Both the position numbers and the translations under genes were made by a program. Shown piece after piece: positions 1 through 64,000 of a stretch of DNA of 64,000 nucleotides (positions are counted from its first letter, which is position 1; every line of letters starts with the position of its first letter). Source of the DNA: Comamonadaceae bacterium (GTDB lineage: Bacteria; Pseudomonadota; Gammaproteobacteria; Burkholderiales; Burkholderiaceae_C). The notes under the pieces were generated by a model. The model saw only the letters and a program-made list of their open reading frames with translations. It was not told where the DNA came from and ran no database searches. The stretch lies in assembly GCA_031430035.1 (NCBI GenBank), contig JANPAS010000083.1, positions 36,769 to 100,768 on the forward strand. The letters are read 5' to 3'.

Positions 1-464
1 CGGTCGAAATAGAACTGCGCCATGCCTTCGCCATAGGCTTTGGACAGGCCGTAATAGCTATCGGGGCGGGTTAGGCAATCGGAGTCGATCACGTCGCCTT
101 GTTTGTGAAAGCCGATGGCGTGATTGGAGCTGGCAAAGATAACTCGTTTTGCGCCGTGGATTCTTGCGCCTTCATAGATATGAAAGATGCCGCTGATGTT
201 GGCACCCAGGACGGTTTCAAAAGAGTGCTCGGTGGCTACGCCGCCAAAATGCACGATCGCTTCCACGCCTTTGACCAAGGCGATGGTCTCGGCTTTATTT
301 GCTAGATCGCAAACGATGAGCTCTTCATTTGCAGCGGCAACGCCCATGCTAGAGATGTCTGATAGACGCAAGACTTCCGCGTGCGCGGCTAAACTTTGGC
401 GTAGCACCTTGCCAAGGTTGCCCGCAGCGCCTGTGAGTAAAAGTTTTTGAAATGGTTTCATCAT
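1..464 (-). CDS. NAD-dependent epimerase/dehydratase (SDR) family protein, uronate-dehydrogenase-like; the C-terminal part lies beyond the left window edge
   Basis: My reverse-strand translation from the ATG at 464 (second ATG at 461) reads MMKPFQKLLLTGAAGNLGKVLR (GxxGxxG Rossmann) ... FASSNHAIGF ... YYGLSKAYGEGMAQFYFD (YxxxK). It is absent from the ORF track because the frame runs off the window. It is divergent from a GntR regulator. Confidence 0.7.
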   Translation of the reverse strand, partial: MMKPFQKLLLTGAAGNLGKVLRQSLAAHAEVLRLSDISSMGVAAANEELIVCDLANKAETIALVKGVEAIVHFGGVATEHSFETVLGANISGIFHIYEGARIHGAKRVIFASSNHAIGFHKQGDVIDSDCLTRPDSYYGLSKAYGEGMAQFYFD

Positions 465-522
465 TTGGGTTATCCTCTAGTCATCATACAACATAATTAT
501 CTTTTTCTTATCAGTAAAAACC

Positions 523-1257
523 ATGACCAAATCCCGTAGCTTGACCCAAACCTTGGTGGATGCTTTCACGCAGCAAGTGGCGATGAAACAGCTTAAAACG
601 GGTGACAAATTGCCAACTGAAATGAACATCATGCACACTTTTGGTGTGAGCCGAACGGTGGTGCGCGAGGCGCTCTCTAAATTGCAAGCGGCGGGGTTAG
701 TTGAAACGCACCACGGTATAGGTACTTTTGTACTGGAGCCGCGCGCAGATAGTCGATTCCGTGTCAGCGGTGTCCCCATGATTAGCGACGGCGACGTACA
801 GACGGCACTAGAGTTTCGCTTGGGGATTGAGGTTGAGTGCGCTGGTTTGGCGGCGCTACGCCGCACCCCTGATCAGCTAAAGGCGATGCGAGCGGTGCTC
901 GATGAATTTGAGGAAAATGTAGTTGAGAAAAAATCTAAAAAATCGACGCTCAACCAATCAATTGGCAACACAGTCGCGCCTGATTTTCAATTTCATTTAC
1001 TGCTGGCGCATGCGGCTCATAACCGCTATTTTGTTGATCTAATGAGTCACCTAGGCACTAGCATTATTCCGCGCACTAGGCTGGATGTTGCTAAAAAAGT
1101 CAGTCACCAAGTCCCTGAGTACTTGAGCCGTGTGAATCAGGAGCATGAAACAATTTATCAGGCAGTTGTACGACAAGATGCGGAGTCTGCCCGAGCGGCA
1201 GCGCGGTTGCATTTGACGAATAGCCGCGAACGAATGCGATTGGTACAGGGAGATTGA
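523..1257 (+). CDS. GntR-family transcriptional regulator (FadR/FCD subfamily)
   Basis: N-terminal winged HTH: KLPTEMNIMHTFGVSRTVVREALSKLQAAGLVETHHGIGTFV. The C-terminal part is a helical FCD-like domain. It is divergent from the SDR gene at 1-464. Confidence 0.85.
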   Translation: MTKSRSLTQTLVDAFTQQVAMKQLKTGDKLPTEMNIMHTFGVSRTVVREALSKLQAAGLVETHHGIGTFVLEPRADSRFRVSGVPMISDGDVQTALEFRLGIEVECAGLAALRRTPDQLKAMRAVLDEFEENVVEKKSKKSTLNQSIGNTVAPDFQFHLLLAHAAHNRYFVDLMSHLGTSIIPRTRLDVAKKVSHQVPEYLSRVNQEHETIYQAVVRQDAESARAAARLHLTNSRERMRLVQGD

Positions 1258-1294
1258 GTGATAAATCGATGAGACGAGTCGTTAAACTCAGGGA

Positions 1295-2437
1295 ATGAAC
1301 ACACAAGCGCTTTCGTATTTCAAACGCAGCCCATTTGATTGGCTTTTTGCAGCTCTGGTTTTAGGTGGTGCCGTTTTTGCGCTTTCCCGCTATTACGGCT
1401 TCATGGATTACTACGAAGTCGGTATTTTGATTGGCGTTGTCCCTGCATTGGTGGCAATGGCGTGGTTTTGGCGACCCTTGCGAGTGTTGACGGTTGCAGT
1501 CGCTGCCTTATCACTCAGCTCCATTTGGATATATGCGGGGCAGTTACCGCGTGCCAATACAGCCTTCATGTTGAAATACTTTTTAGCCAGTCAAACCGCC
1601 ATCATGTGGATGAGCGTGTTGTTTTTCTTGAGTACGTTGTTTTACTGGCTCGGGCTGCTGGTGAGGTCGCAAGCGACTGCCTTTGCCAATATCGCCTCCA
1701 AGATGGCTTGGGTAGCTGCGATGGCTGGGCTGGTGGGCATGATGGTTCGTTGGTACGAAAGCTACCTCATTGGCGCAGACATTGGGCATATTCCTGTCTC
1801 TAACCTCTACGAAGTGTTTGTGCTGTTTTGCTGGTTGACGACGCTGTTCTACTTGTACTACGAAGAAATTTATAAAACGAAGACGCTGGGTGCTTTTGTG
1901 ATGCTCATCGTCAGTGCCGCTGTTGGCTTCCTGTTGTGGTACACCTTTTCTCGTGATGCGGCAGACATTCAACCGCTCGTGCCAGCGCTGAAGAGCTGGT
2001 GGATGAAGGTTCATGTGCCCGCTAACTTTATTGGCTACGGTACGTTTGCGCTATCTGCCATGGTGGCGGTGGCTTATTTGCTTAAAAAGCGCTTTCCTAA
2101 CTCCTATGTGATAGCGACGTTGCCAACGCTTGAAGTGATGGATGACCTGATGTACAAGGCCATTGCGGTGGGTTTTGCGTTTTTTACCATCGCCACTGTG
2201 CTGGGCGCATTTTGGGCGGCTGAGGCTTGGGGCGGCTACTGGAGCTGGGACCCTAAAGAGACTTGGGCGTTGATCGTTTGGTTGAACTACGCCGCGTGGC
2301 TGCACATGCGGTTAGTCAAGGGACTGCGTGGTTCATTTGCCGCTTGGTGGGCGCTGGTTGGACTCTTGGTGACCACGTTTGCGTTTTTGGGTGTGAATAT
2401 GTTTTTGAGTGGATTGCACTCCTACGGTACGCTTTAA
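1295..2437 (+). CDS. ccsA: Cytochrome c biogenesis protein, CcsA/ResC family
   Basis: Polytopic membrane protein with the Trp-rich haem-handling motif WGGYWSWDPKETWALIVWL near the C-terminus. Confidence 0.8.
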   Translation: MNTQALSYFKRSPFDWLFAALVLGGAVFALSRYYGFMDYYEVGILIGVVPALVAMAWFWRPLRVLTVAVAALSLSSIWIYAGQLPRANTAFMLKYFLASQTAIMWMSVLFFLSTLFYWLGLLVRSQATAFANIASKMAWVAAMAGLVGMMVRWYESYLIGADIGHIPVSNLYEVFVLFCWLTTLFYLYYEEIYKTKTLGAFVMLIVSAAVGFLLWYTFSRDAADIQPLVPALKSWWMKVHVPANFIGYGTFALSAMVAVAYLLKKRFPNSYVIATLPTLEVMDDLMYKAIAVGFAFFTIATVLGAFWAAEAWGGYWSWDPKETWALIVWLNYAAWLHMRLVKGLRGSFAAWWALVGLLVTTFAFLGVNMFLSGLHSYGTL

Positions 2438-2455
2438 CCACTCACCCCCTCCCGT

Positions 2456-2500
2456 CCCCCTCCCTCCTGATAGGAGCGAGGGGGAAGCTTTATTTTGTTT
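2456..2500 (+). terminator. Rho-independent terminator downstream of ccsA, embedded in a REP-like C-rich element
   Basis: Stem CCCCCTCCCTCC (2456-2467), loop tgata, stem GGAGCGAGGGGG (2473-2484), with one mismatch. It is followed by aagcTTTATTTTGTTTTC. Confidence 0.6.
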
Positions 2501-2532
2501 TCTCTTATTTCGAATGACCTACAGACTCGACT

Positions 2533-3630
2533 ATGAATGACGTATTTTTGAAAGCTTGTTTGGGTGAGGCAACGCCTTACACCCCCGTTTGGTTGATGCG
2601 TCAGGCGGGGCGCTATTTGCCTGAATATCGTGCGACCCGTGCGACTGCGGGCAGCTTTATGGGGCTGGCGACCAATCCTGCATATGCAACCGAAGTGACG
2701 ATGCAGCCACTGGATCGCTATCCGCTGGACGCGGCGATTTTGTTTTCAGACATTCTCACGGTGCCTGATGCAATGGGGCTTGGGCTGACGTTTGCTGAGG
2801 GCGAAGGCCCGCGGTTTGCGCAGGTGGTGCGCGATGAGGCCGCGGTTGCCAAGCTGGCTGTGCCTGACATGGAAAAGCTGCGCTACGTGTTTGATGCTGT
2901 GCGCTCAATCCGTAACTCGCTCGCGCTGCGTATGAACAAGGGCGTGCCGCTGATTGGTTTTTCGGGTAGTCCGTGGACACTGGCTTGCTACATGGTGGAG
3001 GGCAAAGGCTCGGATGACTATCGCCATGTCAAATCTTTGATGTATGCGCGTCCAGATTTAATGCACCGCATCCTAGGCGTCAATGCCGACAGCGTTGCGG
3101 CGTACTTGAACGCGCAGATTGACGCTGGTGCGCAAGCCGTGATGGTGTTTGACTCGTGGGGTGGTGTGCTGGCAGATGGCGCGTTCCAGACGTTTAGCTT
3201 GGCCTATACGAAGCGGGTACTGGCTGGGCTTAAACGTACGGATGCGGACGGCAACATCGTGCCGCGCCTCGTGTTTACTAAGGGCGGGGGGCTGTGGCTG
3301 GACGAGATGAAGGATTTGGACTGCGACGTGCTGGGTCTCGATTGGACGATGAATCTGGGCAAAGCGAGAGCGATCTTGGAATCAGGTGCTCCCGCGAATA
3401 AGTCATTGCAAGGCAATATCGACCCGAATATTTTGTTTGCGCCGCCAGCCGCCATTCAAACGGAAGTCAAACGCGTGCTAGATAGTTTTGGCAAGCCGCA
3501 CGCGGACGCTTCCAAGCGCGGTACGGGGCACGTCTTTAACCTCGGTCATGGCATTAGCCAGTTCACGCCGCCAGAGCATGTGAGTGCCCTGGTGGAAGCG
3601 GTGCATTCGCATTCAAAAGCGATGCGCTGA
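2533..3630 (+). CDS. hemE: Uroporphyrinogen decarboxylase
   Basis: N-terminal signature [16 protein letters not shown], then [15 protein letters not shown]. The 365-aa length is typical. Confidence 0.95.
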
Positions 3631-3692
3631 GGGCTTCGACAGGCTCAGCCCGAACGGATTGGACTTCGTTCACCCTGAGCTTGTCGAAGGGC
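3631..3692. repeat. REP-like imperfect inverted repeat between convergent hemE and cca
   Basis: Arms CTTCGACAGGCTCAG (3634-3648) and CTGAGCTTGTCGAAG (3675-3689) are reverse complements with one mismatch. The last ~13 codons of the cca ORF run into the element. Confidence 0.5.
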
Positions 3693-4736
3693 GATAGCGG
3701 CTATCCGCGCTTTTGCAATCCTCTCACCAACTTTTGCCCCAGAGAGACCATCCTGCAAGGCTTGCAGGGCAATAGGCTCGGAAGCCACAGCCAGTATGGC
3801 TTGCAGGGCAAGTTTTAGAGGTTTTGTAGGGGTTTCAGGTTGTAGACATTCAAACGACTCTAGGGCTAAAGCAAAGCGATCGGGCTGGCGAATCGCATCG
3901 CTCCGCTCTAAACATTCATATGTCTGCTCTTCGTTCAAATTGACTTTGTAGCTATTTAAAAGTTGGGTGACCACTTTTGTTAATTGCGTGCAATCGCTTG
4001 GTGCTTTGAGCGATGGGGCGGGCAATTGCAGCGTGGCAAAACGCACAGCAAGCGAATAGCTTTGCGAGGCAGCACTATCAAGGGCTTTCATCGCGGTTTG
4101 GTTATTTGCGAGACTTGGCAAAATCTTTTGTAGCAAACCGCAATCTTGCAAAACCTCAAATAGCCGAGACGGTTTTTCCTCCATCAGCCCCTTGGCAATC
4201 TCTTGCCAAACGCGCTCAGCCACCAAACTATCCGCTTCGCCATTGGCGACCATGCCGCGCATCAAAATCATGGTTTCGGGTGCAATGGAGAAATCAGAAA
4301 ATCGCGCTGCAAACCTTGCCACGCGCAAGATGCGCACAGGGTCTTCGCGAAAGGCGAGGGTGACATGGCGTAGCATTTTTTGCTGGATGTCACGTTGCCC
4401 GTGATAGGGGTCAATGAGCGTGCCATCCGCGTCTTGTGCCATCGCGTTCACGGTTAAATCACGGCGGCTTAGGTCTTGCTCCAGCGTCACGTCTTCGTCG
4501 GCATAAAACGCAAAGCCATGGTAGCCCTTGGCAGTCTTTCGCTCGGTGCGTGCGAGGGCGTATTCTTCATGTGTTTTGGGTTCTAAAAAGACAGGGAAAT
4601 CCTTGCCAATCGGCTGGTAGCCCATATCCAGCATGGCTTGTGGGCTTGCCCCCACAACCACCCAGTCGCGGTCTTTGACTTCTAAACCTAGTAGCGCATC
4701 TCGGATTGCGCCGCCAACGAGGTAGGTTTTCATCAA
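3645..4736 (-). CDS. cca: tRNA nucleotidyltransferase (CCA-adding enzyme), short form without a recognisable HD domain
   Basis: N-terminus [28 protein letters not shown] ... [10 protein letters not shown] ... [15 protein letters not shown] matches the class II CCA-adding head domain. There is no histidine anywhere in the C-terminal ~170 residues. Confidence 0.85.
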
Positions 4737-4747
4737 CGTTTTTGCTT

Positions 4748-5452
4748 TTAGCGAGTCAACCGATACGGCTCTTCAAAATCACGGAACTCGTCTTCCACGC
4801 GTGCATCAGCTATCCAGGCGGCTACGCCTGGCATAACGCAGAGGCGATCCATGTATGCAGCAACCGCGGGGCTTGCGGGAAGACCGTAGGTTTTAAAGCG
4901 CATGACAACAGGCGCGAAGTAAGCGTCTGCGATAGAGAATGCGCCAAAGAGCATACCATCTGAGTGTGTATGCGCATAGGCTGCGAGAAGTCCGCCCAGC
5001 AAGGCCTCCATACGTGCCACATCGGCCACCACGGCAGGCTTGTCGCGCATCACGATTTGCCCGATGTGCGGCAAGCTGGCTTCGATGTTCATCATGCAAT
5101 GGCTGCGTAATGCACTAAAGCCTGAATGCATTTCAGCGCAGGCCATGCGTGCTTTCGCACGAGCGATTTTGTCTTGTGGCCAGAGATTCTTTTCGGGGAA
5201 GCTCTCAGCCAAATACTCGGCAATCGCTAGCGTATCGGTCACCACCAAATCGCCGTCAGCATTCGAATCGACAAGCACGGGCACTTGTCCGCGAGGGCTG
5301 ACTTTGAGCATGGTTTGCTTGAAGTTGGAAGTTGGCGCAAACGAATCGAATAACACCTTTACCTCTTCAAAGGGAATACCAGCTTGCTTCAGCAGCACCC
5401 ATGGGCGCATCGACCACGATGAGTAGTTTTTGTTGCCGATGTAGAGCTTCAC
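4748..5452 (-). CDS. Glutathione S-transferase family protein
   Basis: The thioredoxin-like N-terminus [31 protein letters not shown] and the helical C-terminal domain resemble YfcF-type GSTs. Confidence 0.75.
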
Positions 5453-6213
5453 TTCAAACCCAGCACATCAAACATATCAAACAGGCCCGTTTTTTGCACC
5501 GCCAAGTAGCGAACGGCGCGTAGGGCGCCTAATGCATAGCCTTCGCGGTTCGACGATTTGTGGGTAATTTCAATGCGTTCGCCCGTGCCTGCAAACATGA
5601 CGGTGTGATCGCCCACGATATCGCCGCCGCGAATGGCAGAAAAACCAATCGCTTGCGGATCGCGAGCGCCCGTGATACCTTCTCTTGCAAATACGGCGTG
5701 ACCTTTAAGATCGCGCCCTAAAGCGTCCGCAATGACTTCACCCATTTTGAGTGCCGTGCCTGATGGCGCATCTACTTTGTGGCGGTGGTGGGTCTCAATA
5801 ATTTCGATGTCATAGCCTGTACTCATGGCTTTGGCGGCCATCTCTAACAGCTTGAGCGTGACGTTGACACCGACGCTCATATTGGGGGCCAACATGATGG
5901 CGATGTTTTTGCTGGCGGCTGCAATTTCAGCTTTCTCTGCATCGCTAAAACCAGTCGTGCCAATCACCATTTTGACGTTCAACTCTTGACACACTTTGAT
6001 GTGCGCCATCGTGCCTTCGGGGCGCGTGAAGTCGATCAGGTAGTCGGCATTTTGCAGCTCGGCATGGATGTCGATGCCAATATCGAGCTGCCCTGCCAGT
6101 TCGCAATCATCGGAGGCATTAATCGCATCAATCAGCATCTTGCCCATGCGGCCTGAGCTGCCCGCGACAGCAATTTTTAGCTTCTCGGCGATATTCAGTT
6201 TTTGTATTGTCAT
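5449..6213 (-). CDS. dapB: 4-hydroxy-tetrahydrodipicolinate reductase
   Basis: [16 protein letters not shown] (NAD(P) binding), [18 protein letters not shown] and [12 protein letters not shown] are DapB signatures. Confidence 0.9.
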
Positions 6214-6220
6214 GGCGCAA

Positions 6221-6784
6221 TCAGTTGGGTTCTAAGGGTGGATATGTTTTGCTGCCAACAGCAGCAGGCTCAATGGTTGTCGCCGAGGTTTTTGCTTTTG
6301 AGTTTTCCCGATTGGCAAAATCGGTGAGTTCTTTGTCGCTAGCAGTAAGCGGCGGTATCTTGCCAATTTTCCGGCCTGATGTGAGGGTTTGTACAAATTC
6401 AGTTTCGCTTGGCATCGTGTCGCCTTCCCAGCGTGCTAGCTGTTCGCCATTGAAGTGCACGGTGAGGCGCAGCGCTTTTGAGACAATGCCGTCTCGTTCG
6501 ATGGTGAAGACATAGTCCCAGCGATTGGCATGAAAAACGTCGTTTAGTAACGGCGTCCCCAAAATGTTACGTACTTGGGCGCGCGGCATGCCTGCCCGAA
6601 GTGCAGCGACTTGTTCGCTGGATACGAAGTTGCCTTGAACGACTTCTGCTTTATAGGGTTTGATAGCGTTGGGTATGCTGAGTTTAGGCAGGGTCGGTCG
6701 GTAGCTGCATGCGGCTAGACTAGCAGCGAGGGCAAATGTAAAAACAGCAGCAGGTATTGGATGCATAGAATGAAACAAAATCAC
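6221..6784 (-). CDS. bamE: Outer-membrane protein assembly factor BamE (SmpA/OmlA lipoprotein)
   Basis: Signal peptide with lipobox: [20 protein letters not shown]. The likely real start is the internal Met at 6766. The SmpA-like core is [26 protein letters not shown]. It sits between dapB and fur. Confidence 0.7.
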
Positions 6785-6819
6785 AGAGTCATGAATTAGA
6801 AAAGTAAGAGATACATTCT

Positions 6820-7287
6820 ATGCAAAACCTAAAGAACATTGGTCTAAAAACGACAACACCTCGGCTCAAAGTTTTGGAGCTGTTTCAGACCCAAAGTGCG
6901 AGTCACCAGCGTCATTTAAGCGCTGAAGATGTTTACCGTAGCTTGATGATTGATAACCAAGACATTGGTTTGGCGACTGTTTACCGCGTGCTTGCTCAGT
7001 TTGAGCAAGCAGGTATTTTGAGTCGCAATCACTTTGCAAACAGTGACGTAGGTGGTATAGGCACTGGCGGTGCAGGACGTGCCGTGTATGAACTGGCGGA
7101 TGCGCAACACCATGACCATTTAGTTTGCCTAGATTGCGGCAAGGTCGAAGAATTTTTTGACGCTGATATTGAAGCTAAACAGCATGCGATTGCTAAATCT
7201 AAAGGTTTTGCGTTAGCAGATCACGCACTTAGCTTGTATGCGCACTGTACTAAGAAGAGCTGTCCATCAAGGCGCGTTGCCGCTTAG
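6820..7287 (+). CDS. fur: Ferric uptake regulator
   Basis: [30 protein letters not shown] and [16 protein letters not shown]. It carries a Gly-rich insertion ([12 protein letters not shown]) before the metal-site motif. Confidence 0.9.
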
Positions 7288-8200
7288 AGAACTCATCATA
7301 AGTGTCAATACCACGCATTTGCAAAATCGTATTGCGCACGGCGGCTTCTACCAAAACGGCGATATTGCGCCCCGCCACCACTTGAAGCACTACTTTGCGG
7401 ATCGGTATCCCTAAGACATCGCTGCTCAGGGGTTCTTCGGGCATGCGGTCGTAGTCGCGTTCCATGGTTTCACGACGTACTAAATGCACAATTAAACGCA
7501 GTCGTAGCCGCCTGCGAACCGCCGTTTCTCCAAAGATGGCGCGAATGTCGAGTAAGCCAATGCCGCGCACTTCCAACATGTTTTGTAGTAACTCGGGGCA
7601 ACGACCTTCAATAATGGTTTGATTGATACGAAAAAGATCGACGGCATCGTCGGCTACCAGCCCGTGGCCACGTGAGATCAGTTCTAAGCCCAGTTCACTC
7701 TTGCCAAGCCCCGATTCTCCAGTGATGAGGACACCAAGCCCCAAGATGTCCATAAACACCCCGTGAACGGTGTCTCGATCAGCAAAATGGCGAGACAAAT
7801 AGGCGCGGAGTACGTCGATGACGTAAGCGGCAGAATCGACACAGGTGAATAGCGGAATTTGTGCATCGTTGCACAATTTAAGTAAGCTTTCACTAGGGTC
7901 AATCCCATCACATAAGACAAGCGCCGGAGGCTCTAAATCAACAATACGGGCTAGTCGGCGCTCTGCGTCTTGCGAGGTGGCGCTACCAACATACGCTGCT
8001 TCTCGCTCTCCTAAAATTTGCACGCGATAAGGGTGTATGTAGTTGAGGTAACCCACCAAATCAGCAGCAGAGCGTGCTGCGCGCACAGCCACCTCATCAA
8101 AATGCCTCTCTTTTGCCTGTTGACCCGCGACCCATTCCCACTTCAAGGCTTTTTTATGAAACTGAAATAATTCGTCAGCAGTAATAAAGCTGGGTTTCAT
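7250..8200 (-). CDS. hprK: HPr kinase/phosphorylase
   Basis: Walker A loop [25 protein letters not shown] and [16 protein letters not shown]. The 3' end overlaps the 3' end of fur by 38 nt in convergent orientation. Confidence 0.9.
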
Positions 8201-8652
8201 GGTTGATTGCCAGCGTGAATGGTTGCCATAAATGTTTCCAAGTCAGGGGCTGTTTTAAGAGCGAGTCGTTTGGACTCATCGCCAAGTAACTCAGCAATTT
8301 CAGCTAGCAAATCCAGGTGTTTTTGCGTCGCATTTTCTGGAACCAGCAAAGTAAAGAGGAATTGAACAGGCGCACCATCTGCCGCATCGAAACCAATAGC
8401 TTCTTTGAGTTGCACGGCGGCCAATTGAGGCTCTTTAAGACCTTTTATTCGGCCATGAGGGATCGCTACTCCGTAGCCCAAACCAGTCGAACCAAGACGT
8501 TCCCTTGCAAATAAGCTGTCGGTGACATTGGTACGCGCGACACCTACAGTGCGTTCAAACAAAAAACCAATCTCTTCAAAGAGTCGTTTTTTGCTGGTGA
8601 CCTCGAGCCCAAGCAAAATATGATCAAGTTTGAGTAGCTTTTGTAGCGACAA
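8197..8652 (-). CDS. ptsN: PTS IIA-like nitrogen regulatory protein
   Basis: EIIA(Ntr) motif [18 protein letters not shown]. It has a 4-nt overlap with hprK. Confidence 0.85.
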
Positions 8653-8671
8653 GATAACCAGCTTTTATGGT

Positions 8672-9049
8672 TTAAATTTTGAATGACTCTTTGCTGGCAC
8701 CTGCTGCTATTTTTGTAGCTAGCCAAGTTGGCGCTTTGCCGCGACCCGTCCAAGTTTTTCCAGTCTCGTTATCACGGTATTTTGGCGCTACAGCCGCGCG
8801 TTTATCTGCAGATGCTTTTTTAGTGGCTTTAGCTGGCTTCGCAGACGCTTTAGTTTTTGCCTTGGGCGTGACAGCTCCTTTTTTAGCAGAGCCCCCAACT
8901 GTGATGCCAATATCAGCATAGCCAAGACTATATAAGTTAACCAAACGTTTGACTTCTTTAACAGCTGCAGCCACCGCTTGCTTGCGCATTGTCTCAGCTT
9001 GTTTTTGAAGGTCTAAGATTTGTTGCTGAATTTGTTCAAATGTTTGCAT
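8672..9049 (-). CDS. H-NS-like nucleoid-associated DNA-binding protein
   Basis: Coiled-coil N-terminus, a Lys/Ala-rich linker, and the C-terminal motif YRDNETGKTWTGRGKAPTW. The ATG at 9049 is preceded by GAAGGAG. The ORF-track start at 9064 is a TTG with no Shine-Dalgarno sequence. Confidence 0.75.
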   Translation of the reverse strand: MQTFEQIQQQILDLQKQAETMRKQAVAAAVKEVKRLVNLYSLGYADIGITVGGSAKKGAVTPKAKTKASAKPAKATKKASADKRAAVAPKYRDNETGKTWTGRGKAPTWLATKIAAGASKESFKI

Positions 9050-9098
9050 AAGATACTCCTTCAAGTTAAAGGGCTCATTGAAACTGCCTGTGAATAAA

Positions 9099-11060
9099 TT
9101 ATATCGAGATTGAATCTATTTTAGGCACATTATTTTTATTGGTAATCCAATCAACATTAGATGAATCAGCACTATACCCAGTCACTAGCCGTGCAAGAAT
9201 ACTTTTTATCTCTGTTGAATGGTTATTTTTTAAATTTAATTTAATTTGATTGAGATAAATTTTTAACTCACTCAAAGATAAATGAGCTTCGTTGGCTTGC
9301 ATAATTTTGGCATGCTCACTGGGTTCTGGATGGGTGCCAATGAGTAATTCTTCGTAAAGCTTTTCTCCAGGCCTCAGCCCAGTCACTGCAATTTCAATAT
9401 CGCCATCAGGATGCTCAATATCACGAACTGCCAATCCCGATAACTCAATCATGCGTTTGGCTAAATCGTAAATTTTGACAGGTTCGCCCATATCAAGCAC
9501 AAATACTTCGCCTCCTTTAGCCATAGCCGCTGCCTGTATCACTAAGCGCGCGGCCTCAGGGATGGTCATGAAATAACGTGTTACCTCAGAGTGCGTCAGT
9601 GTGACGGGCCCACCGTCTTTAATCTGCTGTCTAAAGAGCGGCACCACTGAACCTGACGAGTCCAGAACGTTGCCAAAGCGAACCATCGTAAATGTAGTTG
9701 TTAATTGCTTTGCGGCGCGTTGCTCGGCTGCTAGTGCCTGCAACACCAGCTCGGCGACTCGCTTGCTGGCACCCATGACGTTAGTAGGACGTACAGCTTT
9801 ATCTGTGCTAATCAAAACAAAATGCGACACCCCGGCCTTCAACGCAGCCTGTGCCGTATGCAGTGTGCCCAGTACATTGGTCTCAACCCCCTCACACACG
9901 TTGTGCTCAACCATTGGGACATGCTTATAAGCCGCAGCGTGGTAAACAGTGTGAGGTCTCCATGCCTCCAAGATCAAAGCAATTTTCGATTCATCGCGAA
10001 CACTGGCTAGAAGGGGAATGAGCTTAGTTTGTGGGCTTGTACTGCCTTGCGCCTTCAAACGAGCTTCAAGCTCACTATGTATCGCGTAGAGACCATATTC
10101 ACTGTGGTCTAGGAGAAGTAACAGAGTAGGGCTTTGAGCCAAAATCTGACGACTTAATTCACCACCAATACTGCCACCTGCGCCAGTGATTAAAACGACT
10201 TTGCCTGTTATATTTTTAGCAAGCAAAGATGGGTCAGGTGCAACTGGGGTACGCCCCAGTAAATCATCCACATCAAGCTCATGAATATCATTTAGCGAAA
10301 CATCTCCACTGGCTAAATCTGATAAGTTGGGTAACGATCGAACGTGAACAGTTTTTTCGCGTAGGGACTCCAGTATTTCAAATCGACGCGCTTTGCTAAT
10401 GGAGGGCATCGCAAGCAAAACACCATTAACAATATTGCGTGCGATTAACCCATCTAGTTCGGCAGGCTTATAAATGCGCCAATCATTAATTGTTTTCCCT
10501 TGCAAACTAAGATCATCATCTATAAAGCCCACTATGCGATAGCGCCTAGCGTGGTTGAGTGCGTGTGCGATTTGAATACCGGCTGCACCTGCACCATAAA
10601 TCAATAAATGCTCATTGACGTGAGAGGCTTGACTCGGGTTATTTGAATTCAGCCAAAAACGGATGAGCGCGCGGCTAACGGCAATACTCAGTAAATATAA
10701 AAGCGGCTGCAATATACCAATAGAGCGCGGCACGCCATCCCAGCGAGCCCAAACCAGCAAAGCAAAAAAGGCAAAACCATAAATAACAGTGGCCTTAGCA
10801 ATTGCTTGTAGCGCACTCAGTCCAGTGTAGCGAATGACTGCTCTGTATAGCCCTAGTTTTATAAAAATAGGCACGGCTAGCAAAGGCGCCAGTCCAAATG
10901 GCCACCACTGCGCGGCTGTCGGCAAAAAATAAGTTTCCAATCGGAGTGAAAAAGCCATCCACAGAGTCAACCAAGCTGCACCAATATCAAAGCTAACGAC
11001 TAGCGTTTGTTTGATGCCACGTGGCAGTGTACGGAAAAATTGTTTAATGTGAAACTCCAT
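9099..11060 (-). CDS. Membrane-bound nucleotide-sugar 4,6-dehydratase (CapD/WbpM/PglF family polysaccharide biosynthesis protein)
   Basis: Four or five N-terminal TM helices, then two Rossmann regions (LLIYGAGAAGIQIA; VLITGAGGSIGGEL), and AAAYKHVPMVE ... ISTDKAVRPTNVMGASKRVAE. The gene is markedly AT-rich. Confidence 0.85.
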   Translation of the reverse strand: MEFHIKQFFRTLPRGIKQTLVVSFDIGAAWLTLWMAFSLRLETYFLPTAAQWWPFGLAPLLAVPIFIKLGLYRAVIRYTGLSALQAIAKATVIYGFAFFALLVWARWDGVPRSIGILQPLLYLLSIAVSRALIRFWLNSNNPSQASHVNEHLLIYGAGAAGIQIAHALNHARRYRIVGFIDDDLSLQGKTINDWRIYKPAELDGLIARNIVNGVLLAMPSISKARRFEILESLREKTVHVRSLPNLSDLASGDVSLNDIHELDVDDLLGRTPVAPDPSLLAKNITGKVVLITGAGGSIGGELSRQILAQSPTLLLLLDHSEYGLYAIHSELEARLKAQGSTSPQTKLIPLLASVRDESKIALILEAWRPHTVYHAAAYKHVPMVEHNVCEGVETNVLGTLHTAQAALKAGVSHFVLISTDKAVRPTNVMGASKRVAELVLQALAAEQRAAKQLTTTFTMVRFGNVLDSSGSVVPLFRQQIKDGGPVTLTHSEVTRYFMTIPEAARLVIQAAAMAKGGEVFVLDMGEPVKIYDLAKRMIELSGLAVRDIEHPDGDIEIAVTGLRPGEKLYEELLIGTHPEPSEHAKIMQANEAHLSLSELKIYLNQIKLNLKNNHSTEIKSILARLVTGYSADSSNVDWITNKNNVPKIDSISI

Positions 11061-11634
11061 CGCGGCGTAGTACTTTCAAGGCGGTTAACCACAGAATATA
11101 GCAATCAAACGTCAAAGATTGCTTGCGCAAATATTCTGCATCGAGCGCTACCTTATCGGCAATGCTTAGTTCATCACGACCGTTGACTTGTGCCCAGCCC
11201 GTGATGCCAGGCCGCAGCACATGAATATTCGCAGCGGTTCTGGCGGCAATTAAATCATCTTGGTTATAAAGGGAGGGTCTTGGCCCCACGAGGCTCATGT
11301 CACCTTTGAGTACGCTCCAAAGCTGCGGTAATTCATCTAAGCTGGTTTTACGCAAAAAACCTCCAATTGGAGTGAGGTATGTGTTTGCATCTATCAGTAG
11401 ATGAGTTGCAACTGTTGGCGTACCCAATTGCATCGTACGAAATTTTGGCATCTTAAAGATTTGATTACCTATACCAAAGCGATCTGACCAGTAAAGTGCA
11501 GAGCCCGTTGAAGTTATCCGTACCAGTACGCATATGAAAAGAAACAACGGTATCAAAATGGGCAATAGTGCCAAGGCCACAACCGTGTCGAGAATTCGTT
11601 TCCTGATGCCGAGTGAAGAGATATTATTTTGCAT
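11044..11634 (-). CDS. Small undecaprenyl-phosphate sugar phosphotransferase (PglC/WbaP C-terminal-type initiating transferase)
   Basis: One N-terminal membrane helix, then FRTMQ..., [23 protein letters not shown] and [10 protein letters not shown]. The likely start is the ATG at 11634 (MQNNISS). The ORF-track start at 11658 is a TTG. Confidence 0.85.
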
Positions 11635-11821
11635 GAGCGTTGTACAGATGCTTTTCAAACTGATTTAGCACGGCTTCGCGTTCAAAAAATTGTTGGTAGC
11701 AAGTTCGACTATTTTGTCCTATTTGAGCGCGCTCCTCAAGAGATGCTTGAGCTAATTTGATGGCTGCGTTGGACAAGCCTAGAGCATCACCAGCCTCAAT
11801 CACTATGAACTTACCCCAGTT
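11624..11821 (-). pseudogene. 3' remnant of a GT-B (family 4-like) glycosyltransferase gene
   Basis: My translation gives an open frame with no credible start: [63 protein letters not shown]. It resembles only the last ~60 residues of GT4 enzymes. Its stop overlaps the start of the downstream transferase, as in an intact operon. Confidence 0.5.
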
Positions 11822-11829
11822 TCACGGAC

Positions 11830-11853
11830 GGTTCAATATTTCGAAATTGAACC
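11830..11853. repeat. Perfect 8-bp inverted repeat at the left junction of the plus-strand gene array
   Basis: GGTTCAAT-atttcgaa-ATTGAACC. It lies immediately beyond the end of the glycosyltransferase remnant. Confidence 0.5.
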
Positions 11854-11980
11854 AGCTTGAGTGTAACCCGTCGGCCACACGACTTCTAAAGATAGCCATC
11901 TAATCGCTGGCAACCGTTCTCACTTTGACTATTTTCACGCGAGGTAAGGTTTTTGACTCATTACTGCTCTAGAATTGATC

Positions 11981-12005
11981 TGTTCAGAGCAAAAGCTGCT
12001 GAACA
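11981..12005 (+). promoter_or_regulatory. Stable hairpin in the leader of the plus-strand operon
   Basis: TGTTCAGAGC-aaaa-GCTGCTGAACA forms a 10-bp stem with one bulged G. No U-tract follows, so it is not a canonical terminator. Confidence 0.4.
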
Positions 12006-12009
12006 AAAG

Positions 12010-12034
12010 AATGCCATTTTTGGGAACTGGCATT
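12010..12034 (+). promoter_or_regulatory. 7-bp inverted repeat, candidate operator
   Basis: AATGCCA-N11-TGGCATT lies 55 nt upstream of the MarR-family gene. That gene is the only regulator encoded next to it. Confidence 0.3.
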
Positions 12035-12043
12035 GCGGTAGCC
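12034..12043 (+). promoter_or_regulatory. ops-like element (partial match to the RfaH recruitment site)
   Basis: TGCGGTAGCC on the non-template strand matches GCGGTAG of the ops core GGCGGTAGnnTG. The first G and the downstream TG are not conserved. It is 46 nt upstream of the first gene of the 48-kb array, and an RfaH-like gene lies at 60606-61130. Confidence 0.3.
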
Positions 12044-12088
12044 ATCCCGTCAGTTGTGTAAATTCAAAGCCATTAAGACCGCCATTCA

Positions 12089-12469
12089 ATGATCAGCCGC
12101 CGGGCCAAACTTCATGAAGAGACCAACTTCCGCCTGATGAGGATATTGGAAACCAACTCAGACCTGTCTCAGCGTGAGATGGGTAAAGCACTGGGCATCA
12201 GCTTTGGCGGCATCAACTATTGCTTGAACGCCCTGGTAGCCAAGGGCTTGGTGAAGATTGAAAACTTCAGCCAAAACAAAAACAAGTTCGGCTATGTTTA
12301 CCTGCTGACGCCAGGCGGGATTGCGGAAAAGGCTTCGCTGACCAGTAAGTTCTTGAAGCGCAAGATGGATGAATACGAGGCGCTCAAGGTTGAGATTGAG
12401 ACTTTGAAGTCGGAAATAGAAAAAGAAGCTGAAATAAAAATTTCACACCTCAAGCGAGGAGCGCAGTGA
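12089..12469 (+). CDS. MarR-family transcriptional regulator of the EPS-associated type
   Basis: A small (126 aa) winged-helix protein: SQREMGKALGISFGGINYCLNALVAKGLVKIENFSQNKNKFGYVYLLTPGGIAEKASLT, followed by a C-terminal coiled coil. This architecture matches the MarR regulators found at the head of EPS loci. Confidence 0.8.
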   Translation: MISRRAKLHEETNFRLMRILETNSDLSQREMGKALGISFGGINYCLNALVAKGLVKIENFSQNKNKFGYVYLLTPGGIAEKASLTSKFLKRKMDEYEALKVEIETLKSEIEKEAEIKISHLKRGAQ

Positions 12470-13473
12470 ATATTCTATTGACGGGCGGCACCGGCTATAT
12501 TGCCAGCCATACTGCAGTCATACTCACAAATGCAGGGCACAAAGTCGTCCTCTATGACAATTTAGTCAATAGCAATACTTCTGTGGTCAGTAAATTAGAA
12601 AAAATTACCGGAGTGAGGTTGCCTTTTGTCGAGGGTGATATCCGTGATACAGACCTTCTTGCTTCAACCTTGAAGACTTATGGCGTTGCAGCTGTCATTC
12701 ATTTTGCAGGCCTCAAATCGGTTGGAGAATCTGTCCCCAACCCGCTTGAGTACTACGACAACAACGTGGGTGGCACTATCAGCCTGCTGAAGGCCATGAC
12801 TGAGGCTAGCATCAAAAGACTTGTCTTCAGCAGCAGCGCCACCGTCTACGGTGACCCGCAGTACCTTCCAATAGACGAGGCTCACCCCAGAAGCGCGACC
12901 AACCCCTACGGGCGCACAAAACTCCACATTGAAAACATACTCGAAGACTTGGCCGCATCTGACGCTGGCTGGCATATTACCTGTTTGCGATACTTTAATC
13001 CCGTTGGCGCGCACAAGAGCGGTTTGATTGGTGAAGACCCTAACGGCGTGCCAAACAACCTGATGCCCTTCTTGGCCCGTGTGGCGGCAGGCAAGCTTCC
13101 TTGCCTCAATATCTTTGGTGGTGACTACGACACGCCTGACGGCACCGGCGTTCGTGACTACATTCACGTTATGGATTTGGCGGAGGGGCACTTGGCAGCA
13201 GTTAATCTGGTGAGTGTTGAGGGTGCGCCCTTCGACGCCTTTAATCTAGGCACTGGCCGTGGCCAAAGTGTTCTTGAGATGATCAAAGCATTCGAGCAGG
13301 CCTGCGGCCTCTCAATACAGAGTCAGATTATTCCTAGGCGTGCTGGTGATATATCCGCTTGCTATGCAAAAGCCGATAAGGCGGCGACGTCACTTGGATG
13401 GGTTGCCTCACGGCCGCTAGATGATATGTGCCACAGCACATGGATGTTTCAAATGAACAAGGCGCTTGAATGA
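12466..13473 (+). CDS. galE: UDP-glucose 4-epimerase
   Basis: NILLTGGTGYIASHT, SSSATVYGDP, YGRTKLHIE (YxxxK), RYFNPVGAH and DGTGVRDYIHVMDLA. Confidence 0.9.
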   Translation: MNILLTGGTGYIASHTAVILTNAGHKVVLYDNLVNSNTSVVSKLEKITGVRLPFVEGDIRDTDLLASTLKTYGVAAVIHFAGLKSVGESVPNPLEYYDNNVGGTISLLKAMTEASIKRLVFSSSATVYGDPQYLPIDEAHPRSATNPYGRTKLHIENILEDLAASDAGWHITCLRYFNPVGAHKSGLIGEDPNGVPNNLMPFLARVAAGKLPCLNIFGGDYDTPDGTGVRDYIHVMDLAEGHLAAVNLVSVEGAPFDAFNLGTGRGQSVLEMIKAFEQACGLSIQSQIIPRRAGDISACYAKADKAATSLGWVASRPLDDMCHSTWMFQMNKALE

Positions 13474-14861
13474 TCACCCCCGTCGTCCTCTGCGGTGGCT
13501 CCGGCACGCGGCTGTGGCCGCTCAGCCGCAAGAGCTTCCCTAAGCAGTTCGTGCCGCTCATCGGCAACAAAAGTCTGTTGCAGCTCACGCTAGAGCGGTT
13601 TTCCCTCTTCAGTAAAAACGTTATCTGTGTCGCCTCGGACGAACATCGCTTCTTAGTGGTTGAAGCCATGCAGGCTTCCAAGGTTCAGGGCTCGGTTTTG
13701 TTGGAGCCCGTGGCACGCAACACCGCCGCCGCCATGGCCATTGCCGCATTGGCTGCAAAACTTGAAGACCTGTTGCTGTTCTGCCCGTCAGACCACCACA
13801 TTCCTGACGCCGACGCCTTTGCCCAAGTGGTCAAGCAAGGCGTAAATGCTGCGAAGGAGGGCGCCATCGTCACCTTCGGCATCTCACCCACCTTTCCCAG
13901 CACCGCCTACGGCTACATCCGTCAAGGCAGCGCCCGGCCAGACGGCGCCTTCAACGTCGAAGGCTTTACAGAAAAGCCAGCCCAAGAAAAAGCAGAAGCC
14001 TTGCTGCTCTCAGGCAATGCGCTCTGGAATGCCGGCATCTTTTTGTGCTCTGCCCAAACCCTGCTCAGCGCTTTAGAGCAGCACGCGCTTGACATTTTGC
14101 AAGCCTGCCAGCAGGCCATGGAGTCAGCCGTTCAAGACGGCTGCTTTGTGCGCCCGCAAGCGCAGGCATTTGAAGCCTGCCGCTCAGAAAGCATCGACTA
14201 CGCCGTCATGGAGCACCACACCAACGTGGTGGTACTCCCTTTTACCAGCGCCTGGAGCGACGTCGGCAGCTGGAACGCCGTGGCAGACCTGACCCAAGCC
14301 GACGCCGACGGTAACCGTCTCCACGGCCATAGCATTGCGCTGCACTCAAACAACACCTTTGTGCACGCACCGCATCGCCCGGTAGTGGTCTTGGGCACGC
14401 AAGACTTATTGATCATTGACACCCCTGACGCTTTGTTGGTTGCGGCCAGTAGCCATGTGGAGCAGGTCAAGCAGGTGGTGGCTAAGTTGGACGCAGGCAA
14501 TATCTCGCAATCAGTCCAGCATCGCAAAGTCGCCCGCCCTTGGGGCGCTTACGACAGCGTGGACGTTGGCGAGCGGCACCAAGTCAAGCGCATAACAGTG
14601 CGTCCAGGTGCCAAGCTCAGCCTGCAAATGCACCACCACCGCGCCGAGCACTGGATCGTGGTCAAAGGCACCGCGCTGGTCACGCGGGGTGAAGAAGAAA
14701 TTTTACTCACAGAAAACCAGAGCACCTACATTCCCTTGGGCGTCAAACACCGACTGGAAAACCCCGGTAAGACCGACTTAGAGCTGATTGAGGTGCAGTC
14801 GGGGAGTTACTTGGGTGAAGACGACATTGTGCGTTTTGAAGATACGTACGGGAGGGGTTGA
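13470..14861 (+). CDS. manC: Mannose-1-phosphate guanylyltransferase / mannose-6-phosphate isomerase (bifunctional, type II PMI)
   Basis: N-terminus [24 protein letters not shown]-terminal cupin: RPWGAYDSV ... [17 protein letters not shown] ... [14 protein letters not shown]. Confidence 0.9.
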
Positions 14862-14877
14862 AGCCGTGGATAAAGCA

Positions 14878-15852
14878 ATGGGGAAAATTTACGTCGCAGG
14901 CCACCGAGGCATGGTCGGCAGCGCCATCGTGCGCACCCTAGAGCAGCAGGGCCAGACCAACTTCGTCACACGAACCCACGCCGAGCTAGACCTCACCAAC
15001 CAAGTCGCCGTGCAAGCTTTCTTTGAAAAAGAAAAACCAACACAGGTTTACCTTGCCGCCGCCAAAGTCGGTGGCATTCACGCAAACAACACCTACCCGG
15101 CCGAGTTCATCTACCAAAACCTGATGGTTCAGGCCAATGTCATTGACGCGGCTTTTAGGAGCGGCGTTCAAAAGCTCTTGTTCCTCGGCTCCAGCTGTAT
15201 TTACCCCAAACTCGCCCCGCAGCCCATGGCGGAAGACGTCTTACTCACAGGTCTGCTTGAACCTACTAACGAGTCCTACGCCATCGCCAAAATTGCGGGC
15301 ATCAAGCTCTGTGAAAGCTACAACCGCCAATACGGCGCCACCCACGGCGTGGATTACCGAAGTGTCATGCCAACGAACCTCTATGGCCCTGGCGACTCTT
15401 ATCATCCTGAAAATTCACACGTGATACCAGCCCTGATCCGCCGCTTCCACGAAGCCAAAACGGCACGGGCGGCGGCGGTCGCGATCTGGGGCACCGGAAC
15501 GCCAAGAAGGGAATTTCTGCATGTTGACGACATGGCGGGGGCCTGCGTGCACACCATGAACCTCGACCATGCCATCCATGCCGCCAACACCAGTCCGATG
15601 CAAAGCCACCTGAATGTCGGATCCGGTGTCGATGTCACCATTAGCGAACTCGCGGTAACGGTTGCGCGCGTCGTCGGCTACGAAGGGCGGATCGATTTCG
15701 ACACCAGCAAACCAGACGGCGCACCGCGCAAGCTGATGGACAGCACCCGTCTCAATAATGTCGGCTGGCATCCCACGATCGCGCTCGAACCGGGCCTGAT
15801 CGACGCCTACCGCGACTTCCTGCAAACTTCACAACGAGATATTATCCAATGA
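14878..15852 (+). CDS. fcl: GDP-L-fucose synthase (GDP-4-keto-6-deoxy-D-mannose 3,5-epimerase/4-reductase)
   Basis: [41 protein letters not shown] and [24 protein letters not shown]. The start was moved to the ATG at 14878. The ORF-track extension (14788) lies inside manC. Confidence 0.9.
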
Positions 15853-16946
15853 GCCAGAATCCGCAAAAAATAGCACTGATCACTGGCGTAACCGGACAGG
15901 ATGGAGCCTATCTTGCTGAACTCTTGCTCGGTAAGGGTTATATTGTTCATGGCATCAAGCGCCGGACCTCGCTGATCAACACCGACCGGATTGACCATCT
16001 GTACCAGGATCCGCACGAGCAGCATGTGCGTTTCTTCCTGCATCACGGTGACATGACTGATTCATCCAGCCTGATACGCATCATTCAGCAAACCCAGCCG
16101 GACGAAATTTACAACCTCGCAGCGCAGTCGCATGTGGCCGTCAGCTTTGAAGAGCCCGAGTACACCGCGAACTCGGATGCACTGGGCGTTTTGCGCGTGC
16201 TCGAAGCAATTCGCATCCTTGGCCTAGAGAAAAAAACACGCTTCTACCAAGCATCGACCAGTGAACTGTATGGGCTGGTGCAGGAAACGCCACAAAAAGA
16301 GACCACGCCGTTCTATCCGCGCAGCCCGTATGCGGTCGCCAAGCTTTACGGCTACTGGATCGTCGTGAATTACCGTGAAGCCTATGGCATGTATGCTTGC
16401 AACGGCATCCTCTTTAACCATGAAAGCCCAATTCGCGGCGAGACATTCGTGACCCGCAAGATCACCCGTGCGCTGGCCCGGATCAAGCTTGGACTGCAGG
16501 ACCGCCTGTACCTGGGCAACCTGGACGCCAAGCGCGACTGGGGGCACGCCAAGGATTATGTGGAAATGCAGTGGCTGATGCTGCAGCAAGAGCAGCCTGA
16601 AGACTTCGTCATTGCCACCGGCGTGCAATACAGCGTGCGCGACTTCATCAATGCGGCAGCCGAAGAAATCGGCATCAAGATCCGATGGGAAGGTTCCGGC
16701 ATCGACGAAATCGGCATCGACGTAAACGGGAAGACCATCATCTCGATCAACCCAAAATACTTCCGCCCGACCGAAGTCGAGTCCTTGCTGGGCGATGCGA
16801 GCAAGGCCAAGCAGAAACTCGGCTGGACGCCGAAAATCAGCTTCAATGAATTGGTCAGTGAAATGGTGCGGGAAGACCTGAAATCGGCGGAGCGCGACGA
16901 ACTCATCAAGCACCATGGCTACAAAACGATGGACTATAACGAATAG
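15849..16946 (+). CDS. gmd: GDP-mannose 4,6-dehydratase
   Basis: [76 protein letters not shown]. Confidence 0.95.
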
Positions 16947-16960
16947 TCCGCGCACACTAA

Positions 16961-18736
16961 ATGCTCATTTTACTTAAGCGCCTATGGGGTCACATCGCCC
17001 CGACCAGACGAATACAACTGGGAATTCTCTTTTGTCTGATGTTGGTCGCCTCGTTTGCAGAGCTATTCAGTATTGGCATGGTGCTGCCGTTTTTGGCAGT
17101 GCTGACCTCTCCAGAAATCATATACGATCATCGGCTTGTCAAACCCATAATTAAGTTATTTGACATTAAAAACCAGAGTGAGTTGTTGTTGCCGATCTCT
17201 TTATTGTTCGTATTGGCTGTCGTGTTCGCGGCCAGCGTTCGATTGCTACTGGTCTATATGCAAGCACGTATTAACTTGGTAATCGTAAATGAATTGGCTA
17301 CCAGTGCCTATCATAGAACGCTCAATCAACCTTATGCCGTACATATATCGCGGAATAGCAGTGAAGTTATTTCCGGTATTTCAAGCAAGGTAAGCGGCGG
17401 TATAGGCGGCTTGTTGGGAGCAGGCCTGACGCTCTTGAGTTCGCAATTATTGCTTGCTGCGATTGTCGTGACTTTGTTCATAGTTGACCCCGTTCTTGCC
17501 TTGTCGTCTTTTGTTGGCTTTGGTTCGCTTTATGCCCTTGTGATGGTAACGACAAAAAAACAGTTGGCAAGGGATAGCGAGTGCCTCAGCCAGGCTTCGA
17601 CAGAGGTCATAAAAGTACTTCAGGAAGGACTCGGGGGAATCCGCGACGTTTTGCTCGATGGGAATCAGTCAATATACACCGCTGCCTATCGGGAAGCGGA
17701 TATCAAGCTGAAAAATTCTCAGGCAAACATCCAAATTCTCAGCGTAGGCCCCCGGTACATTATTGAGGCGATAGGAATAGTTGTAATAGCGGTGATCGCA
17801 TATTCATTATCTACTCGCCCAGGAGGGCTAATAGCCGTGATCCCTCTCATGGGTACATTGGCACTTGGTGCGCAAAGGACGCTCCCCTTGTTGCAACAGT
17901 CATACTCTAGTTGGGCACTGGTACAAGGTAGCCGGGAATCACTGCGCGATGCTCTTGCGTTTCTTGATCAACCGATTCAACAGAACAACTTGGCGACTGA
18001 CTACGCGGCATCGATCCGGTTCGAACATGAGTTTCGCCTGAACAGTGTTTGTTTTCAATATAAAGCAACAGCCGCGAGCGTGCTGAAAAATTTTAGCCTT
18101 TCGATTCCAAAAGGAGCGAAAGTCGGATTTATTGGTGAAACCGGAAGCGGCAAAAGTACACTGATTGATATCATCATGGGCCTCTTGCTTCCGACCGACG
18201 GATATCTGATGGTTGACGGACAAAGAATCAATGCAGGCAATCACCAGGCATGGCAAAAGCATATCGCTCACGTGCCGCAAAACATCTTTCTATCTGACGC
18301 GAGCATTGCAGAAAATGTCGCGATTGGCATTTCGCGAGACAAAATCGACATGCCTCGCGTTCGGCTTGCGGCGCAGCGGTCTCGTATCTCCGATACGATC
18401 GAATCATGGCCCATGCAATATGACACTGCCGTTGGTGAGCGAGGCGTAAAACTTTCTGGTGGGCAGCGTCAGCGGATTGGTATCGCACGCGCACTTTACA
18501 AACAAGCCGATGTCGTCATCTTCGATGAGGCGACGAGCGCACTCGACAACGAAACCGAGGAAGCGGTCATGCAGGCGATCGATGGACTTGGGGGCGATTT
18601 AACAATCCTGATTGTTGCCCATCGTCTGACCACACTGAGGAACTGCTCACAGATCGTTGAGTTGCAAAACGGTGAGTTGAAGCGGGTCGGAAGTTATGCC
18701 GACATTGTTGGGAAAATCGGTCATTTGGGCGCTTAA
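16961..18736 (+). CDS. Fused TMD-NBD ABC exporter (MsbA/PglK-like)
   Basis: Six predicted N-terminal TM helices, then Walker A GETGSGKST, the signature LSGGQRQR and Walker B VVIFDEATSALD. The gene is visibly AT-richer than both neighbours. Confidence 0.85.
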   Translation: MLILLKRLWGHIAPTRRIQLGILFCLMLVASFAELFSIGMVLPFLAVLTSPEIIYDHRLVKPIIKLFDIKNQSELLLPISLLFVLAVVFAASVRLLLVYMQARINLVIVNELATSAYHRTLNQPYAVHISRNSSEVISGISSKVSGGIGGLLGAGLTLLSSQLLLAAIVVTLFIVDPVLALSSFVGFGSLYALVMVTTKKQLARDSECLSQASTEVIKVLQEGLGGIRDVLLDGNQSIYTAAYREADIKLKNSQANIQILSVGPRYIIEAIGIVVIAVIAYSLSTRPGGLIAVIPLMGTLALGAQRTLPLLQQSYSSWALVQGSRESLRDALAFLDQPIQQNNLATDYAASIRFEHEFRLNSVCFQYKATAASVLKNFSLSIPKGAKVGFIGETGSGKSTLIDIIMGLLLPTDGYLMVDGQRINAGNHQAWQKHIAHVPQNIFLSDASIAENVAIGISRDKIDMPRVRLAAQRSRISDTIESWPMQYDTAVGERGVKLSGGQRQRIGIARALYKQADVVIFDEATSALDNETEEAVMQAIDGLGGDLTILIVAHRLTTLRNCSQIVELQNGELKRVGSYADIVGKIGHLGA

Positions 18737-18819
18737 CTTGGCAAGCGTGCTACAGACGAAGGATTGCGAAATATGCAGATCGCTACGCTGCGCGAAGTAT
18801 TGTCGCTCTTCGCCGATTC

Positions 18820-19554
18820 ATGGATATTGGAGATTGTGAATTGAAGTTACTCATTTTGGCGGGCGGATTTGGCTCCCGCCTGCAGTCTGTGCTCCCCGAC
18901 ACGCCCAAGGCATTGGCACCGATCGGCGATGTACCCTTCCTTGCGCTCCAGCTTGAAAACTGGGTTGCCCAAGGAGTCCGCTCATTCATTTTTCTTTTGC
19001 ACCATCAGGCTGACCAGATCACCAACTTCCTGAGCAGTGCCAAGAGCGGTCTGCTTAAAGAGTGCGAGGTTCAAAGCCTGATTGAACCGACGCCGATGGA
19101 CACTGGGGGCGCGGTGGCTCATGCAGTTCGCGAACTCAATCTCAACGAGGATTTTCTCGTCACCAATGCCGATACCTGGTTAGGTTCAGGCATCCAGGAA
19201 CTGATCGCTTCGGCGGCGCCGGCGATAGCGGTCATCAGACTTGATGACTCCGGCCGCTATGGCAAGGTCCAATTTGACGACCGCCAACGCGTCACGGCGT
19301 TCACGGAAAAAAATGCCCTTGGCGAGCCAGGTTGGATCAATGCCGGGCTTTGCCGCTTGGGCGTCGACCTGTTCCGGACTTGGGATGGCGCCCGGTTTTC
19401 GCTTGAAAGACAAACCTTTCCGGAGTTGGCGCAACGAGGCGAATTAGGAGCCGTCATCATCAAACCAGATTTCATCGATATTGGAATTCCCGAGGACTAT
19501 CAACGATTTTGTCGTTGGATCGAAGGAGGTCGCAAAGGCAAATTATGCAAGTAG
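18820..19554 (+). CDS. Sugar-1-phosphate nucleotidyltransferase, HddC-like (heptose-1-phosphate guanylyltransferase type)
   Basis: LLILAGGFGSRLQSVLPDTPKALAPI (G-G-x-G-x-R-L loop). The short 244-aa single-domain architecture and the neighbouring HddA-like and GmhA-like genes fit this type. The nucleotide specificity cannot be read from the sequence. Confidence 0.6.
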   Translation: MDIGDCELKLLILAGGFGSRLQSVLPDTPKALAPIGDVPFLALQLENWVAQGVRSFIFLLHHQADQITNFLSSAKSGLLKECEVQSLIEPTPMDTGGAVAHAVRELNLNEDFLVTNADTWLGSGIQELIASAAPAIAVIRLDDSGRYGKVQFDDRQRVTAFTEKNALGEPGWINAGLCRLGVDLFRTWDGARFSLERQTFPELAQRGELGAVIIKPDFIDIGIPEDYQRFCRWIEGGRKGKLCK

Positions 19555-20933
19555 AAAAATTTCTCATCGCAGAAACCGCAACGCTGCGGGAAGCTCTGGC
19601 GCGCATCGAGCTCAACCACCATGGCATCATCATGGCAATGGATACGATCGGGCGGGTCACCGGCCTGGCCACAGATGGCGACATCCGGCGCGAGCTGCTG
19701 AATGGTCGGACGCTGGATGACATGATCTCGTCGTGCATCAACGCCGCGTTCATCTTTGAAGATCCTGCGACCCCTCGTGAAGCTTTGCTCAAGAAGCTCG
19801 ACCAACGCATTCGTGTCATTCCCTTGCTTGACGCCGATCGCCGACTGGTCGGCTTGGTCAGTCGCGACCACTTGCCGGTCCGGGATGAAGAAGCCGTGTT
19901 CGCGCGGGCCCGCGCGCCGGTACGGATCAGCTTTGGCGGCGGCGGCTCCGACCTGACCCACTATTTCTCCGGCCAGGATGGCGCGGTGATCAACACCACC
20001 ATCTCGCTCTACAGCCATGCGACGCTACGCGTGCGGGATGACGAGAAAGTCTCGATCCATTCACTCGATCTTAACGAATCACTGCATGCAGACAGCCTCC
20101 AACAAGCGCTGGCGAAGGAAGATCGTTTTGGCCTGATTAAGGCTCTGCTGCGTATCGTGCAACCGGATTTTGGCTTCGACCTCTACCTGCACTCAGACTT
20201 TCCGATGAATTCTGGCCTCGGCGGTTCCGCCGTCGTATCGGCGACCGTCCTTGGGTGCTTTAACCAGTTCAGGCTTGATCAGTGGGATCCGCATGAGTTG
20301 GCCGAGCTGGCGTTCCAAGCCGAACGACTGTACCTGGGTGTGGCAGGTGGCTGGCAAGATCAATATGCCACTGTTTTTGGCGGATTCAATTTCATCGAAT
20401 TCAGAATGGAGCAGAATATTGTTCACCCGCTTCGGATCCATCCCGACATCCTGCTTGAACTCGAGGAAAGTCTGATCCTCTGCGACACCGGAACCACTCA
20501 CGATTCGGGTAATATCCACGAAGATCAGCGGCGTCAGATGGAAGACCAAGCGATTCGAACGCATGTGAACACGAACGTCGAACTGTCCTACCGGATTCGC
20601 AATCAATTGTTGCGCGGTAAGCTGCACGATTTCGGTCACTCGCTTCACGATGCCTGGCAATTCAAACGGCAGTTCAGCAGCAAAATTTCCAATAATCGCC
20701 TCGACCAGATTTACGAAGAGGCTCGCGCCCATGGCGCACTGGGCGGGAAGTTGCTAGGGGCGGGGGGCGGGGGCTTCTTCCTCTTTTATGTACCACCATT
20801 CAAGAAGCACGAATTGATTCAACATTTGGAAGCATCAAAATTGCAGGTTAGGCCCTTCCGCTTCGAGCAGGATGGCTTGCGCGCATGGACCGTGCGCGAG
20901 CGCAAAAATCATATGGAAATGGAAAGTAAATGA
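19545..20933 (+). CDS. CBS-pair domain fused to a GHMP sugar kinase (HddA-like)
   Basis: N-terminal ~115 aa: ATLREALARIELNHHGIIMAMD..GRVTGLATDGDIRR ... IRVIPLLDADRRLVGLVSRDHL (two CBS repeats). Kinase part: RISFGGGGSDLTHYF, PMNSGLGGSAVVSATV (GHMP motif 2), GWQDQYATVFGGFNFIEF and GGKLLGAGGGGFFLFY. The start is set at the ATG at 19545, which overlaps the upstream stop. Confidence 0.7.
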   Translation: MQVEKFLIAETATLREALARIELNHHGIIMAMDTIGRVTGLATDGDIRRELLNGRTLDDMISSCINAAFIFEDPATPREALLKKLDQRIRVIPLLDADRRLVGLVSRDHLPVRDEEAVFARARAPVRISFGGGGSDLTHYFSGQDGAVINTTISLYSHATLRVRDDEKVSIHSLDLNESLHADSLQQALAKEDRFGLIKALLRIVQPDFGFDLYLHSDFPMNSGLGGSAVVSATVLGCFNQFRLDQWDPHELAELAFQAERLYLGVAGGWQDQYATVFGGFNFIEFRMEQNIVHPLRIHPDILLELEESLILCDTGTTHDSGNIHEDQRRQMEDQAIRTHVNTNVELSYRIRNQLLRGKLHDFGHSLHDAWQFKRQFSSKISNNRLDQIYEEARAHGALGGKLLGAGGGGFFLFYVPPFKKHELIQHLEASKLQVRPFRFEQDGLRAWTVRERKNHMEMESK

Positions 20934-22822
20934 AGATGAGAATCGGGCAATACGAGATCGGGTCTGGCCACACCTATGTCATCGCTGAAATTGGCAACAA
21001 TCACAACGGCAGTTTTGATCGCGCGATCGAGCTGATTGATCTGGCTCTGGACGCTGGCGCCGACTCGGTCAAGTTCCAGATGCGGCATCTGGACCAGATA
21101 TACCGTCAGCGCACCTTGCGCAAGGACGGCGAGGACTTGGGCACCGAATACGTTCTCGATCTGCTGCGAAGGTTCGAACTCACCGTCGACGAGCATCACA
21201 AGCTAGCCGAGTACTGTCGCGCCAAAGATGCGACCTATCTGTGCACGCCTTGGGATGCCGTCAGTGTGGACGTGCTCGAATCGTTCGGAGTCCCTGCTTA
21301 CAAGGTGGCATCGGCTGACCTTACCAACTTGCCCTTGCTCGACCACCTCGCTCAAACAGGGAAGCCCCTGATCCTGTCCACCGGAATGAGTACCCCTCAG
21401 GAAGTGAAAGCCACGGTCGCCTTCCTTGGCAAACGCAACGCACAATTTGCACTGTTACATTGCAACAGTACCTACCCAGCGCCGCTGCACGACATTAATC
21501 TGAAGTGGATTGAGCAATTACGCAAGATCCACCCACTGATTGGATATTCGGGTCACGAGCGCGGCATCAATGTTTCGCTAGCAGCCGTGGCATTGGGTGC
21601 GACCATCATCGAGCGCCATTTCACGCTGGACCGCGGGATGGAAGGTCCGGATCACGCAGCGAGCCTGACCCATTCGGAACTCAAGCGACTGATCGAAGGC
21701 ATCAGGGAAATCGAAGAATCGCTAGGGGATGGACTAACGCGAACCCTGTCCCAGGGCGAAATGATCAACCGCGAAAACTTGGGCAAAAGCCTGGTCGCCG
21801 CGACGGCGCTGGCCAAAGGTACCAGACTCACAGCTGCGCACATCAAGGTTCGCAGCCCCGGTCAAGGACTTTCGCCGCAACGATACGAAGAACTGCTGGG
21901 CAAGACACTGCAGCACGACATGGAGGAAGAAACTTTCTTCTTCCCTTCGGACCTGACCGAAACCCGTGTAGAGCCCCGTCCATATCGGTTTGATCGGCCT
22001 TGGGGAGTGCCAGTGCGCTACCATGACTTCGGAGAATATTCCGCTAGGATCAAACCGGACGTATGGGAATTCCACCTTTCTTACTCAGATATGGATCTTG
22101 ATCTAGCCAACTTCCTGAAGGGCACTTACGAAGCAGGTTTCGTGGTGCATGCACCGGAGCTGTTCTCTGGCAGCCGCCTGATGGACCTAGCAACGCCAGA
22201 TGAAGCCTACCGCGCTGAATCGCTGCGAGAAACCCAGCGCGTGATCGATATCACCAGGAACTTGAAGCGCTTCTTCCCGAACACGAAAAGACCCCAGATC
22301 GTCGCCAACATTGGCGGCTTCACGATGGATGAATTGCTTCCGACGGAGGTGATTCCAAGCTATTACGAACGCTTTGCTCGCAGCTTGGCCGAGTTGGACC
22401 TGGACGGAGTCGAGCTGATTCCGCAAACGATGGCACCGTTTCCCTGGCATTTCGGTGGCCAGCGGTATCAGAACCTGTTCGTCAAGATCGAGGAAATCGT
22501 TCATTGGTGCCAGAAGCTCAATCTGCGCATGTGCTACGACGTATCCCACAGCTCCCTGACCTGTAATCATCTTGGCTACGATTTCTATGAGTTCAGCAGG
22601 CAGATCGCCCCGTTGACAGCACACCTGCACCTCGGCGATGCTAGGGGACTCAATGGCGAAGGCTTACAGGTTGGTGAGGGTGATATCGACTTCGACCGCC
22701 TCGGCGCGATCCTGCGCCAGGGTTGCCCTGACGCTTCATTCATCCCCGAGATTTGGCAGGGCCATAAAAACAGCGGCGAGGGATTCTGGATCGCCATGGA
22801 ACGACTGGAGGGCAAGCTGTAA
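20930..22822 (+). CDS. Fusion protein: NeuB-type (PEP-condensing) ulosonic-acid synthase with SAF domain, plus a xylose-isomerase-like TIM-barrel domain
   Basis: Residues ~1-350: YVIAEIGNNHNGSFDRAIELIDLALDAGADSVKFQ, AYKVASADLTNLPLL, PLILSTGMST, LLHCNSTYPAP, GYSGHERG, IIERHFTLDR..GPDHAASL, then a SAF-like segment (KSLVAATALAKGTRLTAAHIKVRSPGQGLSP). Residues ~370-630: FHLSY..., VVHAPE, IVANIGGF, ELIPQTM, CYDVSH, HLHLGDA, IPEIW, typical of the sugar-phosphate isomerase/epimerase (AP-endonuclease-2) fold. Confidence 0.75.
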   Translation: MKMRIGQYEIGSGHTYVIAEIGNNHNGSFDRAIELIDLALDAGADSVKFQMRHLDQIYRQRTLRKDGEDLGTEYVLDLLRRFELTVDEHHKLAEYCRAKDATYLCTPWDAVSVDVLESFGVPAYKVASADLTNLPLLDHLAQTGKPLILSTGMSTPQEVKATVAFLGKRNAQFALLHCNSTYPAPLHDINLKWIEQLRKIHPLIGYSGHERGINVSLAAVALGATIIERHFTLDRGMEGPDHAASLTHSELKRLIEGIREIEESLGDGLTRTLSQGEMINRENLGKSLVAATALAKGTRLTAAHIKVRSPGQGLSPQRYEELLGKTLQHDMEEETFFFPSDLTETRVEPRPYRFDRPWGVPVRYHDFGEYSARIKPDVWEFHLSYSDMDLDLANFLKGTYEAGFVVHAPELFSGSRLMDLATPDEAYRAESLRETQRVIDITRNLKRFFPNTKRPQIVANIGGFTMDELLPTEVIPSYYERFARSLAELDLDGVELIPQTMAPFPWHFGGQRYQNLFVKIEEIVHWCQKLNLRMCYDVSHSSLTCNHLGYDFYEFSRQIAPLTAHLHLGDARGLNGEGLQVGEGDIDFDRLGAILRQGCPDASFIPEIWQGHKNSGEGFWIAMERLEGKL

Positions 22823-23418
22823 TGTCCCTTCTTTTGACTATCCACGCCGAAGTGGCGGCGTCCATCGCCGTCAAACAGGCGCTGCTGCAGGACGATGCGC
22901 TATTGACGCAGATCGAGGCCCTAGCAAGGCAGTGCGTGGCCGCACTTCGCGCTGGCGGAAAAATTATTTTCGCTGGCAACGGCGGAAGTTTCGCCGATGC
23001 GCAGCACTTGTCCGCCGAATTCGTGTCCCGCTTCAAATTTGACCGCGCGCCGCTAGCGTCACTGACGCTGGGCACCAACAATTCCGCCATCAGCGCAATC
23101 GGCAACGACTATGGCTACGATCAGGTATTTTCACGCGAACTGGAAGCGGTCGCCAAAGCGGGCGATGTGTTCATCGGCATTAGCACCAGCGGCAACAGCC
23201 CGAATATACTTGCTGCCGTCAACAAAGCCGCGGCACTGGGCATCGCCACGACCTGCTTGACTGGCCGTACTGGCGGCAAGCTGCTCGCAATGTGCAATTG
23301 CCTGTGCATGCCGTCCGATGACACTGCGCGCATTCAGGAAGCCCATATCACTGTCGGCCACATTATTTGCGGCTTGGTCGAGCAGATTTATTTTCCAGAA
23401 GGGAAAAGTGCCCTATGA
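22822..23418 (+). CDS. SIS-domain sugar-phosphate isomerase, GmhA-like (sedoheptulose-7-phosphate isomerase type)
   Basis: GGKIIFAGNGGSFADAQHLSAEF, LGTNNSAISAIGNDYGYDQVF, DVFIGISTSGNSPNIL and ARIQEAHITVGHIIC. The 198-aa length is typical of GmhA/DiaA. Confidence 0.75.
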   Translation: MSLLLTIHAEVAASIAVKQALLQDDALLTQIEALARQCVAALRAGGKIIFAGNGGSFADAQHLSAEFVSRFKFDRAPLASLTLGTNNSAISAIGNDYGYDQVFSRELEAVAKAGDVFIGISTSGNSPNILAAVNKAAALGIATTCLTGRTGGKLLAMCNCLCMPSDDTARIQEAHITVGHIICGLVEQIYFPEGKSAL

Positions 23419-24140
23419 GTAGTATTGTCGCCCTGATCCCCGCCCGTGCCGGCTCTAAGGGGGTTCCCCATAAAAATATCAAGCTCCTGGGCGGACGCCC
23501 CCTAATTGAATGGTCGATCAAGGCCTGCCTGAAATCCCAATTGATCGACCGTGTCATTGTTTCCACGGACTCACCTGAATACGCCGAATTGGCGATAGAA
23601 CTGGGGGCAGAGGCGCCTTTCTTGCGCCCCTCGGAAATTTCAGCCGACCGTTCGACTGATTACGATTTCATTGCGCACGCACTGGACTGGCTCGCTGCCA
23701 ACGGTGGCGAACCGCAGCATGTGGTGCACATCCGTCCCACGACACCATACCGCGATCCTGCTCTGATAGACCAAGCAATCAAGGTTTTTCTCAGCGAAGC
23801 TAAGGCCACGGCGCTGCGCTCGGTGCATGAAATGTCCGAGTCCGCTTACAAGACCTTCGAAATCGCACCGGCAGGCCAGCTCATGCGCCTAGGCAGCGAC
23901 AGCACTGCTCTCGACGCTGCCAATAACGCCCGCCAGCAATTTCCCGCCACCTACCAGGCCAACGGCTACGTGGACGTGCTTTCTTCCCGTTTCATCAGAA
24001 CCAATGGCCTGATTCATGGCGACTGGGTTATGCCTTTTATCACCCCCACCGTGATTGAGGTGGACACGATCGACGATTTTGTTCATCTTGAATTCTTGCT
24101 TGATCGCAATCGCGCATTTTTCGACAAATTATTTACCTGA
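23415..24140 (+). CDS. Acylneuraminate-type cytidylyltransferase (CMP-ulosonic acid synthetase family)
   Basis: IVALIPARAGSKGVPHKNIKLLGGRPLIEWSI and VHIRPTTPYR. The start is the ATG at 23415, overlapping the upstream TGA (ATGA). Confidence 0.75.
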   Translation: MSSIVALIPARAGSKGVPHKNIKLLGGRPLIEWSIKACLKSQLIDRVIVSTDSPEYAELAIELGAEAPFLRPSEISADRSTDYDFIAHALDWLAANGGEPQHVVHIRPTTPYRDPALIDQAIKVFLSEAKATALRSVHEMSESAYKTFEIAPAGQLMRLGSDSTALDAANNARQQFPATYQANGYVDVLSSRFIRTNGLIHGDWVMPFITPTVIEVDTIDDFVHLEFLLDRNRAFFDKLFT

Positions 24141-24148
24141 GGTTATTT

Positions 24149-25537
24149 ATGGCTGGACATGAATTTTCCCGGAGCCCACAGAAGGTTCCGTTTGTAAGCA
24201 CCGAACATCGCACTATCAAGACAGCGATTCCTGCTCCCGGCACCGAGCAGATACTCGCCACTCTGGATTGCTACGAATCGCGTTCCATGCATGGCCAGTT
24301 CCCGCTGATCTGGGACCGTGCGGTGGATTCCAGCGTGTTCGATATCGCCGGCAATCGCTGGATCGATTTCACGTCGACGATTTTTGTCGCCAATGTGGGC
24401 CACTCCAACCCCAGGGTAACGGCCGCCATGCAGGCGATGATGGATGCCCCGATCTACAGTTGCTATGCCTACCCAAACATTAAACGCGCCGAATACCTGA
24501 AGAAGCTGATCGAATTCGCCGGCCCTCCGTTCGAAAAGGCTTTCCTGCTGTCAGCCGGAACCGAAGCCACCGAGGCCGCGCTGAAACTGATACGCATGCA
24601 TGGCCAGAAAATCGGCAAGCGCCGCGGCGGCATCGTCTGCATTGAGGGCAACTGGCATGGCCGCACCATGGGTGCGCAAATGATGAGCAGCAACCTGACC
24701 CAGCGCGAATGGATCGGCTTCCAAGATCAGGATATCCATCACATTCCGTTCCCGTATGCTTGGGCCTTGAACGGGACTAGTCCGGAAGCCTTCCTCGAAG
24801 CGGGCCTGGCGCGTCTAGCCGCATCGGGAATCGACATCGAAAAGGATGTGTCGGGCTTCATGCTGGAAACCTTCCAGGGCTGGGGCGCTGTGTTCTATCC
24901 GAAGGAGTTTGTCCAGGCCATCGAAAAAGTGTGCCGTAAACACAATATCTTGCTCGCCTTTGATGAAATGCAGGCGGGATTCGGCCGCACGGGCCGCCGC
25001 TTCGGGTTTGAGCATTACGAAGTCACACCGGACCTGATCGCTTGCGGCAAAGGCATGGGCGGCGGTGTTTCCCTCTCCGGCGTGCTTGGCCGTGCAGAAG
25101 TCATGGATTTGCCGGATATCGGCAACATGAGCAGTACCCACTCCGCCAATCCGCTGGTCTGCGCTGCGGGCCTGGCGGTAATCGAGGAACTGGAACAGCG
25201 CGACCTCGTCAGCGAGGCGGCTCGCAAGGGAGAGATGCTGTTCGATGCCTTGACCGCGCTGCAGCAGCGTTTCCCTGACCGCATTTCCGCATTGCTTGGC
25301 AAGGGCTTGATTGCTGCCGTACTGTTCCGTTCCCCTGTCACTGGCGCCGCCGATGGAGCCTTTACCAGCCGGGTCGCCGAGCGCTGCATGCAAAAGGGCT
25401 TGCTGGTGGTGCATACTGGGCGAGAGTCGATCAAGATCGGCCCGCCACTGACCATCGCCGATCAAGCCTTGATGGAAGGTGTCGACGTACTGGGCGAGGC
25501 GATCACTGAAATCAGTGCGGAAGTGAACGCAGAATGA
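24149..25537 (+). CDS. Class III (omega-type) PLP-dependent aminotransferase
   Basis: LLSAGTEATEAALKL, GNWHGRTMGA, LAFDEMQAGFGRTGRRFGFEHYEVTPDLIACGKGMGGG (Schiff-base Lys) and STHSANPL. Confidence 0.8.
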   Translation: MAGHEFSRSPQKVPFVSTEHRTIKTAIPAPGTEQILATLDCYESRSMHGQFPLIWDRAVDSSVFDIAGNRWIDFTSTIFVANVGHSNPRVTAAMQAMMDAPIYSCYAYPNIKRAEYLKKLIEFAGPPFEKAFLLSAGTEATEAALKLIRMHGQKIGKRRGGIVCIEGNWHGRTMGAQMMSSNLTQREWIGFQDQDIHHIPFPYAWALNGTSPEAFLEAGLARLAASGIDIEKDVSGFMLETFQGWGAVFYPKEFVQAIEKVCRKHNILLAFDEMQAGFGRTGRRFGFEHYEVTPDLIACGKGMGGGVSLSGVLGRAEVMDLPDIGNMSSTHSANPLVCAAGLAVIEELEQRDLVSEAARKGEMLFDALTALQQRFPDRISALLGKGLIAAVLFRSPVTGAADGAFTSRVAERCMQKGLLVVHTGRESIKIGPPLTIADQALMEGVDVLGEAITEISAEVNAE

Positions 25538-25971
25538 TTAGCGCGATCCGGCATACCGGCCTGGTGGTAGCCGACCTTGAACGGGCGCTGCACTTTTGGT
25601 GCGATGCGCTCGGCTTCAAGGTGGTCAGGCAGATGGAAGAGTCGGGACCCCATATCGACGCCATGATGGGCCTGCACGATGTCCGTGTGACCACCGCCAA
25701 ACTGGCGGCGCCCGACGGCAACCTGATCGAGCTATTGCAGTTTCACTCCCATCCCGACCGGCCGCAGTGGGACGGCGCACCGTATTCGACCGGGTTCACC
25801 CATATCGCCCTGACGGTAGAAGACCTTGACGCACTGGTCGGCAAACTTGCGCCCCTAGGAGTCACTTTCCCGGCACCGCCGCAATATTCACCTGACGGTG
25901 GCGTCAAGGTGATTTATGCTAGAGGCCCCGAGGGGGTCCTCCTCGAACTCGTCGAAATATTGACCAAATGA
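25534..25971 (+). CDS. VOC (glyoxalase/bleomycin-resistance/dioxygenase) family protein
   Basis: IRHTGLVVADLERALHFWCDALGFKV ... FTHIALTVEDLDALVGKL ... GPEGVLLELVE: paired beta-alpha-beta-beta-beta modules. Confidence 0.7.
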   Translation: MISAIRHTGLVVADLERALHFWCDALGFKVVRQMEESGPHIDAMMGLHDVRVTTAKLAAPDGNLIELLQFHSHPDRPQWDGAPYSTGFTHIALTVEDLDALVGKLAPLGVTFPAPPQYSPDGGVKVIYARGPEGVLLELVEILTK

Positions 25972-26948
25972 ACCAGACAACTCACCAGAAACCCCAACAG
26001 AGTACGACAGCCTGTCCTCTCTGCGCATCGGAAAAGAGCGAAATCCTTGTCCAACAGCTGCGACGTGGCTATGGCATGGCGCGCTATTGCCCTGCCTGTG
26101 ATCATGGCTACTTGGTCCAGGAACAGGCCGTGGACGCCAAGGAGTATTACGGCGAACTGTATCGTCAAGAGTATTCCCATAATGCCGAGGCGGCAGCGAC
26201 CCATGCCCGGGAAATATTCCGGGTTTACAAGAACTATCAGCAGGATCGCTTGCATCATATTCTACCCCTCTTGACTGCCAGTTCGCGGCTGTTAGAAGTT
26301 GGTGCCTCCGCAGGACAATTCCTGAGTCATATCAAGCACAAGGTTGGGGAGGTAAATGCCATCGAGCTCGACAAAGCCTGCTGCGCCTTCCTGGGCAGCG
26401 ATCTCGGCATCGATGCGGATGTGGAATTCCTGGAAAACTCGCGCTTTGCCGACCAAACCTACGACGTGGTCTGTGCTTTTCAGGTGATAGAGCATGTCGA
26501 GCAGCCTGTGGCGTTCCTCAAAACCCTCCAGCGGGTCACGAAGAAGGGCGGGACAATCTTCATCGAGGCTCCCAATCTGCGCGATCCCCTGCTATCGGTG
26601 TGGGACGTGCCGACATATCGTAAATTTTTTTATCACAGCGCCCATCTCCATTACTTTACGGAGGCCTCCTTGACCAAGGTGGCACGAGATGCCGGTTTTC
26701 GCGCCGATCAGATAGAAATCAGTTTTACTCAGGACTACAACGTCCTGAATCATCTTCACTGGATCATGAACGATGGCCCCCAATCCGATTGCCATGTGGG
26801 CCTGAGTGAAATAAACCTGCGCGGCCCCAATCAAGAAATCGCGACTTGGTTAACCGAAGAAATGAGAGACGTGAATTGCCGCTACATTGCCAAGCTGGTG
26901 GCGGCGAAATGCACCTCCAACATGCTGATGAAATTGCACTATGAATAA
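25968..26948 (+). CDS. Class I SAM-dependent methyltransferase with N-terminal Cys4 zinc-ribbon
   Basis: CPLC...CPAC, then motif I LLEVGASAGQF, and YDVVCAFQVIEHVEQP / GGTIFIEAPN. Confidence 0.7.
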   Translation: MNQTTHQKPQQSTTACPLCASEKSEILVQQLRRGYGMARYCPACDHGYLVQEQAVDAKEYYGELYRQEYSHNAEAAATHAREIFRVYKNYQQDRLHHILPLLTASSRLLEVGASAGQFLSHIKHKVGEVNAIELDKACCAFLGSDLGIDADVEFLENSRFADQTYDVVCAFQVIEHVEQPVAFLKTLQRVTKKGGTIFIEAPNLRDPLLSVWDVPTYRKFFYHSAHLHYFTEASLTKVARDAGFRADQIEISFTQDYNVLNHLHWIMNDGPQSDCHVGLSEINLRGPNQEIATWLTEEMRDVNCRYIAKLVAAKCTSNMLMKLHYE

Positions 26949-27774
26949 CAAAATCGGTTTCATGCAAGGACGCCTCTCCCCCTTGGTGGACGGGAAAATA
27001 CAGGCCTTCCCCTGGGATACTTGGCAGCAGGAGTTTCCCGCGGCTCAGAGTTTGGGGCTGGGCCTGATGGAATGGACCTTGGATCAGGATCGGCTCTATC
27101 AGAATCCCCTGCTGACGCCCCAAGGCCAGCAGGAGATTCGCCGCCTGTGTCAGGCACATAGGCTGACCATTCCTTCGCTGACTGGGGACTGCTTCATGCA
27201 GGCCCCGTTCTGGAAAGCTGAACATCCTGTAAAGGCAGGCCTCGAGGCGAATTTCATCGCCATAGCCCGCGCCTGCGCTGCGGTCGGTATTGAAATGATC
27301 GTCGTGCCACTGGTTGACAACGGCAAGCTTGAAAATGATCAACAGGAGGATGCGCTGGTCGCCTTCATGCTGGATCAGGCAGACCTGTTTCAGAAGCTCC
27401 GCCTGCGCATCATTTTCGAAAGCGATTTCGTCCCGGATAATCTCGCACGCTTCATCGACCGCCTGCCAGCCGAAACCTTTGGTGTTAACTACGACATCGG
27501 TAACAGTGCGGCATTGGGATTCAATCCCGAGGCAGAATTCGCGGCATATGCTCCCCGTATCATGAATGTGCATATCAAAGACAGGATCCGTGGCGGAACC
27601 ACAGTCGCTCTGGGCAGTGGCAATGCCGACTTCCCGGCGGTCTTTAGTCTGCTACGAGACGCTGCCTACGGCGGTTACTTCATCATGCAAACTGCCCGTG
27701 CTGAAAATGGCGACCATGCCGGTGCCCTGAGTCGGTACATCGGTCAAATCGAGACTTGGACGAAAGGGCTCTGA
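26941..27774 (+). CDS. Sugar-phosphate isomerase/epimerase (xylose-isomerase-like TIM barrel)
   Basis: IGFMQGRLSP, LMEWTLD, IVVPLVDN, IIFESDF, VNYDIGNS, VHIKDR and YFIMQTAR: spaced barrel-strand motifs of this family. Confidence 0.65.
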   Translation: MNNKIGFMQGRLSPLVDGKIQAFPWDTWQQEFPAAQSLGLGLMEWTLDQDRLYQNPLLTPQGQQEIRRLCQAHRLTIPSLTGDCFMQAPFWKAEHPVKAGLEANFIAIARACAAVGIEMIVVPLVDNGKLENDQQEDALVAFMLDQADLFQKLRLRIIFESDFVPDNLARFIDRLPAETFGVNYDIGNSAALGFNPEAEFAAYAPRIMNVHIKDRIRGGTTVALGSGNADFPAVFSLLRDAAYGGYFIMQTARAENGDHAGALSRYIGQIETWTKGL

Positions 27775-27775
27775 T

Positions 27776-28537
27776 ATGCAACTTCAGTTGCAAGGGAAAT
27801 CTGTTCTGGTCACTGGCTCATCCAAGGGGATCGGCCGAGCCATCGCCGAGGCGTTTCTGGCTGAGGGTGCCGAAGTCGCATTCAATGGACGCAATGCCGA
27901 GGACCTTAAGCGTGTCATCGCAGACCAGATCGAGGGCAAAGCTATAGCCGTCGATGGCGATGTAAGCAAACCGCACGGTGCTCGTGAAGTAGTCAACGGT
28001 GTGCTCTCGGCATTTGGGAAGCTTGACGTACTGGTTTGCAATGTCGGCAGCGGTCGGTCAGTGCCTCCGGGCCTAGAGACTCATCAGGAGTGGTTGAAGA
28101 TTTTTGAGCAAAATCTGTGGAGCGCAACTAATATGGTCGAAGCCGCAAAGCATGCACTCATCAAAACCAAAGGTACGATAGTTTGTATTTCTTCTATTTG
28201 CGGTCAAGAGGTCATACTGGGGGCGCCCGTCACCTACTCATCTGCAAAAGCGGCCCTCAACGCGTATGTTCGCGGCATTGCTCGGCCGCTGGGGCAAGAC
28301 GGCGTGAGAATCAATGCCATCGCCCCCGGCAATGTCCTGTTCGAGAACTCTGTCTGGCAAAGAAAGATCAACGAGGATGCCGCTGCTGTCAAGCAGATGC
28401 TGGCGCGCGATGTGGCCCTGTCAAAGCTTGGTACGCCCCAGGATGTCGCCAATCTTGCGCTATGGCTGGCGTCTCCTGCGGCATCGTTTTGCACCGGCAG
28501 CATATTTGTCACGGACGGCGGGCAAGTCCGAAGTTAA
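27776..28537 (+). CDS. Classical SDR oxidoreductase (FabG-like)
   Basis: KSVLVTGSSKGIGRAIA (TGxxxGxG), NVGS, YSSAKAALNAY (YxxxK) and PGNV. Confidence 0.8.
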   Translation: MQLQLQGKSVLVTGSSKGIGRAIAEAFLAEGAEVAFNGRNAEDLKRVIADQIEGKAIAVDGDVSKPHGAREVVNGVLSAFGKLDVLVCNVGSGRSVPPGLETHQEWLKIFEQNLWSATNMVEAAKHALIKTKGTIVCISSICGQEVILGAPVTYSSAKAALNAYVRGIARPLGQDGVRINAIAPGNVLFENSVWQRKINEDAAAVKQMLARDVALSKLGTPQDVANLALWLASPAASFCTGSIFVTDGGQVRS

Positions 28538-28556
28538 GAAACAGATAAGGTGAAAG

Positions 28557-29390
28557 ATGGCTTTTGAGAAATTCGATCTGACCGGCAAGACCGCCCTAAT
28601 TACCGGCGCGGCCGGCTTGCTGGGCATGGAGCACGCGGCGGCGCTGTTAGAGAGCGGCGCGACGGTGGTGCTGACTGACATGAGCGCCACAGCGCTTGAC
28701 GCTGCAGCGCAACGCTTGAGTGAACGCCATGACCGCGCGCGGATCCTGACCACGGTGATGGATGTGACCGATCCAGCGGCCATAGGTGCTGTAGCGAAAA
28801 TGCTGTCCGGACGAGGTTTGCGCGTGGACATTCTGGTCAACAACGCAGCCATCGACCCCAAGGTTAAGGGCGATCATGGAGTTGTGGAGACGTCGCGCCT
28901 TGAACACTTCCCCTTGGATCAATGGAATCTGCAGGTGGCCGTCGGTCTGACCGGTGCATTCCTGTGCAGCCAAGTCTTTGGCAGCGCGATGTCCCAAGAC
29001 GGAAAAGGGGGGGTCATCCTGAACATCGCTTCTGATCTCTCGGTCTTCGCCCCCGACCAGCGGCTCTACCGCAAGGAGAGCTTGCCCGATGAGCTGCAAC
29101 CCGTGAAGCCGGTGACCTATTCGGTGATTAAGGCCGGACTGATCGGATTGACCCGTTATCTGGCCACCTACTGGGCTGACAAGGGCGTGCGATGCAACGC
29201 TCTCTCACCCGGTGGTGTCTACAACGGCCAGGGAGACGAATTCGTCCAGCGGTTGACCTCGCTGATTCCGCTTGGGCGGATGGCCGACAAGGAGGAGTAT
29301 CGGGCTGCGGTGCAGTTTCTCTGCTCGGATGCGTCTGCGTACATGAATGGCCAGAACATAGTCATGGATGGCGGTCGCAGTGTCCTGTAA
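28557..29390 (+). CDS. SDR oxidoreductase
   Basis: KTALITGAAGLLGMEHA, NNAA, YSVIKAGLIGLTRY (YxxxK) and PGGV. Confidence 0.8.
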   Translation: MAFEKFDLTGKTALITGAAGLLGMEHAAALLESGATVVLTDMSATALDAAAQRLSERHDRARILTTVMDVTDPAAIGAVAKMLSGRGLRVDILVNNAAIDPKVKGDHGVVETSRLEHFPLDQWNLQVAVGLTGAFLCSQVFGSAMSQDGKGGVILNIASDLSVFAPDQRLYRKESLPDELQPVKPVTYSVIKAGLIGLTRYLATYWADKGVRCNALSPGGVYNGQGDEFVQRLTSLIPLGRMADKEEYRAAVQFLCSDASAYMNGQNIVMDGGRSVL

Positions 29391-29441
29391 AGAAATGATG
29401 TGGACTGGCCCTGCTCCTAGACGCAAGGCCAGACCCGCACT

Positions 29442-30392
29442 ATGAGCCTTCTTTACGGCATAGGCAGCGTACTGATGCTGCATCGGGTACGTCCTGATTC
29501 CATGGATGACTTCTGCCCGAACCGCGATATGGCCGTCAGCCCGGAATTCCTCGAACGTTTGATTGGCGACGCGCAGCAGCGCGGCCATACCTTTGTCAGT
29601 CTTGATCGGATCTGTGATGCATTACAACGAGGTACAGTGAGCAAGCTCTTGGCACTAACGTTCGACGACGGCTACAGGGACAATCTCACTGTCGCCTACC
29701 CTATCCTCAAACGGCTGGGCATCCCTTTCACGATCTACGTCACCACGTCGTTTCCTGATGGCGAAGCGATCCTCTGGTGGTATGCCATCGAACAGATGCT
29801 GCAGCAAAATGAGCAGATCGCGCTGGCGGATGACAGCGTGCTGCCCTGCCGCACGAGCCAAGAAAAGCTGGATGCCTTTGTCTCTTTGCGGCAGTCGATC
29901 ATGGCGCTGCCCCGTGACGGGCTCGGCGACAGGGTCAATGCGATATTCGAGCGGGTGAATTTCGACTGGCGGCAAATGTGTGCGGAGGAGGCCTTGAGCT
30001 GGGACGATCTTCGCGAACTGGCACGGGATCCCCTGGTGACCATCGGCGCGCATACCGTGAGTCACCCGGTCCTGTCCGCGCTGTCCCCGGAACAGGTCTG
30101 CGCCGAAATGCGCGATAGCCGGGAGCGCATCGAGGCCCACATTGGCGCCCCTGTCACGCACTTTTGTTACCCCTTCGGCAGCCGTAACGAAGTTGGCACC
30201 CGTGAATTTGAACTGGCGCAAGAGCTTGGTTTTAAGACAGCCACCACGACCCGCTGGGGCAATATTTTCCCGAAACACCGCAAGCACCTGCACGGGCTGC
30301 CGCGGGTTGCGCTGACCAATGCCTTTGATTGGAACGATTTTCGTCGCCAGTCGCTCAGGCGTTTCGCGCGCGGACGCGTGGTTACCGTATGA
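29442..30392 (+). CDS. Polysaccharide deacetylase (CE4 / NodB homology domain)
   Basis: LTFDDGYRDN (Asp-Asp motif), GAHTVSHPVLS (His-x-x-x-His-type metal motif) and FCYPFG. Confidence 0.75.
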   Translation: MSLLYGIGSVLMLHRVRPDSMDDFCPNRDMAVSPEFLERLIGDAQQRGHTFVSLDRICDALQRGTVSKLLALTFDDGYRDNLTVAYPILKRLGIPFTIYVTTSFPDGEAILWWYAIEQMLQQNEQIALADDSVLPCRTSQEKLDAFVSLRQSIMALPRDGLGDRVNAIFERVNFDWRQMCAEEALSWDDLRELARDPLVTIGAHTVSHPVLSALSPEQVCAEMRDSRERIEAHIGAPVTHFCYPFGSRNEVGTREFELAQELGFKTATTTRWGNIFPKHRKHLHGLPRVALTNAFDWNDFRRQSLRRFARGRVVTV

Positions 30393-31651
30393 AAATTGCA
30401 ATGCTCAACACCTTCGACAGCGGCGGTGGCGCAGCCCGCTCTGCCTATCGCTTGCACCAAGGACTCTTGCAAAAAGGGGTGGCGTCACGCTTCGTGACCC
30501 AATACAACCAGCAGCGCAACCCCGATATCGTTTGTGGCACCACGCGGTTTCAGAAGCTGGTGGCGTTGCTGCGCCCGTTGGCCGACATGATTCCGATGAA
30601 GATGTACCGGCACCGGGACATGCGGCTGCCGTTTTCCACGGCCTACGTGCCCGTAGCGCGACGGGTTAAGGATGTTGTAGCGCAAGCTGATGTGCTGCAC
30701 TTGCACTGGGTCGTCCACGGCTTCATCAATATCCAGTTCCTGCGCCAGGCGCATCGACCTATCGTCTGGACCATGCATGACTCCTGGACTTTCACCGGCG
30801 GCTGCCATCTGCCGGCGGATTGCCGCCGTTACCAGCAGACCTGTGGCAGTTGCCCGCAATTGGCCTCCGCGCGCGAGGCCGACCTGACGCGCCTGAATTG
30901 GCATTGCAAGCAGCGCGCGTGGAAAGACTTGGACATCATCTTCGTCACGCCGAGCAACTGGATGGCAGAGTGCGCCCGCAGCAGCAGCCTGCTTGCCGGT
31001 CGCCGCGTCGAAGTCATTCCAAACGGCATCGATACCGATGTCTTCAAGCCGGCGGACCGCGCGGTATGTCGGCGCATGATGAACCTGCCTACCGATAGGC
31101 ACCTGATCCTGTTCGGGGCGATGGGCGCCATCACGGACGAAAACAAGGGCTTTGCCCTGCTGCGCCAGGCACTGGCCGCATTGCCGCGCCAGGTAGCCGG
31201 CAAGGACTGCATGCTGGTGGTATTTGGCGCGCAACGGCTCGACCTGCCGGACTTGGATATCGAAGTGCGTTTCATTGGCACCTTGACTGACGATATCGCA
31301 CTGTCGGTGCTGTATTGCGCAGCCGATGTGATGGTGGTTCCGTCCATGCAGGAAAACTTGCCCAACACGATCATGGAGCCGATGGCTTGCGGTACGGCCG
31401 TAGTGGCATTTCGCACCGGTGGCATTCCCGATCTGGTCGAGCATCGCCAGACCGGCTATCTGGCTGAGCCTTTTGATACGGCAGACCTGGCGCGGGGGAT
31501 TACGTGGACATTGGAGCAGTCGGCACTGGATTCCAGTCTAGGGAAAAGTGCGCGAGAAAAAGTCGAGCGGGAGTTTGCCATCGACGTGGTATCGGCTCGT
31601 TACATGAAGCTGTATGCAGAATTGACTGGAGGCGCAGATGGTCGCAAGTAG
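30389..31651 (+). CDS. GT-B glycosyltransferase, family 4-like
   Basis: MKIAMLNTFDSGGGAARSAYRL ... VVPSMQENLPNTIMEPMACGTAVVAFRTGGIPDLV (E-x7-E). The start is the ATG at 30389, overlapping the upstream TGA. Confidence 0.8.
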   Translation: MKIAMLNTFDSGGGAARSAYRLHQGLLQKGVASRFVTQYNQQRNPDIVCGTTRFQKLVALLRPLADMIPMKMYRHRDMRLPFSTAYVPVARRVKDVVAQADVLHLHWVVHGFINIQFLRQAHRPIVWTMHDSWTFTGGCHLPADCRRYQQTCGSCPQLASAREADLTRLNWHCKQRAWKDLDIIFVTPSNWMAECARSSSLLAGRRVEVIPNGIDTDVFKPADRAVCRRMMNLPTDRHLILFGAMGAITDENKGFALLRQALAALPRQVAGKDCMLVVFGAQRLDLPDLDIEVRFIGTLTDDIALSVLYCAADVMVVPSMQENLPNTIMEPMACGTAVVAFRTGGIPDLVEHRQTGYLAEPFDTADLARGITWTLEQSALDSSLGKSAREKVEREFAIDVVSARYMKLYAELTGGADGRK

Positions 31652-32348
31652 AGCTCGTGCATTCGTCAGGCGCATCCTAACTAGGCAATTGACCAGCAGG
31701 CTGGAATTCGAGGATGCCATTGCAGTGACCCCGATCTCCGATGTGTTCGGTCTAGATCGGGGAACGCCGCTGGACAGGGTTTTCATCAATCGCTTTCTTC
31801 AGCAAAACAGGGAAATTATCCGCGGCGACTGCCTTGAAGTGGAGGAGCCTGCCTACACACGAAAATTCGGCCAGCCCGGCCATGTCGCCCATGCGCTCAA
31901 GTTCACGGCCACCCCAGGCGGGGCAGGACAGAATGATGTCGTGGCTGATCTGACCCAGCCGCAGTCAGTGCCGGAAGCGAAATTCGACACATTTATCTGC
32001 ACCCAGACCCTGAATTTCATCTTCGATCTCGACCCAGTAATCGCCTCTATCCACAAGCTGCTGAAGCCCGGTGGGCACGCGCTGATTACGGTAGCGGGCA
32101 TCTCCCAGATTTCCCGCTATGATTACGAGCGCTGGGGGGATTTCTGGCGCTTTACCGATCAGTCGTTGCAAAAGCTGCTGGTTCGGCAGTTTTCCAAGGA
32201 AAACTGCATGCTCACCACGTATGGGAATGTTGCCACCAGTTGTTTATTCCTTCAGGGCGTGTCCTTTGAAGACATTTCTGACAAAAAAATACTCGATTTA
32301 AACGATCAAAATTATCAGATGATCGTTTGTGCTGTTGTCAAAAAATAA
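31638..32348 (+). CDS. SAM-dependent methyltransferase (putative)
   Basis: CLEVEEPAY..., FDTFICTQTLNFIFD and LKPGGHALITVAG resemble motifs I, II and post-II of class I methyltransferases. The substrate is unknown. Confidence 0.55.
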   Translation: MVASRARAFVRRILTRQLTSRLEFEDAIAVTPISDVFGLDRGTPLDRVFINRFLQQNREIIRGDCLEVEEPAYTRKFGQPGHVAHALKFTATPGGAGQNDVVADLTQPQSVPEAKFDTFICTQTLNFIFDLDPVIASIHKLLKPGGHALITVAGISQISRYDYERWGDFWRFTDQSLQKLLVRQFSKENCMLTTYGNVATSCLFLQGVSFEDISDKKILDLNDQNYQMIVCAVVKK

Positions 32349-32358
32349 TATTTATTTA

Positions 32359-33309
32359 ATGAAAATTTCCATTTACGACACGACTATTTGTGATGACAAC
32401 CTTGGCAACCAGATCATCATGGATGCCATAAACCCTGTCATCGATAAAATTTTCCGTGATGCCTTCATCATTAAACTCCAATACCTCGAGAAATTCGGCG
32501 ATATGTCCCATCGTCATATTCGCGAGTCGAAATATACATTCTTCGGCGGCACAAATGCCTTAAGTTCAACGATGAATCGGTATTCTCAAATGGGTTTCAA
32601 CTTGGCCGATACAACCCGTATTAATAACGTGGTGCTCGTTGGGGTTGGTTGGTGGCAGTATCAGAAAAAACCAAACTTTTATACTCGTTACCTGCTAAAA
32701 CGAATTCTCCATCCTGATGCTATTCACTCAGTCCGTGATGAATATACGAAAGATTACCTGCAAAACATTGGGATTAAGAACGTTGTCAATACATCTTGCC
32801 CGACTGTTTGGAATCTCAACAAGAAACATTGCGAAAATATCCCCGCTCACAAGAGCCGTAAAGCCGTGTGCAGCCTAACTGATTATCACCAAGACCCAGT
32901 TTCTGATGCTGCCTTTTTGAGGCTGGTGATCGAAAGATATGAAAAATGCTTTCTATGGTTGCAAGGTGCGGGAGATCGCGAATACTTCGACTCCCTTGAC
33001 CTTCCTGCTGGCGCAATCGAGCTGATACCCCCAAAATTGAGCGCCTATGATCAATTGTTGATGTCGGAAGAAGTCGATTACATCGGGACTCGCCTTCACG
33101 CCGGCGTTCGCGCCCTCCAGCATCGCAGGCGTGCGCTTATTCTTGGTATCGATAACCGTGCACTGGAGATCGGTAAAAACATTGGTTTAAATGTCTGTGA
33201 CCGCAAGGACATTGGTGCAGTTTCTCGTTTCTGCAAGGGGGGTGAAGCCACCCTGCTGAGAATCCCGGAAGAAGAAATCCAGCGCTGGCAGCAGCAATTC
33301 GTCGAATAA
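32359..33309 (+). CDS. Polysaccharide pyruvyl transferase family protein
   Basis: N-terminus ISIYDTTICDDNLGNQIIMDAI and C-terminus DYIGTRLHAGVRALQHRRRALILGIDNRALEI match the conserved ends of the WcaK/CsaB-type family. The start was moved to the ATG at 32359. The gene is markedly AT-rich. Confidence 0.6.
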   Translation: MKISIYDTTICDDNLGNQIIMDAINPVIDKIFRDAFIIKLQYLEKFGDMSHRHIRESKYTFFGGTNALSSTMNRYSQMGFNLADTTRINNVVLVGVGWWQYQKKPNFYTRYLLKRILHPDAIHSVRDEYTKDYLQNIGIKNVVNTSCPTVWNLNKKHCENIPAHKSRKAVCSLTDYHQDPVSDAAFLRLVIERYEKCFLWLQGAGDREYFDSLDLPAGAIELIPPKLSAYDQLLMSEEVDYIGTRLHAGVRALQHRRRALILGIDNRALEIGKNIGLNVCDRKDIGAVSRFCKGGEATLLRIPEEEIQRWQQQFVE

Positions 33310-34461
33310 ATGCGCCCATCATTGCCGAGCAATTTCCCTGAGGGTACGATATTCATAATCGATGGCCTCATGGCCGCATTTACCGTGGCTTTGATGTGCG
33401 CCGGTCGTTCAATCCGGTGCATATACGAGTGCAAGGAAATCCAATGGCGCAATGTTGACTTCGTCGCGCTGTATGATCTTTTGCTGGCAGATGTCGATAT
33501 TCGGGAAAAACGAATTGAGCAGGTGCCCCATCCATATTTTCTCGAAGGCAGAAACCTGCTCGACACCATACGAAAACAACAGGTGTTCATTCGTGGTATC
33601 CGCGAACGGATAGCCCTTGATCCGAGCGAAACCTATTGCGGCTGTACGACCTCGTCAATTCTCCTGGGTAACAAGGATATAGTGCCTCATATCCTGATGG
33701 ATGAGGGGATGGACTCGCTCATGGCGAGACATCGCCTCTATAGTTTGGGACGCGCCAAGTGGAAAGATAGATTACGGGAAACCTTGGCAGGTTGGCTGGT
33801 GCCATTTCGATTTCATCGTGACACCCCCCAAATCACCATGGCTCGCGATGAGCACAGAGCAATCGTCCTTCGCAAAGATTACCGGGGTTTTCGGTCTCAT
33901 CGCTTTGACCTGCTGACTGCTCCCCTGCTTGAGCATCTTGGGCATTCGAGCTTAAATGTATTGACCCTGGTGAAAGGGCCGCAGCATATGTCTGCGACCC
34001 CTCTGTCTGACAAGCAGGATGTTTACTTTAGATACGTGGAGTTCAACCTTCTGGCCATCAAGCGATTCATCGCTCTGCATCCTGCGTACGCCGACGCATG
34101 CTTTTACCTGAAGACCCACCCGAGCTTGGGCGTTGATTCACCCCTAGTGAATTCTTTGATTGCCACCCTCGCCAAGAATTCGATTTGTGCCAGAAATATT
34201 TGGGAGGGTTTGTCTTTTGAAGAGCTTCCCTCCATTCCTGCAGAGGCTTATCTGTCGACTGGGGGATTCAAGGCACTCCTGTCTCTGGACGCGTCGAGTA
34301 CTCTTTGGCATGTCGGCCACGATCCATCTCTGGAGTGCTATATGCCCCTTGATGACATCATCAGCTTGTCCCGTATCGACGGGTCTTCTGCGTTACTCCC
34401 TTTGCTGGCAGGGCAACGGGAACTTAACCGGATCAATGGCAATAACGTGAGATTTTATTAA
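33310..34461 (+). CDS. Hypothetical protein; possible GT-B ulosonic-acid (sialyl/polysialyl-type) transferase
   Basis: I recognise no strong family match. It contains the two short motifs reported for bacterial sialyltransferase families: D/E-D/E-G (HILMDEGMDSL, residues 131-133) and HP (YLKTHPSLG, residues 270-271). An N-terminal strand reads TIFIIDGL. Confidence 0.35.
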   Translation: MRPSLPSNFPEGTIFIIDGLMAAFTVALMCAGRSIRCIYECKEIQWRNVDFVALYDLLLADVDIREKRIEQVPHPYFLEGRNLLDTIRKQQVFIRGIRERIALDPSETYCGCTTSSILLGNKDIVPHILMDEGMDSLMARHRLYSLGRAKWKDRLRETLAGWLVPFRFHRDTPQITMARDEHRAIVLRKDYRGFRSHRFDLLTAPLLEHLGHSSLNVLTLVKGPQHMSATPLSDKQDVYFRYVEFNLLAIKRFIALHPAYADACFYLKTHPSLGVDSPLVNSLIATLAKNSICARNIWEGLSFEELPSIPAEAYLSTGGFKALLSLDASSTLWHVGHDPSLECYMPLDDIISLSRIDGSSALLPLLAGQRELNRINGNNVRFY

Positions 34462-34465
34462 TTTT

Positions 34466-35569
34466 ATGAGTCTGAAAATAGATAAAGTCTGCTTCGTCAT
34501 CGACAGCCCCATGAATGCCATGGTGGCGTCCCTGATCGCGCGAGATGCGTCCTTGGTCGAGGTCATTTATGCTTTTGACCCCCAACGCAAGGACATAGAT
34601 GAATATTTGCAGGTGTCTCGTGCCCTGCTTTCCAACATTAAGCAACGTTCGGAATCGGTGATAGAGTTTGATTCCGTCCGCTTCTGGGGTGGCGAGAAGA
34701 ACGCGCTGCTTCCGGCCGCCCGAAAAGCCTTGGCGCCCCTAATTGAAGACCACGCAGAGGGAACCGTGTATTTCGGAAATTGCCTGACCAATCCGATCGC
34801 CCTGGCTTTGAAGCGCTTTGCCAAGGTCAATCACCTTTACCATGCGCCGGGTGATTTTGTGAGCATGTTGTTTCCACAAGGAAACCCGTTGAAATCAGGT
34901 CTCAAGAATTTGATAAAGCGGATTCTTGGCCTTGAACTCTACAAAATTGAGATCGGAGACTTTCCGGTCTATTCATTGCTGCACTTCGCCTCACAGAAGA
35001 ATTTCCAGCACGTAGATTTTAGGAATTTCTCTTCGGTGGCGGTCGAGACTGTCCTTGCTGAATTGAGCCGAGAACTGGATAGCCCGGGTAAAAATATCAT
35101 GCTCTTGCTGGCGGGGGATGAGCCGGAACCGGGGGACAAGAACCCGTCGAATATCGCCAAATACCTGAAACCCCATTGCCAGGCAGTGGAAATCCTGATG
35201 GATGCTGATGGGCTGGATAGCGCTACGCTGTGGGTCAAGGAGCACAAATCCTACTTTCCCCTGAGTAGCGAGGAACGGTCTCTGTTGGCCGGTGAATTTT
35301 CGAAACTGGGCTGTGCCGTACGCTTTGTCACCGATCATTTGCCCAAGGAGTACCGGTCTCTGCCAGGGGAATGCATTCTCAAGTACGGAAAGGTGGATTA
35401 CGTCGTCGCTGAGCCTTCTGCGTTTTTGTTCAATATCGCGAGCTCATTCGTCACGCCCATCGCAGCCGTAACTCCATTTGCGCCTTATCGGGATGAAGGG
35501 CAACTTGGACGCAATGCCGAATTTATGGCAATCAACCGTCTTCTCGTTCAACCTGCTCGTGTCTATTAA
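34466..35569 (+). CDS. Hypothetical protein; possible divergent paralogue-type partner of the preceding putative transferase
   Basis: Its size and layout resemble 33310-34461: an N-terminal strand KVCFVIDSPMNAMV, a mid-protein LYHAPGDF, and WVKEHKSYFP where the neighbour has THP. The motifs are degenerate. Confidence 0.3.
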   Translation: MSLKIDKVCFVIDSPMNAMVASLIARDASLVEVIYAFDPQRKDIDEYLQVSRALLSNIKQRSESVIEFDSVRFWGGEKNALLPAARKALAPLIEDHAEGTVYFGNCLTNPIALALKRFAKVNHLYHAPGDFVSMLFPQGNPLKSGLKNLIKRILGLELYKIEIGDFPVYSLLHFASQKNFQHVDFRNFSSVAVETVLAELSRELDSPGKNIMLLLAGDEPEPGDKNPSNIAKYLKPHCQAVEILMDADGLDSATLWVKEHKSYFPLSSEERSLLAGEFSKLGCAVRFVTDHLPKEYRSLPGECILKYGKVDYVVAEPSAFLFNIASSFVTPIAAVTPFAPYRDEGQLGRNAEFMAINRLLVQPARVY

Positions 35570-35570
35570 T

Positions 35571-36767
35571 ATGTCTAAAAAAATCAGTCAATCGTTGGAG
35601 CGCTGGTTCCTGTCAAGAATCGCAGCCCGTCATGTTGGGGCTCTCGCAGCCGATCCCTTAGTGAAGTTGACAGTTATCGTTCCAAGTTATTGCAGACAGC
35701 CTTTCCTGCTAAGGCAGATCGTCTACTGGATGCACTCTCCAGTGAAAGTCATCATTCTGGATGGTTCGCCGGAGTCGCTGTCTTCACAACTGATTAAATC
35801 GGTGGAGACCCTCACGAACGTAACCTACCTGCATAATCCGGTCGGCTTTGTGGAGCGAGTGGCCGCGGCTGCGAGCATGATCGGTACTCCCTATGCGGTA
35901 TTGTTGGGTGATGATGAGTTCCACCTCCATAGCGGATTGCGAAACGCTGTTCAGCACTTGCAGGAAAATCCGAATGATGGCGGATGTATCGGACAGTCGC
36001 TCAAGTTTTTTATTTCGGAAAAAAATTCACAGACCGCCTATGGCTCAGGCTACTCTCATTTCAAATACGAGGTGCGGGCGGAAAATCTCCTTGAGCGTTT
36101 TAGGCATGCAATGGAGCACTACAATGCCGCGACTTGCTATGCCGTCTTGCGAACCGATGTCTGGAAGGATTCCTGGGCCTCCCTGCTGAAAACTTCCTGC
36201 AAGGATGTTTGCGAAGTTCAGCAAGCGCTGGCGACGTATAGTGCCGGGAAGTTTTCTACCGTAGCTCAGATATATTGGCTGCGCTCTTGCGAAAATGTAT
36301 CGGTCACTGACCTCAATCACTTCAAAACGCTTTCCTTTCCAGCCTGGTGGACATCTGCGGCTTATGCCGACGAACGCCAGAAAATCGTAGCTGCGATCGC
36401 TGCCGTTATCCAGAAATATGCAGGCCTTCCAAGAGCGGAGGCCGAGTCTACGGCCCGCAACGGGCTAGAGGTGTTCAATCGTTTCCACCAACGCAGCTAT
36501 CCTGCTCCAAGCTTGTTCAACCGGGCGAGAATGAAGGGCGTTCTGGTGGTCATTTTGAGGTCCGTCATGCCTGCAGGCTTCTACAGTGCGCTTAAAAACT
36601 GGGTCATGCCCAACGTGAAATTGGATCCGACCCAGTTTGCGGATATAGGCGGGAGGGAAGCCCTCTCCCAAGAAAAGTACGAAGATCTGTTCAAGTTTGA
36701 GGCTGAGACGGACAGGGAATTGCAGGGTGTCGAGTCCTTGATATTCGATTTTTACAAACACTATTGA
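35571..36767 (+). CDS. GT-A fold (family 2-like) glycosyltransferase, putative
   Basis: LTVIVPSYCRQPFLLRQIVYW, VIILDGS and AVLLGDDEF (DxD-like). The start was moved to the ATG at 35571, 1 nt after the upstream TAA. Confidence 0.45.
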   Translation: MSKKISQSLERWFLSRIAARHVGALAADPLVKLTVIVPSYCRQPFLLRQIVYWMHSPVKVIILDGSPESLSSQLIKSVETLTNVTYLHNPVGFVERVAAAASMIGTPYAVLLGDDEFHLHSGLRNAVQHLQENPNDGGCIGQSLKFFISEKNSQTAYGSGYSHFKYEVRAENLLERFRHAMEHYNAATCYAVLRTDVWKDSWASLLKTSCKDVCEVQQALATYSAGKFSTVAQIYWLRSCENVSVTDLNHFKTLSFPAWWTSAAYADERQKIVAAIAAVIQKYAGLPRAEAESTARNGLEVFNRFHQRSYPAPSLFNRARMKGVLVVILRSVMPAGFYSALKNWVMPNVKLDPTQFADIGGREALSQEKYEDLFKFEAETDRELQGVESLIFDFYKHY

Positions 36768-36785
36768 CCCGTGTGGATATAAACC

Positions 36786-37748
36786 ATGATGTCCGCTGAA
36801 TACAAAACTGTACTAATTTCAGGCGCTGGGGAGCTCGGGTCGCGCTATCTGCAAAGCATGGTTTCCTGTGTCATCCCCTTAACAGTGTACCTGCACAGCG
36901 ACAATTTGCGATCCCTCGAACTTTGCCAGCAGCGCTGGGCGGATGTCGGTGGGGATACGTCACCTCATCGTCTGGTGATGTGTGAGAGCTTGGACTTCAT
37001 ACCCGATCGGTTTGATCTCGTGATTGTTTCATCAACAGCCAAGAGCAGGCCATTGCTGGTCGATTCGATTGCGAAGCGGGCGCAGGTCAGCTATTGGCTC
37101 ATTGAAAAGATTTTAGCCCAGAGCGTTCCGGACATCGAGCAAATGCTGGCGAATGTGAGTACAGGGGCTCGAAGCTGGGTTAACTACTATATGCAGGCGG
37201 ATGCTTGGTATGCAGACATAAAAAACCATCTGCTACCCGGGACTCCGAAGCATATGAAGGTTGGTGGCGGCGATTGGGGGTTGGCTTGCAACTCGCTGCA
37301 CTTCATTCATCTTTACGCTTGGTTTTCGGAATCCCGCTTGGTTTCGCTGAATACCGATGGCCTGTCAGGGGAGGTGCACGAAAGCAAGCGGCTAGGGAAC
37401 TGGGAAATTTACGGTGAGCTGAGCGCCGAATTTGACGATGGCGGCCGGCTGGACCTGCTGGCAGAGTCAGGCCCGGTTGGGTATTCCCTGTCATTGCAGG
37501 ATGGCCCTTACGCATGGCAGATTGACGAGCCCAGCGGCGTCGCGCGACGCTCGGATGGTTTGGAAATCAAAGGCCGAGTTCCTTATCAGAGCGAACGCAA
37601 GCTGGTGGAGGAAATCCTGACCAGCGGGGAGTGTCGTTTGCCGACTTTTGCGGCGGTCGCTGCTACGGATCAGCTTTTTGTCGGCGCGATGCTGAGCCAT
37701 TGGCGACAGCACAAGGATCCGGCAGCGTTGCTGGTGCCCATTACTTGA
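36786..37748 (+). CDS. Rossmann-fold protein, degenerate Gfo/Idh/MocA-like
   Basis: VLISGAGELGSRYLQ (GxGxxG) and WLIEKILAQS, where the family has EKP. The C-terminal half is not recognisable. Confidence 0.4.
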   Translation: MMSAEYKTVLISGAGELGSRYLQSMVSCVIPLTVYLHSDNLRSLELCQQRWADVGGDTSPHRLVMCESLDFIPDRFDLVIVSSTAKSRPLLVDSIAKRAQVSYWLIEKILAQSVPDIEQMLANVSTGARSWVNYYMQADAWYADIKNHLLPGTPKHMKVGGGDWGLACNSLHFIHLYAWFSESRLVSLNTDGLSGEVHESKRLGNWEIYGELSAEFDDGGRLDLLAESGPVGYSLSLQDGPYAWQIDEPSGVARRSDGLEIKGRVPYQSERKLVEEILTSGECRLPTFAAVAATDQLFVGAMLSHWRQHKDPAALLVPIT

Positions 37749-37787
37749 TCCGCTGGGTTTTGGTGAAGTTGATATGGAGGTATATAA

Positions 37788-38732
37788 GTGCGAACATGGC
37801 TGATTGGGGCAGGCCCTATGGGCAGGGATTACTACAAAGTGATGCAGGCTCTCGGAGAACCGGTAAAAGTCATTGGCCGGGGCGAGCAGTCAGCTGCTGA
37901 ATTCGAGGCGGCAACGGGTCAGTCCGTGACTCATGGCAGCTTGGATTTCATTCTTGAGAATGAGGGCGCACCGGAGCGGGCTATCGTTGCGGTCAGCATC
38001 GACAACCTGTCTCAGGTCGCTTCGGCCCTGATTCGTGCTGGAACCAAGCGAATTCTCCTGGAAAAGCCGGGGGCACTAGACCGGGCTCAGCTCGCCGCCC
38101 TGGTAGTGTTGGCAGCAGCTCACGAGGTAACGGTGGTAATCGGCTACAACAGGCGCTTCCATGCTGCGACCCTAGCTGCAGAGGCGATGATCGCCGAAGA
38201 TGGGGGCGCGATCTCATGTCTGTTCGAATTCACCGAATGGGCTCATACCATCACGCCGCTCCGGCTTGCCGCCGCGACAAAGCAGAACTGGATGTATTCC
38301 AATTCGTCTCATGTTTCCGATCTGGCGTTTTATCTGTGCGGCCTCCCCGCCGAACTGACTGCATACCATGGTGGTGGACTTGATTGGCATACCAGTGCCG
38401 CACGTTTCGTCGGGGCCGGTATTACCGAACGGGGCGTGTTCTTTAGCTATCACGCTGATTGGGAAGCACCTGGGCGTTGGGGGGTCGAGGTGATGACGCG
38501 AAAGAGGCGCTTTATTTTCAGGCCCATGGAAAAGCTGCAAATCACGCCCATCGCCTCAACCGCGGTGGACATGGTGGCGCTGGACGATTCCCTCGATCAG
38601 AACTATAAGCCTGGCTTGTTTCTACAAACCCAAGCCTTTTTAGCTGGCGATGACCGGAGATTCTGCAGTCTCGCTCAGCAGGAAAAAAACCTCGCTGTTT
38701 ATGGCAGGATGGCGGGCTACAATGACCGATAA
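37788..38732 (+). CDS. Gfo/Idh/MocA-family oxidoreductase
   Basis: GTG start preceded by GGAGG. WLIGAGPMGRDY, ILLEKPGAL (EKP motif) and VVIGYNRRFH. Confidence 0.6.
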   Translation: MRTWLIGAGPMGRDYYKVMQALGEPVKVIGRGEQSAAEFEAATGQSVTHGSLDFILENEGAPERAIVAVSIDNLSQVASALIRAGTKRILLEKPGALDRAQLAALVVLAAAHEVTVVIGYNRRFHAATLAAEAMIAEDGGAISCLFEFTEWAHTITPLRLAAATKQNWMYSNSSHVSDLAFYLCGLPAELTAYHGGGLDWHTSAARFVGAGITERGVFFSYHADWEAPGRWGVEVMTRKRRFIFRPMEKLQITPIASTAVDMVALDDSLDQNYKPGLFLQTQAFLAGDDRRFCSLAQQEKNLAVYGRMAGYNDR

Positions 38733-38776
38733 GCGTTTGAAAAGTAAACCAATCGACAAAGAGGATCAGCGAGTGC

Positions 38777-39859
38777 ATGGGACAGTTTAAGGATATTTAC
38801 CGAAACCGGCGGGTTCTGGTCACTGGCCATACGGGGTTCAAAGGGAGCTGGCTTTCATTGTGGCTGCAGGAATTGGGGGCTGTCGTAGCTGGCATTTCTC
38901 TGGCTCCTAATACTTCTCCCAATCATTGGAGTTTGCTTGGGCTCGATATTGACGACGACACCTGTCTCGATATTCGCGACCCGATCAAGCTACAAGAGGC
39001 GATAGCCAGGCTGCAACCGGAAATCGTCTTCCATCTTGCCGCGCAGCCTCTGGTGCGGCAGTCCTACCGTGACCCCCTCGAAACCTGGGGCACTAATGTG
39101 ATCGGGACCGCGAATGTACTGGAGGCCTGCCGTCAAACCCAATCGGTTCGCGCCATCGTGCTTGTGACTTCCGACAAGTGCTATGAAAACGAGGAGTGGG
39201 CATGGGGCTATCGGGAGAATGACCGACTGGGTGGTCACGACCCCTACAGTGCATCCAAGGCGGCGGCTGAAGTGGTTGCGGCGAGCTATAGAAATTCATT
39301 TTTTGATTCCCCTGACTCGCCATTGCTGGCTACTGCCCGGGCAGGCAATGTGATCGGTGGTGGCGATTGGTCCGTGGATCGTTTAATCCCCGACTTGGTC
39401 AGGTCGATCAACACCCAGGAGGTTCTAGAGATACGCTCCCCCAATGCCACCCGACCATGGCAGCACGTCCTAGAGTCATTAAGCGGGTATTTATTGCTGG
39501 GCCAGCAGTTGTTGGAAGGAAAGAGGGAGTTTGCCACGGCATGGAACTTCGGCCCCGCAGCGGAAGGCAATCGATCGGTAACCGAAGTACTTTCACGCCT
39601 CAATGGTGAATGGCCCGCCTTGCGCTGGCAACTCTCAGCATCGGTGCATTTGCATGAAGCCCAATTGCTTTACCTCGATAGCACCATGGCCCGCAGTCGA
39701 CTCAACTGGATGCCAGTGTGGGATTTCAACCAGGCATTATCGGCAACCGCAAGATGGTATCAATCCTGGATAGAGCGCACCGAAGTGGTTAGCCGCAAGC
39801 AGTTGTCCGACTATGTCGCGGCCGCCCAAGAGCAGGGTGTGGGCTGGAGTTGCTCGTGA
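38777..39859 (+). CDS. rfbG: CDP-glucose 4,6-dehydratase
   Basis: RRVLVTGHTGFKGSWLSLWLQELGAVV, VTSDKCYEN, YSASKAAAEVV and RAGNVIGGGDW. Confidence 0.85.
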   Translation: MGQFKDIYRNRRVLVTGHTGFKGSWLSLWLQELGAVVAGISLAPNTSPNHWSLLGLDIDDDTCLDIRDPIKLQEAIARLQPEIVFHLAAQPLVRQSYRDPLETWGTNVIGTANVLEACRQTQSVRAIVLVTSDKCYENEEWAWGYRENDRLGGHDPYSASKAAAEVVAASYRNSFFDSPDSPLLATARAGNVIGGGDWSVDRLIPDLVRSINTQEVLEIRSPNATRPWQHVLESLSGYLLLGQQLLEGKREFATAWNFGPAAEGNRSVTEVLSRLNGEWPALRWQLSASVHLHEAQLLYLDSTMARSRLNWMPVWDFNQALSATARWYQSWIERTEVVSRKQLSDYVAAAQEQGVGWSCS

Positions 39860-40407
39860 AAATAGAGACGACTCCCTTGGACGGAGTGCTGGTCGTTGAC
39901 CTTGAGAGGCGCAGCGATCCGCGCGGCATCTTCATGCGGGTATTTTGTGCTAACGAATTGGCGCAAGTGTTGGGTACTCGGCATGTTGTCCAGTCTAATC
40001 ATAGCTCTAATGCCGAGGTTGGCACGGTGCGAGGCATGCATTTTCAGCATCAACCGCATGCGGAAATGAAGCTGATTACCTGCCTCCACGGCTCGGTTTG
40101 GGATGTGACCGTGGATTTGCGCTCTGGCTCGCCGACATTCCTGCAATGGTTCGCTGTAGAATTGAGTAGTGAAACCCCGCGCCTTCTGGTCATACCGGAA
40201 GGGTGTGCCCACGGTTTCCAGGTGCTGCGCCCTCAAAGCGAGCTGCTTTATTTTCACACCGCTCCTTATACCCCTGAGGCTGAAGGGGGCGTGCGTCATG
40301 ATGATCCGGCATTAGGCATTCGGTGGCCCTTGCCGGTCTCGGAGGTCTCGCAACGAGACCGTGCCCATCTGTCGATAGGTTCTAAATTTACAGGAGTTGT
40401 TGTATGA
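39856..40407 (+). CDS. NDP-4-keto-6-deoxyhexose 3,5-epimerase family (RmlC-like cupin)
   Basis: KIETTPLDGVLVVDLERRSDPRGIF, VRGMHFQ, KLITCLHGSVWDVTVDLR and PEGCAHGF. The likely GTG start at 39856 overlaps the rfbG TGA. Confidence 0.75.
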   Translation: MKIETTPLDGVLVVDLERRSDPRGIFMRVFCANELAQVLGTRHVVQSNHSSNAEVGTVRGMHFQHQPHAEMKLITCLHGSVWDVTVDLRSGSPTFLQWFAVELSSETPRLLVIPEGCAHGFQVLRPQSELLYFHTAPYTPEAEGGVRHDDPALGIRWPLPVSEVSQRDRAHLSIGSKFTGVVV

Positions 40408-41627
40408 AATGCAGGCACTGCAGGAAGGCACTCGAGAATGTCTTTCTCGACCTTGGATTCGCTCCACCTTCCAATGCGTATTTGACTGCACAACAGCTTG
40501 ATGCGCCAGAAGTGACCTTGCCTTTGAGGCTGTTCGTTTGTGATAGCTGCTGGCTTGTTCAGACACAGGATTTTTCGCGGCCGGAGGCATTGTTTGATTT
40601 TGACTACGCATACTACTCTTCGACTTCGCAGACTTGGTTAAATCATGCCAAGGAGTTCGTGAAAAACATCACCGAACGATTTAATTTGAATCGCAATAGC
40701 TTCGTAGTGGAAATAGCATCCAACGATGGGTACCTGCTGCGTAATTTTCTGGTTCCGGGCATTCCTTGTCTGGGAATTGAGCCGACCCAGGGCACGGCTG
40801 AAGTAGCCGAGAAACTGGGCATTCCGGTACTGAAAGAGTTTTTTAATAGCGAGCTGGCGCGCAGCCTAGCAGAAAAGAAAAAGGCGGACCTGATCGTCGG
40901 GAACAACGTATTTGCCCACGTCCCCGACATTAATGACTTTACGGTGGGGATGAGGGAACTTTTAAATAAAAATGGCGTTATCACGCTGGAATTTCCCCAC
41001 CTGATGCAACTGATCGAACACATTCAGTTCGACACTGTTTATCACGAGCACTTTTCCTATCTCTCGCTCTACACGGTTGAGCGCATCTTTAAAGCGGCTA
41101 ATTTGCGCATCTGGGATGTAGAGCAATTGCCTACCCACGGCGGCAGCCTGCGTGTCTATGGGTGTCATGCAGATGACACTCGCGCTAGTACGCCTGCAGT
41201 GGCCGACTTGTTGGCTGAAGAAGTTCAGCATGGCCTGCAAACCTTGGCCACTTACCAAGACTTTCAGGTTCGTGCGAATAAAGTCAAGGACGACTTGCTG
41301 AGTTTTTTGCTCGAACAAAAACGTGTAGGTAAAAAAGTCGTTGCATACGGCGCTGCCGCTAAAGGAAACACCTTGCTCAACTACGCAGGTGTCAAACCAG
41401 ACCTTCTGTCTTTTGTCTGCGATGCCGCCCCAGCCAAGCAGGGTAAATACATGCCGGGCAGCCATATCCCCATCCTGCCGCCCAGTGTCCTGACAGCCAG
41501 CGCGCCTGATTATGTGCTTATCCTGCCGTGGAATATTGCGACGGAGGTTGTGCAGCAAAATGTAACGCTTGCGGCGCAAGGAGCGAAATTTATTACTGCT
41601 GTGCCACGGCTTACGATGCTCAATTGA
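40404..41627 (+). CDS. NDP-hexose C-methyltransferase (TylCIII/KijD1 type)
   Basis: N-terminal zinc ribbon CRHCRKAL...CDSCWLVQ, SAM motif VVEIASNDGYLL, HEHFSYLSL, and a C-terminal Rossmann-like domain VVAYGAAAKGNTLLNY. This is the three-domain layout of sugar C-3 methyltransferases. Confidence 0.75.
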   Translation: MKCRHCRKALENVFLDLGFAPPSNAYLTAQQLDAPEVTLPLRLFVCDSCWLVQTQDFSRPEALFDFDYAYYSSTSQTWLNHAKEFVKNITERFNLNRNSFVVEIASNDGYLLRNFLVPGIPCLGIEPTQGTAEVAEKLGIPVLKEFFNSELARSLAEKKKADLIVGNNVFAHVPDINDFTVGMRELLNKNGVITLEFPHLMQLIEHIQFDTVYHEHFSYLSLYTVERIFKAANLRIWDVEQLPTHGGSLRVYGCHADDTRASTPAVADLLAEEVQHGLQTLATYQDFQVRANKVKDDLLSFLLEQKRVGKKVVAYGAAAKGNTLLNYAGVKPDLLSFVCDAAPAKQGKYMPGSHIPILPPSVLTASAPDYVLILPWNIATEVVQQNVTLAAQGAKFITAVPRLTMLN

Positions 41628-41666
41628 CCTTCGACTCAGCTGTACCGACTCTGTATAAATAAGCCT

Positions 41667-42788
41667 ATGAGCAATCGAATTTACTACACGAAACCATCCA
41701 TAACAGAGCTGGAAGTGCGTTACGCCACTGACGCTGCACAAAACGGCTGGGGTGATCGTTGTTACGACTACATCAACCGCTTTGAAGATGCCTTCAAGCA
41801 ACACCTTGGGGTTAAATACGCCATTGCCACTTCCAGTTGCACCGGCGCACTTCACATGGGTTTGGCATCATTGGGTGTCGGCTCGGGTGACGAAGTGATT
41901 CTGGCAGACACTAACTGGATCGCCAGTGCTGCCCCCATCACCTATCTCGGGGCAAGCCCAGTATTCGTCGATATCCTGCCCGACACATGGTGCCTTGATC
42001 CGCAGCGCGTCCGAGAAGCGATCACGCCGAAAACGAAGGCCATTATTGCTGTGCATCTCTATGGGAATCTGTGCGAGATGGATGAATTGATGTCCATCTC
42101 TAAACATTATGGCATTCCGGTAATTGAGGACGCCGCCGAGGCAATAGGCTCGGTGTATCACGGCAAGCATGCGGGATCGATAGGCAGGTTTGGCGCATTC
42201 TCATTCCACGGTACAAAGACCATCACCACTGGTGAAGGCGGAATGTTTGTCACCAACGATGCAGACTTGTACGAGTACGTGCTGACGTTAAGTAATCATG
42301 GCCGTGCCAGGGGGCAAACGAAGCAGTTCTGGCCTGATATGGTGGGCTTTAAGTACAAAATTTCCAATGTGCAGGCGGCGATCGGTTGTGCCCAGATGGA
42401 GCGTGTCGGGGATCTTGTCGCGCGCAAGCGCGAGATTTTTTCCAACTACCGAAGGCTCCTAGAGCGGTTTCCGGACGTCGTGATCAATCCTGAGTTACCG
42501 AATACCGTAAACGGCGCTTGGATGCCTAGTGCTGTCTTTACGTCGGCATCTGGCATTACTCGCGAACGGTTGCAAGCTGCGTTTGCCGCAGAAAGCATCG
42601 ACGCGCGCGTGTTTTTCAACCCCTTGTCTTCTTTGCCGATGTTCGTGGGGCAAAAGCAAAATCGATTTGCTTGGGATATTCCCAGTCGCGCCATTAATCT
42701 GCCGAGTTTCCATGACATGGAGTTTATCGACCAGGAGCGTGTCATCGATGTTATTGCCAAATTGCTGACAGAAGAGCGAACTCGATGA
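41667..42788 (+). CDS. DegT/DnrJ/EryC1-family sugar aminotransferase, perosamine-synthase-like
   Basis: YYTKPSITELE, SSCTGALHMGL, AVHLYGN, FSFHGTKTITTGEGGMFVTND (Lys), FKYKISNVQAAIGCAQMERV and INLPSF. This closely follows my recollection of the GDP-perosamine synthase (Per/RfbE) sequence pattern. Confidence 0.7.
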   Translation: MSNRIYYTKPSITELEVRYATDAAQNGWGDRCYDYINRFEDAFKQHLGVKYAIATSSCTGALHMGLASLGVGSGDEVILADTNWIASAAPITYLGASPVFVDILPDTWCLDPQRVREAITPKTKAIIAVHLYGNLCEMDELMSISKHYGIPVIEDAAEAIGSVYHGKHAGSIGRFGAFSFHGTKTITTGEGGMFVTNDADLYEYVLTLSNHGRARGQTKQFWPDMVGFKYKISNVQAAIGCAQMERVGDLVARKREIFSNYRRLLERFPDVVINPELPNTVNGAWMPSAVFTSASGITRERLQAAFAAESIDARVFFNPLSSLPMFVGQKQNRFAWDIPSRAINLPSFHDMEFIDQERVIDVIAKLLTEERTR

Positions 42789-43525
42789 AAATTTTGCTGA
42801 TGTGTGACGGGCAAGTGGGGGACCGAATTGCCTGCTGGCTCTTGGACAATTATCCTGAAGATGTCGGGGCGATCGTGACCATCAGCGAAAATGCTACGCG
42901 GATTGCCGCCCATGCCAAAAACATACCTACACTTATCTACCAATCGGAAGCGCAGATAGCGGCTGCATTGACTGCATTGCCGAAATGCAATCTCGGTCTG
43001 TTGGCATGGTGGCCAAAGCTTGTTTCGAAAAAAATTATTGCATTGACTGAGTATGGTTTTATCAACACCCACCCGAGCCTACTGCCCCACAATCGTGGTA
43101 AGCATTACAATTTCTGGGTACTGGTGGAGCAAGCCCCGTTTGGCGTTAGTCTGCACTATGTTGATGAAGGCATAGACAGTGGTGACATCGTGGCGCAAAG
43201 TCCACTTGCCTATGGTTGGGAGGATACCGGCGAAACGTTGTACGCGAAGGCTTTACAGGCGACATTCGATCTATTCAAGAAGACCTACCCTCAGTTGCGA
43301 GTGCAGGGCTTGCCGCGATTCAAGCAGGACCTTAGTCAAGGCAGTTTGCATTATGCCAAGGAGATCGATTTGGCAAGCCAAATCGATCTCGACAAATCTT
43401 ACAGAGCGCGTGACTTGATTAACCTGTTGCGCGCCAGAACGTTTCCCGGTCACCCCGCTTGCATCTTCCATGAAGACGAGGTGGCTTATGAAATTAGCAT
43501 AAAAATCAAGAGGAAATCCGTATGA
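42785..43525 (+). CDS. Sugar N-formyltransferase
   Basis: FINTHPSLLPHNRGKHYNFW (the catalytic Asn/His motif of N10-formyl-THF transferases) and VDEGIDSGDIVAQ (catalytic Asp). The small 246-aa size resembles WbkC/WbtJ. Confidence 0.7.
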   Translation: MKILLMCDGQVGDRIACWLLDNYPEDVGAIVTISENATRIAAHAKNIPTLIYQSEAQIAAALTALPKCNLGLLAWWPKLVSKKIIALTEYGFINTHPSLLPHNRGKHYNFWVLVEQAPFGVSLHYVDEGIDSGDIVAQSPLAYGWEDTGETLYAKALQATFDLFKKTYPQLRVQGLPRFKQDLSQGSLHYAKEIDLASQIDLDKSYRARDLINLLRARTFPGHPACIFHEDEVAYEISIKIKRKSV

Positions 43526-44301
43526 CTACCTATGAAAAATTTAAACAAGAGTGCGAGCAGGAAATCGCGGCAATTGGCCGTGATAGCGTTTTTCTGGACG
43601 CTACGCGTGACTGGGTAAACAGAGCCAATGCTCAGAAATATTCATATCATTTTGAATGGCTGGGCCGCCCCATTATTCAATACCCACAAGATATTATTGC
43701 CATGCAGGAGTTGATCTGGCGCGTGAAGCCCGACTTGATTATCGAGACTGGGATCGCACACGGAGGATCGTTGATTCTTAGCGCTTCGATGCTCGCTCAA
43801 CTTGATATGTGTGACGCCATTGAGGCTGGCCAAATGTTCGATCCCCGTAAGTCAAATCGGTTGGTCATCGGCCTAGACATCGATATACGAGCTCATAATA
43901 AGACTGCAATCGAAGGGCACCCGATGGGGTCGCGTATTAAAATGCTCCAAGGTTCCAGTGTGGCTCCCGAAATCGTTGCTGAGGTCAAGAAGCTAGCAGC
44001 AAACTACAAACGAGTGTTGGTTTGCCTTGATTCAAACCATACGCACGAGCATGTGTTGGCTGAACTTGAAGCTTATGCACCACTTACTAGCGTGGGAAGT
44101 TACTGTGCAGTGTTCGATACCATTATTGAAGATATGCCAGCCGAAATGTTTCCCGACCGCCCTTGGGGACCTGGTAACAATCCAAAAACTGCAGTATGGG
44201 AATTCCTCAAAACGCACACTGAGTTTGAAATTGACAAGAGTATCCAGCACAAACTGCTGATTACGGTGGCGCCGGATGGATATCTGAAGCGATGTGGATA
44301 A
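43522..44301 (+). CDS. CmcI (cephalosporin hydroxylase) family methyltransferase
   Basis: WLGRPIIQYPQDIIAMQELIWRVKPDLIIETGIAHGGSL and VCLDSNHTHEHV. The family includes sugar O-methyltransferases. Confidence 0.65.
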   Translation: MTTYEKFKQECEQEIAAIGRDSVFLDATRDWVNRANAQKYSYHFEWLGRPIIQYPQDIIAMQELIWRVKPDLIIETGIAHGGSLILSASMLAQLDMCDAIEAGQMFDPRKSNRLVIGLDIDIRAHNKTAIEGHPMGSRIKMLQGSSVAPEIVAEVKKLAANYKRVLVCLDSNHTHEHVLAELEAYAPLTSVGSYCAVFDTIIEDMPAEMFPDRPWGPGNNPKTAVWEFLKTHTEFEIDKSIQHKLLITVAPDGYLKRCG

Positions 44302-44386
44302 TATTTTCGATGTGGGCTGTTTCTGTATTAGTCGAGGGCTTCGGGATGAATATCGGTGAGTATTTTTCTGCAGTAAAGGACATTCA

Positions 44387-45169
44387 ATGAAGGCAGTAAT
44401 TCTCGCCGGCGGTCTAGGAACAAGGATTTCAGAGGAGTCCAATGTCAGGCCCAAGCCGATGATAGAAATCGGCGGCAAGCCGATCCTGTGGCATATCATG
44501 AAAACATATTCCAGCCACGGAATCAATGACTTCATCGTGTGCTGCGGCTACAAGGGCTATGTCATCAAGGAGTATTTCTCGAACTATTTCCTGCATATGT
44601 CGGACATCACCTTTGACTTGCAGAGCAATCAGGTGCAAGTCCATCAAAAGTTCGCGGAGCCATGGCGTGTCACTTTGGTGGATACCGGGGAGGAAACCAT
44701 GACAGGGGGGCGATTGAAGCGTGTCGCACCCTACTTGGCCGGGGAAGACGCCTTCTGCATGACCTATGGGGATGGCGTAAGTGATGTGGATATCACGGCA
44801 TTGATCGAGTTTCATCGGAGTCATGGTTTGAACGCCACCTTGACTGCGACACATGCCCCAACCCGCTTCGGTGTGCTAGACATATTGTCAGACATGACAG
44901 TGAAATCGTTCAAGGAGAAACCCGAGGACATGCGGGACATGATCAACGGCGGCTTCTTCGTGCTGTCTCCCAAGGTGCTTGACCTGATCGTAGGGGATCA
45001 GACAGTCTGGGAGCGGGAGCCCCTAGAAACTTTGGCTGAGCGGGGGCAATTGAAAGCGTTCAGGCACGATGGGTTTTGGCAGCCCATGGACACCCTACGT
45101 GACAAAAATTTTCTCGAGTCCCTCTGGAACTCGCGTGCGGCGCCCTGGGCTACATGGAAAACCCAATGA
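44387..45169 (+). CDS. rfbF: Glucose-1-phosphate cytidylyltransferase
   Basis: [64 protein letters not shown] and TGGRLKRV. Confidence 0.9.
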
Positions 45170-46491
45170 ATAAATTAAATCGATTGGATGAGATCCGTTT
45201 GCAGATTACGGGTTTGGTGGACGAATACGCAAGCCTCAAGTTCGCTGCGACGGATTTCGTGCCAGGGGTGACGGCTGTCCCTCCCTCCGGGAAAATGATT
45301 GGAGGCGAGGAGCTGCGCTTGATGATGGAGGCCTCGCTGGATGGCTGGCTCACGGCCGGACGTTTTAACGAGGAATTTGAACAGAAGCTGGCGAAGTTCC
45401 TCGGCGTAAAACACCTGATCACGGTCAATTCTGGCTCATCTGCCAACCTAGTGGCCTTTAATACCCTGACCAGCCCCAAGCTCGGCGATCGCGCAATCAA
45501 GCCCGGCGATGAAGTCATCGGCGTCGCGGCCGGTTTCCCGACCACGGTCAACCCTATCCTCCAGTTTGGCGCGGTTCCCGTATTCGTCGATGTCGAACTC
45601 GGCACCTACAATATCGATGCCAGCCAGATCGAAGCCGCCATCAGTCCCAAAACCAAGGCCATTATGTTGGCCCATACGCTGGGTAATCCCTACAACCTCG
45701 ACGTCGTCACCGCGCTGTGCAAGAAGCATGGTCTGTGGCTGATCGAGGATTGCTGTGACGCTTTGGGATCCACGTACAACGGCCGTATGGTGGGCGGATT
45801 CGGCGACATCGGCACCTTGAGCTTTTATCCGGCACATCACATCACGATGGGCGAAGGCGGTGCAGTGTTTACCAACAATGGTGAGCTACGGCAGATCGCC
45901 GAGAGTTTCCGCGATTGGGGCCGGGACTGTTATTGCCCGCCCGGCAAGGACAATACCTGCGGGCGCCGCTTCTGCTGGAAATTGGGGAATCTGCCGGAAG
46001 GCTACGACCACAAGTACACCTACTCGCATCTCGGCTACAACCTAAAAATTACGGACATGCAGGCTGCTTGCGGTGTGGCGCAACTGGCCAAGGCCGATTT
46101 TTTCATCCAGCGCCGGAAGGAAAATTTCAATTACCTGAAGAGTCGCCTCGCTTCCTGCGAGGAATTCATGATCCTTCCCGAGGCGACCGCCGGCTCTGCG
46201 CCGTCCTGGTTCGGCTTCCCCATCACCTTGCGCGAGAATTCTTCGACCAGTCGGGGTGACCTGATCGGTTACTTGGATCAATGCAAGATCGGCACACGCC
46301 TGCTGTTTGCTGGCAACCTGACGCGCCAGCCGTATATGATCGGCCGAAACTTCCGGATCAGCGGTGAATTGACCAATACCGATGTGGTGATGCGCAACAC
46401 CTTCTGGATCGGCGTGCAACCAGCTCTCAGCGAAGAAATGCTTGACTATTCCGCGAGCCGGATCGAAGCCTTTCTGGGCGTCAACTTTTAA
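45166..46491 (+). CDS. rfbH: CDP-6-deoxy-L-threo-D-glycero-4-hexulose 3-dehydrase (E1) family, RfbH/DdhC-like
   Basis: Long colinear similarity to my recollection of Salmonella RfbH: [46 protein letters not shown] (His in place of the PLP Lys), [23 protein letters not shown] (Fe-S Cys cluster) and [22 protein letters not shown]. The start is either the ATG at 45166 (ATGA overlap) or the ATG at 45154. Confidence 0.9.
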
Positions 46492-46500
46492 GACACTTCT

Positions 46501-47325
46501 GTGACTTCAGACCTTTCCCGTTTTGACCCCCGCCGATTGCGACGCACCGTGCTCGAGATGGCCTTTGCCGGATCGACGGTGCATATCGGCTGCGCCTTTT
46601 CCATTGTCGAAATTCTAGCTGTCCTGTATCGCAGCCACCTGCGTTATCCGGGCAACGATCCCGAAGCGACCGGCCGCGATTACCTAGTGCTGAGCAAGGG
46701 ACATGGCGTGATGGCTCAATATGCCTGCATGCGGGAGCTGGAATGGTTGGATGACAACGCGATTCGGAATTATTTTTCAGACGGCAGCCATCTCAAGGGG
46801 TTGTCCGATTCCCGCGTTCCTGGCCTGGAAGTGACTTCTGGCTCCCTCGGGCATGGTTTCTCTGTCGGCGTTGGTCTGGCATTGGCGGCAAAGCGGCTGG
46901 GCACTGATCAAAAAACTTTTGTCGTCGTTGGCGATGGTGAAATGAATGAAGGACCGATCTGGGAAGGTGCCTTGTTTGCGGCCCACCATCAGCTGAAGAA
47001 CTTCATGGTGATCGTGGATGAAAACGGCTTCCAAGCTATGGGCAGGACCCGCGATGTACTCGACCTGAATTCGCTGCAGCGCAAGCTGGAAGCCTTTGGT
47101 TTTGAAGCAGTGTTGGTGGATGGCCATGACCAACGCGCACTTGATGAAGCGATTGCCAGTCTGGGCAAAAGCGAAAAAACCGCGCCCAAGGCAATCATTG
47201 CACGCACGATCAAAGGGAAGGGCGTTGCTTTCATGGAGGACGACAACCGCTGGCATTACACACGGTTGACCGATGACACTTATCGTCAGGCGCTGGCATG
47301 TCTTGACTTGGAGAGCGCCAAATGA
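46501..47325 (+). CDS. Transketolase-like ThDP enzyme, N-terminal (PP-domain) subunit
   Basis: GTG start. HIGCAFSIVEILAVLY, LSKGHG, GSLGHGFSVGVGLA and VVGDGEMNEGPIWE (GDG-x-N ThDP/Mg motif). Confidence 0.8.
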   Translation: MTSDLSRFDPRRLRRTVLEMAFAGSTVHIGCAFSIVEILAVLYRSHLRYPGNDPEATGRDYLVLSKGHGVMAQYACMRELEWLDDNAIRNYFSDGSHLKGLSDSRVPGLEVTSGSLGHGFSVGVGLALAAKRLGTDQKTFVVVGDGEMNEGPIWEGALFAAHHQLKNFMVIVDENGFQAMGRTRDVLDLNSLQRKLEAFGFEAVLVDGHDQRALDEAIASLGKSEKTAPKAIIARTIKGKGVAFMEDDNRWHYTRLTDDTYRQALACLDLESAK

Positions 47326-48236
47326 GGGCTGCCTTTTCCAAAACCTTGGCCGATATCGCGCGTGCCGATCCGCGGGTAGTGCTGCTGACCGGCGACCATG
47401 GTTATGCGCTGTTCGACGAGTTCCGCCAGGTTTGTCCAGACCAGTACATCAATGCTGGCATTGCCGAGCAGAACATGATCGGCGTCGCTGCCGGCATGGT
47501 GCGCGCCGGATTCCGGCCCTATGTCTACGGCCTCGCCGCCTTCGTGCCAATCAGGGTGCTGGAGCAGATCAAGATCGACCTTGCGCATGACCGCCTACCT
47601 GTGGTCCTGATCGGTGATGGCGCCGGCATGGTCTACAGCCACTTGGGAACCAGTCACCAGGCGACAGAAGACATCGCCGTGACCAGAGCGCTGGCCAATC
47701 TGCAGGTCTACTCCCCGGCTGACCGTCACGAGCTGACCCGCTGCCTTGAATTGAGCGCCCATGCCTCGACCACCATCTACCTGCGCATAGGCAAGGCAGA
47801 CCGGGGCGATGTGCACCCCGCGCCAGTCACGGCCAATGCCGGCGACTTGCTGCCTGTGCGGCAGGGCGGCACAGACCTGGTGTTTCTCGCAACGGGCTCC
47901 ATGGTGCGCACCGCGATCGACATCGCCGACCGTTTTTATCCGCAAGCCTCAGTGTGGAGCGCGCCATTCATTAAACCGATCGACGCCGCCCGTGTCATCG
48001 ACATCGCTCGCCAGGCGCAGACCGTCGTCTGCATGGAGGAGCACTCTGTCCATGCAGGCTTCGGCTCCCTGGTCTGCGAGCTGGTGGCCGAGCACGCACC
48101 TACTCGGGTGTTGCGTATCGGCGTCCAGGACCGCTATTCACAGCATTGCGGCAGCTATGACTACCTGTTGCAGGAACATGGGCTGGATGCGCACGCCGTC
48201 ACCGAACGGATCGGGCAATTTATGCAGAAGTCCTGA
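47322..48236 (+). CDS. Transketolase-like ThDP enzyme, C-terminal (Pyr + C-domain) subunit
   Basis: YINAGIAEQNMIGVAAGM, GTSHQATEDIA and VCMEEHSVHAGFGS. It has a 4-nt overlap with the N-terminal subunit gene. Confidence 0.8.
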   Translation: MRAAFSKTLADIARADPRVVLLTGDHGYALFDEFRQVCPDQYINAGIAEQNMIGVAAGMVRAGFRPYVYGLAAFVPIRVLEQIKIDLAHDRLPVVLIGDGAGMVYSHLGTSHQATEDIAVTRALANLQVYSPADRHELTRCLELSAHASTTIYLRIGKADRGDVHPAPVTANAGDLLPVRQGGTDLVFLATGSMVRTAIDIADRFYPQASVWSAPFIKPIDAARVIDIARQAQTVVCMEEHSVHAGFGSLVCELVAEHAPTRVLRIGVQDRYSQHCGSYDYLLQEHGLDAHAVTERIGQFMQKS

Positions 48237-49171
48237 TGAAGCGCATCGCCATCCTTGGCGCGTCGAGCCGCATTGCGGGAGACCTGATCCTGTGGCTGGC
48301 CCAGCAGCCTGACACGGCACTCCATCTGTTCGTGCGCCGGCCACAGCAGATGCTTGACTGGCTGCACCAGAATGACATCGCGGGCCACGCCCAGGTAGGG
48401 CTCTACCCGAATTTTGGCGAGGGTGGCGAGTACTTCGCGGTGATCAATTTCGTCGGCGTTGGCGATCCGGCAAGGGCCTTGTCCATGGGTGCGGAAATCC
48501 TAGATCTGACGCATCGGTTCGACAGCCTCGCGCTGGAGTATGTGAAGCGCCATCCGCACTGTCGTTATTTGTTCACCAGCAGCGGCGCTGCTTATGGCAG
48601 CCGTTTCGAGTCGCCGGTGGACGAGGGCACCCAAGCTGTCTTTGCCATCAATGCGTTGGGAAGCGATGCTTGGTATGGCATAGCCAAGGCCCATGCCGAG
48701 TGCCGGCACCGGGCGCATCCCAAGCTGCCGATCATGGACATTCGCATTTTCAATTACATCAGCCAGACGCAGGACCTGTCGGCGCGCTTTCTGGTCACCG
48801 ATGCCATCCGCGCGATCCGAGACCGGACCGTCTTGCAGACTTCCGCTGAACGGACCGTGCGCGATTACTTGCATACCAGCGATTTTTGCGCCCTGGTCGA
48901 TGCCGTGCTGGCTGCGCCGCCGACCAACGATGTCATCGACTGCTATAGCAAGGCACCGATTGAGAAGACGGAATTGCTGCAAGCCTTGCAGGCCGCATTC
49001 GGGCTGCGCTATACGGTGTCGCCGGAGCAGGCGGACATCAACGCAACCGGACACAAGCCCTGTTACTACTCGGTCAATCGCCGTGCCCGCCACTTTGGCT
49101 ATGCGCCGGCATTCAACTCCCTGGACGGAGTCCTCGACGCCACCGCCGCACTGCTGGACGCCGGTGCTTAA
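48236..49171 (+). CDS. Extended SDR (NAD-dependent epimerase/reductase family)
   Basis: IAILGASSRIAGDL, FTSSGAAYG, YGIAKAHAE (YxxxK) and RIFNY. It directly follows the split transketolase. Confidence 0.6.
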   Translation: MKRIAILGASSRIAGDLILWLAQQPDTALHLFVRRPQQMLDWLHQNDIAGHAQVGLYPNFGEGGEYFAVINFVGVGDPARALSMGAEILDLTHRFDSLALEYVKRHPHCRYLFTSSGAAYGSRFESPVDEGTQAVFAINALGSDAWYGIAKAHAECRHRAHPKLPIMDIRIFNYISQTQDLSARFLVTDAIRAIRDRTVLQTSAERTVRDYLHTSDFCALVDAVLAAPPTNDVIDCYSKAPIEKTELLQALQAAFGLRYTVSPEQADINATGHKPCYYSVNRRARHFGYAPAFNSLDGVLDATAALLDAGA

Positions 49172-49207
49172 GGCCTGCCGCACTCCAACCACATTTCAAG
49201 AAACGTG

Positions 49208-50257
49208 ATGAACCGCCCAAGCGACAATATTTTTATCGACCCCTCTTATCCTGTCTTCAATCAGGACAAGTTATTCGACCTGGGCGATCCTTTGCTCAAT
49301 CGCGATGATCAATTGCTGCCATTCCACCGCTTGCGGGAACATTTGCACGCGCTCGGTAAATCCGTCCATACGGCGGATTACCTGTTGTCGGGCGATGCCG
49401 GTCCAGGCGGAACAAGCGCTTGTGGCTATTACTCCCTGGGCATCCTCGACAATTACCAGCGCATCGCCCGCGAAGGCCAGGCCAGGCTGAAGTCATTCGT
49501 GATCATGGAGCCGCCGGTGGTCGCACCGCACCTGTACCAGGCTTTGCCAGCACTCACGAATGCGTTCGAACGGGTCTATGTTCACAACACCGATGGCGAC
49601 TGCTATTCCCTAGCTGGGGTGCAGCAGGACAAGCTCAGGCGGCTCTATTGGCCGCTGCCCCACGCCGAAGTGCTGGAGCCCTACTGGAGCCAGCGCGACC
49701 GGATGCAGCGTATCGTGGTGATCAACGGCAGCCACAAGCCGCGCTCGTTCGACAAGGAGCTGTACAGCAAGCGCATCGATGCAATGGCGGCGCTGGCGCC
49801 CACGGGTGCAGTTGACCTGTTCGGCCGTGGCTGGGAACGCTGGTGGTCAGGCGAGGCGCGCTGGATGCCCTATTGGCGTAACCGTCGCACGCTGATGTCG
49901 ATCTATCAGGGCGCTTGCGCGTCCAAGTTCGAAGTGCTGCAGCGCTATGCGTTTTGTCTGTGCTTCGAAAATATGGCAATGAATGGCTACATCACGGAAA
50001 AGTTATTCGACTGCCTCTATGCCGGAACCATTCCGCTCTATCTGGGCGCCCCGGACATCCTTCGCTACATCCCGCAGGATGTGTTCATCGACTGCAGGCA
50101 ATATGCTTCCTGGGACGAGATGTGGAATGAGGTCAGGCTGATCCCAGCTTCACGTATCGAAGCGATGTGTGAAGCTGGCCGCCAGTTCCTGGGCAGTGAA
50201 GCCGCCCAACCCTTTTACAATTCGCTATTGCACTTGGGCTGGGGGGCAAATGAATAA
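49208..50257 (+). CDS. Glycosyltransferase family 10-like (alpha-1,3/4-fucosyltransferase type)
   Basis: C-terminal motif YAFCLCFENMAMNGYITEKLFDCLYAGTIPLYLGAPDI corresponds to the FucT motif F.L.FEN....YVTEK. GDP-fucose genes are present in the same operon. Confidence 0.55.
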   Translation: MNRPSDNIFIDPSYPVFNQDKLFDLGDPLLNRDDQLLPFHRLREHLHALGKSVHTADYLLSGDAGPGGTSACGYYSLGILDNYQRIAREGQARLKSFVIMEPPVVAPHLYQALPALTNAFERVYVHNTDGDCYSLAGVQQDKLRRLYWPLPHAEVLEPYWSQRDRMQRIVVINGSHKPRSFDKELYSKRIDAMAALAPTGAVDLFGRGWERWWSGEARWMPYWRNRRTLMSIYQGACASKFEVLQRYAFCLCFENMAMNGYITEKLFDCLYAGTIPLYLGAPDILRYIPQDVFIDCRQYASWDEMWNEVRLIPASRIEAMCEAGRQFLGSEAAQPFYNSLLHLGWGANE

Positions 50258-51305
50258 AGACGCCGCCCCTGTGCCCCTGGTGTCGGCACCGCTGGTGTCG
50301 ATCTGCATTCCTACCTACAATTCTGGGGAAACACTGGCCGAAACGCTGGCATCGATCATCGCGCAAACTTACTTGCGCCTGGAAATACTGGTGGTCGACA
50401 ACGCTTCTGCCGACGATACGTTGGAGGTAGCCCGTCGTTTTGACGATCCACGCATCCGTATCCACGAGAATGCCGACAACATTGGAGCCGAAGGCAATTT
50501 CAATCGTTGCATCCAGCTGGCCAGCGGCGAGTACACCGCGATCTATCATGCTGATGATCTTTATCTGCCGCAGATGGTCGCCGAGCAGGTCGGCTTCTTG
50601 GAGCGCCATACGGAGGTGGGCGGCGTGCTTACTGAGGCGCTGCTGATCGACGGCAGTGGCAGGCAGGCGGGCGCCATCAGCCTTCCCGCTGAATTGCACC
50701 GGAAGAACGACGTGGGCGTCACTTTTCCGGAATTGTTCAGCGCCTTGCTGCGCCACTCGAATTTCCTGATTTGTCCCAGCGCCATGGTTCGCACCACGCT
50801 CTATCAGAACGTCATCAAGGGCTGGCGCGGTGACTTGTTCGGTTCGTCGGCCGACCTCGATATCTGGCTCAGGATCGCCCACCACTCCCAGCTGGGACTG
50901 CTGCCAGCGAAGCTGATGAAGTACAGGATCAGCACTGCCCAATTCTCGTCGAAAGTTCGTTACCAGACCGGACGGGCTGATTTTTTCCGTGTCATGGACC
51001 ACTATCTTTTGCAAGACGATGTGCGTGCAGTCATGACGCCGCGCGACCTTGAGAACTATCAGCGACTGGTCCGCCGCGACACCGTGATGCGCGCCGCCAA
51101 CCTGTTTTTGACCGACCAATTCCCGCAGGTGGCATCGCTGTTAAATGACTTTTTCAGCGTCGACATGCTGTTCGCGGCAATGCGCGATAAAAGGAGCTTC
51201 GTCGTCTTGCTGCTGGGTTCCTATCTGAAAATTGTCAATTTGCCCGGGCTGCGCAGTTGCGGCCAGGCACCACTGCGGCAATTGAAGCATGCGCTTGGGA
51301 AGTAG
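50250..51305 (+). CDS. Glycosyltransferase family 2
   Basis: VSICIPTYNSGETLAETLASIIAQTY, EILVVDNASADDT and YHADDLY (DxD). The start was moved to the ATG at 50250, overlapping the upstream stop. Confidence 0.8.
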   Translation: MNKDAAPVPLVSAPLVSICIPTYNSGETLAETLASIIAQTYLRLEILVVDNASADDTLEVARRFDDPRIRIHENADNIGAEGNFNRCIQLASGEYTAIYHADDLYLPQMVAEQVGFLERHTEVGGVLTEALLIDGSGRQAGAISLPAELHRKNDVGVTFPELFSALLRHSNFLICPSAMVRTTLYQNVIKGWRGDLFGSSADLDIWLRIAHHSQLGLLPAKLMKYRISTAQFSSKVRYQTGRADFFRVMDHYLLQDDVRAVMTPRDLENYQRLVRRDTVMRAANLFLTDQFPQVASLLNDFFSVDMLFAAMRDKRSFVVLLLGSYLKIVNLPGLRSCGQAPLRQLKHALGK

Positions 51306-51348
51306 GACTTGTCTTCCATGCTCTTCATCGATCCGTACCTTGAATAAA

Positions 51349-52404
51349 ATGCACGAAAAACTGTTTATCCATGCTACCAACGTCCACCAGGGTGGCGGAC
51401 GGACATTGCTTGATGCGCTCTTGCAGCTATCGTTCAGGCAAGACACGACAGCGCTGCTGGACGAACGCATGCCAGTACCGAAAGCCATGCCGTCGGGTAC
51501 CCAGCTGATACGGGCGAAAGCATCCCTGTTGGGTCGATTGCGCGCCGAGCGTTTGCTAGCCGCCCAGGCAAAGTCCGGAGATACGGTTATTTGTTTCGGC
51601 AATCTGCCGCCTTTGTTCAGGGTGGCCGGGCGGGTGATTGTATTTGTCCAGAACCGCTACTTGATCGATCAGGTTTCACTGGACCAGTTTCCTTTCAAAT
51701 CCCGGCTGCGGCTAAGCCTTGAGCGCACCTGGTTCAGGATGCGTGCAGCGAGTGTGGACGAGTATGTGGTGCAAACGCCCAGCATGAAGCAGGCCTTGGA
51801 GCACCATCTTGCGAACATCAAAACGAAGCCTAGACTAGACATCAGGATACTTCCCTTCGTCAGTGGCGGTTCCCGACACTCGCGGGCGCGCACGGTTGCT
51901 GTCCATGAGACGCAAAAGCGCCATGACTTCGTGTATGTGGGGTCAGGAGAGCCCCATAAGAACCACCGCAATCTGATCAATGCATGGATACTGCTGGCGC
52001 AGGCAAACTGCTATCCATCACTGGCACTGACTGTCGATGCGGCCGCGTTCCCCGACTTGTGCCAATGGATTGATGAGCAGACCCGCATTCACCGGCTGCA
52101 CATCGAGAACAAGGGTGCCTTGCCCCAATCCGGGGTAACAGACCTTTACAATTGTTCTGCCGCGCTGATTCACCCGTCAACATTGGAGTCTTTCGGTTTG
52201 CCCCTGATCGAGGCGCGAAACGCAGGGCTGGCGGTTCTGGCCGGCGAGCTCGACTATGTCAGGGATATCTTGGATCCTGAAGAGAGCTTTGATCCGCAGT
52301 CTGCCGTCTCGATTGCCAGGGCCGTCAAGCGATTCAGGCGCATGGAAGAGCCTGCACTCAGCATTGTCGATGCAAGGACGTTCATCGATTCGCTGGTGTC
52401 GTAA
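51349..52404 (+). CDS. GT-B glycosyltransferase, family 4-like
   Basis: FVYVGSGEPHKNHRNLI and LIHPSTLESFGLPLIEARNAGLAVLAGELDYVRDI (E-x7-E). The start is set at the internal ATG at 51349. Confidence 0.7.
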   Translation: MHEKLFIHATNVHQGGGRTLLDALLQLSFRQDTTALLDERMPVPKAMPSGTQLIRAKASLLGRLRAERLLAAQAKSGDTVICFGNLPPLFRVAGRVIVFVQNRYLIDQVSLDQFPFKSRLRLSLERTWFRMRAASVDEYVVQTPSMKQALEHHLANIKTKPRLDIRILPFVSGGSRHSRARTVAVHETQKRHDFVYVGSGEPHKNHRNLINAWILLAQANCYPSLALTVDAAAFPDLCQWIDEQTRIHRLHIENKGALPQSGVTDLYNCSAALIHPSTLESFGLPLIEARNAGLAVLAGELDYVRDILDPEESFDPQSAVSIARAVKRFRRMEEPALSIVDARTFIDSLVS

Positions 52405-52436
52405 CAAAAATCCAACTTAACATCAGTTTCATTCAA

Positions 52437-53888
52437 ATGATTAAAGCAGCAATACTGTTGTTCGTTTTCACGATTATCGGCATTGCTTTGCTGGCAGGCT
52501 CGAACTATTCGGGCAGCTTGCAGGTTTACCTGCTGTTCACCCTGGTCGGCAATGCGCTGCTTTTCAACGGCCTGCGCCGCCGTGCCCTTTTCTTCGATAC
52601 CTTTATCGGAATATTTCTGTGGCTAGGATTCTGGCTGAAGTTCTCCGTCCAGACGGCCCTGGGCCAGGTCGCTTTTCTGGAAGCTTTGGCATTCGATCGG
52701 TCGCCCGCCGCTTACGATCACGCCTTGATCGCTTCAAGCTGCGGCCTGGCGGCGCTCCTGATTGCGAGCTTGGTCCGGGAGCGCTTCTTTGTCTATCCGG
52801 AGCAAACGCCTTCGTGCAGCCAGTCCAGTCTTTTCCTTTTTTACCAGCGATACCGCGGTATTTGCATCACGTTGTTCCTAGCGGCCGTGATGCTGGTCGC
52901 TATCAGCAATGTCTGGCTCGGCATCTACCAGCGCGGCGTGGTGGCGCAAACCGTATTGCCTTATGGGCTAAGCGGTGTCTACAAATGGCTTCTTCAATTC
53001 GGACTTGCTTCGATCTCGGCGCTGGTCATCCGCTTCGAGATCGAATTGAACCGCAACATCACCTTGTGGTCAGTCGTGCCGGCACTTATGGAGGCATTTT
53101 TTTCCAATATTTCGCTACTCAGTCGCGGCATGATCCTCAATGCGGCCGGCTTGGGATTTGGCGCGATCCGACAGCTTACGTCGATGAAAATCTGGCCAGG
53201 CTTCCTGCGGATAGCCGCCGTGAGCATCGCCTTCGCGGTGCTTTTTGTGGTTTCCGTGCTGACGGTTAACTATCTGCGCGCTACATCGTATGGACACAGT
53301 CCGGAGATCGTGTCGCGCTTGGTGCAAAACCAAGCGCTGCCAACCGAGCAATACGGCCAAACGACATACGCCCTCCAGCACATGACTGTGCCCTTGTTTA
53401 TCGACCGCTGGGTCGGGATCGAAGCCGTGGTGGCGGTCGCTTCGTCTAGGGATCTTGGCTGGGATTTGTGGCGGGACGCTTGGAGTGAACGCTTCCAGGT
53501 CGGCGTGCTGAGCATCTATGACCAGCGATTCATCGAATCTCCCTACACGGCTAATGCCGACAAGCCCGTTTTCCACTTCATCTCTTTGCCAGGCATTATC
53601 GCTTTCCTCTATTTCCCCGGCTCGTTGGCCTTTCTTTTCGTCGCACTCACGCTGTGTGCATGGCTAGCTGCAGCGGTTGAAATTGCGACCTATCGCTACG
53701 CAGGACAAAACTGGATCCTCTGCTCGCTGATCGGGCAGGTAGTCGCCTATCGTTATGCGCACTTTGGCTATGTGCCGGCTCAGTCCTATTTGCTGTTCGG
53801 AGCGGTGATATTGAACGTTGCGCTGCTGTACACGGTTGATCGAATTTTGCGACGCTGCCTCAGTGTCCCCGCCATCATTGCCAGATAA
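52437..53888 (+). CDS. Polytopic inner-membrane protein, function unknown (possible Wzy-type polymerase)
   Basis: About 10-12 hydrophobic segments. One larger hydrophilic loop (GHSPEIVSRLVQNQALPTEQYG...RDLGWDLWRDAWSERF) fits the layout of O-antigen polymerases. I recognise no diagnostic motif. Confidence 0.35.
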   Translation: MIKAAILLFVFTIIGIALLAGSNYSGSLQVYLLFTLVGNALLFNGLRRRALFFDTFIGIFLWLGFWLKFSVQTALGQVAFLEALAFDRSPAAYDHALIASSCGLAALLIASLVRERFFVYPEQTPSCSQSSLFLFYQRYRGICITLFLAAVMLVAISNVWLGIYQRGVVAQTVLPYGLSGVYKWLLQFGLASISALVIRFEIELNRNITLWSVVPALMEAFFSNISLLSRGMILNAAGLGFGAIRQLTSMKIWPGFLRIAAVSIAFAVLFVVSVLTVNYLRATSYGHSPEIVSRLVQNQALPTEQYGQTTYALQHMTVPLFIDRWVGIEAVVAVASSRDLGWDLWRDAWSERFQVGVLSIYDQRFIESPYTANADKPVFHFISLPGIIAFLYFPGSLAFLFVALTLCAWLAAAVEIATYRYAGQNWILCSLIGQVVAYRYAHFGYVPAQSYLLFGAVILNVALLYTVDRILRRCLSVPAIIAR

Positions 53889-56365
53889 TGGGGACGACAC
53901 TACAGGGCAAGGATAAAGGCGCGGTGCAAGCAAGTGCTTCCCGGCAGGCGCTGTTCTGGTTTCCGTTGGCCACGCTACTGAACGCGTTCTCGATGACCGC
54001 GCTGCTGGTCATCATTGGCATATCAGGGCGCCCCGAGCTTGCTGTGAGCATTGGCCTGGTCCAGGGCGCCACGCTGGCGACCTTTTACGCGTTTTCGGCC
54101 AATGCCCGTAACCTGATACTGGCCGATGGCGATGAAGCGGCGGCTGGCAGGTTGTTCCAGTTGCGGCTGGCTCTGATGCTGCCGCTCGCCGCGATTGCCT
54201 ACCTCCTCAGCGTTACCGCGGGTGGAGTCCCAGACTTTTTGGCACTGGTCTTGATCCTGCGCCGGGCATCCGAGTGGATCGGGGAAATCGGACTTTCCCA
54301 GCACGAGCGCCTGGACCAAGCAAATTTCGCAAAGCGCACGGTATTCTGCGAAGTCATCAGTTTTGTGCTCTGCCTGATCCTTTCGATGGGGTTTGGCGTG
54401 GATTTGGCTTATAGCGCAATTGCCTGGGCGCTCACGCCGATGATCTCCGCAGTGCGGGCGCAACTTTCCTTGCGTACCAGCCGACTTTCCGAAATTTACG
54501 CGTTGTTGCCACACGTCGGTTCGACCGCGATTATCGGCATCTCTGTCTATGCATTTCGTATTTCGATTGTTTTGCTGGTCAGCAAGGTAGTCGCGGGCGA
54601 GTTGTTTACCGCCTTTGCGATTGGCGGAATTATCCCGACCATATTCGGCCAGGCCCTGGCGCCAACCCTGTTGCGGCGTTTCGGTCCGTCGGTCATGCGC
54701 TCATGGTGGCTGGCGGCGTTTCTGTCCACCATGCTGCTGGTCGCTGGCGTCACCATTGTGCTGGCGATTACGCAGCCTGCCTGGCTGCTCCAGCTTGGTC
54801 ATTCTTCGACCTTCTGGATAGCCACAGGACTCTCGATCACCGGCGGCGCAATCATGACGGTTACAACATTATTGCGGGCACGCCTGATCCAAAGTGACCG
54901 GGAGGAGGTCTTCGGCCCCGACCTGCTGTCCAATATCTTGGTCGTGATCTCGATCCCCTTGATCTATTTCGCTATTGGCATGGAATCGTTGGCCGGCCTG
55001 TACCTTTTGAGCGCCATCCTGAACTTGGTTTACCTGTTGGGTGCGACAGGCAGTAGATATATTGGTGAGCCCATTCTTCGCCGCATCCTGTTTGCGTTGG
55101 GATTCCTTCTGATGTGCCCGGCCTTTTTCCTGTTCGACGGAACCCTGTTCCGAAATCCGGACATGTACTACGATACGAGCGACCAATTCCTGCGTTTGCC
55201 TCTACCCATATCGCTTTTGGGACTGTTCGGTGGCATCGCCATCCTTGGCAACTACGTGGCGGCGAAGCGGAGCTTGATCACCATATTTTTTACTATGTTG
55301 CTGCTCGTGGCGAGTGTGTTTGGCCTGGCGGGGGGCAACGCGGCAGATGAAGGCGGCAAGCTGGTGCTGTTGGCGCAGTTTATGTTTCCGATTTTCGGTC
55401 TGGCATTGGGCGAGATGTTCGGGGCAGTTGCACGCGGCCCCATTTTTGAACGTATTGCGCTGTGGCTCTTGCTGCTGATTCTTCCGGCGCAACTGCTTTC
55501 GGGCTGGCTCGCGGGCCAAATGGATGCGACAGCACTGATTTTCTTCTTCAGCATTTACAAGCACCGACTGTACTTTCCGACGATCGTTGCCGCCTTGCTC
55601 ATCATGATCAGCTTCGCACTTTGGGGCCGGTCGGGATGGGCCCGTATCGCCATCGCTTGCCTGATCCCGATTGCACTGGTTCAGCTTGTTGCCTCCGGAT
55701 CTGTCAATGCACTGGCCGCGGCGGTGATTGGCTTGGCGGGCTTCGTGGTCTTCCATTGGCGGGATCGCCGGTATCGCTGGCAGCTAGCCTCTATCCTAGT
55801 CGTCGCGTTGCTATCAGGCGCCGGTTATTCGCTCCTGCGCGATACGCACAATCTAGACAACCAGGGACATGCAAAATCGAGTGCCGAGTCAATCCCGATC
55901 CAGTCCCCGGCACGGCCTGGATCGTCCGACGCGACCTGGTCGATCTCGGGCGCCACGACACGCGCGCGGGCCGGGCAATGGCGCTTCTTCACGGGTGAAA
56001 TAATCGCATCTCCAACGGCCTTCCTGCTCGGTCACCAGATACGGCCAGACCGGAGCCTACATCCCAACGCGCAAAACTATTGGCTCGATGCCATGTACAG
56101 CTTCGGCGCGCTGGCGATCCTGCCCCTCATCACATTGCTGGCCATGACCGCACGCGTAGCATGCAAGCGGCGCCGCGAGCTGTGCTCGGATCCTGTTCTG
56201 TTGGGTACCGCGATGGCAGCCGGCTACCTAGTTTTGGTCGAAAGCATGTTCCATGTCGGCTTGCGGGTGCCGTACCCAGGAATCATCGCTTTCTTTATCC
56301 TTGGACTCCTGATTGCCCGCCTGAAGGGCGAGGTCAGTCCAGCCGAACGGAATGGTGATTCATGA
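53888..56365 (+). CDS. 825-aa polytopic membrane protein; the C-terminal half is O-antigen polymerase/ligase (Wzy_C)-like and the N-terminal half is possibly flippase-like
   Basis: More than 18 hydrophobic segments. The C-terminal region SGSVNALAAAVIGLAGFVVFHWRDRRYRW ... LLGHQIRPDRSLHPNAQNYWLDAMYSFGALAILPLI resembles the Wzy_C/O-antigen ligase core and its terminal H-x-N-x-x-L segment. The resemblance of the N-terminal ~420 aa to MOP-type exporters is weak. Confidence 0.4.
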   Translation: MGTTLQGKDKGAVQASASRQALFWFPLATLLNAFSMTALLVIIGISGRPELAVSIGLVQGATLATFYAFSANARNLILADGDEAAAGRLFQLRLALMLPLAAIAYLLSVTAGGVPDFLALVLILRRASEWIGEIGLSQHERLDQANFAKRTVFCEVISFVLCLILSMGFGVDLAYSAIAWALTPMISAVRAQLSLRTSRLSEIYALLPHVGSTAIIGISVYAFRISIVLLVSKVVAGELFTAFAIGGIIPTIFGQALAPTLLRRFGPSVMRSWWLAAFLSTMLLVAGVTIVLAITQPAWLLQLGHSSTFWIATGLSITGGAIMTVTTLLRARLIQSDREEVFGPDLLSNILVVISIPLIYFAIGMESLAGLYLLSAILNLVYLLGATGSRYIGEPILRRILFALGFLLMCPAFFLFDGTLFRNPDMYYDTSDQFLRLPLPISLLGLFGGIAILGNYVAAKRSLITIFFTMLLLVASVFGLAGGNAADEGGKLVLLAQFMFPIFGLALGEMFGAVARGPIFERIALWLLLLILPAQLLSGWLAGQMDATALIFFFSIYKHRLYFPTIVAALLIMISFALWGRSGWARIAIACLIPIALVQLVASGSVNALAAAVIGLAGFVVFHWRDRRYRWQLASILVVALLSGAGYSLLRDTHNLDNQGHAKSSAESIPIQSPARPGSSDATWSISGATTRARAGQWRFFTGEIIASPTAFLLGHQIRPDRSLHPNAQNYWLDAMYSFGALAILPLITLLAMTARVACKRRRELCSDPVLLGTAMAAGYLVLVESMFHVGLRVPYPGIIAFFILGLLIARLKGEVSPAERNGDS

Positions 56366-57585
56366 AACTGCTTTTGAGCACACAGTATTTCTGGCCTGAA
56401 AGTTTCAGCATCAACGAAGTTGCAAGAACCCTTGTGAAACGAGGTATTGAACTGGTTGTGATGACAGGCAAGCCGAATTATCCTGAAGGGAAGATGTTCC
56501 CCGGTTATGCACCGCTAACCCTGGACCGCGAAGACTACCAAGGGATTCGCATACGCCGCGTGCCGATCATTACACGCGGTATACGAAATCCATTACGCTT
56601 GGCACTGAATTATCTGTCCTTCATCGTTTCAGGCAGCCTGCTCGGACCCTGGGTGCTACGGAACTTTCGTCCCGACGCAATCTTGGTGTACTGTACCTCG
56701 CCTTTGTTGCAGGCGATTCCAGCCCTCTTGATCGGACGAATCAAAAAAGTACCGGTCGCGCTTTACGTGCAGGACCTCTGGCCAGAGAGCCTAGAAGCGA
56801 CCGGCTATGTTCGCAGCCGCTGGATCATTCAAGCTGTTGGCTGGGTGGTGAAGTTGATTTATCGACATGTCGACCTGATCCTGGTTTCATCGCGGCCGTT
56901 TGAAGATTCAATCCGGCGCATGGCACCCGATGCCCGTATTGTCTATTTACCGAACTCTGTCGATGCGGCGCTTTCCGATCCCGATTCGGGACAAAAGCCG
57001 CATGTGCCGGCGCTTGATTCTGGATTCTCTGTTGTTTTTGCCGGGAACATCGGGGCTGCCCAGGCGGTCAATGTCATCGTGGATGCTGCTGCACTGCTCG
57101 CGGCTTACCCTGAGATCAGGCTGGTGGTCCTTGGATCGGGCAGCGAGCTCGGATGGATGCAACAGCAACGTGAACAACGCAGCCTGGACAACCTGCACCT
57201 GCCGGGCCGCTTTTCAGCCGATTCGATGCCCTATCTGCTTTCCCGTGCGTCTGCCTTGCTGGTGACGCTGGCAGACCGGCCCATTTTCTCCATGACGGTA
57301 CCGAACAAGATCCAAGCGTACATGGCGGTCGGCCGCCCTATCATCGCGTGTCTGAACGGCGAGGGCGCGCGACTGGTCACTGAGGCGGGCGCTGGGATCA
57401 CGGTACGGGCCGAGGATGCGCGCGGCCTGGCCGCCGCCGTGCTGCGGCTTTATCGGATGTCTCCCGATCGACGCGGGCAATTGGGCATGCTTGCCCGACA
57501 ATATTATCGACAACATTTTGAGCATGAGAAACTGGTCACCGAAATGGTCAGCCATCTGAAGCAAGCTATTGGGAGCAAAGCATGA
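56362..57585 (+). CDS. GT4 glycosyltransferase, WbuB-like (L-6-deoxy-HexNAc transferase type)
   Basis: MKLLLSTQYFWPESFSINEVARTLVKRGIELVVMTGKPNYPEGKMFPGY is the characteristic WbuB-type N-terminus. It sits next to FnlA/2-epimerase-type genes. Confidence 0.7.
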   Translation: MKLLLSTQYFWPESFSINEVARTLVKRGIELVVMTGKPNYPEGKMFPGYAPLTLDREDYQGIRIRRVPIITRGIRNPLRLALNYLSFIVSGSLLGPWVLRNFRPDAILVYCTSPLLQAIPALLIGRIKKVPVALYVQDLWPESLEATGYVRSRWIIQAVGWVVKLIYRHVDLILVSSRPFEDSIRRMAPDARIVYLPNSVDAALSDPDSGQKPHVPALDSGFSVVFAGNIGAAQAVNVIVDAAALLAAYPEIRLVVLGSGSELGWMQQQREQRSLDNLHLPGRFSADSMPYLLSRASALLVTLADRPIFSMTVPNKIQAYMAVGRPIIACLNGEGARLVTEAGAGITVRAEDARGLAAAVLRLYRMSPDRRGQLGMLARQYYRQHFEHEKLVTEMVSHLKQAIGSKA

Positions 57586-58436
57586 AGATATTGGTACTTG
57601 GTGCGAATGGAATGATTGGCGCGACGATGTTTCGCGTGCTGTCAGAAAATACAAATTGGTCAGTGGCGGGAAGCGTACGGTCCGAAGCGGCACGCCGGTT
57701 CTTGCCGGCCCCGCTCGCCAGCCGGCTGCGCGCTGGCGTCGAACTTGCCAATCCGGATGGCCTGCTCCAATTGTTCAGTCACGTAAAACCGGAGGTGGTG
57801 GTAAATTGCGCAGGCCTGACCAAGCATCTACCCGGCGGTAACGACCCATTGCCCGCCCTGACCATGAATGCGATGCTGCCGCACAGGCTGGCTGAACTGT
57901 GCGGCGTTGCCGGCGCCCGACTGATCCATGTAAGCACAGACTGCGTCTTCTCGGGGAAAACTGGGAATTACCGCGAGACCGACCATGCAGACGCTACCGA
58001 TGTGTATGGAAAAACCAAGCATCTGGGCGAAGTGGCCGGCCCGAATCTGGTCACCCTGCGCACGTCCACCATCGGGCATGAAAACGGGTCGCAATTCGGA
58101 TTGCTGGAATGGTTCCTAGCGCAGAAAGAATGCAAAGGCTATCGCCGTGCGATCTTCTCTGGCTTGCCTACAGTAGAATTTGCCCGGGTAGTGCGCGACT
58201 TAGTGATCCCGAACCCTGCGCTGGCCGGCCTCTATCACGTTGGTGCCAGCCCGATTGACAAGGACAGCCTGCTTCGCCTGATTGCGAAAGAGTACGGCAA
58301 GACGACGACAATCCACCCAGATGACGCGATGGCCATTGACAGGAGCCTGGATGCGGATGTGTTTGCCGCTGCCACAGGCTACCGCGCACCGGATTGGCCG
58401 ACGCTGGTTTCCCAGATGCACACAGATAGAATTTGA
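57582..58436 (+). CDS. RmlD-like SDR 4-reductase
   Basis: MKILVLGANGMIGATM, VVVNCAGLTK, IHVSTDCVFSG and YGKTKHLGE (YxxxK). The 284-aa length resembles the reductases of UDP-L-QuiNAc/L-RhaNAc pathways rather than the ~370-aa FnlB. Confidence 0.6.
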   Translation: MKILVLGANGMIGATMFRVLSENTNWSVAGSVRSEAARRFLPAPLASRLRAGVELANPDGLLQLFSHVKPEVVVNCAGLTKHLPGGNDPLPALTMNAMLPHRLAELCGVAGARLIHVSTDCVFSGKTGNYRETDHADATDVYGKTKHLGEVAGPNLVTLRTSTIGHENGSQFGLLEWFLAQKECKGYRRAIFSGLPTVEFARVVRDLVIPNPALAGLYHVGASPIDKDSLLRLIAKEYGKTTTIHPDDAMAIDRSLDADVFAAATGYRAPDWPTLVSQMHTDRI

Positions 58437-58448
58437 AGAGGTAAAAGA

Positions 58449-59459
58449 ATGTTCGATGACAGCGTATTGATGATTACCGGCGGCACCGGCTCATTCGGCA
58501 ACACGGTCCTGAACCGTTTCCTGAATACCGGTGTACGGGAAATCCGGATTCTGAGCCGGGATGAAAAAAAGCAGGAAGACATGCGGATCGCCCTGAACAA
58601 TCCGAAGCTGCGCTTTTACATCGGCGATGTGCGCGACTATGACAGCGTGTCGCAGGCGATGAAGGGGGTGGATTATGTGTTCCACGCCGCGGCGCTGAAG
58701 CAAGTGCCGTCTTGCGAGTTCTACCCCATGGAAGCCGTGCGTACCAATGTGCTCGGCACCGAGAATGTGCTCAGCGCAGCCACGATGAACGACGTCAAGC
58801 GCGTGGTGGTGCTGAGTACTGACAAGGCCGTGTATCCGATCAATGCGATGGGCATTTCCAAGGCCATGGCAGAGAAGGTAATGGTCGCCAAGGCGCGCAT
58901 GCAGCAAGCCGGCGAGACCGTCTTTTGCGCAACGCGCTACGGCAATGTGATGGCATCACGCGGTTCAGTTATTCCGTTGTTTGTATCGCAGCTAAAGGAA
59001 GGTAAGCCTTTGACAGTAACAGACCCGAATATGACTCGGTTTTTGATGTCCCTAGAGGACTCAGTTGACTTGGTGTTATACGCTTTTGAGCATGGTGCAC
59101 AAGGTGATATCTTTGTACAAAAAGCACCAGCTTCCACAGTCGCAGATTTGGCTCAGGCTGTTAAAGAATTGTTCAATTCGGGTGAGCCCGTGCGTGTGAT
59201 TGGCACACGTCACGGTGAGAAGTTATATGAGTCTTTAATCTCACGAGAAGAAATGGTCAAGGCACAGGACATGGGTGAGTATTACCGCATACCGGCTGAC
59301 AATCGTGACCTGAACTACGCACAATATTTCAGTGAGGGTGAAGAAAAAATATCGACCCAAGAAGATTACACCTCGCACAGCACCACTCGTTTGAATGTTG
59401 AGCAGGTGAAAGAGATCTTGCTGAAATTAGATTACATCAAGGAAGAGCTTAATGTTTAA
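58449..59459 (+). CDS. UDP-N-acetylglucosamine 4,6-dehydratase/5-epimerase (FnlA/CapE/WbvB family)
   Basis: LMITGGTGSFGNTVLNRFL, VFHAAALKQVPSCEF, LSTDKAVYPINAMGISKAMAEK (MxxxK replacing YxxxK, as in CapE/FnlA) and RYGNVMASRGSVIPLF. Confidence 0.85.
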   Translation: MFDDSVLMITGGTGSFGNTVLNRFLNTGVREIRILSRDEKKQEDMRIALNNPKLRFYIGDVRDYDSVSQAMKGVDYVFHAAALKQVPSCEFYPMEAVRTNVLGTENVLSAATMNDVKRVVVLSTDKAVYPINAMGISKAMAEKVMVAKARMQQAGETVFCATRYGNVMASRGSVIPLFVSQLKEGKPLTVTDPNMTRFLMSLEDSVDLVLYAFEHGAQGDIFVQKAPASTVADLAQAVKELFNSGEPVRVIGTRHGEKLYESLISREEMVKAQDMGEYYRIPADNRDLNYAQYFSEGEEKISTQEDYTSHSTTRLNVEQVKEILLKLDYIKEELNV

Positions 59460-60576
59460 AATTATGACCATTGTCGGCACGCGCCCCGAGCTGATCAAAA
59501 TGAGCAGAGTGATTGCTGAATTTGACCAGCACACGCGCCATATTCTGGTGCATACAGGGCAAAATTATGATTACGAGTTGAACGAACTTTTCTTTGACGA
59601 TTTGGGCATTCGTAAACCAAATTATTTTTTAGAAGCGGTAGGTGATAACGCTGCGCAAACCATTGCACGAGTTATCGAAAAGTCTGATGCCGTTATGGAG
59701 AAGGAGCAACCTGATGCCGTCATGCTTTATGGCGACACCAATTCTTGCCTGGCTGTGATTGCGGCAAAGCGTCGCAAAATACCAGTATTCCACATGGAAG
59801 CAGGTAACCGGTGTTTTGACCAGCGAGTGCCCGAGGAGCTTAATCGCAAGGTGCTAGATCACCTGAGTGACATAAATTTGGTTCTTACAGAGCATGCCAG
59901 GCGCTATCTGATAGCCGAGGGTATTCGTCCCGAGACTATTATCAAGACTGGCTCTCACATGCGTGAGGTATTAGACTTTTATATGCCGAAGATTGAAAAG
60001 TCGGACGTAGTTCAGCGTATGGGGCTGGAGTCAAATAAGTTTTTTATTGTCAGTGCGCACCGTGAAGAAAATATTGACAGTCCAGAAAACATGTTGGACA
60101 TGGTCAAGACACTTAATGCATTGGCCGAGGCGTATAACTCTCCGATTATTGTCTCAACGCATCCCCGCACCAAAAAACGGTTGGATTCAATGGAGTTGGG
60201 GCAACTTAACCCACTCATCCAATTTTTGAAACCTTTTGGATTTTGTGATTACATCAAGTTGCAAATGGAATCCTTATGCGTGGTATCTGACAGTGGAACC
60301 ATTTTTGAAGAAGGTTCACTGCTCAACCTGCCGGCCATCACAATTCGAAATGCGCACGAGCGTCCTGAAGGCATGGACGTGGGCACGCTGATCATGAGTG
60401 GCTTAAAGTCGGAGCGTGTGCTTGATGCTGTGCGCGTCATTCTCGCCCAACATGATAAGTCTAAACGGGTGATAGATCGGGTTGAAGACTACGAAGGTGG
60501 GCCCGTATCAAAGCAACTCTTGCGTGTTGTTATGAGTTATGTGGACTACGTGAATCGCACCGTTTGGTCGAAATGA
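59452..60576 (+). CDS. UDP-N-acetylglucosamine 2-epimerase, non-hydrolysing (FnlC/CapG/WbvD type)
   Basis: IMTIVGTRPELIKMSRVI, LYGDTNSCLA, FHMEAGNRCFD..VPEELNR and VVSDSGTIFEE. Confidence 0.9.
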   Translation: MFKIMTIVGTRPELIKMSRVIAEFDQHTRHILVHTGQNYDYELNELFFDDLGIRKPNYFLEAVGDNAAQTIARVIEKSDAVMEKEQPDAVMLYGDTNSCLAVIAAKRRKIPVFHMEAGNRCFDQRVPEELNRKVLDHLSDINLVLTEHARRYLIAEGIRPETIIKTGSHMREVLDFYMPKIEKSDVVQRMGLESNKFFIVSAHREENIDSPENMLDMVKTLNALAEAYNSPIIVSTHPRTKKRLDSMELGQLNPLIQFLKPFGFCDYIKLQMESLCVVSDSGTIFEEGSLLNLPAITIRNAHERPEGMDVGTLIMSGLKSERVLDAVRVILAQHDKSKRVIDRVEDYEGGPVSKQLLRVVMSYVDYVNRTVWSK

Positions 60577-60605
60577 GTAGTTGCAAAAGCTACTTCAGGA
60601 GATTT

Positions 60606-61130
60606 CTAATGTATTTTTTTGAGATGCTCAAGCGCAATCGGCAGGGCGATGGGTTTATTTAGCAATTCAATCAGCACAAAGGCTCTGACTTCGCCGCTAG
60701 GCATTTGGGCTAGACGTTGGTAAATGCCTTCAACACCTGCAAACGCACCTTGCTGAATCGCAACGGAATCGTTGGCATGAAAGATTGCCACAGGCGCTTG
60801 GCGTGACTCGTGGTGTTTGACAAGTTCCGCAATGAGCGCATTGTCGACAACAGCTGGACTAGTACCAAAACTCACCAAGCGTTGCACCCCCGTTGTGGAG
60901 CGAATGGGTGCCCAGCTTTGTTTGTTAAGGCCTGCGTCTGCTGCCGCATGTTCTAGCTGAATAAACACATAGCGCGGGAAAAGCGGTTCAGTGGCGATGC
61001 GAAACTTACCTCGACTGACTTTTTGCACATCCAGCGTCGGTAAGAAGCAGGTATAGCCTTGGCGTTCTAAGTTTTCTACGGCCTGCTGCTCAAGGCGAGG
61101 CTTGGTATGAACCACATGCCAGCGCTTCAT
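60606..61130 (-). CDS. rfaH: RfaH-type (NusG paralogue) transcription antiterminator
   Basis: NGN domain MKRWHVVHTKPRLEQQAVENLERQGYTCFLPT ... EPLFPRYVFIQL. KOW-like C-terminus GVEGIYQRLAQMPSGEVRAFVLIELL. Its start overlaps the rmlC stop (ATGA), so it is the last gene of the rml operon. Confidence 0.75.
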   Translation of the reverse strand: MKRWHVVHTKPRLEQQAVENLERQGYTCFLPTLDVQKVSRGKFRIATEPLFPRYVFIQLEHAAADAGLNKQSWAPIRSTTGVQRLVSFGTSPAVVDNALIAELVKHHESRQAPVAIFHANDSVAIQQGAFAGVEGIYQRLAQMPSGEVRAFVLIELLNKPIALPIALEHLKKIH

Positions 61131-61714
61131 AGAGGGTGTTTAGGCTCAATGACGCGCCCATCAATATCTTCATAGCGAACGATACCCTCTTTATCTTTTG
61201 CGGAGAGCTGCGGCTGCATACCCCCCAACCGTCCCAGCTGCCAATCAACGGCGAGTACGGGGTCATTCCATGCAATGCAGCGTTCGTGTTCAGGGCTATA
61301 AAACTCGGTCGTTTTGTAGAGGAACTCCGCCGTCTCAGATAAAGTGACAAAGCCATGGGCAAAGCCTTCTGGAATCCACAGTTGGCGTTTGTTGTCGGCG
61401 GTGAGAAGTATGCCAAACGATTGCCCTCGGGTAGGCGAGTTTGGCCGGATATCGACACTGACATCCCACACCTCACCTTGCGTCACACGAACTAACTTTC
61501 CTTGCGCATGCGGCGCAGTTTGGTAGTGCAAGCCGCGCAAAACGCCCTTGCTGGATTGGCTGTGGTTGTCTTGCACAAATGAGGCTGCGCTCTGACCTGT
61601 TGCGGCGTTAAAGGCGTTGCTATTAAAGCTCTCAAAGAAAAATCCGCGTTCATCCGCAAAGACTTGGGGTTCAAAAACGAGGAGATCAGGAATCGAGGTT
61701 TGAATCACCTTCAT
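61127..61714 (-). CDS. rmlC: dTDP-4-dehydrorhamnose 3,5-epimerase
   Basis: IPDLLVFEPQVFADERGFFFESF, LRGLHYQ..HAQGKLVRV, GEVWDVSVDIR and IPEGFAHGF. Confidence 0.9.
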   Translation of the reverse strand: MKVIQTSIPDLLVFEPQVFADERGFFFESFNSNAFNAATGQSAASFVQDNHSQSSKGVLRGLHYQTAPHAQGKLVRVTQGEVWDVSVDIRPNSPTRGQSFGILLTADNKRQLWIPEGFAHGFVTLSETAEFLYKTTEFYSPEHERCIAWNDPVLAVDWQLGRLGGMQPQLSAKDKEGIVRYEDIDGRVIEPKHPL

Positions 61715-62601
61715 TAAGCGACTTTCTCTTTGAGCACATGCTGCAAATACTTGCCGTACGCATTTTGAGACAACGGTGCGGCCAGCTTTTCTAGCTGGGC
61801 TGAGTTAATCCAGCCCATTCGCCATGCAATCTCTTCTGGGCAAGCGATTTTGAGTCCTTGTCGTTGTTCTAAAACCGCGATGTATTGGCTTGCGGCCAGC
61901 AAGCTGTCGTGCGTTCCCGTATCCAGCCACGCATAGCCGCGCTGCATGATTTGCACATTGAGCTGATCACGTTTCAAATACGCATCGTTAATAGCCGTGA
62001 TTTCTAACTCGCCACGCGCGGATGGCTTTACGCTCTTGGCGATTTCTACGACTTGGTTGTCGTAGAAATAAAGTCCTGTCACAGCAAAATTGCTTTTAGG
62101 ATGCTCTGGTTTTTCCTCAATGCTATTGGCCTTGCCGTCGGCATCAAATGACACCACACCATAGCGCTCGGGGTCTTGCACATGATAGGCAAACACGGTG
62201 GCGCCGCTGGTTTGACTATCCGCATCGGTCAGCAACTTGGCAAACTCGTGCCCATAAAAAATATTGTCACCTAAAACCAAAGAACAGGGGTCGCTGCCAA
62301 TAAACTTCTCGCCAATGATGAAGGCTTGCGCAAGCCCATCGGGACTAGGCTGCACGGCGTACTCAAGGTTCATGCCCCATGCAGAGCCATCACCCAAGAG
62401 CTGCTGAAAACGCGGCGTGTCTTGCGGCGTACTGATGATGAGCACGTCGCGAATGCCCGCCAGCATCAGGCAAGACAGCGGGTAGTAAATCATTGGCTTG
62501 TCATAGACAGGCAGGAGCTGCTTGCTAATCGCCAAGGTCGCAGGGTGCAGCCGAGTGCCCGAGCCGCCAGCCAAGATGATGCCTTTACGTTTAGTTGTCA
62601 T
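61714..62601 (-). CDS. rmlA: Glucose-1-phosphate thymidylyltransferase
   Basis: [46 protein letters not shown] and [13 protein letters not shown]. Confidence 0.95.
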
Positions 62602-62605
62602 AGAG

Positions 62606-62654
62606 TTATCCCCTCTCCCTTGATGGGAGAGGGCTAGGGTGAGGGTGAAGGTGG
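62606..62654. repeat. REP-like element with a perfect 9-bp hairpin, forming the 3' end of rmlD
   Basis: CCCTCTCCC (62611-62619), loop ttgat, GGGAGAGGG (62625-62633), flanked by CTAGGGTGAGGGTGAAGGTGG. It has the same architecture as the element at 2441-2484, in the opposite orientation. Confidence 0.6.
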
Positions 62655-63505
62655 TTTAAAAGTTGATCAATGCCTTGCTGCCAAGGTGGGGGTGTGATGC
62701 CAAACGTGCGTGTGAGTTTAGAGCAATCGAGCCGTGAATTGCGCGGACGCTGCGCTGGCGTGGGGAATGCCTCGGAGGCCACAGCACGTATGGCCTCTGG
62801 GCTCATCTTCATGGGGAAGCCCATCTCGTGTGCCCTAGCGATGAGGTGGCTGGCGTAGCCGTGCCATGAAACTTCGCCAGCACTGGCAGCGTGGTAGATA
62901 CCAGTGGCGGAGCTGCCAATTACCTGCGCCGTCATATTTGCGAGCCAAGCTGCATCCGTGGGTGAACCGATTTGATCGTCGATGACCGAGAGCGCATCCC
63001 TCTCGCAGGCGAAGCGCAGCATAGTGCTGGCGAAATTGCTGCCCTCTTTTGCATACATCCAGCTGGTGCGAAAAATTAAATACTGACAACCACTGGTCGC
63101 AATAGCCTGCTCACCTGCTAATTTGCTTTTGCCATAAACGTTCAGCGGCGCGGTAGGCGCGTCCTCCGTCCAAGGCGCGCTCCCCGAGCCATTGAATACA
63201 TAGTCAGTGGAGTAGTGAATCAGCCTGCAGCCCATATCCAGTGTGGCCTGCGCCAGTACCGCTGGCGCGGCCGAGTTGATAGCGTGTGCCAACTCTGGCT
63301 CAGATTGAGCTTTGTCGACAGCGGTGTAAGCGGCCGCATTGACGATGACATCGGGCTTGGCGGCAAGCACCAAATCACGCAACTTCAGTGGGTTTAAAAA
63401 ATCTGCGTCAAACCGCCCCCACGCGGTGAGCGCTCCCACTTTGCTAAGACATGGCTGGAGCTCACGCCCCAACTGCCCGTCTTTGCCAAGCAGAAGAATT
63501 TTCAT
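62606..63505 (-). CDS. rmlD: dTDP-4-dehydrorhamnose reductase
   Basis: [31 protein letters not shown]-like segment, [11 protein letters not shown] and YGKSKLAGE. The last ~15 residues ([15 protein letters not shown]) are encoded by the REP-like element. Confidence 0.9.
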
Positions 63506-64000
63506 CGGTTGTCCAAATACCAGCGCACAGTCTTGCGGATGCCTGTTTCAAACGTCTCAGCTGGCTTCCAACCTAGCTCTCGCTCGATCTTGCTGGCATC
63601 AATGGCGTAGCGGCGGTCGTGTCCAGGGCGATCTTTGACGTAGGTGATTTGCTCGGCATACGGCTTGCCGTCCGTGCGCGGGCTCATCTCGTCCAGCACG
63701 CTGCACAGTGTCCGCACCACGTCCAGATTGGGCTGCTCATTCCAGCCGCCTACGTTGTAAACCTCGCCTAAGCGACCTGCTTCCAAGACACGCCGAATCG
63801 CGCTGCAATGGTCGCGCACATAGAGCCAGTCGCGCACTTGCTGGCCGTCGCCATAAATCGGTAGAGGCTTGCCAGTTAAGGCGTTGTGAATGCACAGCGG
63901 AATCAGCTTTTCGGGGAAGTGCAGCGGACCGTAATTGTTGCTGCAATTGGTGGTGAGCACGGGAAGACCGTAGGTGTGGTGGTAGGCGCGGACTAAGTGA
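63502..64000 (-). CDS. rmlB: dTDP-glucose 4,6-dehydratase (N-terminal part beyond the right window edge)
   Basis: [43 protein letters not shown] and [16 protein letters not shown]. The frame stays open to position 64000. Confidence 0.9.

What the first reader, a model, noticed from the sequence alone, without database searches (positions are those of the whole stretch)
18820..24140. Non-canonical sugar-activation cassette that interleaves GDP-heptose-type enzymes with a NeuB-type synthase and a CMP-transferase
Five translationally coupled genes make up this cassette:
- An HddC-like nucleotidyltransferase (18820).
- A CBS pair fused to an HddA-like GHMP kinase (19545).
- NeuB+SAF fused to a xylose-isomerase-like TIM barrel (20930).
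- A GmhA-like SIS isomerase (22822).
- A CMP-NeuAc-synthetase-like cytidylyltransferase (23415).

Established pathways would sort these into two separate sets: GmhA/HddA/GmhB/HddC for GDP-D-glycero-alpha-D-manno-heptose, and NeuC/NeuB/NeuA for CMP-nonulosonates. Here the two sets are interleaved instead.

Several expected partners are missing from the cassette and from the whole window: the GmhB phosphatase, a NeuC-type hydrolysing 2-epimerase, and an N-acetyltransferase of the Pse/Leg routes.

Inference: one possibility is that the aldose fed to the NeuB-like synthase is produced by the heptose-type enzymes, which would give a keto-deoxy acid longer than nine carbons. The other is that the cassette makes some other undescribed CMP-activated ulosonic acid. 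Sequence alone cannot decide between these.
Basis: partly seen in the sequence, partly recalled or inferred. Interest (0 to 1): 0.8.

Follow-up and report, generated by a model that had tools for sequence, protein, structure and literature searches.

The report
Widespread heptose-coupled ulosonic acid operon
This is a real operon, shared by hundreds of aquatic bacterial species, that welds seven-carbon-sugar (heptose) activation enzymes to a fused sialic-acid-type synthase; it probably makes an uncharacterised, possibly ten-carbon, acidic surface sugar, but no product has been measured.

Summary
The five ORFs exist exactly as described, with overlapping stop/start codons. They are the front of a longer conserved operon (16961-29390).

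- **Distribution:** the NeuB-SAF-TIM fusion occurs in at least 591 species-representative genomes across many phyla.
- **Linkage:** a CBS-GHMP kinase sits directly upstream of it in 75 of 76 evaluable loci. This holds even in lineages only 43-48% identical.
- **Heptose enzymes look genuine:**
  - The SIS protein is 50% identical to Burkholderia GmhA.
  - The kinase and nucleotidyltransferase best match HddA and HddC.
  - A bona fide GmhB sits upstream in 22 of 59 complete sister cassettes. Its absence here is therefore optional, not a pathway feature.
- **NeuB domain:** the NeuB positions I recall as PEP/metal ligands are kept, but the Arg that I recall contacts ManNAc's N-acetyl group is lost.
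- **Sister class:** a ~750-aa CBS-NeuB-SAF-TIM protein pairs only with a cytidylyltransferase. The CBS pair has therefore moved between synthase and kinase.

Best reading (about 0.45): one integrated route from sedoheptulose-7-P to a tailored, CMP-activated, heptose-derived (C10) ulosonic acid.

Main rival (about 0.3): two separate donors, GDP-heptose plus a Kdn-like acid.

No product is shown. I found no paper describing the cassette. Mass-spectrometry reports of C10 ulosonic acids currently lack assigned genes.

The parts
12089..12469 (+). MarR/HTH_24-type regulator at the head of the + strand glycan operon. It is possibly associated with the module.
   Evidence: Pfam HTH_24/MarR. Homologues at 43-56% identity lie just upstream of the module in L002, L026, L029-31, L035, L036 and L085.
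16961..18736 (+). ABC exporter with fused membrane and ATPase domains, resembling PglK/MsbA/HepA. It is a likely flippase or exporter for the lipid-linked glycan.
   Evidence: Pfam ABC_membrane + ABC_tran. Best NCBIfam match is PglK at 263 bits, far below its 1000-bit cut-off. An ABC gene precedes the cassette in 20 of 82 loci.
18820..19554 (+). Sugar-1-phosphate nucleotidyltransferase, HddC-like.
   Evidence: Pfam NTP_transferase. HddC model 126 bits vs cut-off 300. Best PDB match is Yersinia HddC 5xhw/6jq8, E = 3e-28. Adjacent to the kinase in 65 of 74 loci.
19545..20933 (+). CBS pair fused to an HddA-like GHMP sugar kinase.
   Evidence: Pfam CBS x2 + GHMP_kinases_N/C. The HddA model is matched full length at 250 bits vs cut-off 600. 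PDB matches: C. jejuni HddA 4n3o, E = 4e-59, and a putative sugar kinase 4usk (B. pseudomallei WcbL by my recollection, not shown in the output). Directly upstream of NeuB-TIM in 75 of 76 loci.
20930..22822 (+). NeuB-type PEP-condensing synthase + SAF domain, fused to a xylose-isomerase-like TIM barrel.
   Evidence: Pfam NeuB, SAF, AP_endonuc_2. The NeuB positions I recall as PEP/metal ligands are conserved, while the position I recall as the N-acetyl-contacting Arg314 is Ser. AF2 model of the TIM domain has pLDDT 79; its best Foldseek hits are ketose 3-epimerases and UlaE, TM 0.6-0.67. 241 of 630 residues are >=97% conserved in 82 sequences.
22822..23418 (+). Sedoheptulose-7-phosphate isomerase (GmhA).
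   Evidence: Pfam SIS_2. 50% identical to B. pseudomallei GmhA 2xbl, E = 6e-57. The AQH..EF, STSG.SPN, IQE and GH motifs are conserved. Present in 42 of 59 complete loci.
23415..24140 (+). NeuA/PseF-like cytidylyltransferase (CMP-ulosonic acid synthetase type).
   Evidence: Pfam CTP_transf_3. PseF model 138 bits vs cut-off 206. PDB NeuA matches E = 8e-28. Some CTP_transf_3 gene is found in every cassette variant.
24149..25537 (+). Class III (omega-type) aminotransferase.
   Evidence: Pfam Aminotran_3. Best PDB matches are GABA/PuuE, ornithine and putrescine aminotransferases. Paired with the CMP-transferase in 26 loci.
25534..25971 (+). VOC/glyoxalase-fold protein of unknown role.
   Evidence: Pfam Glyoxalase. 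Follows the class III aminotransferase in 25 loci.
25968..26948 (+). SAM-dependent methyltransferase.
   Evidence: Pfam Methyltransf_23/11. Found in 32 loci.
26941..27774 (+). Second, free-standing xylose-isomerase-like TIM barrel (TIM2).
   Evidence: Pfam AP_endonuc_2. Weak similarity to UlaE. Only distantly related to the fused TIM domain (hhalign probability 78%). Present in 50 of 59 complete loci.
27776..28537 (+). Classical short-chain dehydrogenase (SDR1).
   Evidence: Pfam adh_short. Conserved downstream of TIM2.
28557..29390 (+). Classical short-chain dehydrogenase (SDR2), highly conserved.
   Evidence: Pfam adh_short. Present in 56 of 59 complete loci at up to 90% identity.

Best explanation
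The region is the front half of a horizontally spread, modular operon that makes a CMP-activated ulosonic acid built on a heptose.

**Proposed route**
1. GmhA (22822) converts sedoheptulose-7-P to D-glycero-D-manno-heptose-7-P.
2. The CBS-regulated HddA-like kinase (19545) makes the 1,7-bisphosphate. This is the committed, feedback-sensed step.
3. A GmhB encoded elsewhere in this genome removes the 7-phosphate.
4. The HddC-like transferase (18820) makes an NDP-heptose, probably GDP-heptose.
5. The NeuB-SAF-TIM fusion (20930) frees or reshapes the sugar in its TIM domain. Its NeuB domain then condenses the aldose with PEP. The product is a 3-deoxy-2-ulosonic acid of ten carbons.
6. SDR1, SDR2, TIM2, the omega-type aminotransferase, the VOC protein and the methyltransferase tailor it by oxidation, epimerisation, amination and methylation.
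7. The NeuA-like enzyme (23415) makes the CMP donor. Downstream transferases use it and the ABC protein exports the glycan.

**Shown:** gene content, family assignments, conserved active-site residues, conserved synteny, and the domain hand-over of the CBS pair.

**Inferred:** every substrate and product, the role of the TIM domain, the nucleotide used, and the order of the tailoring steps.
For: - **Tight linkage.** The kinase is adjacent to NeuB-TIM in 75 of 76 evaluable loci. The one exception (L003) carries a transposase and a truncated SDR2. Other modules of the cassette recombine freely.
- **Deep linkage.** The link persists in far more diverged lineages. L088 (48% identity) has the kinase upstream. 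L093 (43%) has the order NT-like | CBS | GHMP kinase | NeuB-TIM | ... | CTP_transf_3.
- **CBS hand-over.** The CBS pair of the kinase is homologous (30-34% identity) to the N-terminal CBS pair of the 750-aa CBS-NeuB-SAF-TIM class, which has no kinase. The regulatory domain sits on whichever enzyme comes first.
- **Heptose identity is solid.**
  - GmhA is 50% identical to a solved GmhA, with the residues I recall as catalytic and Zn ligands kept.
  - Sister cassettes carry a GmhB that passes its curated cut-off.
  - The kinase and NT best match HddA and HddC.
- **Pattern of optional genes.** GmhA and GmhB are the optional genes; the kinase and NT are not. This is expected if host ADP-heptose enzymes can supply the first two functions but not the alpha-specific steps.
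- **No other aldose source.** No NeuC/PseG-type hydrolase and no other aldose-producing enzyme is present in the window, so GmhA is the only aldose-producing enzyme seen in this cassette.
- **Synthase pocket.** By my recollection, Arg314 of meningococcal NeuB contacts ManNAc's N-acetyl group. That position is Ser here, and other contact positions I recall differ too: E134D, N184S, F288N. This fits a 2-hydroxy, manno-type aldose.
- **Independent chemistry.** Mass spectrometry shows that CMP-activated C10 ulosonic acids exist in bacteria, with no genes assigned.
Against: - No chemistry was measured.
- The 750-aa sister class works with only a cytidylyltransferase next to it. NeuB-TIM can therefore draw on a common metabolite without kinase or NT.
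- GHMP sugar kinases phosphorylate the anomeric carbon, which blocks the aldehyde NeuB needs. A release step is required, and no known NDP-sugar hydrolase is present. Giving that role to the TIM domain is speculation: its nearest folds are ketose 3-epimerases.
- Nine loci lack an NT next to the kinase.
- Some CBS-less relatives (L090, L094) have no kinase.
- All family scores are below the equivalog cut-offs.
- The 80 loci are the closest relatives only (66-85% identity) and are mostly metagenome bins. Part of the synteny therefore reflects shared ancestry.
Confidence: 0.45

Rival explanations
1. Two independent donor pathways are packed in one mobile cassette. NT, kinase, GmhA (and GmhB) make GDP-D-glycero-alpha-D-manno-heptose for a heptosyltransferase. 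NeuB-TIM plus the cytidylyltransferase make a nine-carbon Kdn-like acid from a common mannose metabolite. Both sugars end up in the same glycan.
For: - The 750-aa CBS-NeuB-SAF-TIM class needs only a cytidylyltransferase beside it.
- In Colwellia a bifunctional ManC lies just upstream of that pair.
- The four heptose enzymes alone form a complete, known pathway.
- Loss of the position I recall as the N-acetyl-contacting Arg fits mannose as well as heptose.
- A cited preprint reports that glycans combining heptoses and nonulosonic acids exist in Ca. Kuenenia.
Against: - Independent modules should separate at times. Yet no intact locus has NeuB-TIM of this class without the kinase (75 of 76), while neighbouring modules are swapped freely.
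- The link recurs at 43-48% identity.
- The hand-over of the CBS pair from synthase to kinase is hard to explain if the kinase serves another pathway.
- Some loci keep the kinase but no NT. That cannot yield a heptose donor unless an NT lies elsewhere.
Confidence: 0.3
2. A Kdn-9-P-like route on a heptose phosphate. GmhA makes heptose-7-P. NeuB condenses it directly with PEP to a C10 acid 10-phosphate. The multi-metal TIM domain acts as the phosphatase, and the cytidylyltransferase activates the acid. The kinase and NT divert part of the heptose-7-P to a separate GDP-heptose donor.
For: - Three catalytic domains (NeuB, TIM, CTP_transf_3) match the three steps needed, and they are the only constant set across both protein classes.
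- The TIM domain has many invariant His/Asp/Glu residues at strand ends, including D-x-x-H and H-x-H-x-x-D.
- Endonuclease IV appears among the fold matches. From memory, it is a phosphoesterase of this fold.
- From memory, NeuB-family enzymes that use sugar 6-phosphates are known (animal Neu5Ac-9-P synthase, Bacteroides Kdn-9-P synthase).
Against: - The top fold matches are epimerases, not phosphoesterases.
- The model leaves the near-universal kinase unexplained and makes it compete for the same substrate.
- GmhA, not the kinase, should then be the constant partner, yet GmhA is present in only 42 of 59 loci.
Confidence: 0.12
3. An ordinary legionaminic, pseudaminic or neuraminic acid pathway whose hexosamine precursor enzymes lie elsewhere in the genome.
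For: - NeuB and PseF/NeuA are the nearest curated families.
- Some loci carry aminotransferase, acetyltransferase and oxidoreductase genes.
Against: - Scores are below the NeuB, PseI and PseF cut-offs.
- The position I recall as the N-acetyl-contacting Arg is lost.
- No NeuC/LegG/PseG, 4,6-dehydratase or acetyltransferase belongs to the conserved core.
- Several loci carry a second, canonical NeuB (36-41% identical) with its own cytidylyltransferase beside this cassette. The two are therefore not redundant.
Confidence: 0.05

Closest known systems
GDP-D-glycero-alpha-D-manno-heptose pathway (GmhA, HddA, GmhB, HddC). From memory, it is known in Aneurinibacillus, Campylobacter jejuni, Yersinia pseudotuberculosis and Burkholderia pseudomallei capsule or S-layer loci.
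   Same: The same four enzyme families. Best structural matches are C. jejuni HddA, Yersinia HddC and Burkholderia GmhA. GmhB is present in sister cassettes.
   Different: - The kinase carries an N-terminal CBS pair.
- The genes flank and overlap a NeuB-type synthase.
- None reaches the equivalog cut-offs.
- GmhB is missing in this window.
- No GDP-heptose tailoring enzymes of the usual kind (extended SDR, cupin epimerase) belong to the conserved core.
CMP-nonulosonic acid pathways (NeuC/NeuB/NeuA; the Leg and Pse routes).
   Same: A NeuB-fold PEP condensation with the positions I recall as metal/PEP ligands kept, a SAF domain, and a NeuA-type cytidylyltransferase.
   Different: - No hydrolysing 2-epimerase and no PseG.
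- No NDP-hexose 4,6-dehydratase or acetyltransferase in the core.
- The synthase is fused to a TIM barrel.
- The position I recall as the N-acetyl-contacting Arg is replaced.
C. jejuni legionaminic acid route through GDP-linked precursors, with the CBS-containing nucleotidyltransferase PtmE (Schoenhofen et al. 2009, from memory; gene set listed in PMC4481668).
   Same: A GDP-type nucleotidyltransferase, a CBS regulatory pair, SDR-type oxidoreductases, and a NeuB plus CMP-transferase in one cluster. An NDP-sugar is made only to be released again before condensation.
   Different: - The CBS pair sits on a kinase, not on the transferase.
- The entry is by an anomeric kinase on a heptose phosphate rather than a mutase on glucosamine phosphate.
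- No LegB/C/H/G.
CMP-Kdn route via Kdn-9-phosphate (Bacteroides thetaiotaomicron and animals; from memory).
   Same: A NeuB-family synthase acting on a non-acetamido manno-configured sugar, then phosphatase and cytidylyltransferase. This is a good model for the two-gene sister class and for rival 3.
   Different: No KdsC-type phosphatase here, and the heptose enzymes are attached. A fused TIM barrel is not, to my knowledge, part of that pathway.
Kdo8N formation in Shewanella (oxidation then transamination of the finished ulosonic acid; from memory).
   Same: A precedent for amination after condensation. The class III enzyme here resembles omega-transaminases that act on terminal aldehydes of carboxylic acids, and dehydrogenases lie beside it.
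   Different: Different enzyme families. The stage at which amination occurs here is unknown.
C10 'deculosonic' CMP-acids seen by mass spectrometry in Magnetospirillum gryphiswaldense (PMC8157484; bioRxiv 10.64898/2026.04.20.719630).
   Same: CMP-activated alpha-keto acids with one carbon more than Leg/Pse. This is what a heptose plus PEP would give.
   Different: - That compound carries three nitrogens and three acetyl groups.
- No genes were assigned to it.
- I could not test whether that genome holds this cassette.

Membership tests
GDP-D-glycero-alpha-D-manno-heptose pathway | Sedoheptulose-7-P isomerase GmhA with its catalytic and Zn residues | tested here: met
   50% identity to 2xbl over 183 residues, E = 6e-57. 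The His, Glu, Gln and His positions and the STSG.SPN loop are conserved. The roles of these residues are from memory. NCBIfam scores are below cut-off.
GDP-D-glycero-alpha-D-manno-heptose pathway | HddA: heptose-7-P anomeric kinase | tested here: inconclusive
   Full-length match to the HddA model, but 250 bits vs cut-off 600. 4n3o E = 4e-59. It has an extra CBS pair. The substrate was not tested.
GDP-D-glycero-alpha-D-manno-heptose pathway | GmhB: heptose 1,7-bisphosphate phosphatase in the cluster | tested here: not met
   None in the 64 kb window. Present and above the TIGR00213 cut-off in sister cassettes, 22 of 59.
GDP-D-glycero-alpha-D-manno-heptose pathway | HddC: heptose-1-P guanylyltransferase | tested here: inconclusive
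   126 bits vs cut-off 300. Best PDB hit is HddC 5xhw. Nucleotide specificity is unknown.
NeuB / nonulosonic acid synthases | PEP- and metal-binding residues of the TIM-barrel synthase plus the SAF domain | tested here: met
   E25, K53, Q55, T110, K129, S132, S154, Y186, S213, H215, E234, H236 and D247 (N. meningitidis numbering) all align to identical residues. SAF by Pfam. Residue roles are from memory.
NeuB / nonulosonic acid synthases | Recognition of a 2-acetamido sugar (Arg314 of the SAF domain) and the curated equivalog score | tested here: not met
   Arg314 aligns to Ser, with an Arg one residue earlier. E134D, N184S and F288N also differ. NeuB 345 vs 400 bits; PseI 252 vs 340 bits.
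NeuB / nonulosonic acid synthases | Partner enzyme that releases the aldose from an NDP-sugar (NeuC, LegG or PseG) | tested here: not met
   The only Epimerase_2 gene in the window is WecB-type and lies 35 kb away in an FnlA/B/C-like set.
CMP-ulosonic acid synthetases (NeuA/PseF/LegF/KdsB) | CTP_transf_3 fold with NeuA-like sequence | tested here: met
   Pfam 81 bits vs cut-off 22.6. NeuA structures E = 8e-28. Below the PseF equivalog cut-off, 138 vs 206.
Xylose-isomerase-like TIM barrels (ketose 3-epimerase / UlaE group) | Fold, and the metal-ligand pattern at the barrel's C-terminal face | tested here: inconclusive
   Pfam AP_endonuc_2 71 bits. Foldseek TM 0.6-0.67 at 14-16% identity. Invariant E, D-x-x-H, H-x-H-x-x-D and E are present, but with extra invariant His residues.
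Ten-carbon (deculosonic) CMP-acids | Product with a C10 backbone | not testable with these tools
   Needs DMB-LC-MS/MS or NMR of a cassette-bearing strain, or of an in vitro reaction.

The most novel reading that the evidence does not exclude
This operon is the missing genetic basis for ulosonic acids longer than nine carbons. A NeuB-SAF-TIM synthase condenses PEP with a D-glycero-D-manno-heptose made by dedicated GmhA/HddA/HddC-type enzymes. That would give a family of aminated or methylated CMP-deculosonic acids. These would decorate the surfaces of hundreds of freshwater and marine bacterial species, including Cyanobium, SAR86, saprophytic Leptospira and many Burkholderiales.
Probability: 0.45. 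Interest if true: 0.85.

Novelty: new variant of a known kind. Interest (0 to 1): 0.7.

Why it matters
- **New sugar class.** Sialic-acid-like sugars shape phage, predator and immune recognition of bacterial surfaces. All characterised members have eight or nine carbons and come from a few known routes.
- **Large unnamed family.** The survey shows a conserved, mobile gene set that curated annotation models do not name. It occurs in at least 591 species genomes. The TIM domain alone has 580 distinct 50%-identity clusters.
- **An open question becomes testable.** Two mass-spectrometry studies report C10 CMP-ulosonic acids but assign no genes. If the heptose link is real, this operon gives that question a concrete, testable gene set.
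- **New enzyme types.** It would also define a TIM-fused PEP-condensing synthase and a CBS-gated heptose kinase.
- **Value even if the product is C9.** The NeuB-SAF-TIM fusion and its two-gene form in Colwellia, Pseudoalteromonas and Marinomonas would still be an uncharacterised route to a CMP-acid from central metabolism.

Tried and rejected
- **Bradyrhizose (a C10 bicyclic sugar) as the product.** Rejected: its candidate cluster is built on a dTDP-glucose 4,6-dehydratase and has no NeuB.
- **Canonical Leg pathway with PtmA/E/F.** The published gene table shows PtmF as an oxidoreductase and PtmE as a nucleotidyltransferase, with LegB/C/H/G also present. This cassette has none of LegB/C/H/G.
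- **The window's Epimerase_2 as a hidden NeuC.** Rejected: it is WecB-type and sits in an FnlA/B/C-like set.
- **A hidden GmhB in the window.** Rejected by tblastn.
- **The fused TIM domain as a duplicate of TIM2.** They share only a C-terminal motif (hhalign probability 78%).
- **Sequence search of the TIM domain against solved structures.** It gave only MJ1311 at E = 1e-3.
- **Literature.** Nine searches with combinations of NeuB, GHMP kinase, heptose, nonulosonic, xylose isomerase-like, Kdo8N and deculosonic found no paper on this cassette. One of them was too broad to be useful.
- **Magnetospirillum gryphiswaldense.** I could not test whether it carries the cassette. The single genome-collection scan returns only the best 80 of at least 591 matches.
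- **Promoter and terminator scan.** It showed nothing above chance inside the operon.

Full report
**1. The observation**

The window carries one long + strand gene string from 12089 to 60576. Pfam gives the stated domains:

| Coordinates | Domains |
|---|---|
| 18820-19554 | NTP_transferase |
| 19545-20933 | two CBS + GHMP kinase N and C |
| 20930-22822 | NeuB + SAF + AP_endonuc_2 |
| 22822-23418 | SIS_2 |
| 23415-24140 | CTP_transf_3 |

- Stop and start codons overlap by 10, 4, 1 and 4 nt, and tight spacing continues for six more genes.
- Promoter- and terminator-like matches inside the string are not above the shuffled expectation.
- The nearest NCBIfam models are HddC, HddA, NeuB/PseI, GmhA and PseF. 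All score below the curated equivalog cut-offs. None of the five would be named as a known enzyme by those rules.

**2. The 'missing partners'**

- I scanned the candidate ORFs I picked out across the window (from >=80-150 aa ORF listings) against Pfam.
- No GmhB-type HAD phosphatase is present. tblastn with 29 GmhB sequences taken from sister cassettes found nothing better than E = 0.1.
- The one Epimerase_2 gene (59452-60576) passes the WecB cut-off (245 vs 210 bits) and fails NeuC (76 vs 236). It sits behind FnlA- and RmlD-like genes.
- No hexapeptide or GNAT acetyltransferase was found.
- The host is a proteobacterium, judged from BamE, HprK, PtsN, Fur and H-NS genes at 6-9 kb.

**3. The unit is larger and very widespread**

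- A search of 5.8 billion proteins returned thousands of hits. The best 120 are all 77-100% identical with the same NeuB-SAF-TIM architecture. They are annotated only as 'N-acetylneuraminate synthase family' or 'TIM barrel protein'.
- A scan of one genome per species found at least 591 genomes with a relative.
- The best 80 (66-85% identical) come from Beta-, Gamma-, Alpha- and Deltaproteobacteria, Cyanobium, Bacteroidota, saprophytic Leptospira, SAR86, Chlorobium, Nitrospinota, Planctomycetota, Verrucomicrobiota and Chlamydiota. Many are metagenome bins whose labels should not be trusted in detail.
- This identity across phyla implies horizontal spread.

Synteny by tblastn and ORF clustering:

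| Feature | Count |
|---|---|
| CBS-GHMP kinase directly upstream of NeuB-TIM | 75 of 76 evaluable loci |
| NT gene next to the kinase | 65 of 74 |
| SIS gene (complete loci) | 42 of 59 |
| GmhB-like HAD, directly upstream of the NT (complete loci) | 22 of 59 |
| TIM2 (complete loci) | 50 of 59 |
| SDR2 (complete loci) | 56 of 59 |

- The single exception for the kinase, Njordibacter L003, carries a transposase and a truncated SDR2.
- The HAD of L002 passes the GmhB model (195 vs 149.6 bits).
- The conserved operon in the window therefore runs from about 16961 to 29390. The lack of GmhB is a dispensable-gene pattern, not a pathway feature.

**4. A modular tailoring slot**

Between the synthase and TIM2/SDR genes the cassette varies. 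A CTP_transf_3 gene of one of three subtypes is always present. It is paired with one of the following:
- a class III aminotransferase plus VOC protein (26 loci, including the window);
- a class IV, BCAT-like aminotransferase (23 loci);
- a DegT aminotransferase, with GFO/IDH/MocA oxidoreductase and sometimes a PglD-like acetyltransferase (12 loci);
- an extra SDR;
- a GFO oxidoreductase with a pyruvyl transferase.

Three unrelated aminotransferase families thus fill the same slot. Two inferences follow: the products form a series of related amino or keto derivatives, and each cytidylyltransferase subtype is matched to its derivative. The window's class III enzyme is closest to GABA, ornithine and putrescine omega-transaminases. 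Those enzymes aminate terminal aldehydes of carboxylic acids.

**5. What the individual proteins look like**

- **SIS protein.** It is 50% identical to Burkholderia pseudomallei GmhA (2xbl, E = 6e-57). It keeps the AQH..EF, STSG.SPN, IQE and GH motifs. From memory, these hold the zinc, catalytic and phosphate-binding residues.
- **Kinase.** It matches C. jejuni HddA (4n3o, E = 4e-59) and a 'putative sugar kinase' (4usk), which by my recollection is Burkholderia WcbL, over its whole catalytic part.
- **NT.** It matches Yersinia HddC (5xhw, E = 3e-28).
- **Cytidylyltransferase.** It matches NeuA structures.
- **NeuB domain.** It aligns with meningococcal NeuB over 325 residues (E about 1e-50).
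  - Every residue I recall as a metal or PEP ligand is identical.
  - Arg314 aligns to Ser, with an Arg one position earlier. This is the position altered in entries 4ipi and 4ipj. From memory, it contacts the N-acetyl group.
  - E134, N184 and F288 are replaced by D, S and N.
  - These changes are invariant in 82 family members and are shared by the 750-aa class.
  - This argues against a 2-acetamido substrate.
- **TIM domain.**
  - It has no close solved relative by sequence.
  - An AF2 model (pLDDT 79) is nearest to ketose 3-epimerases and UlaE (TM 0.6-0.67, 14-16% identity). Endonuclease IV and MbnB rank lower.
  - Three invariant family-specific loops are the least confident parts of the model.

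**6. The sister classes**

- A profile-free search with the TIM domain against 1.84 billion cluster representatives found 580 clusters at E <= 1e-10. By my hand tally of the listed lengths, about 44 of the best 150 are 700-777 aa and about 25 are 597-678 aa.
- **The long class is CBS-NeuB-SAF-TIM.**
  - Four independent contexts were read, including a Colwellia isolate genome. In each it forms a two-gene module with a CTP_transf_3 gene directly upstream.
  - These sit inside ordinary Wzx/Wzy polysaccharide loci, with no kinase, HddC-like NT, SIS, TIM2 or SDR pair.
  - In Colwellia a bifunctional ManC precedes the pair.
  - This class occurs in Colwellia, Paraglaciecola, Glaciecola, Pseudoalteromonas and Marinomonas.
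- **Short-class relatives of the window protein vary.**
  - L088 (48% identical) has the kinase upstream.
  - L093 (43%) has NT-like | free-standing CBS gene | GHMP kinase | NeuB-TIM | methyltransferase-like | CTP_transf_3.
  - L090 and L094 have no kinase.
- **The CBS pair moves.** The CBS pair of the window kinase is homologous to the N-terminal CBS pair of the long class (30-34% identity). The order CBS, (kinase), NeuB-TIM is constant. The CBS pair ends up fused to whichever catalytic unit follows it.

**7. Interpretation**

Two facts pull in opposite directions.
- The two-gene class shows that NeuB-TIM plus a cytidylyltransferase can make a CMP-acid from a common metabolite.
- Wherever the CBS pair is not on the synthase, a GHMP kinase usually stands between them. 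That link survives extensive module swapping and deep divergence.

My reasoning from these facts:
- A regulatory CBS pair is typically found on the committed enzyme of such routes. From memory, examples are KdsD/KpsF for Kdo and PtmE for legionaminic acid. Its transfer to the kinase suggests the kinase became the first step of the same pathway.
- GmhA and GmhB, which are specific for heptose phosphates, are part of the cassette. They are dispensable exactly where a host ADP-heptose pathway could replace them.
- From this I infer that the substrate stream is D-glycero-D-manno-heptose. This sugar is mannose extended by one CHOH group. It would fit a synthase pocket built for a 2-hydroxy manno sugar and would give a ten-carbon 3-deoxy-2-ulosonic acid.

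The weak point is the release of the aldehyde after anomeric phosphorylation or nucleotidylation. I assign it provisionally to the fused TIM domain, without direct support.

I rate the readings as follows:

| Reading | Confidence |
|---|---|
| Integrated heptose-to-acid route | 0.45 |
| Two-donor reading | 0.30 |
| Direct heptose-7-P condensation with TIM as phosphatase | 0.12 |
| Canonical nonulosonic acid pathway | 0.05 |

**8. Comparison with the literature**

- I found no paper describing this cassette or the NeuB-TIM fusion. Subscription-only papers are not covered by the library.
- Kleikamp et al. 2020 (PMC8157484) and van Ede et al. 2026 (bioRxiv 10.64898/2026.04.20.719630) report DMB-MS and MSn evidence for CMP-activated C10 ulosonic acids in Magnetospirillum gryphiswaldense. 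Neither assigns genes.
- That compound has three nitrogens and three acetyl groups, so it need not be the product of this cassette type.
- It does show that such acids exist and that their biosynthesis is an open question.

**9. Verdict**

- The system is a new variant of CMP-ulosonic acid biosynthesis with unusually broad distribution.
- The product is unknown and must be measured.

Noticed in passing
L084 7139-10098; L085 9311-12256; L091 4891-7828; L092 8306-11253: A two-gene module: CTP_transf_3 plus a ~750-aa CBS-NeuB-SAF-TIM protein. It lies in marine polysaccharide loci (Colwellia, Paraglaciecola, Pseudoalteromonas, Marinomonas), with no kinase, NT or SIS. In Colwellia a ManC gene lies directly upstream. 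This looks like an uncharacterised minimal route to a CMP-acid.
   Followed up: partly
window 19545-19900 vs L084 7840-8172, L091 5603-5914, L093 623-973: The CBS pair occurs in three states: fused to the kinase, fused to the synthase, or as a free-standing gene. It is always in the same position ahead of the (kinase)-NeuB-TIM unit.
   Followed up: partly
L008 10109-11098; L044 13359-14627; window 24149-25537: Three unrelated aminotransferase families (class IV BCAT-like, DegT, class III) occupy the same slot beside the cytidylyltransferase in different cassette variants.
   Followed up: partly
L012 16671-18488 and homologues in 12 loci: A conserved ~600-aa protein with no Pfam match follows SDR2 in twelve cassettes. 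It is a candidate dedicated transferase or polymerase for the acid. It is not present in the window.
   Followed up: no
window 38777-49171: A second sugar pathway, suggesting a branched, N-formylated deoxysugar. It contains a 4,6-dehydratase-like gene, an RmlC-like epimerase, a C-methyltransferase, a DegT aminotransferase, an N-formyltransferase, a CmcI-like methyltransferase, an NDP-sugar transferase, a second DegT-family protein and a split transketolase pair.
   Followed up: no
window 57582-60576: An FnlA-like gene (576 bits vs cut-off 730), an RmlD-like gene and a WecB-type 2-epimerase, resembling a UDP-L-FucNAc-type set. The same set appears at the start of the Njordibacter locus L003.
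   Followed up: partly
window 60606-61130 (-) and 61127-63960 (-): A NusG paralogue (possible RfaH-like antiterminator) next to a convergent rmlC-rmlA-rmlD-rmlB set at the end of the glycan island.
   Followed up: no
window 12466-16946: An epimerase, ManC, a GDP-fucose-synthase-like gene and Gmd are inserted between the MarR-type regulator and the ABC exporter. In L002 those two genes are adjacent. The ORF call at 14788 (TTG) probably starts too early.
   Followed up: no
L003 18020-19770: The only locus without the kinase and NT has a truncated SDR2 followed by an IS (rve) transposase. It looks like a decaying copy.
   Followed up: partly
window 21965-22819 (TIM domain residues 157-166, 226-238, 264-269): The three most conserved family-specific loops (PFPWHFGGQR, ARGLNGEGLQVGE, WQGHKN) are the least confident parts of the AF2 model. 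They are possibly a lid or an interface with the NeuB domain.
   Followed up: no
L011, L012, L029, L034, L049, L060, L065, L068, L072: Several loci carry a second, canonical NeuB (31-41% identical). In some of them (for example L011, L029, L065, L072) a second cytidylyltransferase gene also lies nearby. Two distinct ulosonic acid pathways may therefore coexist in one glycan locus.
   Followed up: no
window 8672-9064 (-): An H-NS-family gene lies immediately outside the glycan island, beside ptsN and hprK.
   Followed up: no

What the first reader, a model, noticed from the sequence alone, without database searches (positions are those of the whole stretch)
20930..22822. A single 630-aa ORF fuses a NeuB/SAF synthase to a sugar-phosphate isomerase/epimerase-type TIM barrel
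Seen in sequence: one uninterrupted frame carries a complete NeuB core (IAEIGNNHNG ... HCNSTYPAP ... GYSGHERG ... ERHFTLDR), a SAF-like segment, and then ~260 residues with the strand motifs of the xylose-isomerase-like fold (VVHAPE, IGGF, CYDVSH, HLHLGD, PEIW).

The canonical NeuB, LegI and PseI enzymes as I know them are ~340-350 aa and lack this extension.

A fused isomerase/epimerase suggests either substrate channelling, where the barrel makes the aldose (or aldose-phosphate) that the synthase consumes, or immediate post-condensation epimerisation.

A second, free-standing barrel of the same fold lies 4 kb downstream at 26941-27774.
Basis: partly seen in the sequence, partly recalled or inferred. 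Interest (0 to 1): 0.7.

Follow-up and report, generated by a model that had tools for sequence, protein, structure and literature searches.

The report
NeuB synthase fused to endonuclease-IV-like barrel
The 630-residue fusion of a sialic-acid-type synthase to a metal-binding TIM barrel is real and occurs in hundreds of bacterial species, was already noticed in Leptospira in 2012, and its barrel looks more like a relic of an endonuclease-IV-type phosphoesterase than a sugar epimerase, so it may be the pathway's missing phosphatase, though nobody has tested this.

Summary
ORF 20930-22822 (+) is one uninterrupted 630-aa protein with NeuB (aa 35-268), SAF (287-342) and a xylose-isomerase-like TIM barrel (about 358-626). 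It is not a local accident or a frameshift. The same architecture occurs in at least 579 species-level genomes. A second class carries an extra N-terminal CBS domain (about 750 aa).

The NeuB catalytic core is intact, but the protein scores below the NeuB and PseI equivalog cut-offs.

The barrel's chemistry is unresolved. Foldseek puts ketose 3-epimerases first (TM about 0.66). Profile searches put MJ1311 and endonuclease IV first. The invariant residues match endonuclease IV ligands (H407, D537, H540, H567, E607). The epimerases' first catalytic Glu is Gln (Q499). Positions 460 and 499 covary perfectly (H+E or N/S/T+Q).

A CBS-GHMP kinase lies directly upstream in 63 of 63 well-flanked loci, and most loci lack a HAD phosphatase.

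A 2012 paper described this fusion in Leptospira interrogans and inferred a phosphatase.

My best reading, at about 40%, is kinase, then synthase, then barrel phosphatase, then CMP-transferase. The isomerase/epimerase reading remains possible at about 25%. The finding is a new member of a known but uncharacterised kind.

The parts
20930..22822 (+). Fusion gene, 630 aa: NeuB - SAF - xylose-isomerase-like TIM barrel
   Evidence: ORF, translation, Pfam, AF2 model with pLDDT 88.2. The 120 listed close homologues are all 628-646 aa, 118 with all three domains on record.
21032..21733 (+). NeuB (PEP-condensing synthase) domain, aa 35-268
   Evidence: PF03102, E 7.6e-85. The catalytic and PEP/metal residues of NmNeuB are kept: E20, K48, Q50, K125, S150, Y182, S207, H209, E228, H230, D241. 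Foldseek top hits are NeuB 1xuu and PseI 8h2c. Scores are below the equivalog cut-offs of TIGR03569 (344.9 against 399.65) and TIGR03586 (251.6 against 340.25).
21788..21955 (+). SAF / antifreeze-like domain, aa 287-342
   Evidence: PF08666, E 3.3e-10. The position of NmNeuB R314 is S309, with R308 adjacent.
21965..22819 (+). C-terminal metal-binding TIM barrel, aa 346-630 (strands from aa 358)
   Evidence: PF01261 at aa 381-617. Barrel-only AF2 model has pLDDT 81 and pTM 0.84. Foldseek: UlaE/DTE TM ~0.66, with endonuclease IV and MbnB lower. Profile against PDB: MJ1311 1.2e-10, endonuclease IV 3.3e-7. Invariant residues: D366, E380, H382, D387, H407, D537, H540, H567, D570, E577, E607, H612.
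19545..20933 (+). CBS-pair + GHMP kinase (HddA-like), the obligate upstream partner. The mechanical ORF starts at a TTG at 19509.
   Evidence: Pfam CBS, GHMP_kinases_N and GHMP_kinases_C. Best NCBIfam match is HddA, 249.6 bits against a cut-off of 600. Gene call in L001. Present in 63 of 63 well-flanked loci, with a gap of 111 nt or less in 56. ATGA overlap with the fusion gene.
18841..19554 (+). Sugar-1-phosphate nucleotidyltransferase (HddC-like)
   Evidence: PF00483. Best NCBIfam match is HddC, 125.6 bits against a cut-off of 300. Present in 41 of 63 loci.
22822..23418 (+). SIS-domain sugar-phosphate isomerase (GmhA-like)
   Evidence: SIS_2. GmhA models score 178 against 276 and 171 against 209. 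TAATG overlap with the fusion gene. Present in 30 of 63 loci, nearly always directly downstream.
23415..24140 (+). CMP-ulosonate synthetase-type cytidylyltransferase (PseF/KdsB-like)
   Evidence: PF02348. PseF model scores 137.6 against 205.7. Gene call in L001. Present in 50 of 63 loci. It is the only pathway partner next to the fusion in the 750-aa class.
24149..25537 (+). Class-III aminotransferase (accessory)
   Evidence: PF00202, E 3e-86. Present in 16 of 63 loci.
25534..25971 (+). VOC/glyoxalase-fold protein (accessory)
   Evidence: PF00903. Present in 18 of 63 loci.
25968..26948 (+). SAM-dependent methyltransferase (accessory, variable)
   Evidence: Methyltransf_23/11. At 40% identity or more in only 4 of 63 loci.
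26941..27774 (+). Free-standing xylose-isomerase-like barrel, UlaE-type
   Evidence: PF01261. Weak UlaE and 3lmz matches with a 'DIGN' motif. Present in 56 of 63 loci. Only 24% identical to the fused barrel over 95 aa.
27776..28537 (+). Classical short-chain dehydrogenase 1
   Evidence: adh_short_C2. Present in 58 of 63 loci.
28557..29390 (+). Classical short-chain dehydrogenase 2 (gluconate-5-dehydrogenase/KduD-like)
   Evidence: adh_short_C2. Present in 60 of 63 loci, all at 40% identity or more.

Best explanation
The gene encodes a bifunctional enzyme of an uncharacterised CMP-ulosonic-acid pathway.

Shown: the N-terminal NeuB+SAF half has every residue needed to condense phosphoenolpyruvate with an aldose. 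The C-terminal half is a metal-binding (beta/alpha)8 barrel whose invariant ligands derive from an endonuclease-IV/MJ1311-type multinuclear centre. The fusion is ancient and widespread.

Inferred: the pathway runs through phosphorylated intermediates, as in animals, Bacteroides and Prymnesium. The adjacent, possibly translationally coupled CBS-GHMP kinase (and, where present, the GmhA-like SIS isomerase) supplies an aldose phosphate. The NeuB half condenses that aldose phosphate with PEP to give an ulosonate phosphate. The barrel hydrolyses the terminal phosphate, playing the role that HAD phosphatases (NANP, KdsC, Kdn-9-P phosphatase) play elsewhere. The neighbouring CTP_transf_3 enzyme then makes the CMP-sugar. 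The two classical SDRs, the UlaE-type barrel and, in some hosts, the class-III aminotransferase, VOC protein and methyltransferase remodel the free sugar or ulosonate.

In the ~750-aa class no kinase gene lies next to the fusion, and the CBS regulatory pair sits on the synthase itself. That is expected if CBS marks the first committed enzyme and the substrate there is an ordinary sugar phosphate such as mannose 6-phosphate (giving Kdn).
For: 1) The architecture and catalytic residues of the NeuB half are intact.

2) With a family profile, the barrel's nearest solved relatives by sequence are MJ1311 (1.2e-10) and endonuclease IV (3.3e-7 to 5e-5), ahead of UlaE (7e-3).

3) The ligand map to E. 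coli Nfo is H69->H407, D179->D537, H182->H540, H216->H567 and E261->E607, all invariant in 68-69 of 69 representatives. As I recall, the E-D-H-E epimerases have no counterpart of H69 or H182; UlaE has N at the latter.

4) The positions of Nfo H109 and E145 (ligands of one zinc site) covary perfectly: H+E in 14, N/S/T+Q in 55, none mixed. This validates the metal-site mapping.

5) The epimerase catalytic Glu is Gln in this protein.

6) The CBS-GHMP kinase is present in 63 of 63 loci and directly upstream, which is more constant than the NTP-transferase (41), SIS (30) or HAD (23). A kinase implies phosphorylated intermediates and hence a need for a phosphatase. 40 of 63 loci, and the window itself (tblastn; Pfam of its main ORFs), show no GmhB-like HAD.

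7) In Paraglaciecola and Colwellia a CMP-transferase plus the fusion are the only ulosonate genes. There is no HAD, NeuC or kinase, and a polysialyltransferase-like gene lies next door. So the fusion must cover everything between a common metabolite and the free ulosonate.

8) Precedent: Kdn synthesis is Man-6-P + PEP -> Kdn-9-P -> (HAD phosphatase) -> Kdn -> CMP-Kdn (PMC6200933).

9) Ricaldi et al. 2012 independently drew the same inference for the L. interrogans fusion (PMC3438082).

10) The CBS pair of the window's kinase aligns end to end with the N-terminal CBS pair of the 750-aa class (24% identity, E 1e-6).
Against: No biochemical data exist for any member. As far as I know (from memory, not tested), no sugar-phosphate monoesterase has been characterised in this fold.

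Only 5 of the 9 endonuclease IV ligands are strictly kept. The window's clade has lost one whole metal site plus the H231 equivalent.

Foldseek ranks ketose 3-epimerases and rhamnose isomerase above endonuclease IV (TM 0.66 against 0.57).

The kinase's best family match is HddA, which as I recall phosphorylates the anomeric C1 of heptose 7-phosphate. A C1 phosphate would block condensation. With SIS, a GmhB-like HAD and an HddC-like transferase, the kinase could belong to a separate NDP-heptose branch.

Some loci do have a HAD phosphatase (23 of 63).

I could not retrieve the published L. interrogans protein to confirm that it is in the same family.
Confidence: 0.4

Rival explanations
1. The barrel is a sugar or sugar-phosphate isomerase/epimerase that prepares the aldose consumed by the NeuB half, for example by 3-epimerising a ketose phosphate ahead of the SIS isomerase or by isomerising ketose to aldose. 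Alternatively it epimerises the condensation product. Fusion would channel an unstable or scarce intermediate.
For: The Pfam family PF01261 is dominated by sugar isomerases and epimerases. Foldseek's best hits are UlaE and the D-tagatose/D-psicose 3-epimerases (E 2e-10, TM 0.66) and L-rhamnose isomerase. Three of the four epimerase ligands are kept (D537, H567, E607). 14 of 69 family representatives keep the first Glu as well. JGI annotation uses this label.
Against: Q499 replaces the first catalytic and metal-binding Glu in the window protein and in 55 of 69 representatives. No NCBIfam epimerase or isomerase model hits the barrel. Endonuclease-IV-type histidines, which as I recall epimerases lack, are invariant. 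The cassette already has a SIS isomerase and a canonical UlaE-type barrel. The phosphatase step implied by the universal kinase would stay unfilled in 40 of 63 loci and in the two-gene modules. C3 of an ulosonate is a methylene, so ketose-3-epimerase chemistry cannot act on the product (chemistry, inference).
Confidence: 0.25
2. The barrel is a phosphodiesterase or hydrolase acting upstream of the synthase. It would release the free aldose from an NDP-sugar or a sugar 1-phosphate. The NDP-sugar could be the NDP-heptose-type product of the SIS/kinase/HAD/NTP-transferase genes, or GDP-mannose in the 750-aa class. This would replace the NeuC/LegG/PseG step of classical nonulosonic acid pathways.
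For: The barrel's sequence and ligands resemble endonuclease IV. No NeuC/PseG-type gene is in the conserved cassette. The fusion is embedded between diverged GmhA-, HddA- and HddC-like genes, with a GmhB-like HAD in 23 of 63 loci. ManC or Gmd/Fcl genes lie beside the two-gene modules.
Against: Making an NDP-sugar only to hydrolyse it makes sense if it is modified at the NDP level. The cassette's dehydrogenases are classical SDRs, not the extended SDRs that I know to act on NDP-sugars. The NTP-transferase is missing in 22 of 63 loci, whereas the kinase never is. Njordibacter keeps SIS, the fusion and the CMP-transferase without the kinase or NTP-transferase.
Confidence: 0.12
3. The barrel carries out some other metal-dependent chemistry on the ulosonate or its precursor. 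Candidates are dehydration (as in IolE or AsbF) or oxidation by a multinuclear iron centre (as in MbnB/DUF692). Otherwise it is mainly a structural or oligomerisation module.
For: MbnB (7tcw, rank 27) and DUF692 (3bww, rank 38) appear in the Foldseek list. The family has invariant residues with no counterpart in endonuclease IV or the epimerases (E380, H382, D387, D570, H612), so the chemistry may be new.
Against: There is no sequence-level hit to the dehydratase or DUF692 families. I know MNIO enzymes to act on peptides with partner proteins that are absent here. A dozen invariant His/Asp/Glu residues argue against a purely structural role.
Confidence: 0.13

Closest known systems
Leptospira interrogans NulO synthase with a C-terminal 'endonuclease-like phosphatase' domain (YP_002104 / NP_711794; Ricaldi et al. 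2012, PMC3438082)
   Same: [quoted passage not shown] Its neighbours are an extra aminotransferase and a CMP-NulO synthetase, as here. Other Leptospira species carry proteins 67-72% identical to the window protein.
   Different: The phosphatase role in that paper is an inference only. That paper tied it to Neu5Ac. Here R314 of NmNeuB is replaced and the context suggests a different sugar.
Bacterial NeuB / LegI (SpsE) / PseI nonulosonic acid synthases (PDB 1xuu, 1vli, 8h2c)
   Same: The NeuB TIM barrel plus SAF domain, the metal-binding histidines and the PEP-binding residues are conserved. Identity is ~30-34%, with Foldseek E 1e-30 to 1e-27.
   Different: Scores are below the equivalog cut-offs for NeuB and PseI. 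E134 is D130 and R314 is S309. There is an extra 285-residue catalytic-looking barrel. No NeuC/PseG-type hydrolase or DegT aminotransferase is in the conserved cassette.
Phosphorylated-intermediate ulosonate pathways: Kdn (Bacteroides BT1713-1715, Prymnesium), animal Neu5Ac (kinase-NANS-NANP-CMAS), Kdo (KdsD-KdsA-KdsC-KdsB)
   Same: The gene logic matches: (isomerase or kinase) -> PEP-condensing synthase -> phosphatase -> CMP-transferase (PMC6200933; PMC3438082). The cassette has an SIS isomerase and/or a kinase, the synthase and the CMP-transferase.
   Different: The phosphatase in those pathways is a separate HAD enzyme. Here the candidate is a fused barrel of a different fold. The kinase is a GHMP enzyme with a CBS pair. 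Neither substrate nor product is known.
Endonuclease IV (Nfo) and the uncharacterised MJ1311 (PDB 1qtw, 5zhz, 3wqo)
   Same: These are the best profile-sequence matches. The ligands H69, D179, H182, H216 and E261 are conserved. A minority of the family (14 of 69) also keeps H109 and E145.
   Different: The D229/H231 'DRH' loop is absent. H109 and E145 are N and Q in the window protein. There is no DNA context. Additional invariant residues are present on strand 1 (E380, H382, D387).
UlaE / D-tagatose and D-psicose 3-epimerases (PDB 3cqj, 4q7i, 3vni)
   Same: These are the best structural matches of the barrel model (TM ~0.64-0.67), and three of the four metal ligands are shared.
   Different: Identity is 14-16%. 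The first catalytic Glu is Gln. The barrel has 'DVSH' where UlaE has 'DIGN'. No equivalog or subfamily model hits it.
GDP-D-glycero-alpha-D-manno-heptose pathway (GmhA, HddA, GmhB, HddC)
   Same: The genes flanking the fusion have these four as their best family matches. The syntenic HAD passes the GmhB subfamily cut-off.
   Different: SIS, kinase and NTP-transferase all score well below the equivalog cut-offs. The kinase carries a CBS pair. Only the kinase is universal. The window has no GmhB.

Membership tests
NeuB family of PEP-condensing ulosonate synthases (PF03102) | Significant match to the NeuB domain model over its full length | tested here: met
   PF03102, E 7.6e-85, profile positions 1-239 of 241.
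NeuB family of PEP-condensing ulosonate synthases (PF03102) | Metal-binding His pair and PEP/aldose-binding residues of NmNeuB (E25, K53, Q55, K129, S154, Y186, S213, H215, E234, H236, D247; residue roles recalled from the NmNeuB structure papers) | tested here: met
   All align to identical residues: E20, K48, Q50, K125, S150, Y182, S207, H209, E228, H230, D241. They are invariant across 46 fusion proteins.
NeuB family of PEP-condensing ulosonate synthases (PF03102) | C-terminal SAF / antifreeze-like domain | tested here: met
   PF08666 at aa 287-342. It aligns structurally with NeuB and PseI over ~345 columns.
N-acetylneuraminate synthase proper (TIGR03569 equivalog) | Score at or above the curated equivalog cut-off | tested here: not met
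   344.9 bits against a cut-off of 399.65. R314 of NmNeuB is Ser here.
Pseudaminic acid synthase PseI (TIGR03586 equivalog) | Score at or above the curated equivalog cut-off | tested here: not met
   251.6 bits against a cut-off of 340.25.
Xylose-isomerase-like TIM barrel superfamily (PF01261) | Model match above the gathering score, and a (beta/alpha)8 fold | tested here: met
   70.7 bits against 31.1. The AF2 barrel model has pTM 0.84. 204 Foldseek matches at E<=1e-3, and the 50 listed are all members of this fold.
Ketose 3-epimerase / UlaE-type sugar(-phosphate) epimerases | Glu-Asp-His-Glu metal tetrad in which both Glu act as catalytic bases (from memory of the DTE/UlaE literature) | tested here: not met
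   The first Glu position is Q499. D537, H567 and E607 are present.
Ketose 3-epimerase / UlaE-type sugar(-phosphate) epimerases | Match to curated epimerase family models | tested here: not met
   NCBIfam returns only the NeuB and PseI models for the fusion. The free barrel at 26941 does get weak UlaE-type hits.
Endonuclease IV (Nfo) family | Nine ligands of the trinuclear zinc site (H69, H109, E145, D179, H182, H216, D229, H231, E261; numbering recalled, and checked against the sequence) | tested here: not met
   Five are kept (H407, D537, H540, H567, E607). H109 is N460 and E145 is Q499. H231 is absent. D229 is ambiguous (E577 or Q580).
Endonuclease IV (Nfo) family | Significant profile similarity | tested here: met
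   The family profile hits 5zhz at 3.3e-7, 8edd at 5.2e-5 and 1xp3 at 1.9e-4.
NeuB-synthase/'endonuclease-like phosphatase' fusions as described for L. interrogans (PMC3438082) | N-terminal NulO synthase domain plus a C-terminal domain homologous to phosphodiester-cleaving endonucleases | tested here: met
   The architecture and the endonuclease IV similarity match the paper's description.
NeuB-synthase/'endonuclease-like phosphatase' fusions as described for L. interrogans (PMC3438082) | Sequence relatedness to NP_711794 / YP_002104 | not tested
   That sequence was not obtainable with these tools. L. interrogans was not among the named top hits of a Leptospira query.
NeuB-synthase/'endonuclease-like phosphatase' fusions as described for L. 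interrogans (PMC3438082) | Phosphatase activity of the C-terminal domain | not testable with these tools
   The activity is inferred in the paper and here. No assay is reported.
HAD-type ulosonate-phosphate phosphatases (NANP, KdsC, Kdn-9-P phosphatase) | HAD fold and motifs | tested here: not met
   There is no HAD domain in the fusion, and tblastn with the GmhB-like HAD of L003 finds none in the window, nor does Pfam on its main ORFs. The barrel can only be a functional analogue.

The most novel reading that the evidence does not exclude
The cassette built around this fusion makes a CMP-activated ulosonic acid that has not been described. Because GmhA/HddA/GmhB/HddC-like genes flank the fusion, it could be a ten-carbon 3-deoxy-ulosonate formed from D-glycero-D-manno-heptose 7-phosphate and PEP, then remodelled as the free acid by classical SDRs, a UlaE-type barrel and, in some hosts, a class-III aminotransferase. 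The fused barrel would be the first sugar-phosphate phosphatase derived from the endonuclease IV fold.
Probability: 0.15. Interest if true: 0.8.

Novelty: new member of a known kind. Interest (0 to 1): 0.5.

Why it matters
Nonulosonic and related ulosonic acids decorate bacterial surfaces and shape recognition by phages, grazers and hosts. This fusion marks a pathway present in at least 579 bacterial species, including Bradyrhizobium, Leptospira, SAR86, SAR116, Chlorobium, picocyanobacteria and many freshwater Betaproteobacteria. Its sugar product and barrel chemistry have never been determined.

If the barrel is a phosphatase, bacteria widely use the 'animal-like' phosphorylated route to sialic-acid-type sugars, with a non-HAD phosphatase. 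That was proposed for Leptospira in 2012 and never tested.

If the barrel is an isomerase or something else, the family hides new chemistry in a well-studied fold.

Either way, current annotations ('N-acetylneuraminate synthase', 'sugar phosphate isomerase/epimerase', 'TIM barrel protein') are probably misleading. Cultured hosts such as Paraglaciecola mesophila and Colwellia, with their two-gene modules, make the question directly testable.

Tried and rejected
1) Frameshift or assembly artefact. Rejected: all 120 listed close homologues are 628-646 aa, 118 of them with the same three Pfam domains on record, and the architecture recurs in hundreds of genomes.

2) The fusion as a local event. 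Rejected, on the same evidence plus a second, CBS-bearing class.

3) The downstream free barrel as a recent paralogue of the fused barrel. Rejected: 24% identity over 95 aa and different motifs.

4) A link to bradyrhizose, the C10 sugar of photosynthetic Bradyrhizobium. The only gene cluster proposed for it is a different, dTDP-glucose-dehydratase-containing 11-gene operon, and the authors state that the genes are unknown (PMC4743980). My Bradyrhizobium hits are B. japonicum, B. yuanmingense, B. liaoningense, B. jicamae and other isolates, none of them a strain named in that paper. No support was found, so I dropped this lead.

5) The Epimerase_2 gene at 59452-60576 as the pathway's NeuC. Unlikely: it sits with Polysacc_synt_2 and RmlD-like genes, a trio I recognise as FnlABC/CapEFG-like, 37 kb away. 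Pfam marks no such gene inside the cassette in any host I looked at (the one Epimerase_2 in L004 lies 7 kb upstream in a separate Polysacc_synt_2 trio).

6) Literature searches for the fusion by domain names found nothing specific. The MJ1311 search gave one irrelevant mention. The 2021 NulO-synthase phylogeny paper does not mention the fusion.

7) The search for related loci with the barrel-only alignment failed for lack of a conserved stretch. The look-up of P0367 found no record.

8) hmmalign of Nfo to the family HMM aligned only the C-terminal half. The N-terminal ligand mapping therefore rests on the hmmsearch alignments to Mycobacterium and Bacillus-type endonuclease IV.

9) Foldseek with the full-length model returned only NeuB, DAHP-synthase and Kdo8P-synthase hits, so a barrel-only model was needed.

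Full report
OBSERVATION

The translation has no internal stop and contains every motif quoted.

Pfam finds three domains:
- NeuB, aa 35-268, E 7.6e-85.
- SAF, aa 287-342, E 3.3e-10.
- AP_endonuc_2, the xylose-isomerase-like TIM barrel, aa 381-617, E 2e-19.

An AlphaFold2 model built on 46 homologues is confident (mean pLDDT 88.2, pTM 0.69). It shows two (beta/alpha)8 barrels separated by the small SAF domain, with a well-ordered linker.

The start codon overlaps the stop of the upstream gene (ATGA). The stop overlaps the start of the downstream gene (TAATG). The free-standing barrel at 26941-27774 is also real.

IS THE FUSION AN ACCIDENT?

No. The 120 best matches among 5.8 billion proteins are all 628-646 aa and at least 77% identical. 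Of these, 118 have the same three Pfam domains on record and two lack a SAF hit. The named ones come from Cyanobium, a Rhodobacterales isolate, Candidatus Njordibacter and unclassified Proteobacteria.

I searched 1.84 billion cluster representatives with the barrel alone. This gave 852 relatives, 210 of them at E<=1e-30. The full-length hits fall into two size classes:
- About 620-640 aa: NeuB-SAF-barrel.
- About 740-770 aa: CBS-NeuB-SAF-barrel.
Only a few are free-standing proteins of about 270-290 aa.

Hosts among the 80 loci kept, which all carry the fusion, include Curvibacter, Rhodoferax, Methyloversatilis, many Bradyrhizobium, several Leptospira, Chlorobium, Sediminibacterium, SAR86, SAR116 and Desulfuromonas.

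The 750-aa class sits in cultured marine bacteria: Paraglaciecola mesophila, Glaciecola, Colwellia, Pseudoalteromonas, Marinomonas and Amylibacter.

Databases already label these proteins 'N-acetylneuraminate synthase family protein' or 'sialic acid synthase SpsE/sugar phosphate isomerase/epimerase'.

THE SYNTHASE HALF

Aligned to the N. meningitidis NeuB crystal sequence, the residues I know as metal, PEP and aldose ligands are all kept. NmNeuB E25, K53, Q55, K129, S154, Y186, S213, H215, E234, H236 and D247 correspond to E20, K48, Q50, K125, S150, Y182, S207, H209, E228, H230 and D241. These residues are invariant across both fusion classes.

Two substrate-side positions differ: E134 is D130 and R314 is S309. 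The protein scores below the curated equivalog cut-offs for NeuB (344.9 against 399.65) and PseI (251.6 against 340.25).

So this is a working PEP-condensing synthase of the NeuB family. It cannot be filed as an N-acetylneuraminate or pseudaminate synthase.

THE BARREL

Fold-level assignment is secure. The barrel-only model has pLDDT 81 and pTM 0.84, and Foldseek returns 204 matches at E<=1e-3, the 50 listed all in this fold. Subfamily assignment is not secure, because two kinds of evidence disagree.

Structure comparison favours the sugar enzymes:
- UlaE and the D-tagatose/D-psicose 3-epimerases come first (E 2e-10, TM 0.64-0.67, 14-16% identity).
- L-rhamnose isomerase follows.
- MbnB is at rank 27, endonuclease IV at rank 34 (TM 0.57) and a DUF692 protein at rank 38.

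Sequence comparison favours the phosphoesterases. A profile of 28 diverse barrels hits the uncharacterised MJ1311 (1.2e-10), then four endonuclease IV sequences (3.3e-7 to 1.9e-4). UlaE reaches only 7e-3.

The residues decide which resemblance is deeper. Across 69 representatives the invariant or near-invariant side chains are R363, D366, E380, H382, D387, H407, D537, H540, H567, D570, E577, E607 and H612.

Combined with the printed alignments to other endonuclease IV proteins, the ligand map is:

| Nfo ligand | Window protein |
|---|---|
| H69 | H407 |
| H109 | N460 |
| E145 | Q499 |
| D179 | D537 |
| H182 | H540 |
| H216 | H567 |
| D229 | E577 or Q580 (loop alignment ambiguous) |
| H231 | absent |
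| E261 | E607 |

Two of the conserved histidines (H407, H540) are endonuclease-IV-type ligands that, as I recall, the Glu-Asp-His-Glu epimerases lack; UlaE has Asn at the H540 position. Conversely, the first Glu of that tetrad, which I recall as one of the two catalytic bases of ketose 3-epimerases, is Gln here.

Positions 460 and 499 covary perfectly. Fourteen representatives have His+Glu and fifty-five have Asn/Ser/Thr+Gln. None is mixed. In Nfo these two residues are ligands of the same zinc. Their joint loss is what one expects if the mapping is right and one metal site was dropped as a unit in the clade that includes the window protein.

The free barrel downstream looks like an ordinary UlaE-type enzyme. 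It aligns with UlaE's first-Glu, Asp and His ligand positions and has its 'DIGN' motif, although the position of UlaE's last Glu is Gln. It is only marginally similar to the fused barrel.

My reading is that the fused barrel descends from an endonuclease-IV/MJ1311-like multinuclear metalloenzyme and has since been remodelled. It fails the membership tests for both endonuclease IV and the ketose 3-epimerases.

CONTEXT

The fusion lies inside a conserved cassette. In window order:
1. NTP-transferase, HddC-like (125.6 bits against a cut-off of 300).
2. CBS-GHMP kinase, HddA-like (249.6 against 600).
3. The fusion.
4. SIS isomerase, GmhA-like (178 against 276).
5. CTP_transf_3 cytidylyltransferase, PseF/KdsB-like.
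6. Class-III aminotransferase.
7. VOC protein.
8. Methyltransferase.
9. UlaE-type barrel.
10. Two classical SDRs.

The same order recurs in Cyanobium and Rhodobacterales. In Njordibacter it recurs without the first two genes.

I quantified this by tblastn in the 63 species loci that have at least 5 kb upstream and 7 kb downstream:

| Partner | Loci (of 63) |
|---|---|
| CBS-GHMP kinase | 63 (gap to the fusion of 111 nt or less in 56) |
| SDR2 | 60 |
| SDR1 | 58 |
| UlaE-type barrel | 56 |
| Cytidylyltransferase | 50 |
| NTP-transferase | 41 |
| SIS isomerase | 30 |
| GmhB-like HAD phosphatase | 23 |
| Class-III aminotransferase | 16 |

The HAD passes the GmhB subfamily cut-off (195 against 149.6). 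It sits just upstream of the NTP-transferase in 16 loci at 42–63% identity to the L003 HAD, plus L003's duplicate fetch L009 and weaker same-position hits. tblastn finds none in the window, and Pfam on its main ORFs shows no HAD domain.

The stripped-down Bradyrhizobium version is kinase, fusion, cytidylyltransferase, SDR, barrel, SDR, SDR.

The 750-aa class is the most informative. In Paraglaciecola and Colwellia the only ulosonate genes are a 229-aa cytidylyltransferase and the CBS-bearing fusion. In Paraglaciecola a polysialyltransferase-like gene, a flippase and glycosyltransferases follow. Within 10 kb there is no kinase, SIS, NeuC-type epimerase, sugar aminotransferase or HAD. The fusion must therefore convert a common metabolite all the way to a free ulosonate.

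The CBS pair on the window's kinase aligns along its whole length with the N-terminal CBS pair of that class (24% identity, E 1e-6). The regulatory module therefore sits on the kinase when a kinase is present and on the synthase when it is not.

LITERATURE

Domain-name searches found nothing. A 2021 phylogeny of NulO synthases does not mention the fusion.

Ricaldi et al. 2012 did. [quoted passage not shown] They inferred, without an assay, that it dephosphorylates a phosphorylated nine-carbon product in an animal-like pathway (PMC3438082). Its neighbours are an extra aminotransferase and a CMP-NulO synthetase.

I could not fetch that sequence. L. interrogans was not among the named top hits of a Leptospira query, although L. 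levettii, L. ognonensis, L. yasudae and L. perolatii were. The match is therefore by description.

The phosphorylated route itself is established for Kdn: Man-6-P + PEP gives Kdn-9-P, then a separate HAD phosphatase acts, then CMP-Kdn synthetase. A Prymnesium synthase accepts only Man-6-P (PMC6200933).

MECHANISM I COMMIT TO (about 40%)

The sequence is kinase (and/or SIS isomerase), then aldose phosphate, then NeuB-half condensation with PEP to an ulosonate phosphate, then barrel-catalysed dephosphorylation, then CMP activation. The SDRs, the UlaE-type barrel and the accessory aminotransferase, VOC protein and methyltransferase remodel the free sugar or acid.

- Shown: the architecture, the intact synthase residues, the endonuclease-IV-type ligand set and its covariation, the universal adjacent kinase, the lack of a HAD in most loci, and the two-gene modules.
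- Inferred: the substrate is phosphorylated, the barrel is the phosphatase, and CBS marks the first committed step.

The weak points are these:
- I know of no characterised sugar phosphatase in this fold.
- The window's clade has lost one metal site.
- Foldseek prefers epimerases.
- The kinase's closest family, HddA, is as I recall an anomeric kinase. Together with the GmhA-, GmhB- and HddC-like genes it could form a separate NDP-heptose branch.

Rivals:
- An NDP-sugar or sugar-1-phosphate hydrolase replacing NeuC/PseG (about 12%).
- Other metal chemistry, or a structural role (about 13%).

VERDICT

The protein is a new member of a kind that is widely annotated and was noted in print in 2012. 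No member has been characterised.

Interest is moderate (0.5). The fusion itself is not a surprise to anyone who has browsed NeuB domain architectures. The size and breadth of the family, the endonuclease-IV-derived active site with its covarying metal site, and the unknown sugar product (possibly larger than nine carbons, given the heptose-type flanking genes) make it a well-posed target that can be tested directly.

Noticed in passing
window 12466-60576 (+ strand): About 48 kb of uninterrupted same-strand glycan-biosynthesis genes. They include GalE (12466), ManC (13470), a GDP-fucose synthase-like gene (14788), Gmd (15849), a PglK/MsbA-like ABC exporter (16961), the cassette, then a polysaccharide deacetylase, GT4, a methyltransferase, a pyruvyl transferase, several glycosyltransferases (GT2, GT4, GT10 fucosyltransferase-like at 49205) and further sugar-nucleotide pathways. 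Housekeeping genes (URO-D, cytochrome c assembly, HPr kinase) lie at 1-8 kb.
   Followed up: partly
window 38777-44301: A module for a C-methylated, N-formylated amino-deoxy sugar. It comprises an NDP-sugar dehydratase/epimerase (38777), a dTDP-4-dehydrorhamnose 3,5-epimerase (39850), a TylC3-type C-methyltransferase with a zinc-binding domain (40404), a DegT aminotransferase (41667), a sugar N-formyltransferase (42785) and a CmcI-type O-methyltransferase (43522).
   Followed up: no
window 44387-49171: A split transketolase-like pair (N-terminal half at 46501-47325, C-terminal half at 47322-48236) sits between an NTP-transferase, a second DegT-family enzyme and an NDP-sugar epimerase. From memory, this arrangement recalls two-carbon branch addition in branched-chain sugars.
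   Followed up: no
window 52437-56365: Two large ORFs (483 aa and 825 aa) have no Pfam hit. They lie in the stretch with the strongest AT skew of the window (-0.19 to -0.27). They may be membrane proteins such as a polymerase or ligase, but I did not examine them.
   Followed up: no
window 57582-60576: An RmlD-like reductase, a Polysacc_synt_2 (+2C) dehydratase and a UDP-GlcNAc 2-epimerase (Epimerase_2) lie together. I recognise this trio as FnlABC/CapEFG-like. It holds the only NeuC-family gene in the window. It is 37 kb from the fusion, and Pfam marks no such gene inside the cassette in other hosts (L004 has one in a similar trio 7 kb upstream).
   Followed up: partly
L008 (Lacisediminimonas MAG) against window 13470-30392: Identity across the cassette is mosaic. 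SIS, the CMP-transferase, the aminotransferase, VOC and Gmd are 94-96% identical to the window. The fusion and the kinase are 84%, the NTP-transferase 70%, the second barrel 68%, and the methyltransferase is unrelated (28%). This suggests recombination within the cassette and hints that the window's host is a freshwater betaproteobacterium.
   Followed up: no
P0398 (740 aa), and window 19545-20933 against P0125 aa 6-123: The CBS pair moves between proteins. It is on the GHMP kinase in the window. It is on the synthase in the ~750-aa marine class. It is also on a 740-aa protein that is 75% identical to the Leptospira 630-aa type.
   Followed up: partly
L069 (Bradyrhizobium sp. PUT101) 289-6177: In Bradyrhizobium the kinase-fusion core is preceded by branched-chain-amino-acid-type ABC transporter genes, a 424-aa protein with no Pfam hit, and an AMP-binding (adenylate-forming) enzyme. 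This may hint at acylation of the sugar in that lineage.
   Followed up: no
window 33310-35569 and 36786-37748: Three ORFs of 320-383 aa inside the glycan island have no Pfam match. The GC content dips to 0.478 at 32-34 kb.
   Followed up: no

Follow-up and report, generated by a model that had tools for sequence, protein, structure and literature searches.

Routes of the Kdn / Neu5Ac-9-phosphate type join a sugar-6-phosphate to PEP, remove the phosphate with a phosphatase and activate the product with a CMP-synthetase; we take Bacteroides thetaiotaomicron BT1714/BT1713 to be an example. In the formation of Kdo8N by Shewanella, the oxidase KdnB and the aminotransferase KdnA act on C8 of Kdo. 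Here we describe a locus in a 64,000-nucleotide stretch of a Comamonadaceae contig (the window) that can be compared with both systems. It shares with the Kdn-type routes a NeuB-family synthase, a CTP_transf_3 activating enzyme and a phosphatase function (the fused barrel or a KdsC-like HAD protein), and like them it is devoid of NDP-sugar 4,6-dehydratase, NeuC and acetyltransferase steps. However, the Kdn-type routes lack the aminotransferase (AT), VOC protein, methyltransferase (MT), TIM barrel and SDR pair that form the conserved core of the window-type operon. With the Kdo8N system it would share a logic, in which a hydroxyl group of the built ulosonic acid is oxidised, transaminated and then CMP-activated. 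The two differ in that the window AT is of class III fold with a VOC partner, and, comparing the oxidants by description only, in that an SDR would here replace KdnB, a metal-dependent alcohol oxidase. A Pfam domain search revealed no iron-type alcohol dehydrogenase domain in the cassette.

We consider it reasonably probable that the locus is an operon whose product is an ulosonic (sialic-acid-like) sugar that is aminated, methylated and CMP-activated. Six of its genes fall into two evolutionary and functional modules. The first is an amination cartridge, in which a dedicated CMP-transferase, encoded just upstream of the six, is joined by a class III AT, an obligate VOC protein and usually a methyltransferase; at least three other kinds of cartridge can take the same slot in a conserved frame. 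The second, more constant part is a keto-sugar trio of TIM barrel, SDR1 and SDR2. The operon is widespread, and our literature search found no published characterisation of it and no characterised orthologue of any member.

Table 1. Genes upstream of the six-gene block and of the block itself (window coordinates).
Feature	Coordinates	Strand	Domain matches
NTP-transferase, HddC-like	18820..19554	+	PF00483
CBS-GHMP sugar kinase, HddA-like	19509..20933	+	PF00288, PF00571, PF08544
NeuB-SAF synthase fused to second TIM barrel	20930..22822	+	PF03102+PF08666+PF01261
GmhA-like SIS sugar-phosphate isomerase	22822..23418	+	PF13580
CMP-transferase, PseF/NeuA-like	23367..24140	+	PF02348
Class III aminotransferase (AT)	24149..25537	+	PF00202, 290 bits
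VOC/glyoxalase fold	25534..25971	+	PF00903
Cys4 zinc-ribbon + class I SAM methyltransferase (MT)	25968..26948	+	Methyltransf_23, residues 92-247
Xylose-isomerase-like TIM barrel, UlaE-like	26941..27774	+	PF01261
Classical SDR1, NADP(H)-type (probable)	27776..28537	+	PF13561 + PF00106
Classical SDR2 with insertion, NAD(H)-type (probable)	28557..29390	+	PF13561 + PF00106, two stretches

The six ORFs from AT to SDR2 named in the initial annotation are confirmed, with domains matched for all of them (Table 1). An 8-nt gap separates the CMP-transferase gene from that of AT, which has an AGG about 10 nt 5' of its ATG; AT and VOC overlap by 4 nt, as do VOC and MT, MT and TIM overlap by 8 nt, and gaps of 1 nt and 19 nt precede SDR1 and SDR2, respectively. 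A promoter and terminator pattern scan across the region returned sites no more numerous than in shuffled sequence. The block genes are far beyond chance. More than 100 loci, spread over many phyla, encode these proteins in an identical order, and the 11-gene order is also found in Rhodobacterales, Cyanobium and metagenome contigs. Upstream, the true start of the CMP-transferase is probably the ATG at 23415: its relatives are 241 aa long, and if translation begins at M17 the gene overlaps the end of the SIS reading frame by 4 nt. The SIS protein, CMP-transferase, AT and VOC are each 95% identical to their counterparts in Lacisediminimonas (L006). Several of the upstream proteins fall below the cut-offs of the NCBIfam models they resemble, including the kinase (HddA, 249.6 against 600 bits), the SIS protein (phosphoheptose isomerase, 178 against 276 bits), NeuB (both NeuB and PseI) and the CMP-transferase (PseF).

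Two sets of loci were surveyed, one of 55 genome loci with flanks from more than 15 phyla, centred on AT, and one of metagenome loci found via the fused NeuB synthase (39 for gene counts, 46 for slot typing). In the AT-centred set the CMP-transferase lies directly 5' of the class III AT in all 55 loci and a NeuB of some kind is present in 54, which bears out the earlier placement of the block in a NeuB/CMP-transferase pathway. VOC is likewise present in 54, SDR2 in 47, TIM in 45 and SDR1 in 44. Around the fused NeuB, SDR2 is the most constant companion (38 of 39 loci), followed by TIM (34), SDR1 (27) and the class III AT (10). The NTP-transferase, together with the kinase and the fused NeuB, occurs in 20-22 of the AT-centred loci (kinase 21) and in 31 of the 39 fusion-centred ones, and the frame keeps the fused NeuB as its constant condensing enzyme. 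What precedes TIM-SDR1-SDR2 varies: the 46 typed slots hold a class III AT with VOC (13), a class IV AT (PF01063; 10), a DegT-type AT (7), an extra SDR (a reductase) without an AT (6), or something else or nothing (10). The block had been regarded as a single six-gene tailoring unit, and this part of the proposal does not hold, since AT, VOC and the CMP-transferase move together as a cartridge that can be exchanged, whereas TIM-SDR1-SDR2 forms a module of its own that is more constant and is also found without a class III AT. Conversely, four AT-centred loci (L030, L033, L044 and L045) carry B12-radical-SAM genes in place of TIM and both SDRs; coupling of the SDRs to AT is not obligatory, because some AT-centred loci lack the whole trio.

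The exchange of cartridges bears on when the amino group is added. Cartridge type is scattered over the NeuB-fusion tree, where it changes 24 times (27.3 times with shuffled labels; minimum 4), and the phylogeny of the fusion is independent of the cartridge that follows. Fusions that are 99% identical precede a class IV AT in one locus (L144) and an extra SDR in another (L149), and a class IV and a class III locus (L094 and L108) have flanking genes 70-85% identical. By contrast, the CMP-transferase comes in three types, one each for the class III AT, class IV AT and SDRc cartridges, with mutual identities of only 28-35%, so the activating enzyme co-varies with the modification and NeuB does not. 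This suggests that amination follows condensation and precedes activation, although modular exchange is evidence of compatibility rather than of reaction order. To some extent SDR1, SDR2 and TIM group according to the cartridge they occur with, which physical linkage can explain and co-adaptation could explain too.

An unlikely alternative is that the six enzymes act earlier, on a sugar phosphate or NDP-heptose, so that NeuB would condense an amino, methylated or epimerised aldose with PEP. Amination precedes condensation in all amino-nonulosonic pathways known to us, including those for Pse and Leg. The fusion-type loci contain kinase, NTP-transferase and GmhB-like phosphatase genes, TIM adjoins NeuB and SIS rather than the SDRs in many loci, and UlaE, the best structural match of TIM, uses a phosphorylated ketose. 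However, NeuB fusions that are 85-99% identical pair with different cartridges, and NeuB would therefore need to accept differently modified substrates; moreover, it is the CMP-transferase and not NeuB that co-varies with the cartridge, and the AT module also occurs in loci with a SAF-less NeuB and neither kinase nor NTP-transferase.

The AT has the hallmarks of class III (fold-type I) PLP enzymes, namely a full-length PF00202 match (profile positions 6-403 of 403), a Schiff-base lysine and a DExQxGFGRTG motif. The 80 relatives compared conserve the CGKG lysine and FDEMQAGFGRTG, and identity across phyla is 77-95%. Its nearest solved structures are the GABA aminotransferases PuuE and GabT (~1e-59), but of the GABA-AT residues (E. 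coli GabT numbering) it keeps only the equivalent of Arg141. All 80 relatives were compared at these positions: the WHGRT arginine is retained together with the CGKG lysine, and Glu211 and Arg398 are replaced by Trp and Lys, respectively, each in at least 95%. The best NCBIfam model, NF004426, has a cut-off of 552 bits, of which AT reaches 294, and the GabT models give 202-255 bits against cut-offs of 506-747. Assignment as a GabT, PuuE, OAT or ArgD equivalog was rejected, with the score below every NCBIfam cut-off and the Glu211/Arg398 gate absent. AT belongs to a distinct class III subfamily and would provide the amination step of the cartridge, in line with its initial description as an atypical sugar-pathway aminotransferase.

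The initial annotation had left room for a non-sugar role in building an amino-acyl substituent; a related reading is ordinary amino-acid or GABA metabolism merely encoded beside glycan genes. GABA and acetylornithine transaminases are indeed the nearest families to AT, and the SDRs and VOC have generic folds. We nevertheless disfavour this explanation as highly improbable: the conserved set has no ligase, ATP-grasp enzyme, acyl-CoA synthetase, carrier protein, N-acyltransferase or other acyltransferase, AT lies far below all equivalog cut-offs, its linkage to CMP-transferase and NeuB extends across more than 15 phyla, and sugar aminotransferases of other folds take its slot.

The VOC protein belongs to a superfamily defined by paired beta-alpha-beta-beta-beta modules and a His/Glu/His/Glu metal site. 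It matches PF00903 over profile positions 2-121 of 121, and a comparison of 67 relatives shows its metal tetrad (H7/E66/H90/E138) to be conserved. It adjoins AT in 62 loci, with a 4-nt overlap in 27 of them, and the two genes are translationally coupled in most loci. Neither the listed class IV AT cartridges nor the seven high-identity DegT cartridges contain it. Two specific identities were rejected, GloA (TIGR00068, 46.6 against 120 bits) and methylmalonyl-CoA epimerase proper (TIGR03081, 28.7 against 115 bits). VOC is a metalloenzyme like glyoxalase I or methylmalonyl-CoA epimerase and an obligate companion to the class III AT.

This strict partnership is one argument for tailoring of the terminal carbon, the possibility raised initially by analogy with Kdo8N. 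An SDR would make a carbonyl at the terminal or penultimate carbon, AT would convert it to a primary amine and MT would N- or O-methylate the product. In a refinement, a glyoxalase I-like VOC would move the carbonyl from a penultimate ketone to a terminal aldehyde, and therefore only the class III AT would need a VOC partner. The retained glyoxalase-type tetrad fits such a role, the transaminases of GABA, ornithine and putrescine to which AT is nearest act on terminal amines or aldehydes, and among the weak sequence matches of MT are phosphoethanolamine N-methyltransferases, enzymes whose methyl acceptor is a primary amine. DegT-type and BCAT-like class IV aminotransferases, however, normally aminate ketones, and enzymes of both kinds (the former PseC/LegC-like) can fill the same slot. 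Furthermore, the fold neighbours of TIM and the best ones of MT work at or beside secondary ketones, and AT lacks the Glu211/Arg398 switch. On balance we regard the terminal position as possible but doubtful.

The TIM barrel model (pLDDT 95.9) matches UlaE best in Foldseek (TM 0.84), followed by IolE, psicose 3-epimerases, 3-keto-glucoside lyases and YcjR, and these fold neighbours all act beside a sugar ketone. In UlaE/SgbU the site comprises Glu155, Asp185, His211 and Glu251 in a TIM barrel, the two Glu being the catalytic acid/base. The window protein retains three ligands, E160, D185 and H211, and has an invariant N-terminal G-x-MQGRL motif, but in place of Glu251 has an invariant Gln250. 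Assignment as an L-xylulose-5-phosphate 3-epimerase of the UlaE/SgbU type was rejected on the loss of this second Glu and on an NCBIfam score of 38 against 317 bits. The model resembles a UlaE-like metal-dependent barrel that would work by a sugar ketone, as an epimerase, isomerase or lyase. A parallel to the SDR2-TIM-SDR1 trio is seen in the E. coli YcjS/YcjR/YcjQ module for 3-keto-glycosides, which consists of a dehydrogenase, a TIM-barrel 4-epimerase and another dehydrogenase and oxidises its substrate, rearranges it by the ketone in a xylose-isomerase-like barrel and reduces it. The Ycj substrate is, however, a neutral glucoside and the window barrel lacks the second catalytic Glu; the Ycj dehydrogenases are, we assume, Gfo/Idh/MocA enzymes and not SDRs.

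Both window dehydrogenases have the motifs that define classical SDRs (TGxxxGxG, an NNAG-like motif and catalytic Ser...YxxxK), conserved in 46 (SDR1) and 51 (SDR2) relatives, and their cofactors were read from established rules for this class. SDR1, with TGxxxGIG, YxxxK and an Arg39 after strand beta-2 (at least 80%), is probably an NADP(H)-type ketoreductase; SDR2, with NNAA, YxxxK and an Asp41 conserved in at least 95%, is probably an NAD(H)-type alcohol dehydrogenase making the ketone. The best NCBIfam match of SDR2 is NF006619/PRK09186, presumably the 'flagellin modification protein A' model. An SDR of this kind encoded with a CMP-nonulosonate synthetase recalls the ptmA/ptmB pair of the Campylobacter legionaminic acid locus, but SDR2 reaches only 159 of the 255 bits that the model requires. 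In a Plesiomonas locus LegF adjoins PtmA (PMC4481668). As far as the literature found goes, no reaction has been established for PtmA itself.

The window-type methyltransferase is the sole truly variable gene of the block. It is present (at 45% identity or above) in 7 of the 55 AT-centred loci; a ribbon-less 229-aa methyltransferase takes its position in many loci, and the gene 3' of VOC encodes a methyltransferase in 35 of 58. The window MT has an N-terminal four-Cys ribbon, C16-x2-C19...C41-x2-C44 (CPLC...CPAC), and at least 80% of 21 relatives keep these cysteines. The top fold matches of its AlphaFold model (pLDDT 88.6) are the zinc-ribbon sugar C-3'-methyltransferases KijD1, MtmC and TcaB9 (E 3e-13), aligned over ~340 columns, roughly the full query length, with a TM-score of only 0.50-0.53. 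These TylC3-type enzymes for NDP-4-keto-sugars, which we take to carry an N-terminal Cys4 zinc domain, act on dTDP-sugars, and a Pfam search did not detect their family domains PF08421 (that zinc domain) and PF08484 (C-terminal, after the SAM domain) in MT. The methyl group may be added to carbon, nitrogen or oxygen.

We infer the substrates, product, aminated carbon and step order of the favoured pathway as follows. The NeuB synthase would join a sugar phosphate to PEP, and the product would be dephosphorylated. SDR2 would then turn a hydroxyl of the sugar acid into a carbonyl, beside which TIM, with VOC in the class III cartridge, would epimerise or rearrange the molecule. AT would deliver an amino group taken from an amino acid (glutamate being the probable donor), SDR1 would reduce a leftover carbonyl, MT would attach a methyl group, and the cartridge's own CMP-transferase would activate the finished amino sugar acid. 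The order 'oxidise, then transaminate' put forward in the initial annotation fits the NAD-type SDR, the keto-sugar-type barrel and a slot that a reductase or a different aminotransferase can also occupy. This proposed chemistry leaves the heptose-type kinase and the NTP-transferase without a role.

A Pse, Leg or Neu5Ac pathway was rejected, because the locus has no N-acetyltransferase, NeuC-type or PseB-type gene; in window positions 12.0-38.7 kb no domains of an NDP-HexNAc 4,6-dehydratase, DegT-type AT, N-acetyltransferase or NeuC/PseG/LegG-type hydrolase were found. The DegT-type gene cited initially at 41667 is present as an ORF.

The six co-oriented open reading frames at 24149-29390 carry the domains originally assigned to them: Aminotran_3 (290 bits), Glyoxalase/VOC, a class I methyltransferase, a xylose-isomerase-like TIM barrel (TIM) and two classical SDRs. 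By their coordinates, neighbouring genes of the cassette overlap twice by 4 nt and once by 8 nt and are otherwise 1, 8 or 19 nt apart; AGG precedes the start of the class III aminotransferase (AT) gene, and a pattern scan did not show promoter- or terminator-like sites to be in excess across the cassette region. On the 5' side of the AT are genes for an NTP-transferase, a CBS-GHMP kinase, a NeuB-SAF-TIM fusion, a SIS isomerase that is GmhA-like but below cut-off, and a CTP_transf_3 cytidylyltransferase (the CMP-transferase). Relatives of the last protein have 241 aa, and with an ATG at 23415 (M17, then MSSIVALIPARAGSKG) the overlap with the SIS stop takes the usual form of 4 nt, ATGA; 23415 is therefore probably the true start. 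Farther away in the window are GDP-mannose-type genes, an ABC exporter, a deacetylase, glycosyltransferases, a pyruvyl transferase and a MarR-type regulator. From 12 to 38.7 kb the window has no gene for an N-acetyltransferase and none of NeuC or PseB/LegB type; the cassette pathway is not that of pseudaminic acid, legionaminic acid or Neu5Ac.

Genes and sites of the window and of compared loci (L-numbers), with presence in AT-centred loci
Feature	Position in window, or loci	AT-centred loci	Remark
MarR/HTH_24 regulator	12089-12469
NTP-transferase	18820-19554	20/55
Heptose-type kinase	19509-20933	21/55
NeuB homologue (any)		54/55
NeuB-TIM fusion	20930-22822	22/55
SIS isomerase	22822-23418
CMP-transferase, ORF as listed	23367-24140	55/55	TTG start
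Overlap of that ORF with SIS gene	23367-23418		52 nt
AT	24149-25537, +
VOC	25534-25971, +	54/55
Methyltransferase	25968-26948, +	7/55	window type, at least 45% identity
TIM	26941-27774, +	45/55
SDR1	27776-28537, +	44/55
SDR2	28557-29390, +	47/55
KdsC-like HAD phosphatase	L023, L025, L026, L047, L049, L052, L056, L060, L061, L063, L066, L080		168 aa
B12-binding radical SAM genes	L030, L033, L044, L045, L064, L065, L067, L071		~486 aa
Conserved protein, no Pfam match	L014-L016, L019, L032, L061, L063-L065, L067, L069, L071, L083, L084		~595 aa
MarR/HTH_24 regulator	L001:1851-2228
Second class III aminotransferase, GMC/FAD oxidoreductase	L001:18038-21157

The AT is remarkably well conserved and widespread. 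Many source records, among them those of Cyanobium, Rhodobacterales and Rhodoferax, contain relatives at 77-99% identity. Species-representative genomes yielded 80 AT loci at 49-95% identity, from Burkholderiales (Lacisediminimonas, 95%), Cyanobium, Chlorobium, Pelagibacteraceae, SAR86, SAR116, Leptospira, Bacteroidota, Bacillota, Planctomycetota, Nitrospinota and others, and phage and plasmid collections yielded none at E 1e-40 and 1e-80. The complete 11-gene order of the window (18820-29390) was also found in Rhodobacterales, Cyanobium and metagenome contigs, with a polysialyltransferase-family gene after the cassette in one such locus. All ORFs of the AT-centred loci were clustered and gene presence was scored by tblastn in the 55 loci with sufficient flanking DNA. 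By these counts the 'tailoring' genes are core in five of six cases, and part of the 'activation cassette' is accessory. The AT and VOC genes are neighbours in 62 loci (with a 4-nt overlap in 27 of them), and a methyltransferase is the next gene after VOC in 35 of 58, in either the zinc-ribbon form or a 229-aa form that shares 26% identity with it over the catalytic domain. TIM and both SDRs are missing from L030, L033, L044 and L045, which have B12-radical-SAM genes instead. Such genes recur in the AT-centred loci, as do up to three additional families of small methyltransferases (219, 229 and 276 aa), and heavy methylation therefore seems to be a theme of this sugar family.

Two forms of NeuB partner the AT in these loci, the NeuB-TIM fusion and a SAF-less protein of 282 aa. 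The kinase always accompanies the fusion, whereas the KdsC-like HAD phosphatase, present in about 10-12 loci, is found with the SAF-less NeuB in every case and never with the fusion. This mutual exclusion supports a pathway-phosphatase function for the fused barrel of the window.

Whether the frame requires this AT can be asked in reverse, starting from the synthase. In a class-wide sample of 300 genomes, a fused NeuB turned up in just three further cases (30-48% identity), and the class III AT of this subfamily was in none of those three genomes. Given this scarcity, the reverse co-occurrence test was made with the NeuB fusion as query against metagenome contigs, which gave 39 loci with at least 7.5 kb of downstream sequence. 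SDR2 was present in 38 of the 39, TIM in 34 and SDR1 in 27, and the class III AT in just 10 and VOC in 12. Where the class III AT is missing, the slot between SIS and TIM is occupied by a divergent cytidylyltransferase with a class IV (BCAT-like) aminotransferase, by a PseC/LegC-like DegT aminotransferase with a different barrel and a Gfo/Idh/MocA oxidoreductase, or by a third type of cytidylyltransferase with an extra SDR; the three cytidylyltransferase types are just 28-35% identical to one another. For 46 loci the downstream sequence reached 5 kb or more; in these the slot held class III AT plus VOC in 13, class IV in 10, DegT (high identity) in 7, an extra SDR in 6, and other contents or none in 10. 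What had been described as one six-gene tailoring block is instead an exchangeable CMP-transferase/AT/VOC(/methyltransferase) cartridge followed by a conserved keto-sugar trio, TIM-SDR1-SDR2.

Cartridge type is scattered on the maximum-likelihood tree of the fusion protein, with 24 changes (shuffled mean 27.3, minimum 4). Two metagenome contigs, L144 with a class IV aminotransferase and L149 with an extra SDR, encode NeuB fusions that are 99% and kinases that are 93% identical, with TIM, SDR1 and SDR2 at just 57-65%; the pair looks like a recent exchange of everything 3' of SIS. Between L094 (class IV) and L108 (class III), identity is 85% for NeuB, 81% for SIS, 74% for TIM, 70% for SDR1 and 75% for SDR2. 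The trio proteins group somewhat more by cartridge type, as is expected of adjacent genes. Along 22822-29390 the window cassette is itself a mosaic: SIS, CMP-transferase, AT and VOC are 94-96% identical to those of Lacisediminimonas (L006), where TIM and SDR1 stand at 68-72% and the methyltransferase finds matches of just 26-28%, and the methyltransferase, TIM and SDR1 are 79-85% identical to those of Curvibacter (L038). Recombination breakpoints seem to lie near NeuB/SIS and VOC/methyltransferase.

The nearest solved structures to the AT are GABA aminotransferases (~1e-59), and the alignment register was anchored by the E211S mutant entry 1szk. The family retains the HGR arginine (WHGRT) and the Schiff-base lysine, and replaces Glu211 by Trp and Arg398 by Lys, each in at least 95% of 80 sequences; it falls far under the cut-off of every NCBIfam equivalog. 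These features assign the AT to a separate subfamily that is neither a GABA nor an ornithine enzyme. Arg141 was considered as a clue to the aminated position and dropped as non-discriminating, since binding of glutamate or 2-oxoglutarate needs the same arginine. The VOC protein conserves a His/Glu/His/Glu metal site and probably catalyses an isomerisation or epimerisation, as opposed to serving as a binding protein.

The TIM barrel (model pLDDT 95.9) is closest in fold to UlaE (TM 0.84), followed by an isomerase, IolE, ketose 3-epimerases, 3-keto-glucoside 1,2-lyases, the 3-keto-glucoside 4-epimerase YcjR and a keto-glucal hydratase, all of which act beside a sugar ketone. In a profile alignment, E160, D185 and H211 match UlaE ligands, and the second catalytic residue of UlaE, Glu251, is an invariant Gln250. 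This substitution favours a one-base reaction of the isomerase or lyase type over classical two-base epimerisation. The cofactor of an SDR follows from the end of beta-2, where Asp specifies NAD and Arg NADP. SDR2, whose best model is PRK09186 (below cut-off), has a conserved Asp there and a conserved insertion, and SDR1 has Arg at the matching position; by these established rules SDR2 is likely the oxidant and SDR1 the reductant. That an SDR is simply the oxidase of the AT was rejected as the whole story, because the trio exists without the class III AT and the class III AT without the trio.

The 'zinc ribbon' of the methyltransferase is justified at the sequence level by four cysteines (C16-x2-C19...C41-x2-C44) at the N-terminus that are conserved in its relatives, and this region forms a small beta unit in the AlphaFold model (pLDDT 88.6). 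The initial annotation envisaged N- or O-methylation. The top folds are the sugar C-3'-methyltransferases KijD1, MtmC and TcaB9 (E ~1e-13, TMq 0.50-0.53), which methylate beside a sugar ketone and likewise bear an N-terminal Cys4 zinc domain. Lower-ranked matches are generic methyltransferases and phosphoethanolamine N-methyltransferases, and no Pfam domain of the KijD1/MtmC/TcaB9 family was detected in the window protein. On the modelled fold, C-methylation would be a serious alternative.

From the cartridge comparison, amino transfer would be integral to most versions of the pathway, with the enzyme performing it exchangeable. Because four cartridge types accompany the same NeuB, SIS and TIM-SDR-SDR genes, we most simply infer that the frame supplies a common carbonyl intermediate which is then transaminated or reduced, and, because the CMP-transferase co-varies with the cartridge and NeuB does not, that modification follows condensation and precedes CMP activation. 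This order is the opposite of that in canonical amino-nonulosonic pathways, and resembles the logic of Kdo8N. To our knowledge, every amino group known so far in sialic-acid-like sugars is installed by a DegT-type enzyme ahead of the formation of the sugar acid. From the initial interpretation, the oxidation-transamination logic and membership of a NeuB/CMP-transferase pathway are retained, and the single block is not. The scheme leaves the kinase and the NTP-transferase without an explained role.

A more elaborate reading, which we consider improbable, would make the frame of sugar-phosphate isomerase, NeuB-type synthase and TIM-SDR-SDR a combinatorial platform on which a change of cartridge gives positional or stereo-isomers within a new amino-ulosonic acid class, possibly ten-carbon from heptose-7-phosphate. 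VOC of the class III cartridge would be a glyoxalase-like, carbonyl-transposing isomerase from which the omega-type transaminase receives a terminal aldehyde; with class IV and DegT cartridges, amination would take place at the ketone itself, and the zinc-ribbon protein would C-methylate the keto intermediate to give a branched or chain-extended sugar acid.

We found no published characterisation of a cassette of NeuB, class III AT and VOC. Class III aminotransferases have been noted adjoining pseF in Aeromonas flagellin islands (PMC7874193). PtmF of the Plesiomonas locus is not a SIS isomerase but is listed as a 326-aa oxidoreductase (PMC4481668). In Leptospira interrogans a fused NeuB, an 'aminotransferase' and a CMP-synthetase bear the consecutive accessions YP_002104, YP_002103 and YP_002102 (PMC3438082), and the genes are for this reason probably adjacent; L. 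kemamanensis has an AT of the class III type. CMP-activated ten-carbon ulosonic acids with two N-acetyl groups each, their genes unassigned, have been detected in Magnetospirillum by mass spectrometry, and the cassette provides gene candidates to test against these higher-carbon CMP-ulosonic acids, no link being demonstrated (bioRxiv 10.64898/2026.04.20.719630).

Carriers of the cassette belong to abundant aquatic lineages (Pelagibacteraceae, SAR86, SAR116, Cyanobium, freshwater Burkholderiales and Chlorobium) and include Leptospira. Among the carriers that are cultured and non-pathogenic are Bowmanella denitrificans JCM 13378, Catenovulum sediminis, Algibacillus agarilyticus and Cyanobium strains. 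Sialic-acid-like sugars influence bacterial encounters with phages, grazers and immune systems. In this pathway a shared intermediate seems to receive its amino group from an exchangeable cartridge; if so, recombination of cartridges would be a cheap route to surface antigen diversity, and the cassette a source of candidate enzymes for new amino sugar acids.

The ~595-aa protein often follows SDR2 and could be the transferase for the new sugar. About 2 kb 3' of the cassette in Rhodobacterales LSUCC0387 (L001) is a second, unrelated class III aminotransferase (25% identity), with a GMC/FAD oxidoreductase two genes past it and GtrA and GT2 genes adjoining; an oxidase and a class III enzyme are paired likewise for 6'-amination in aminoglycoside pathways. 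A small MarR/HTH_24 regulator gene heads the plus-strand row of glycan genes in the window and another lies 5' of the ABC exporter in L001, and this gene may be a dedicated regulator of these loci.
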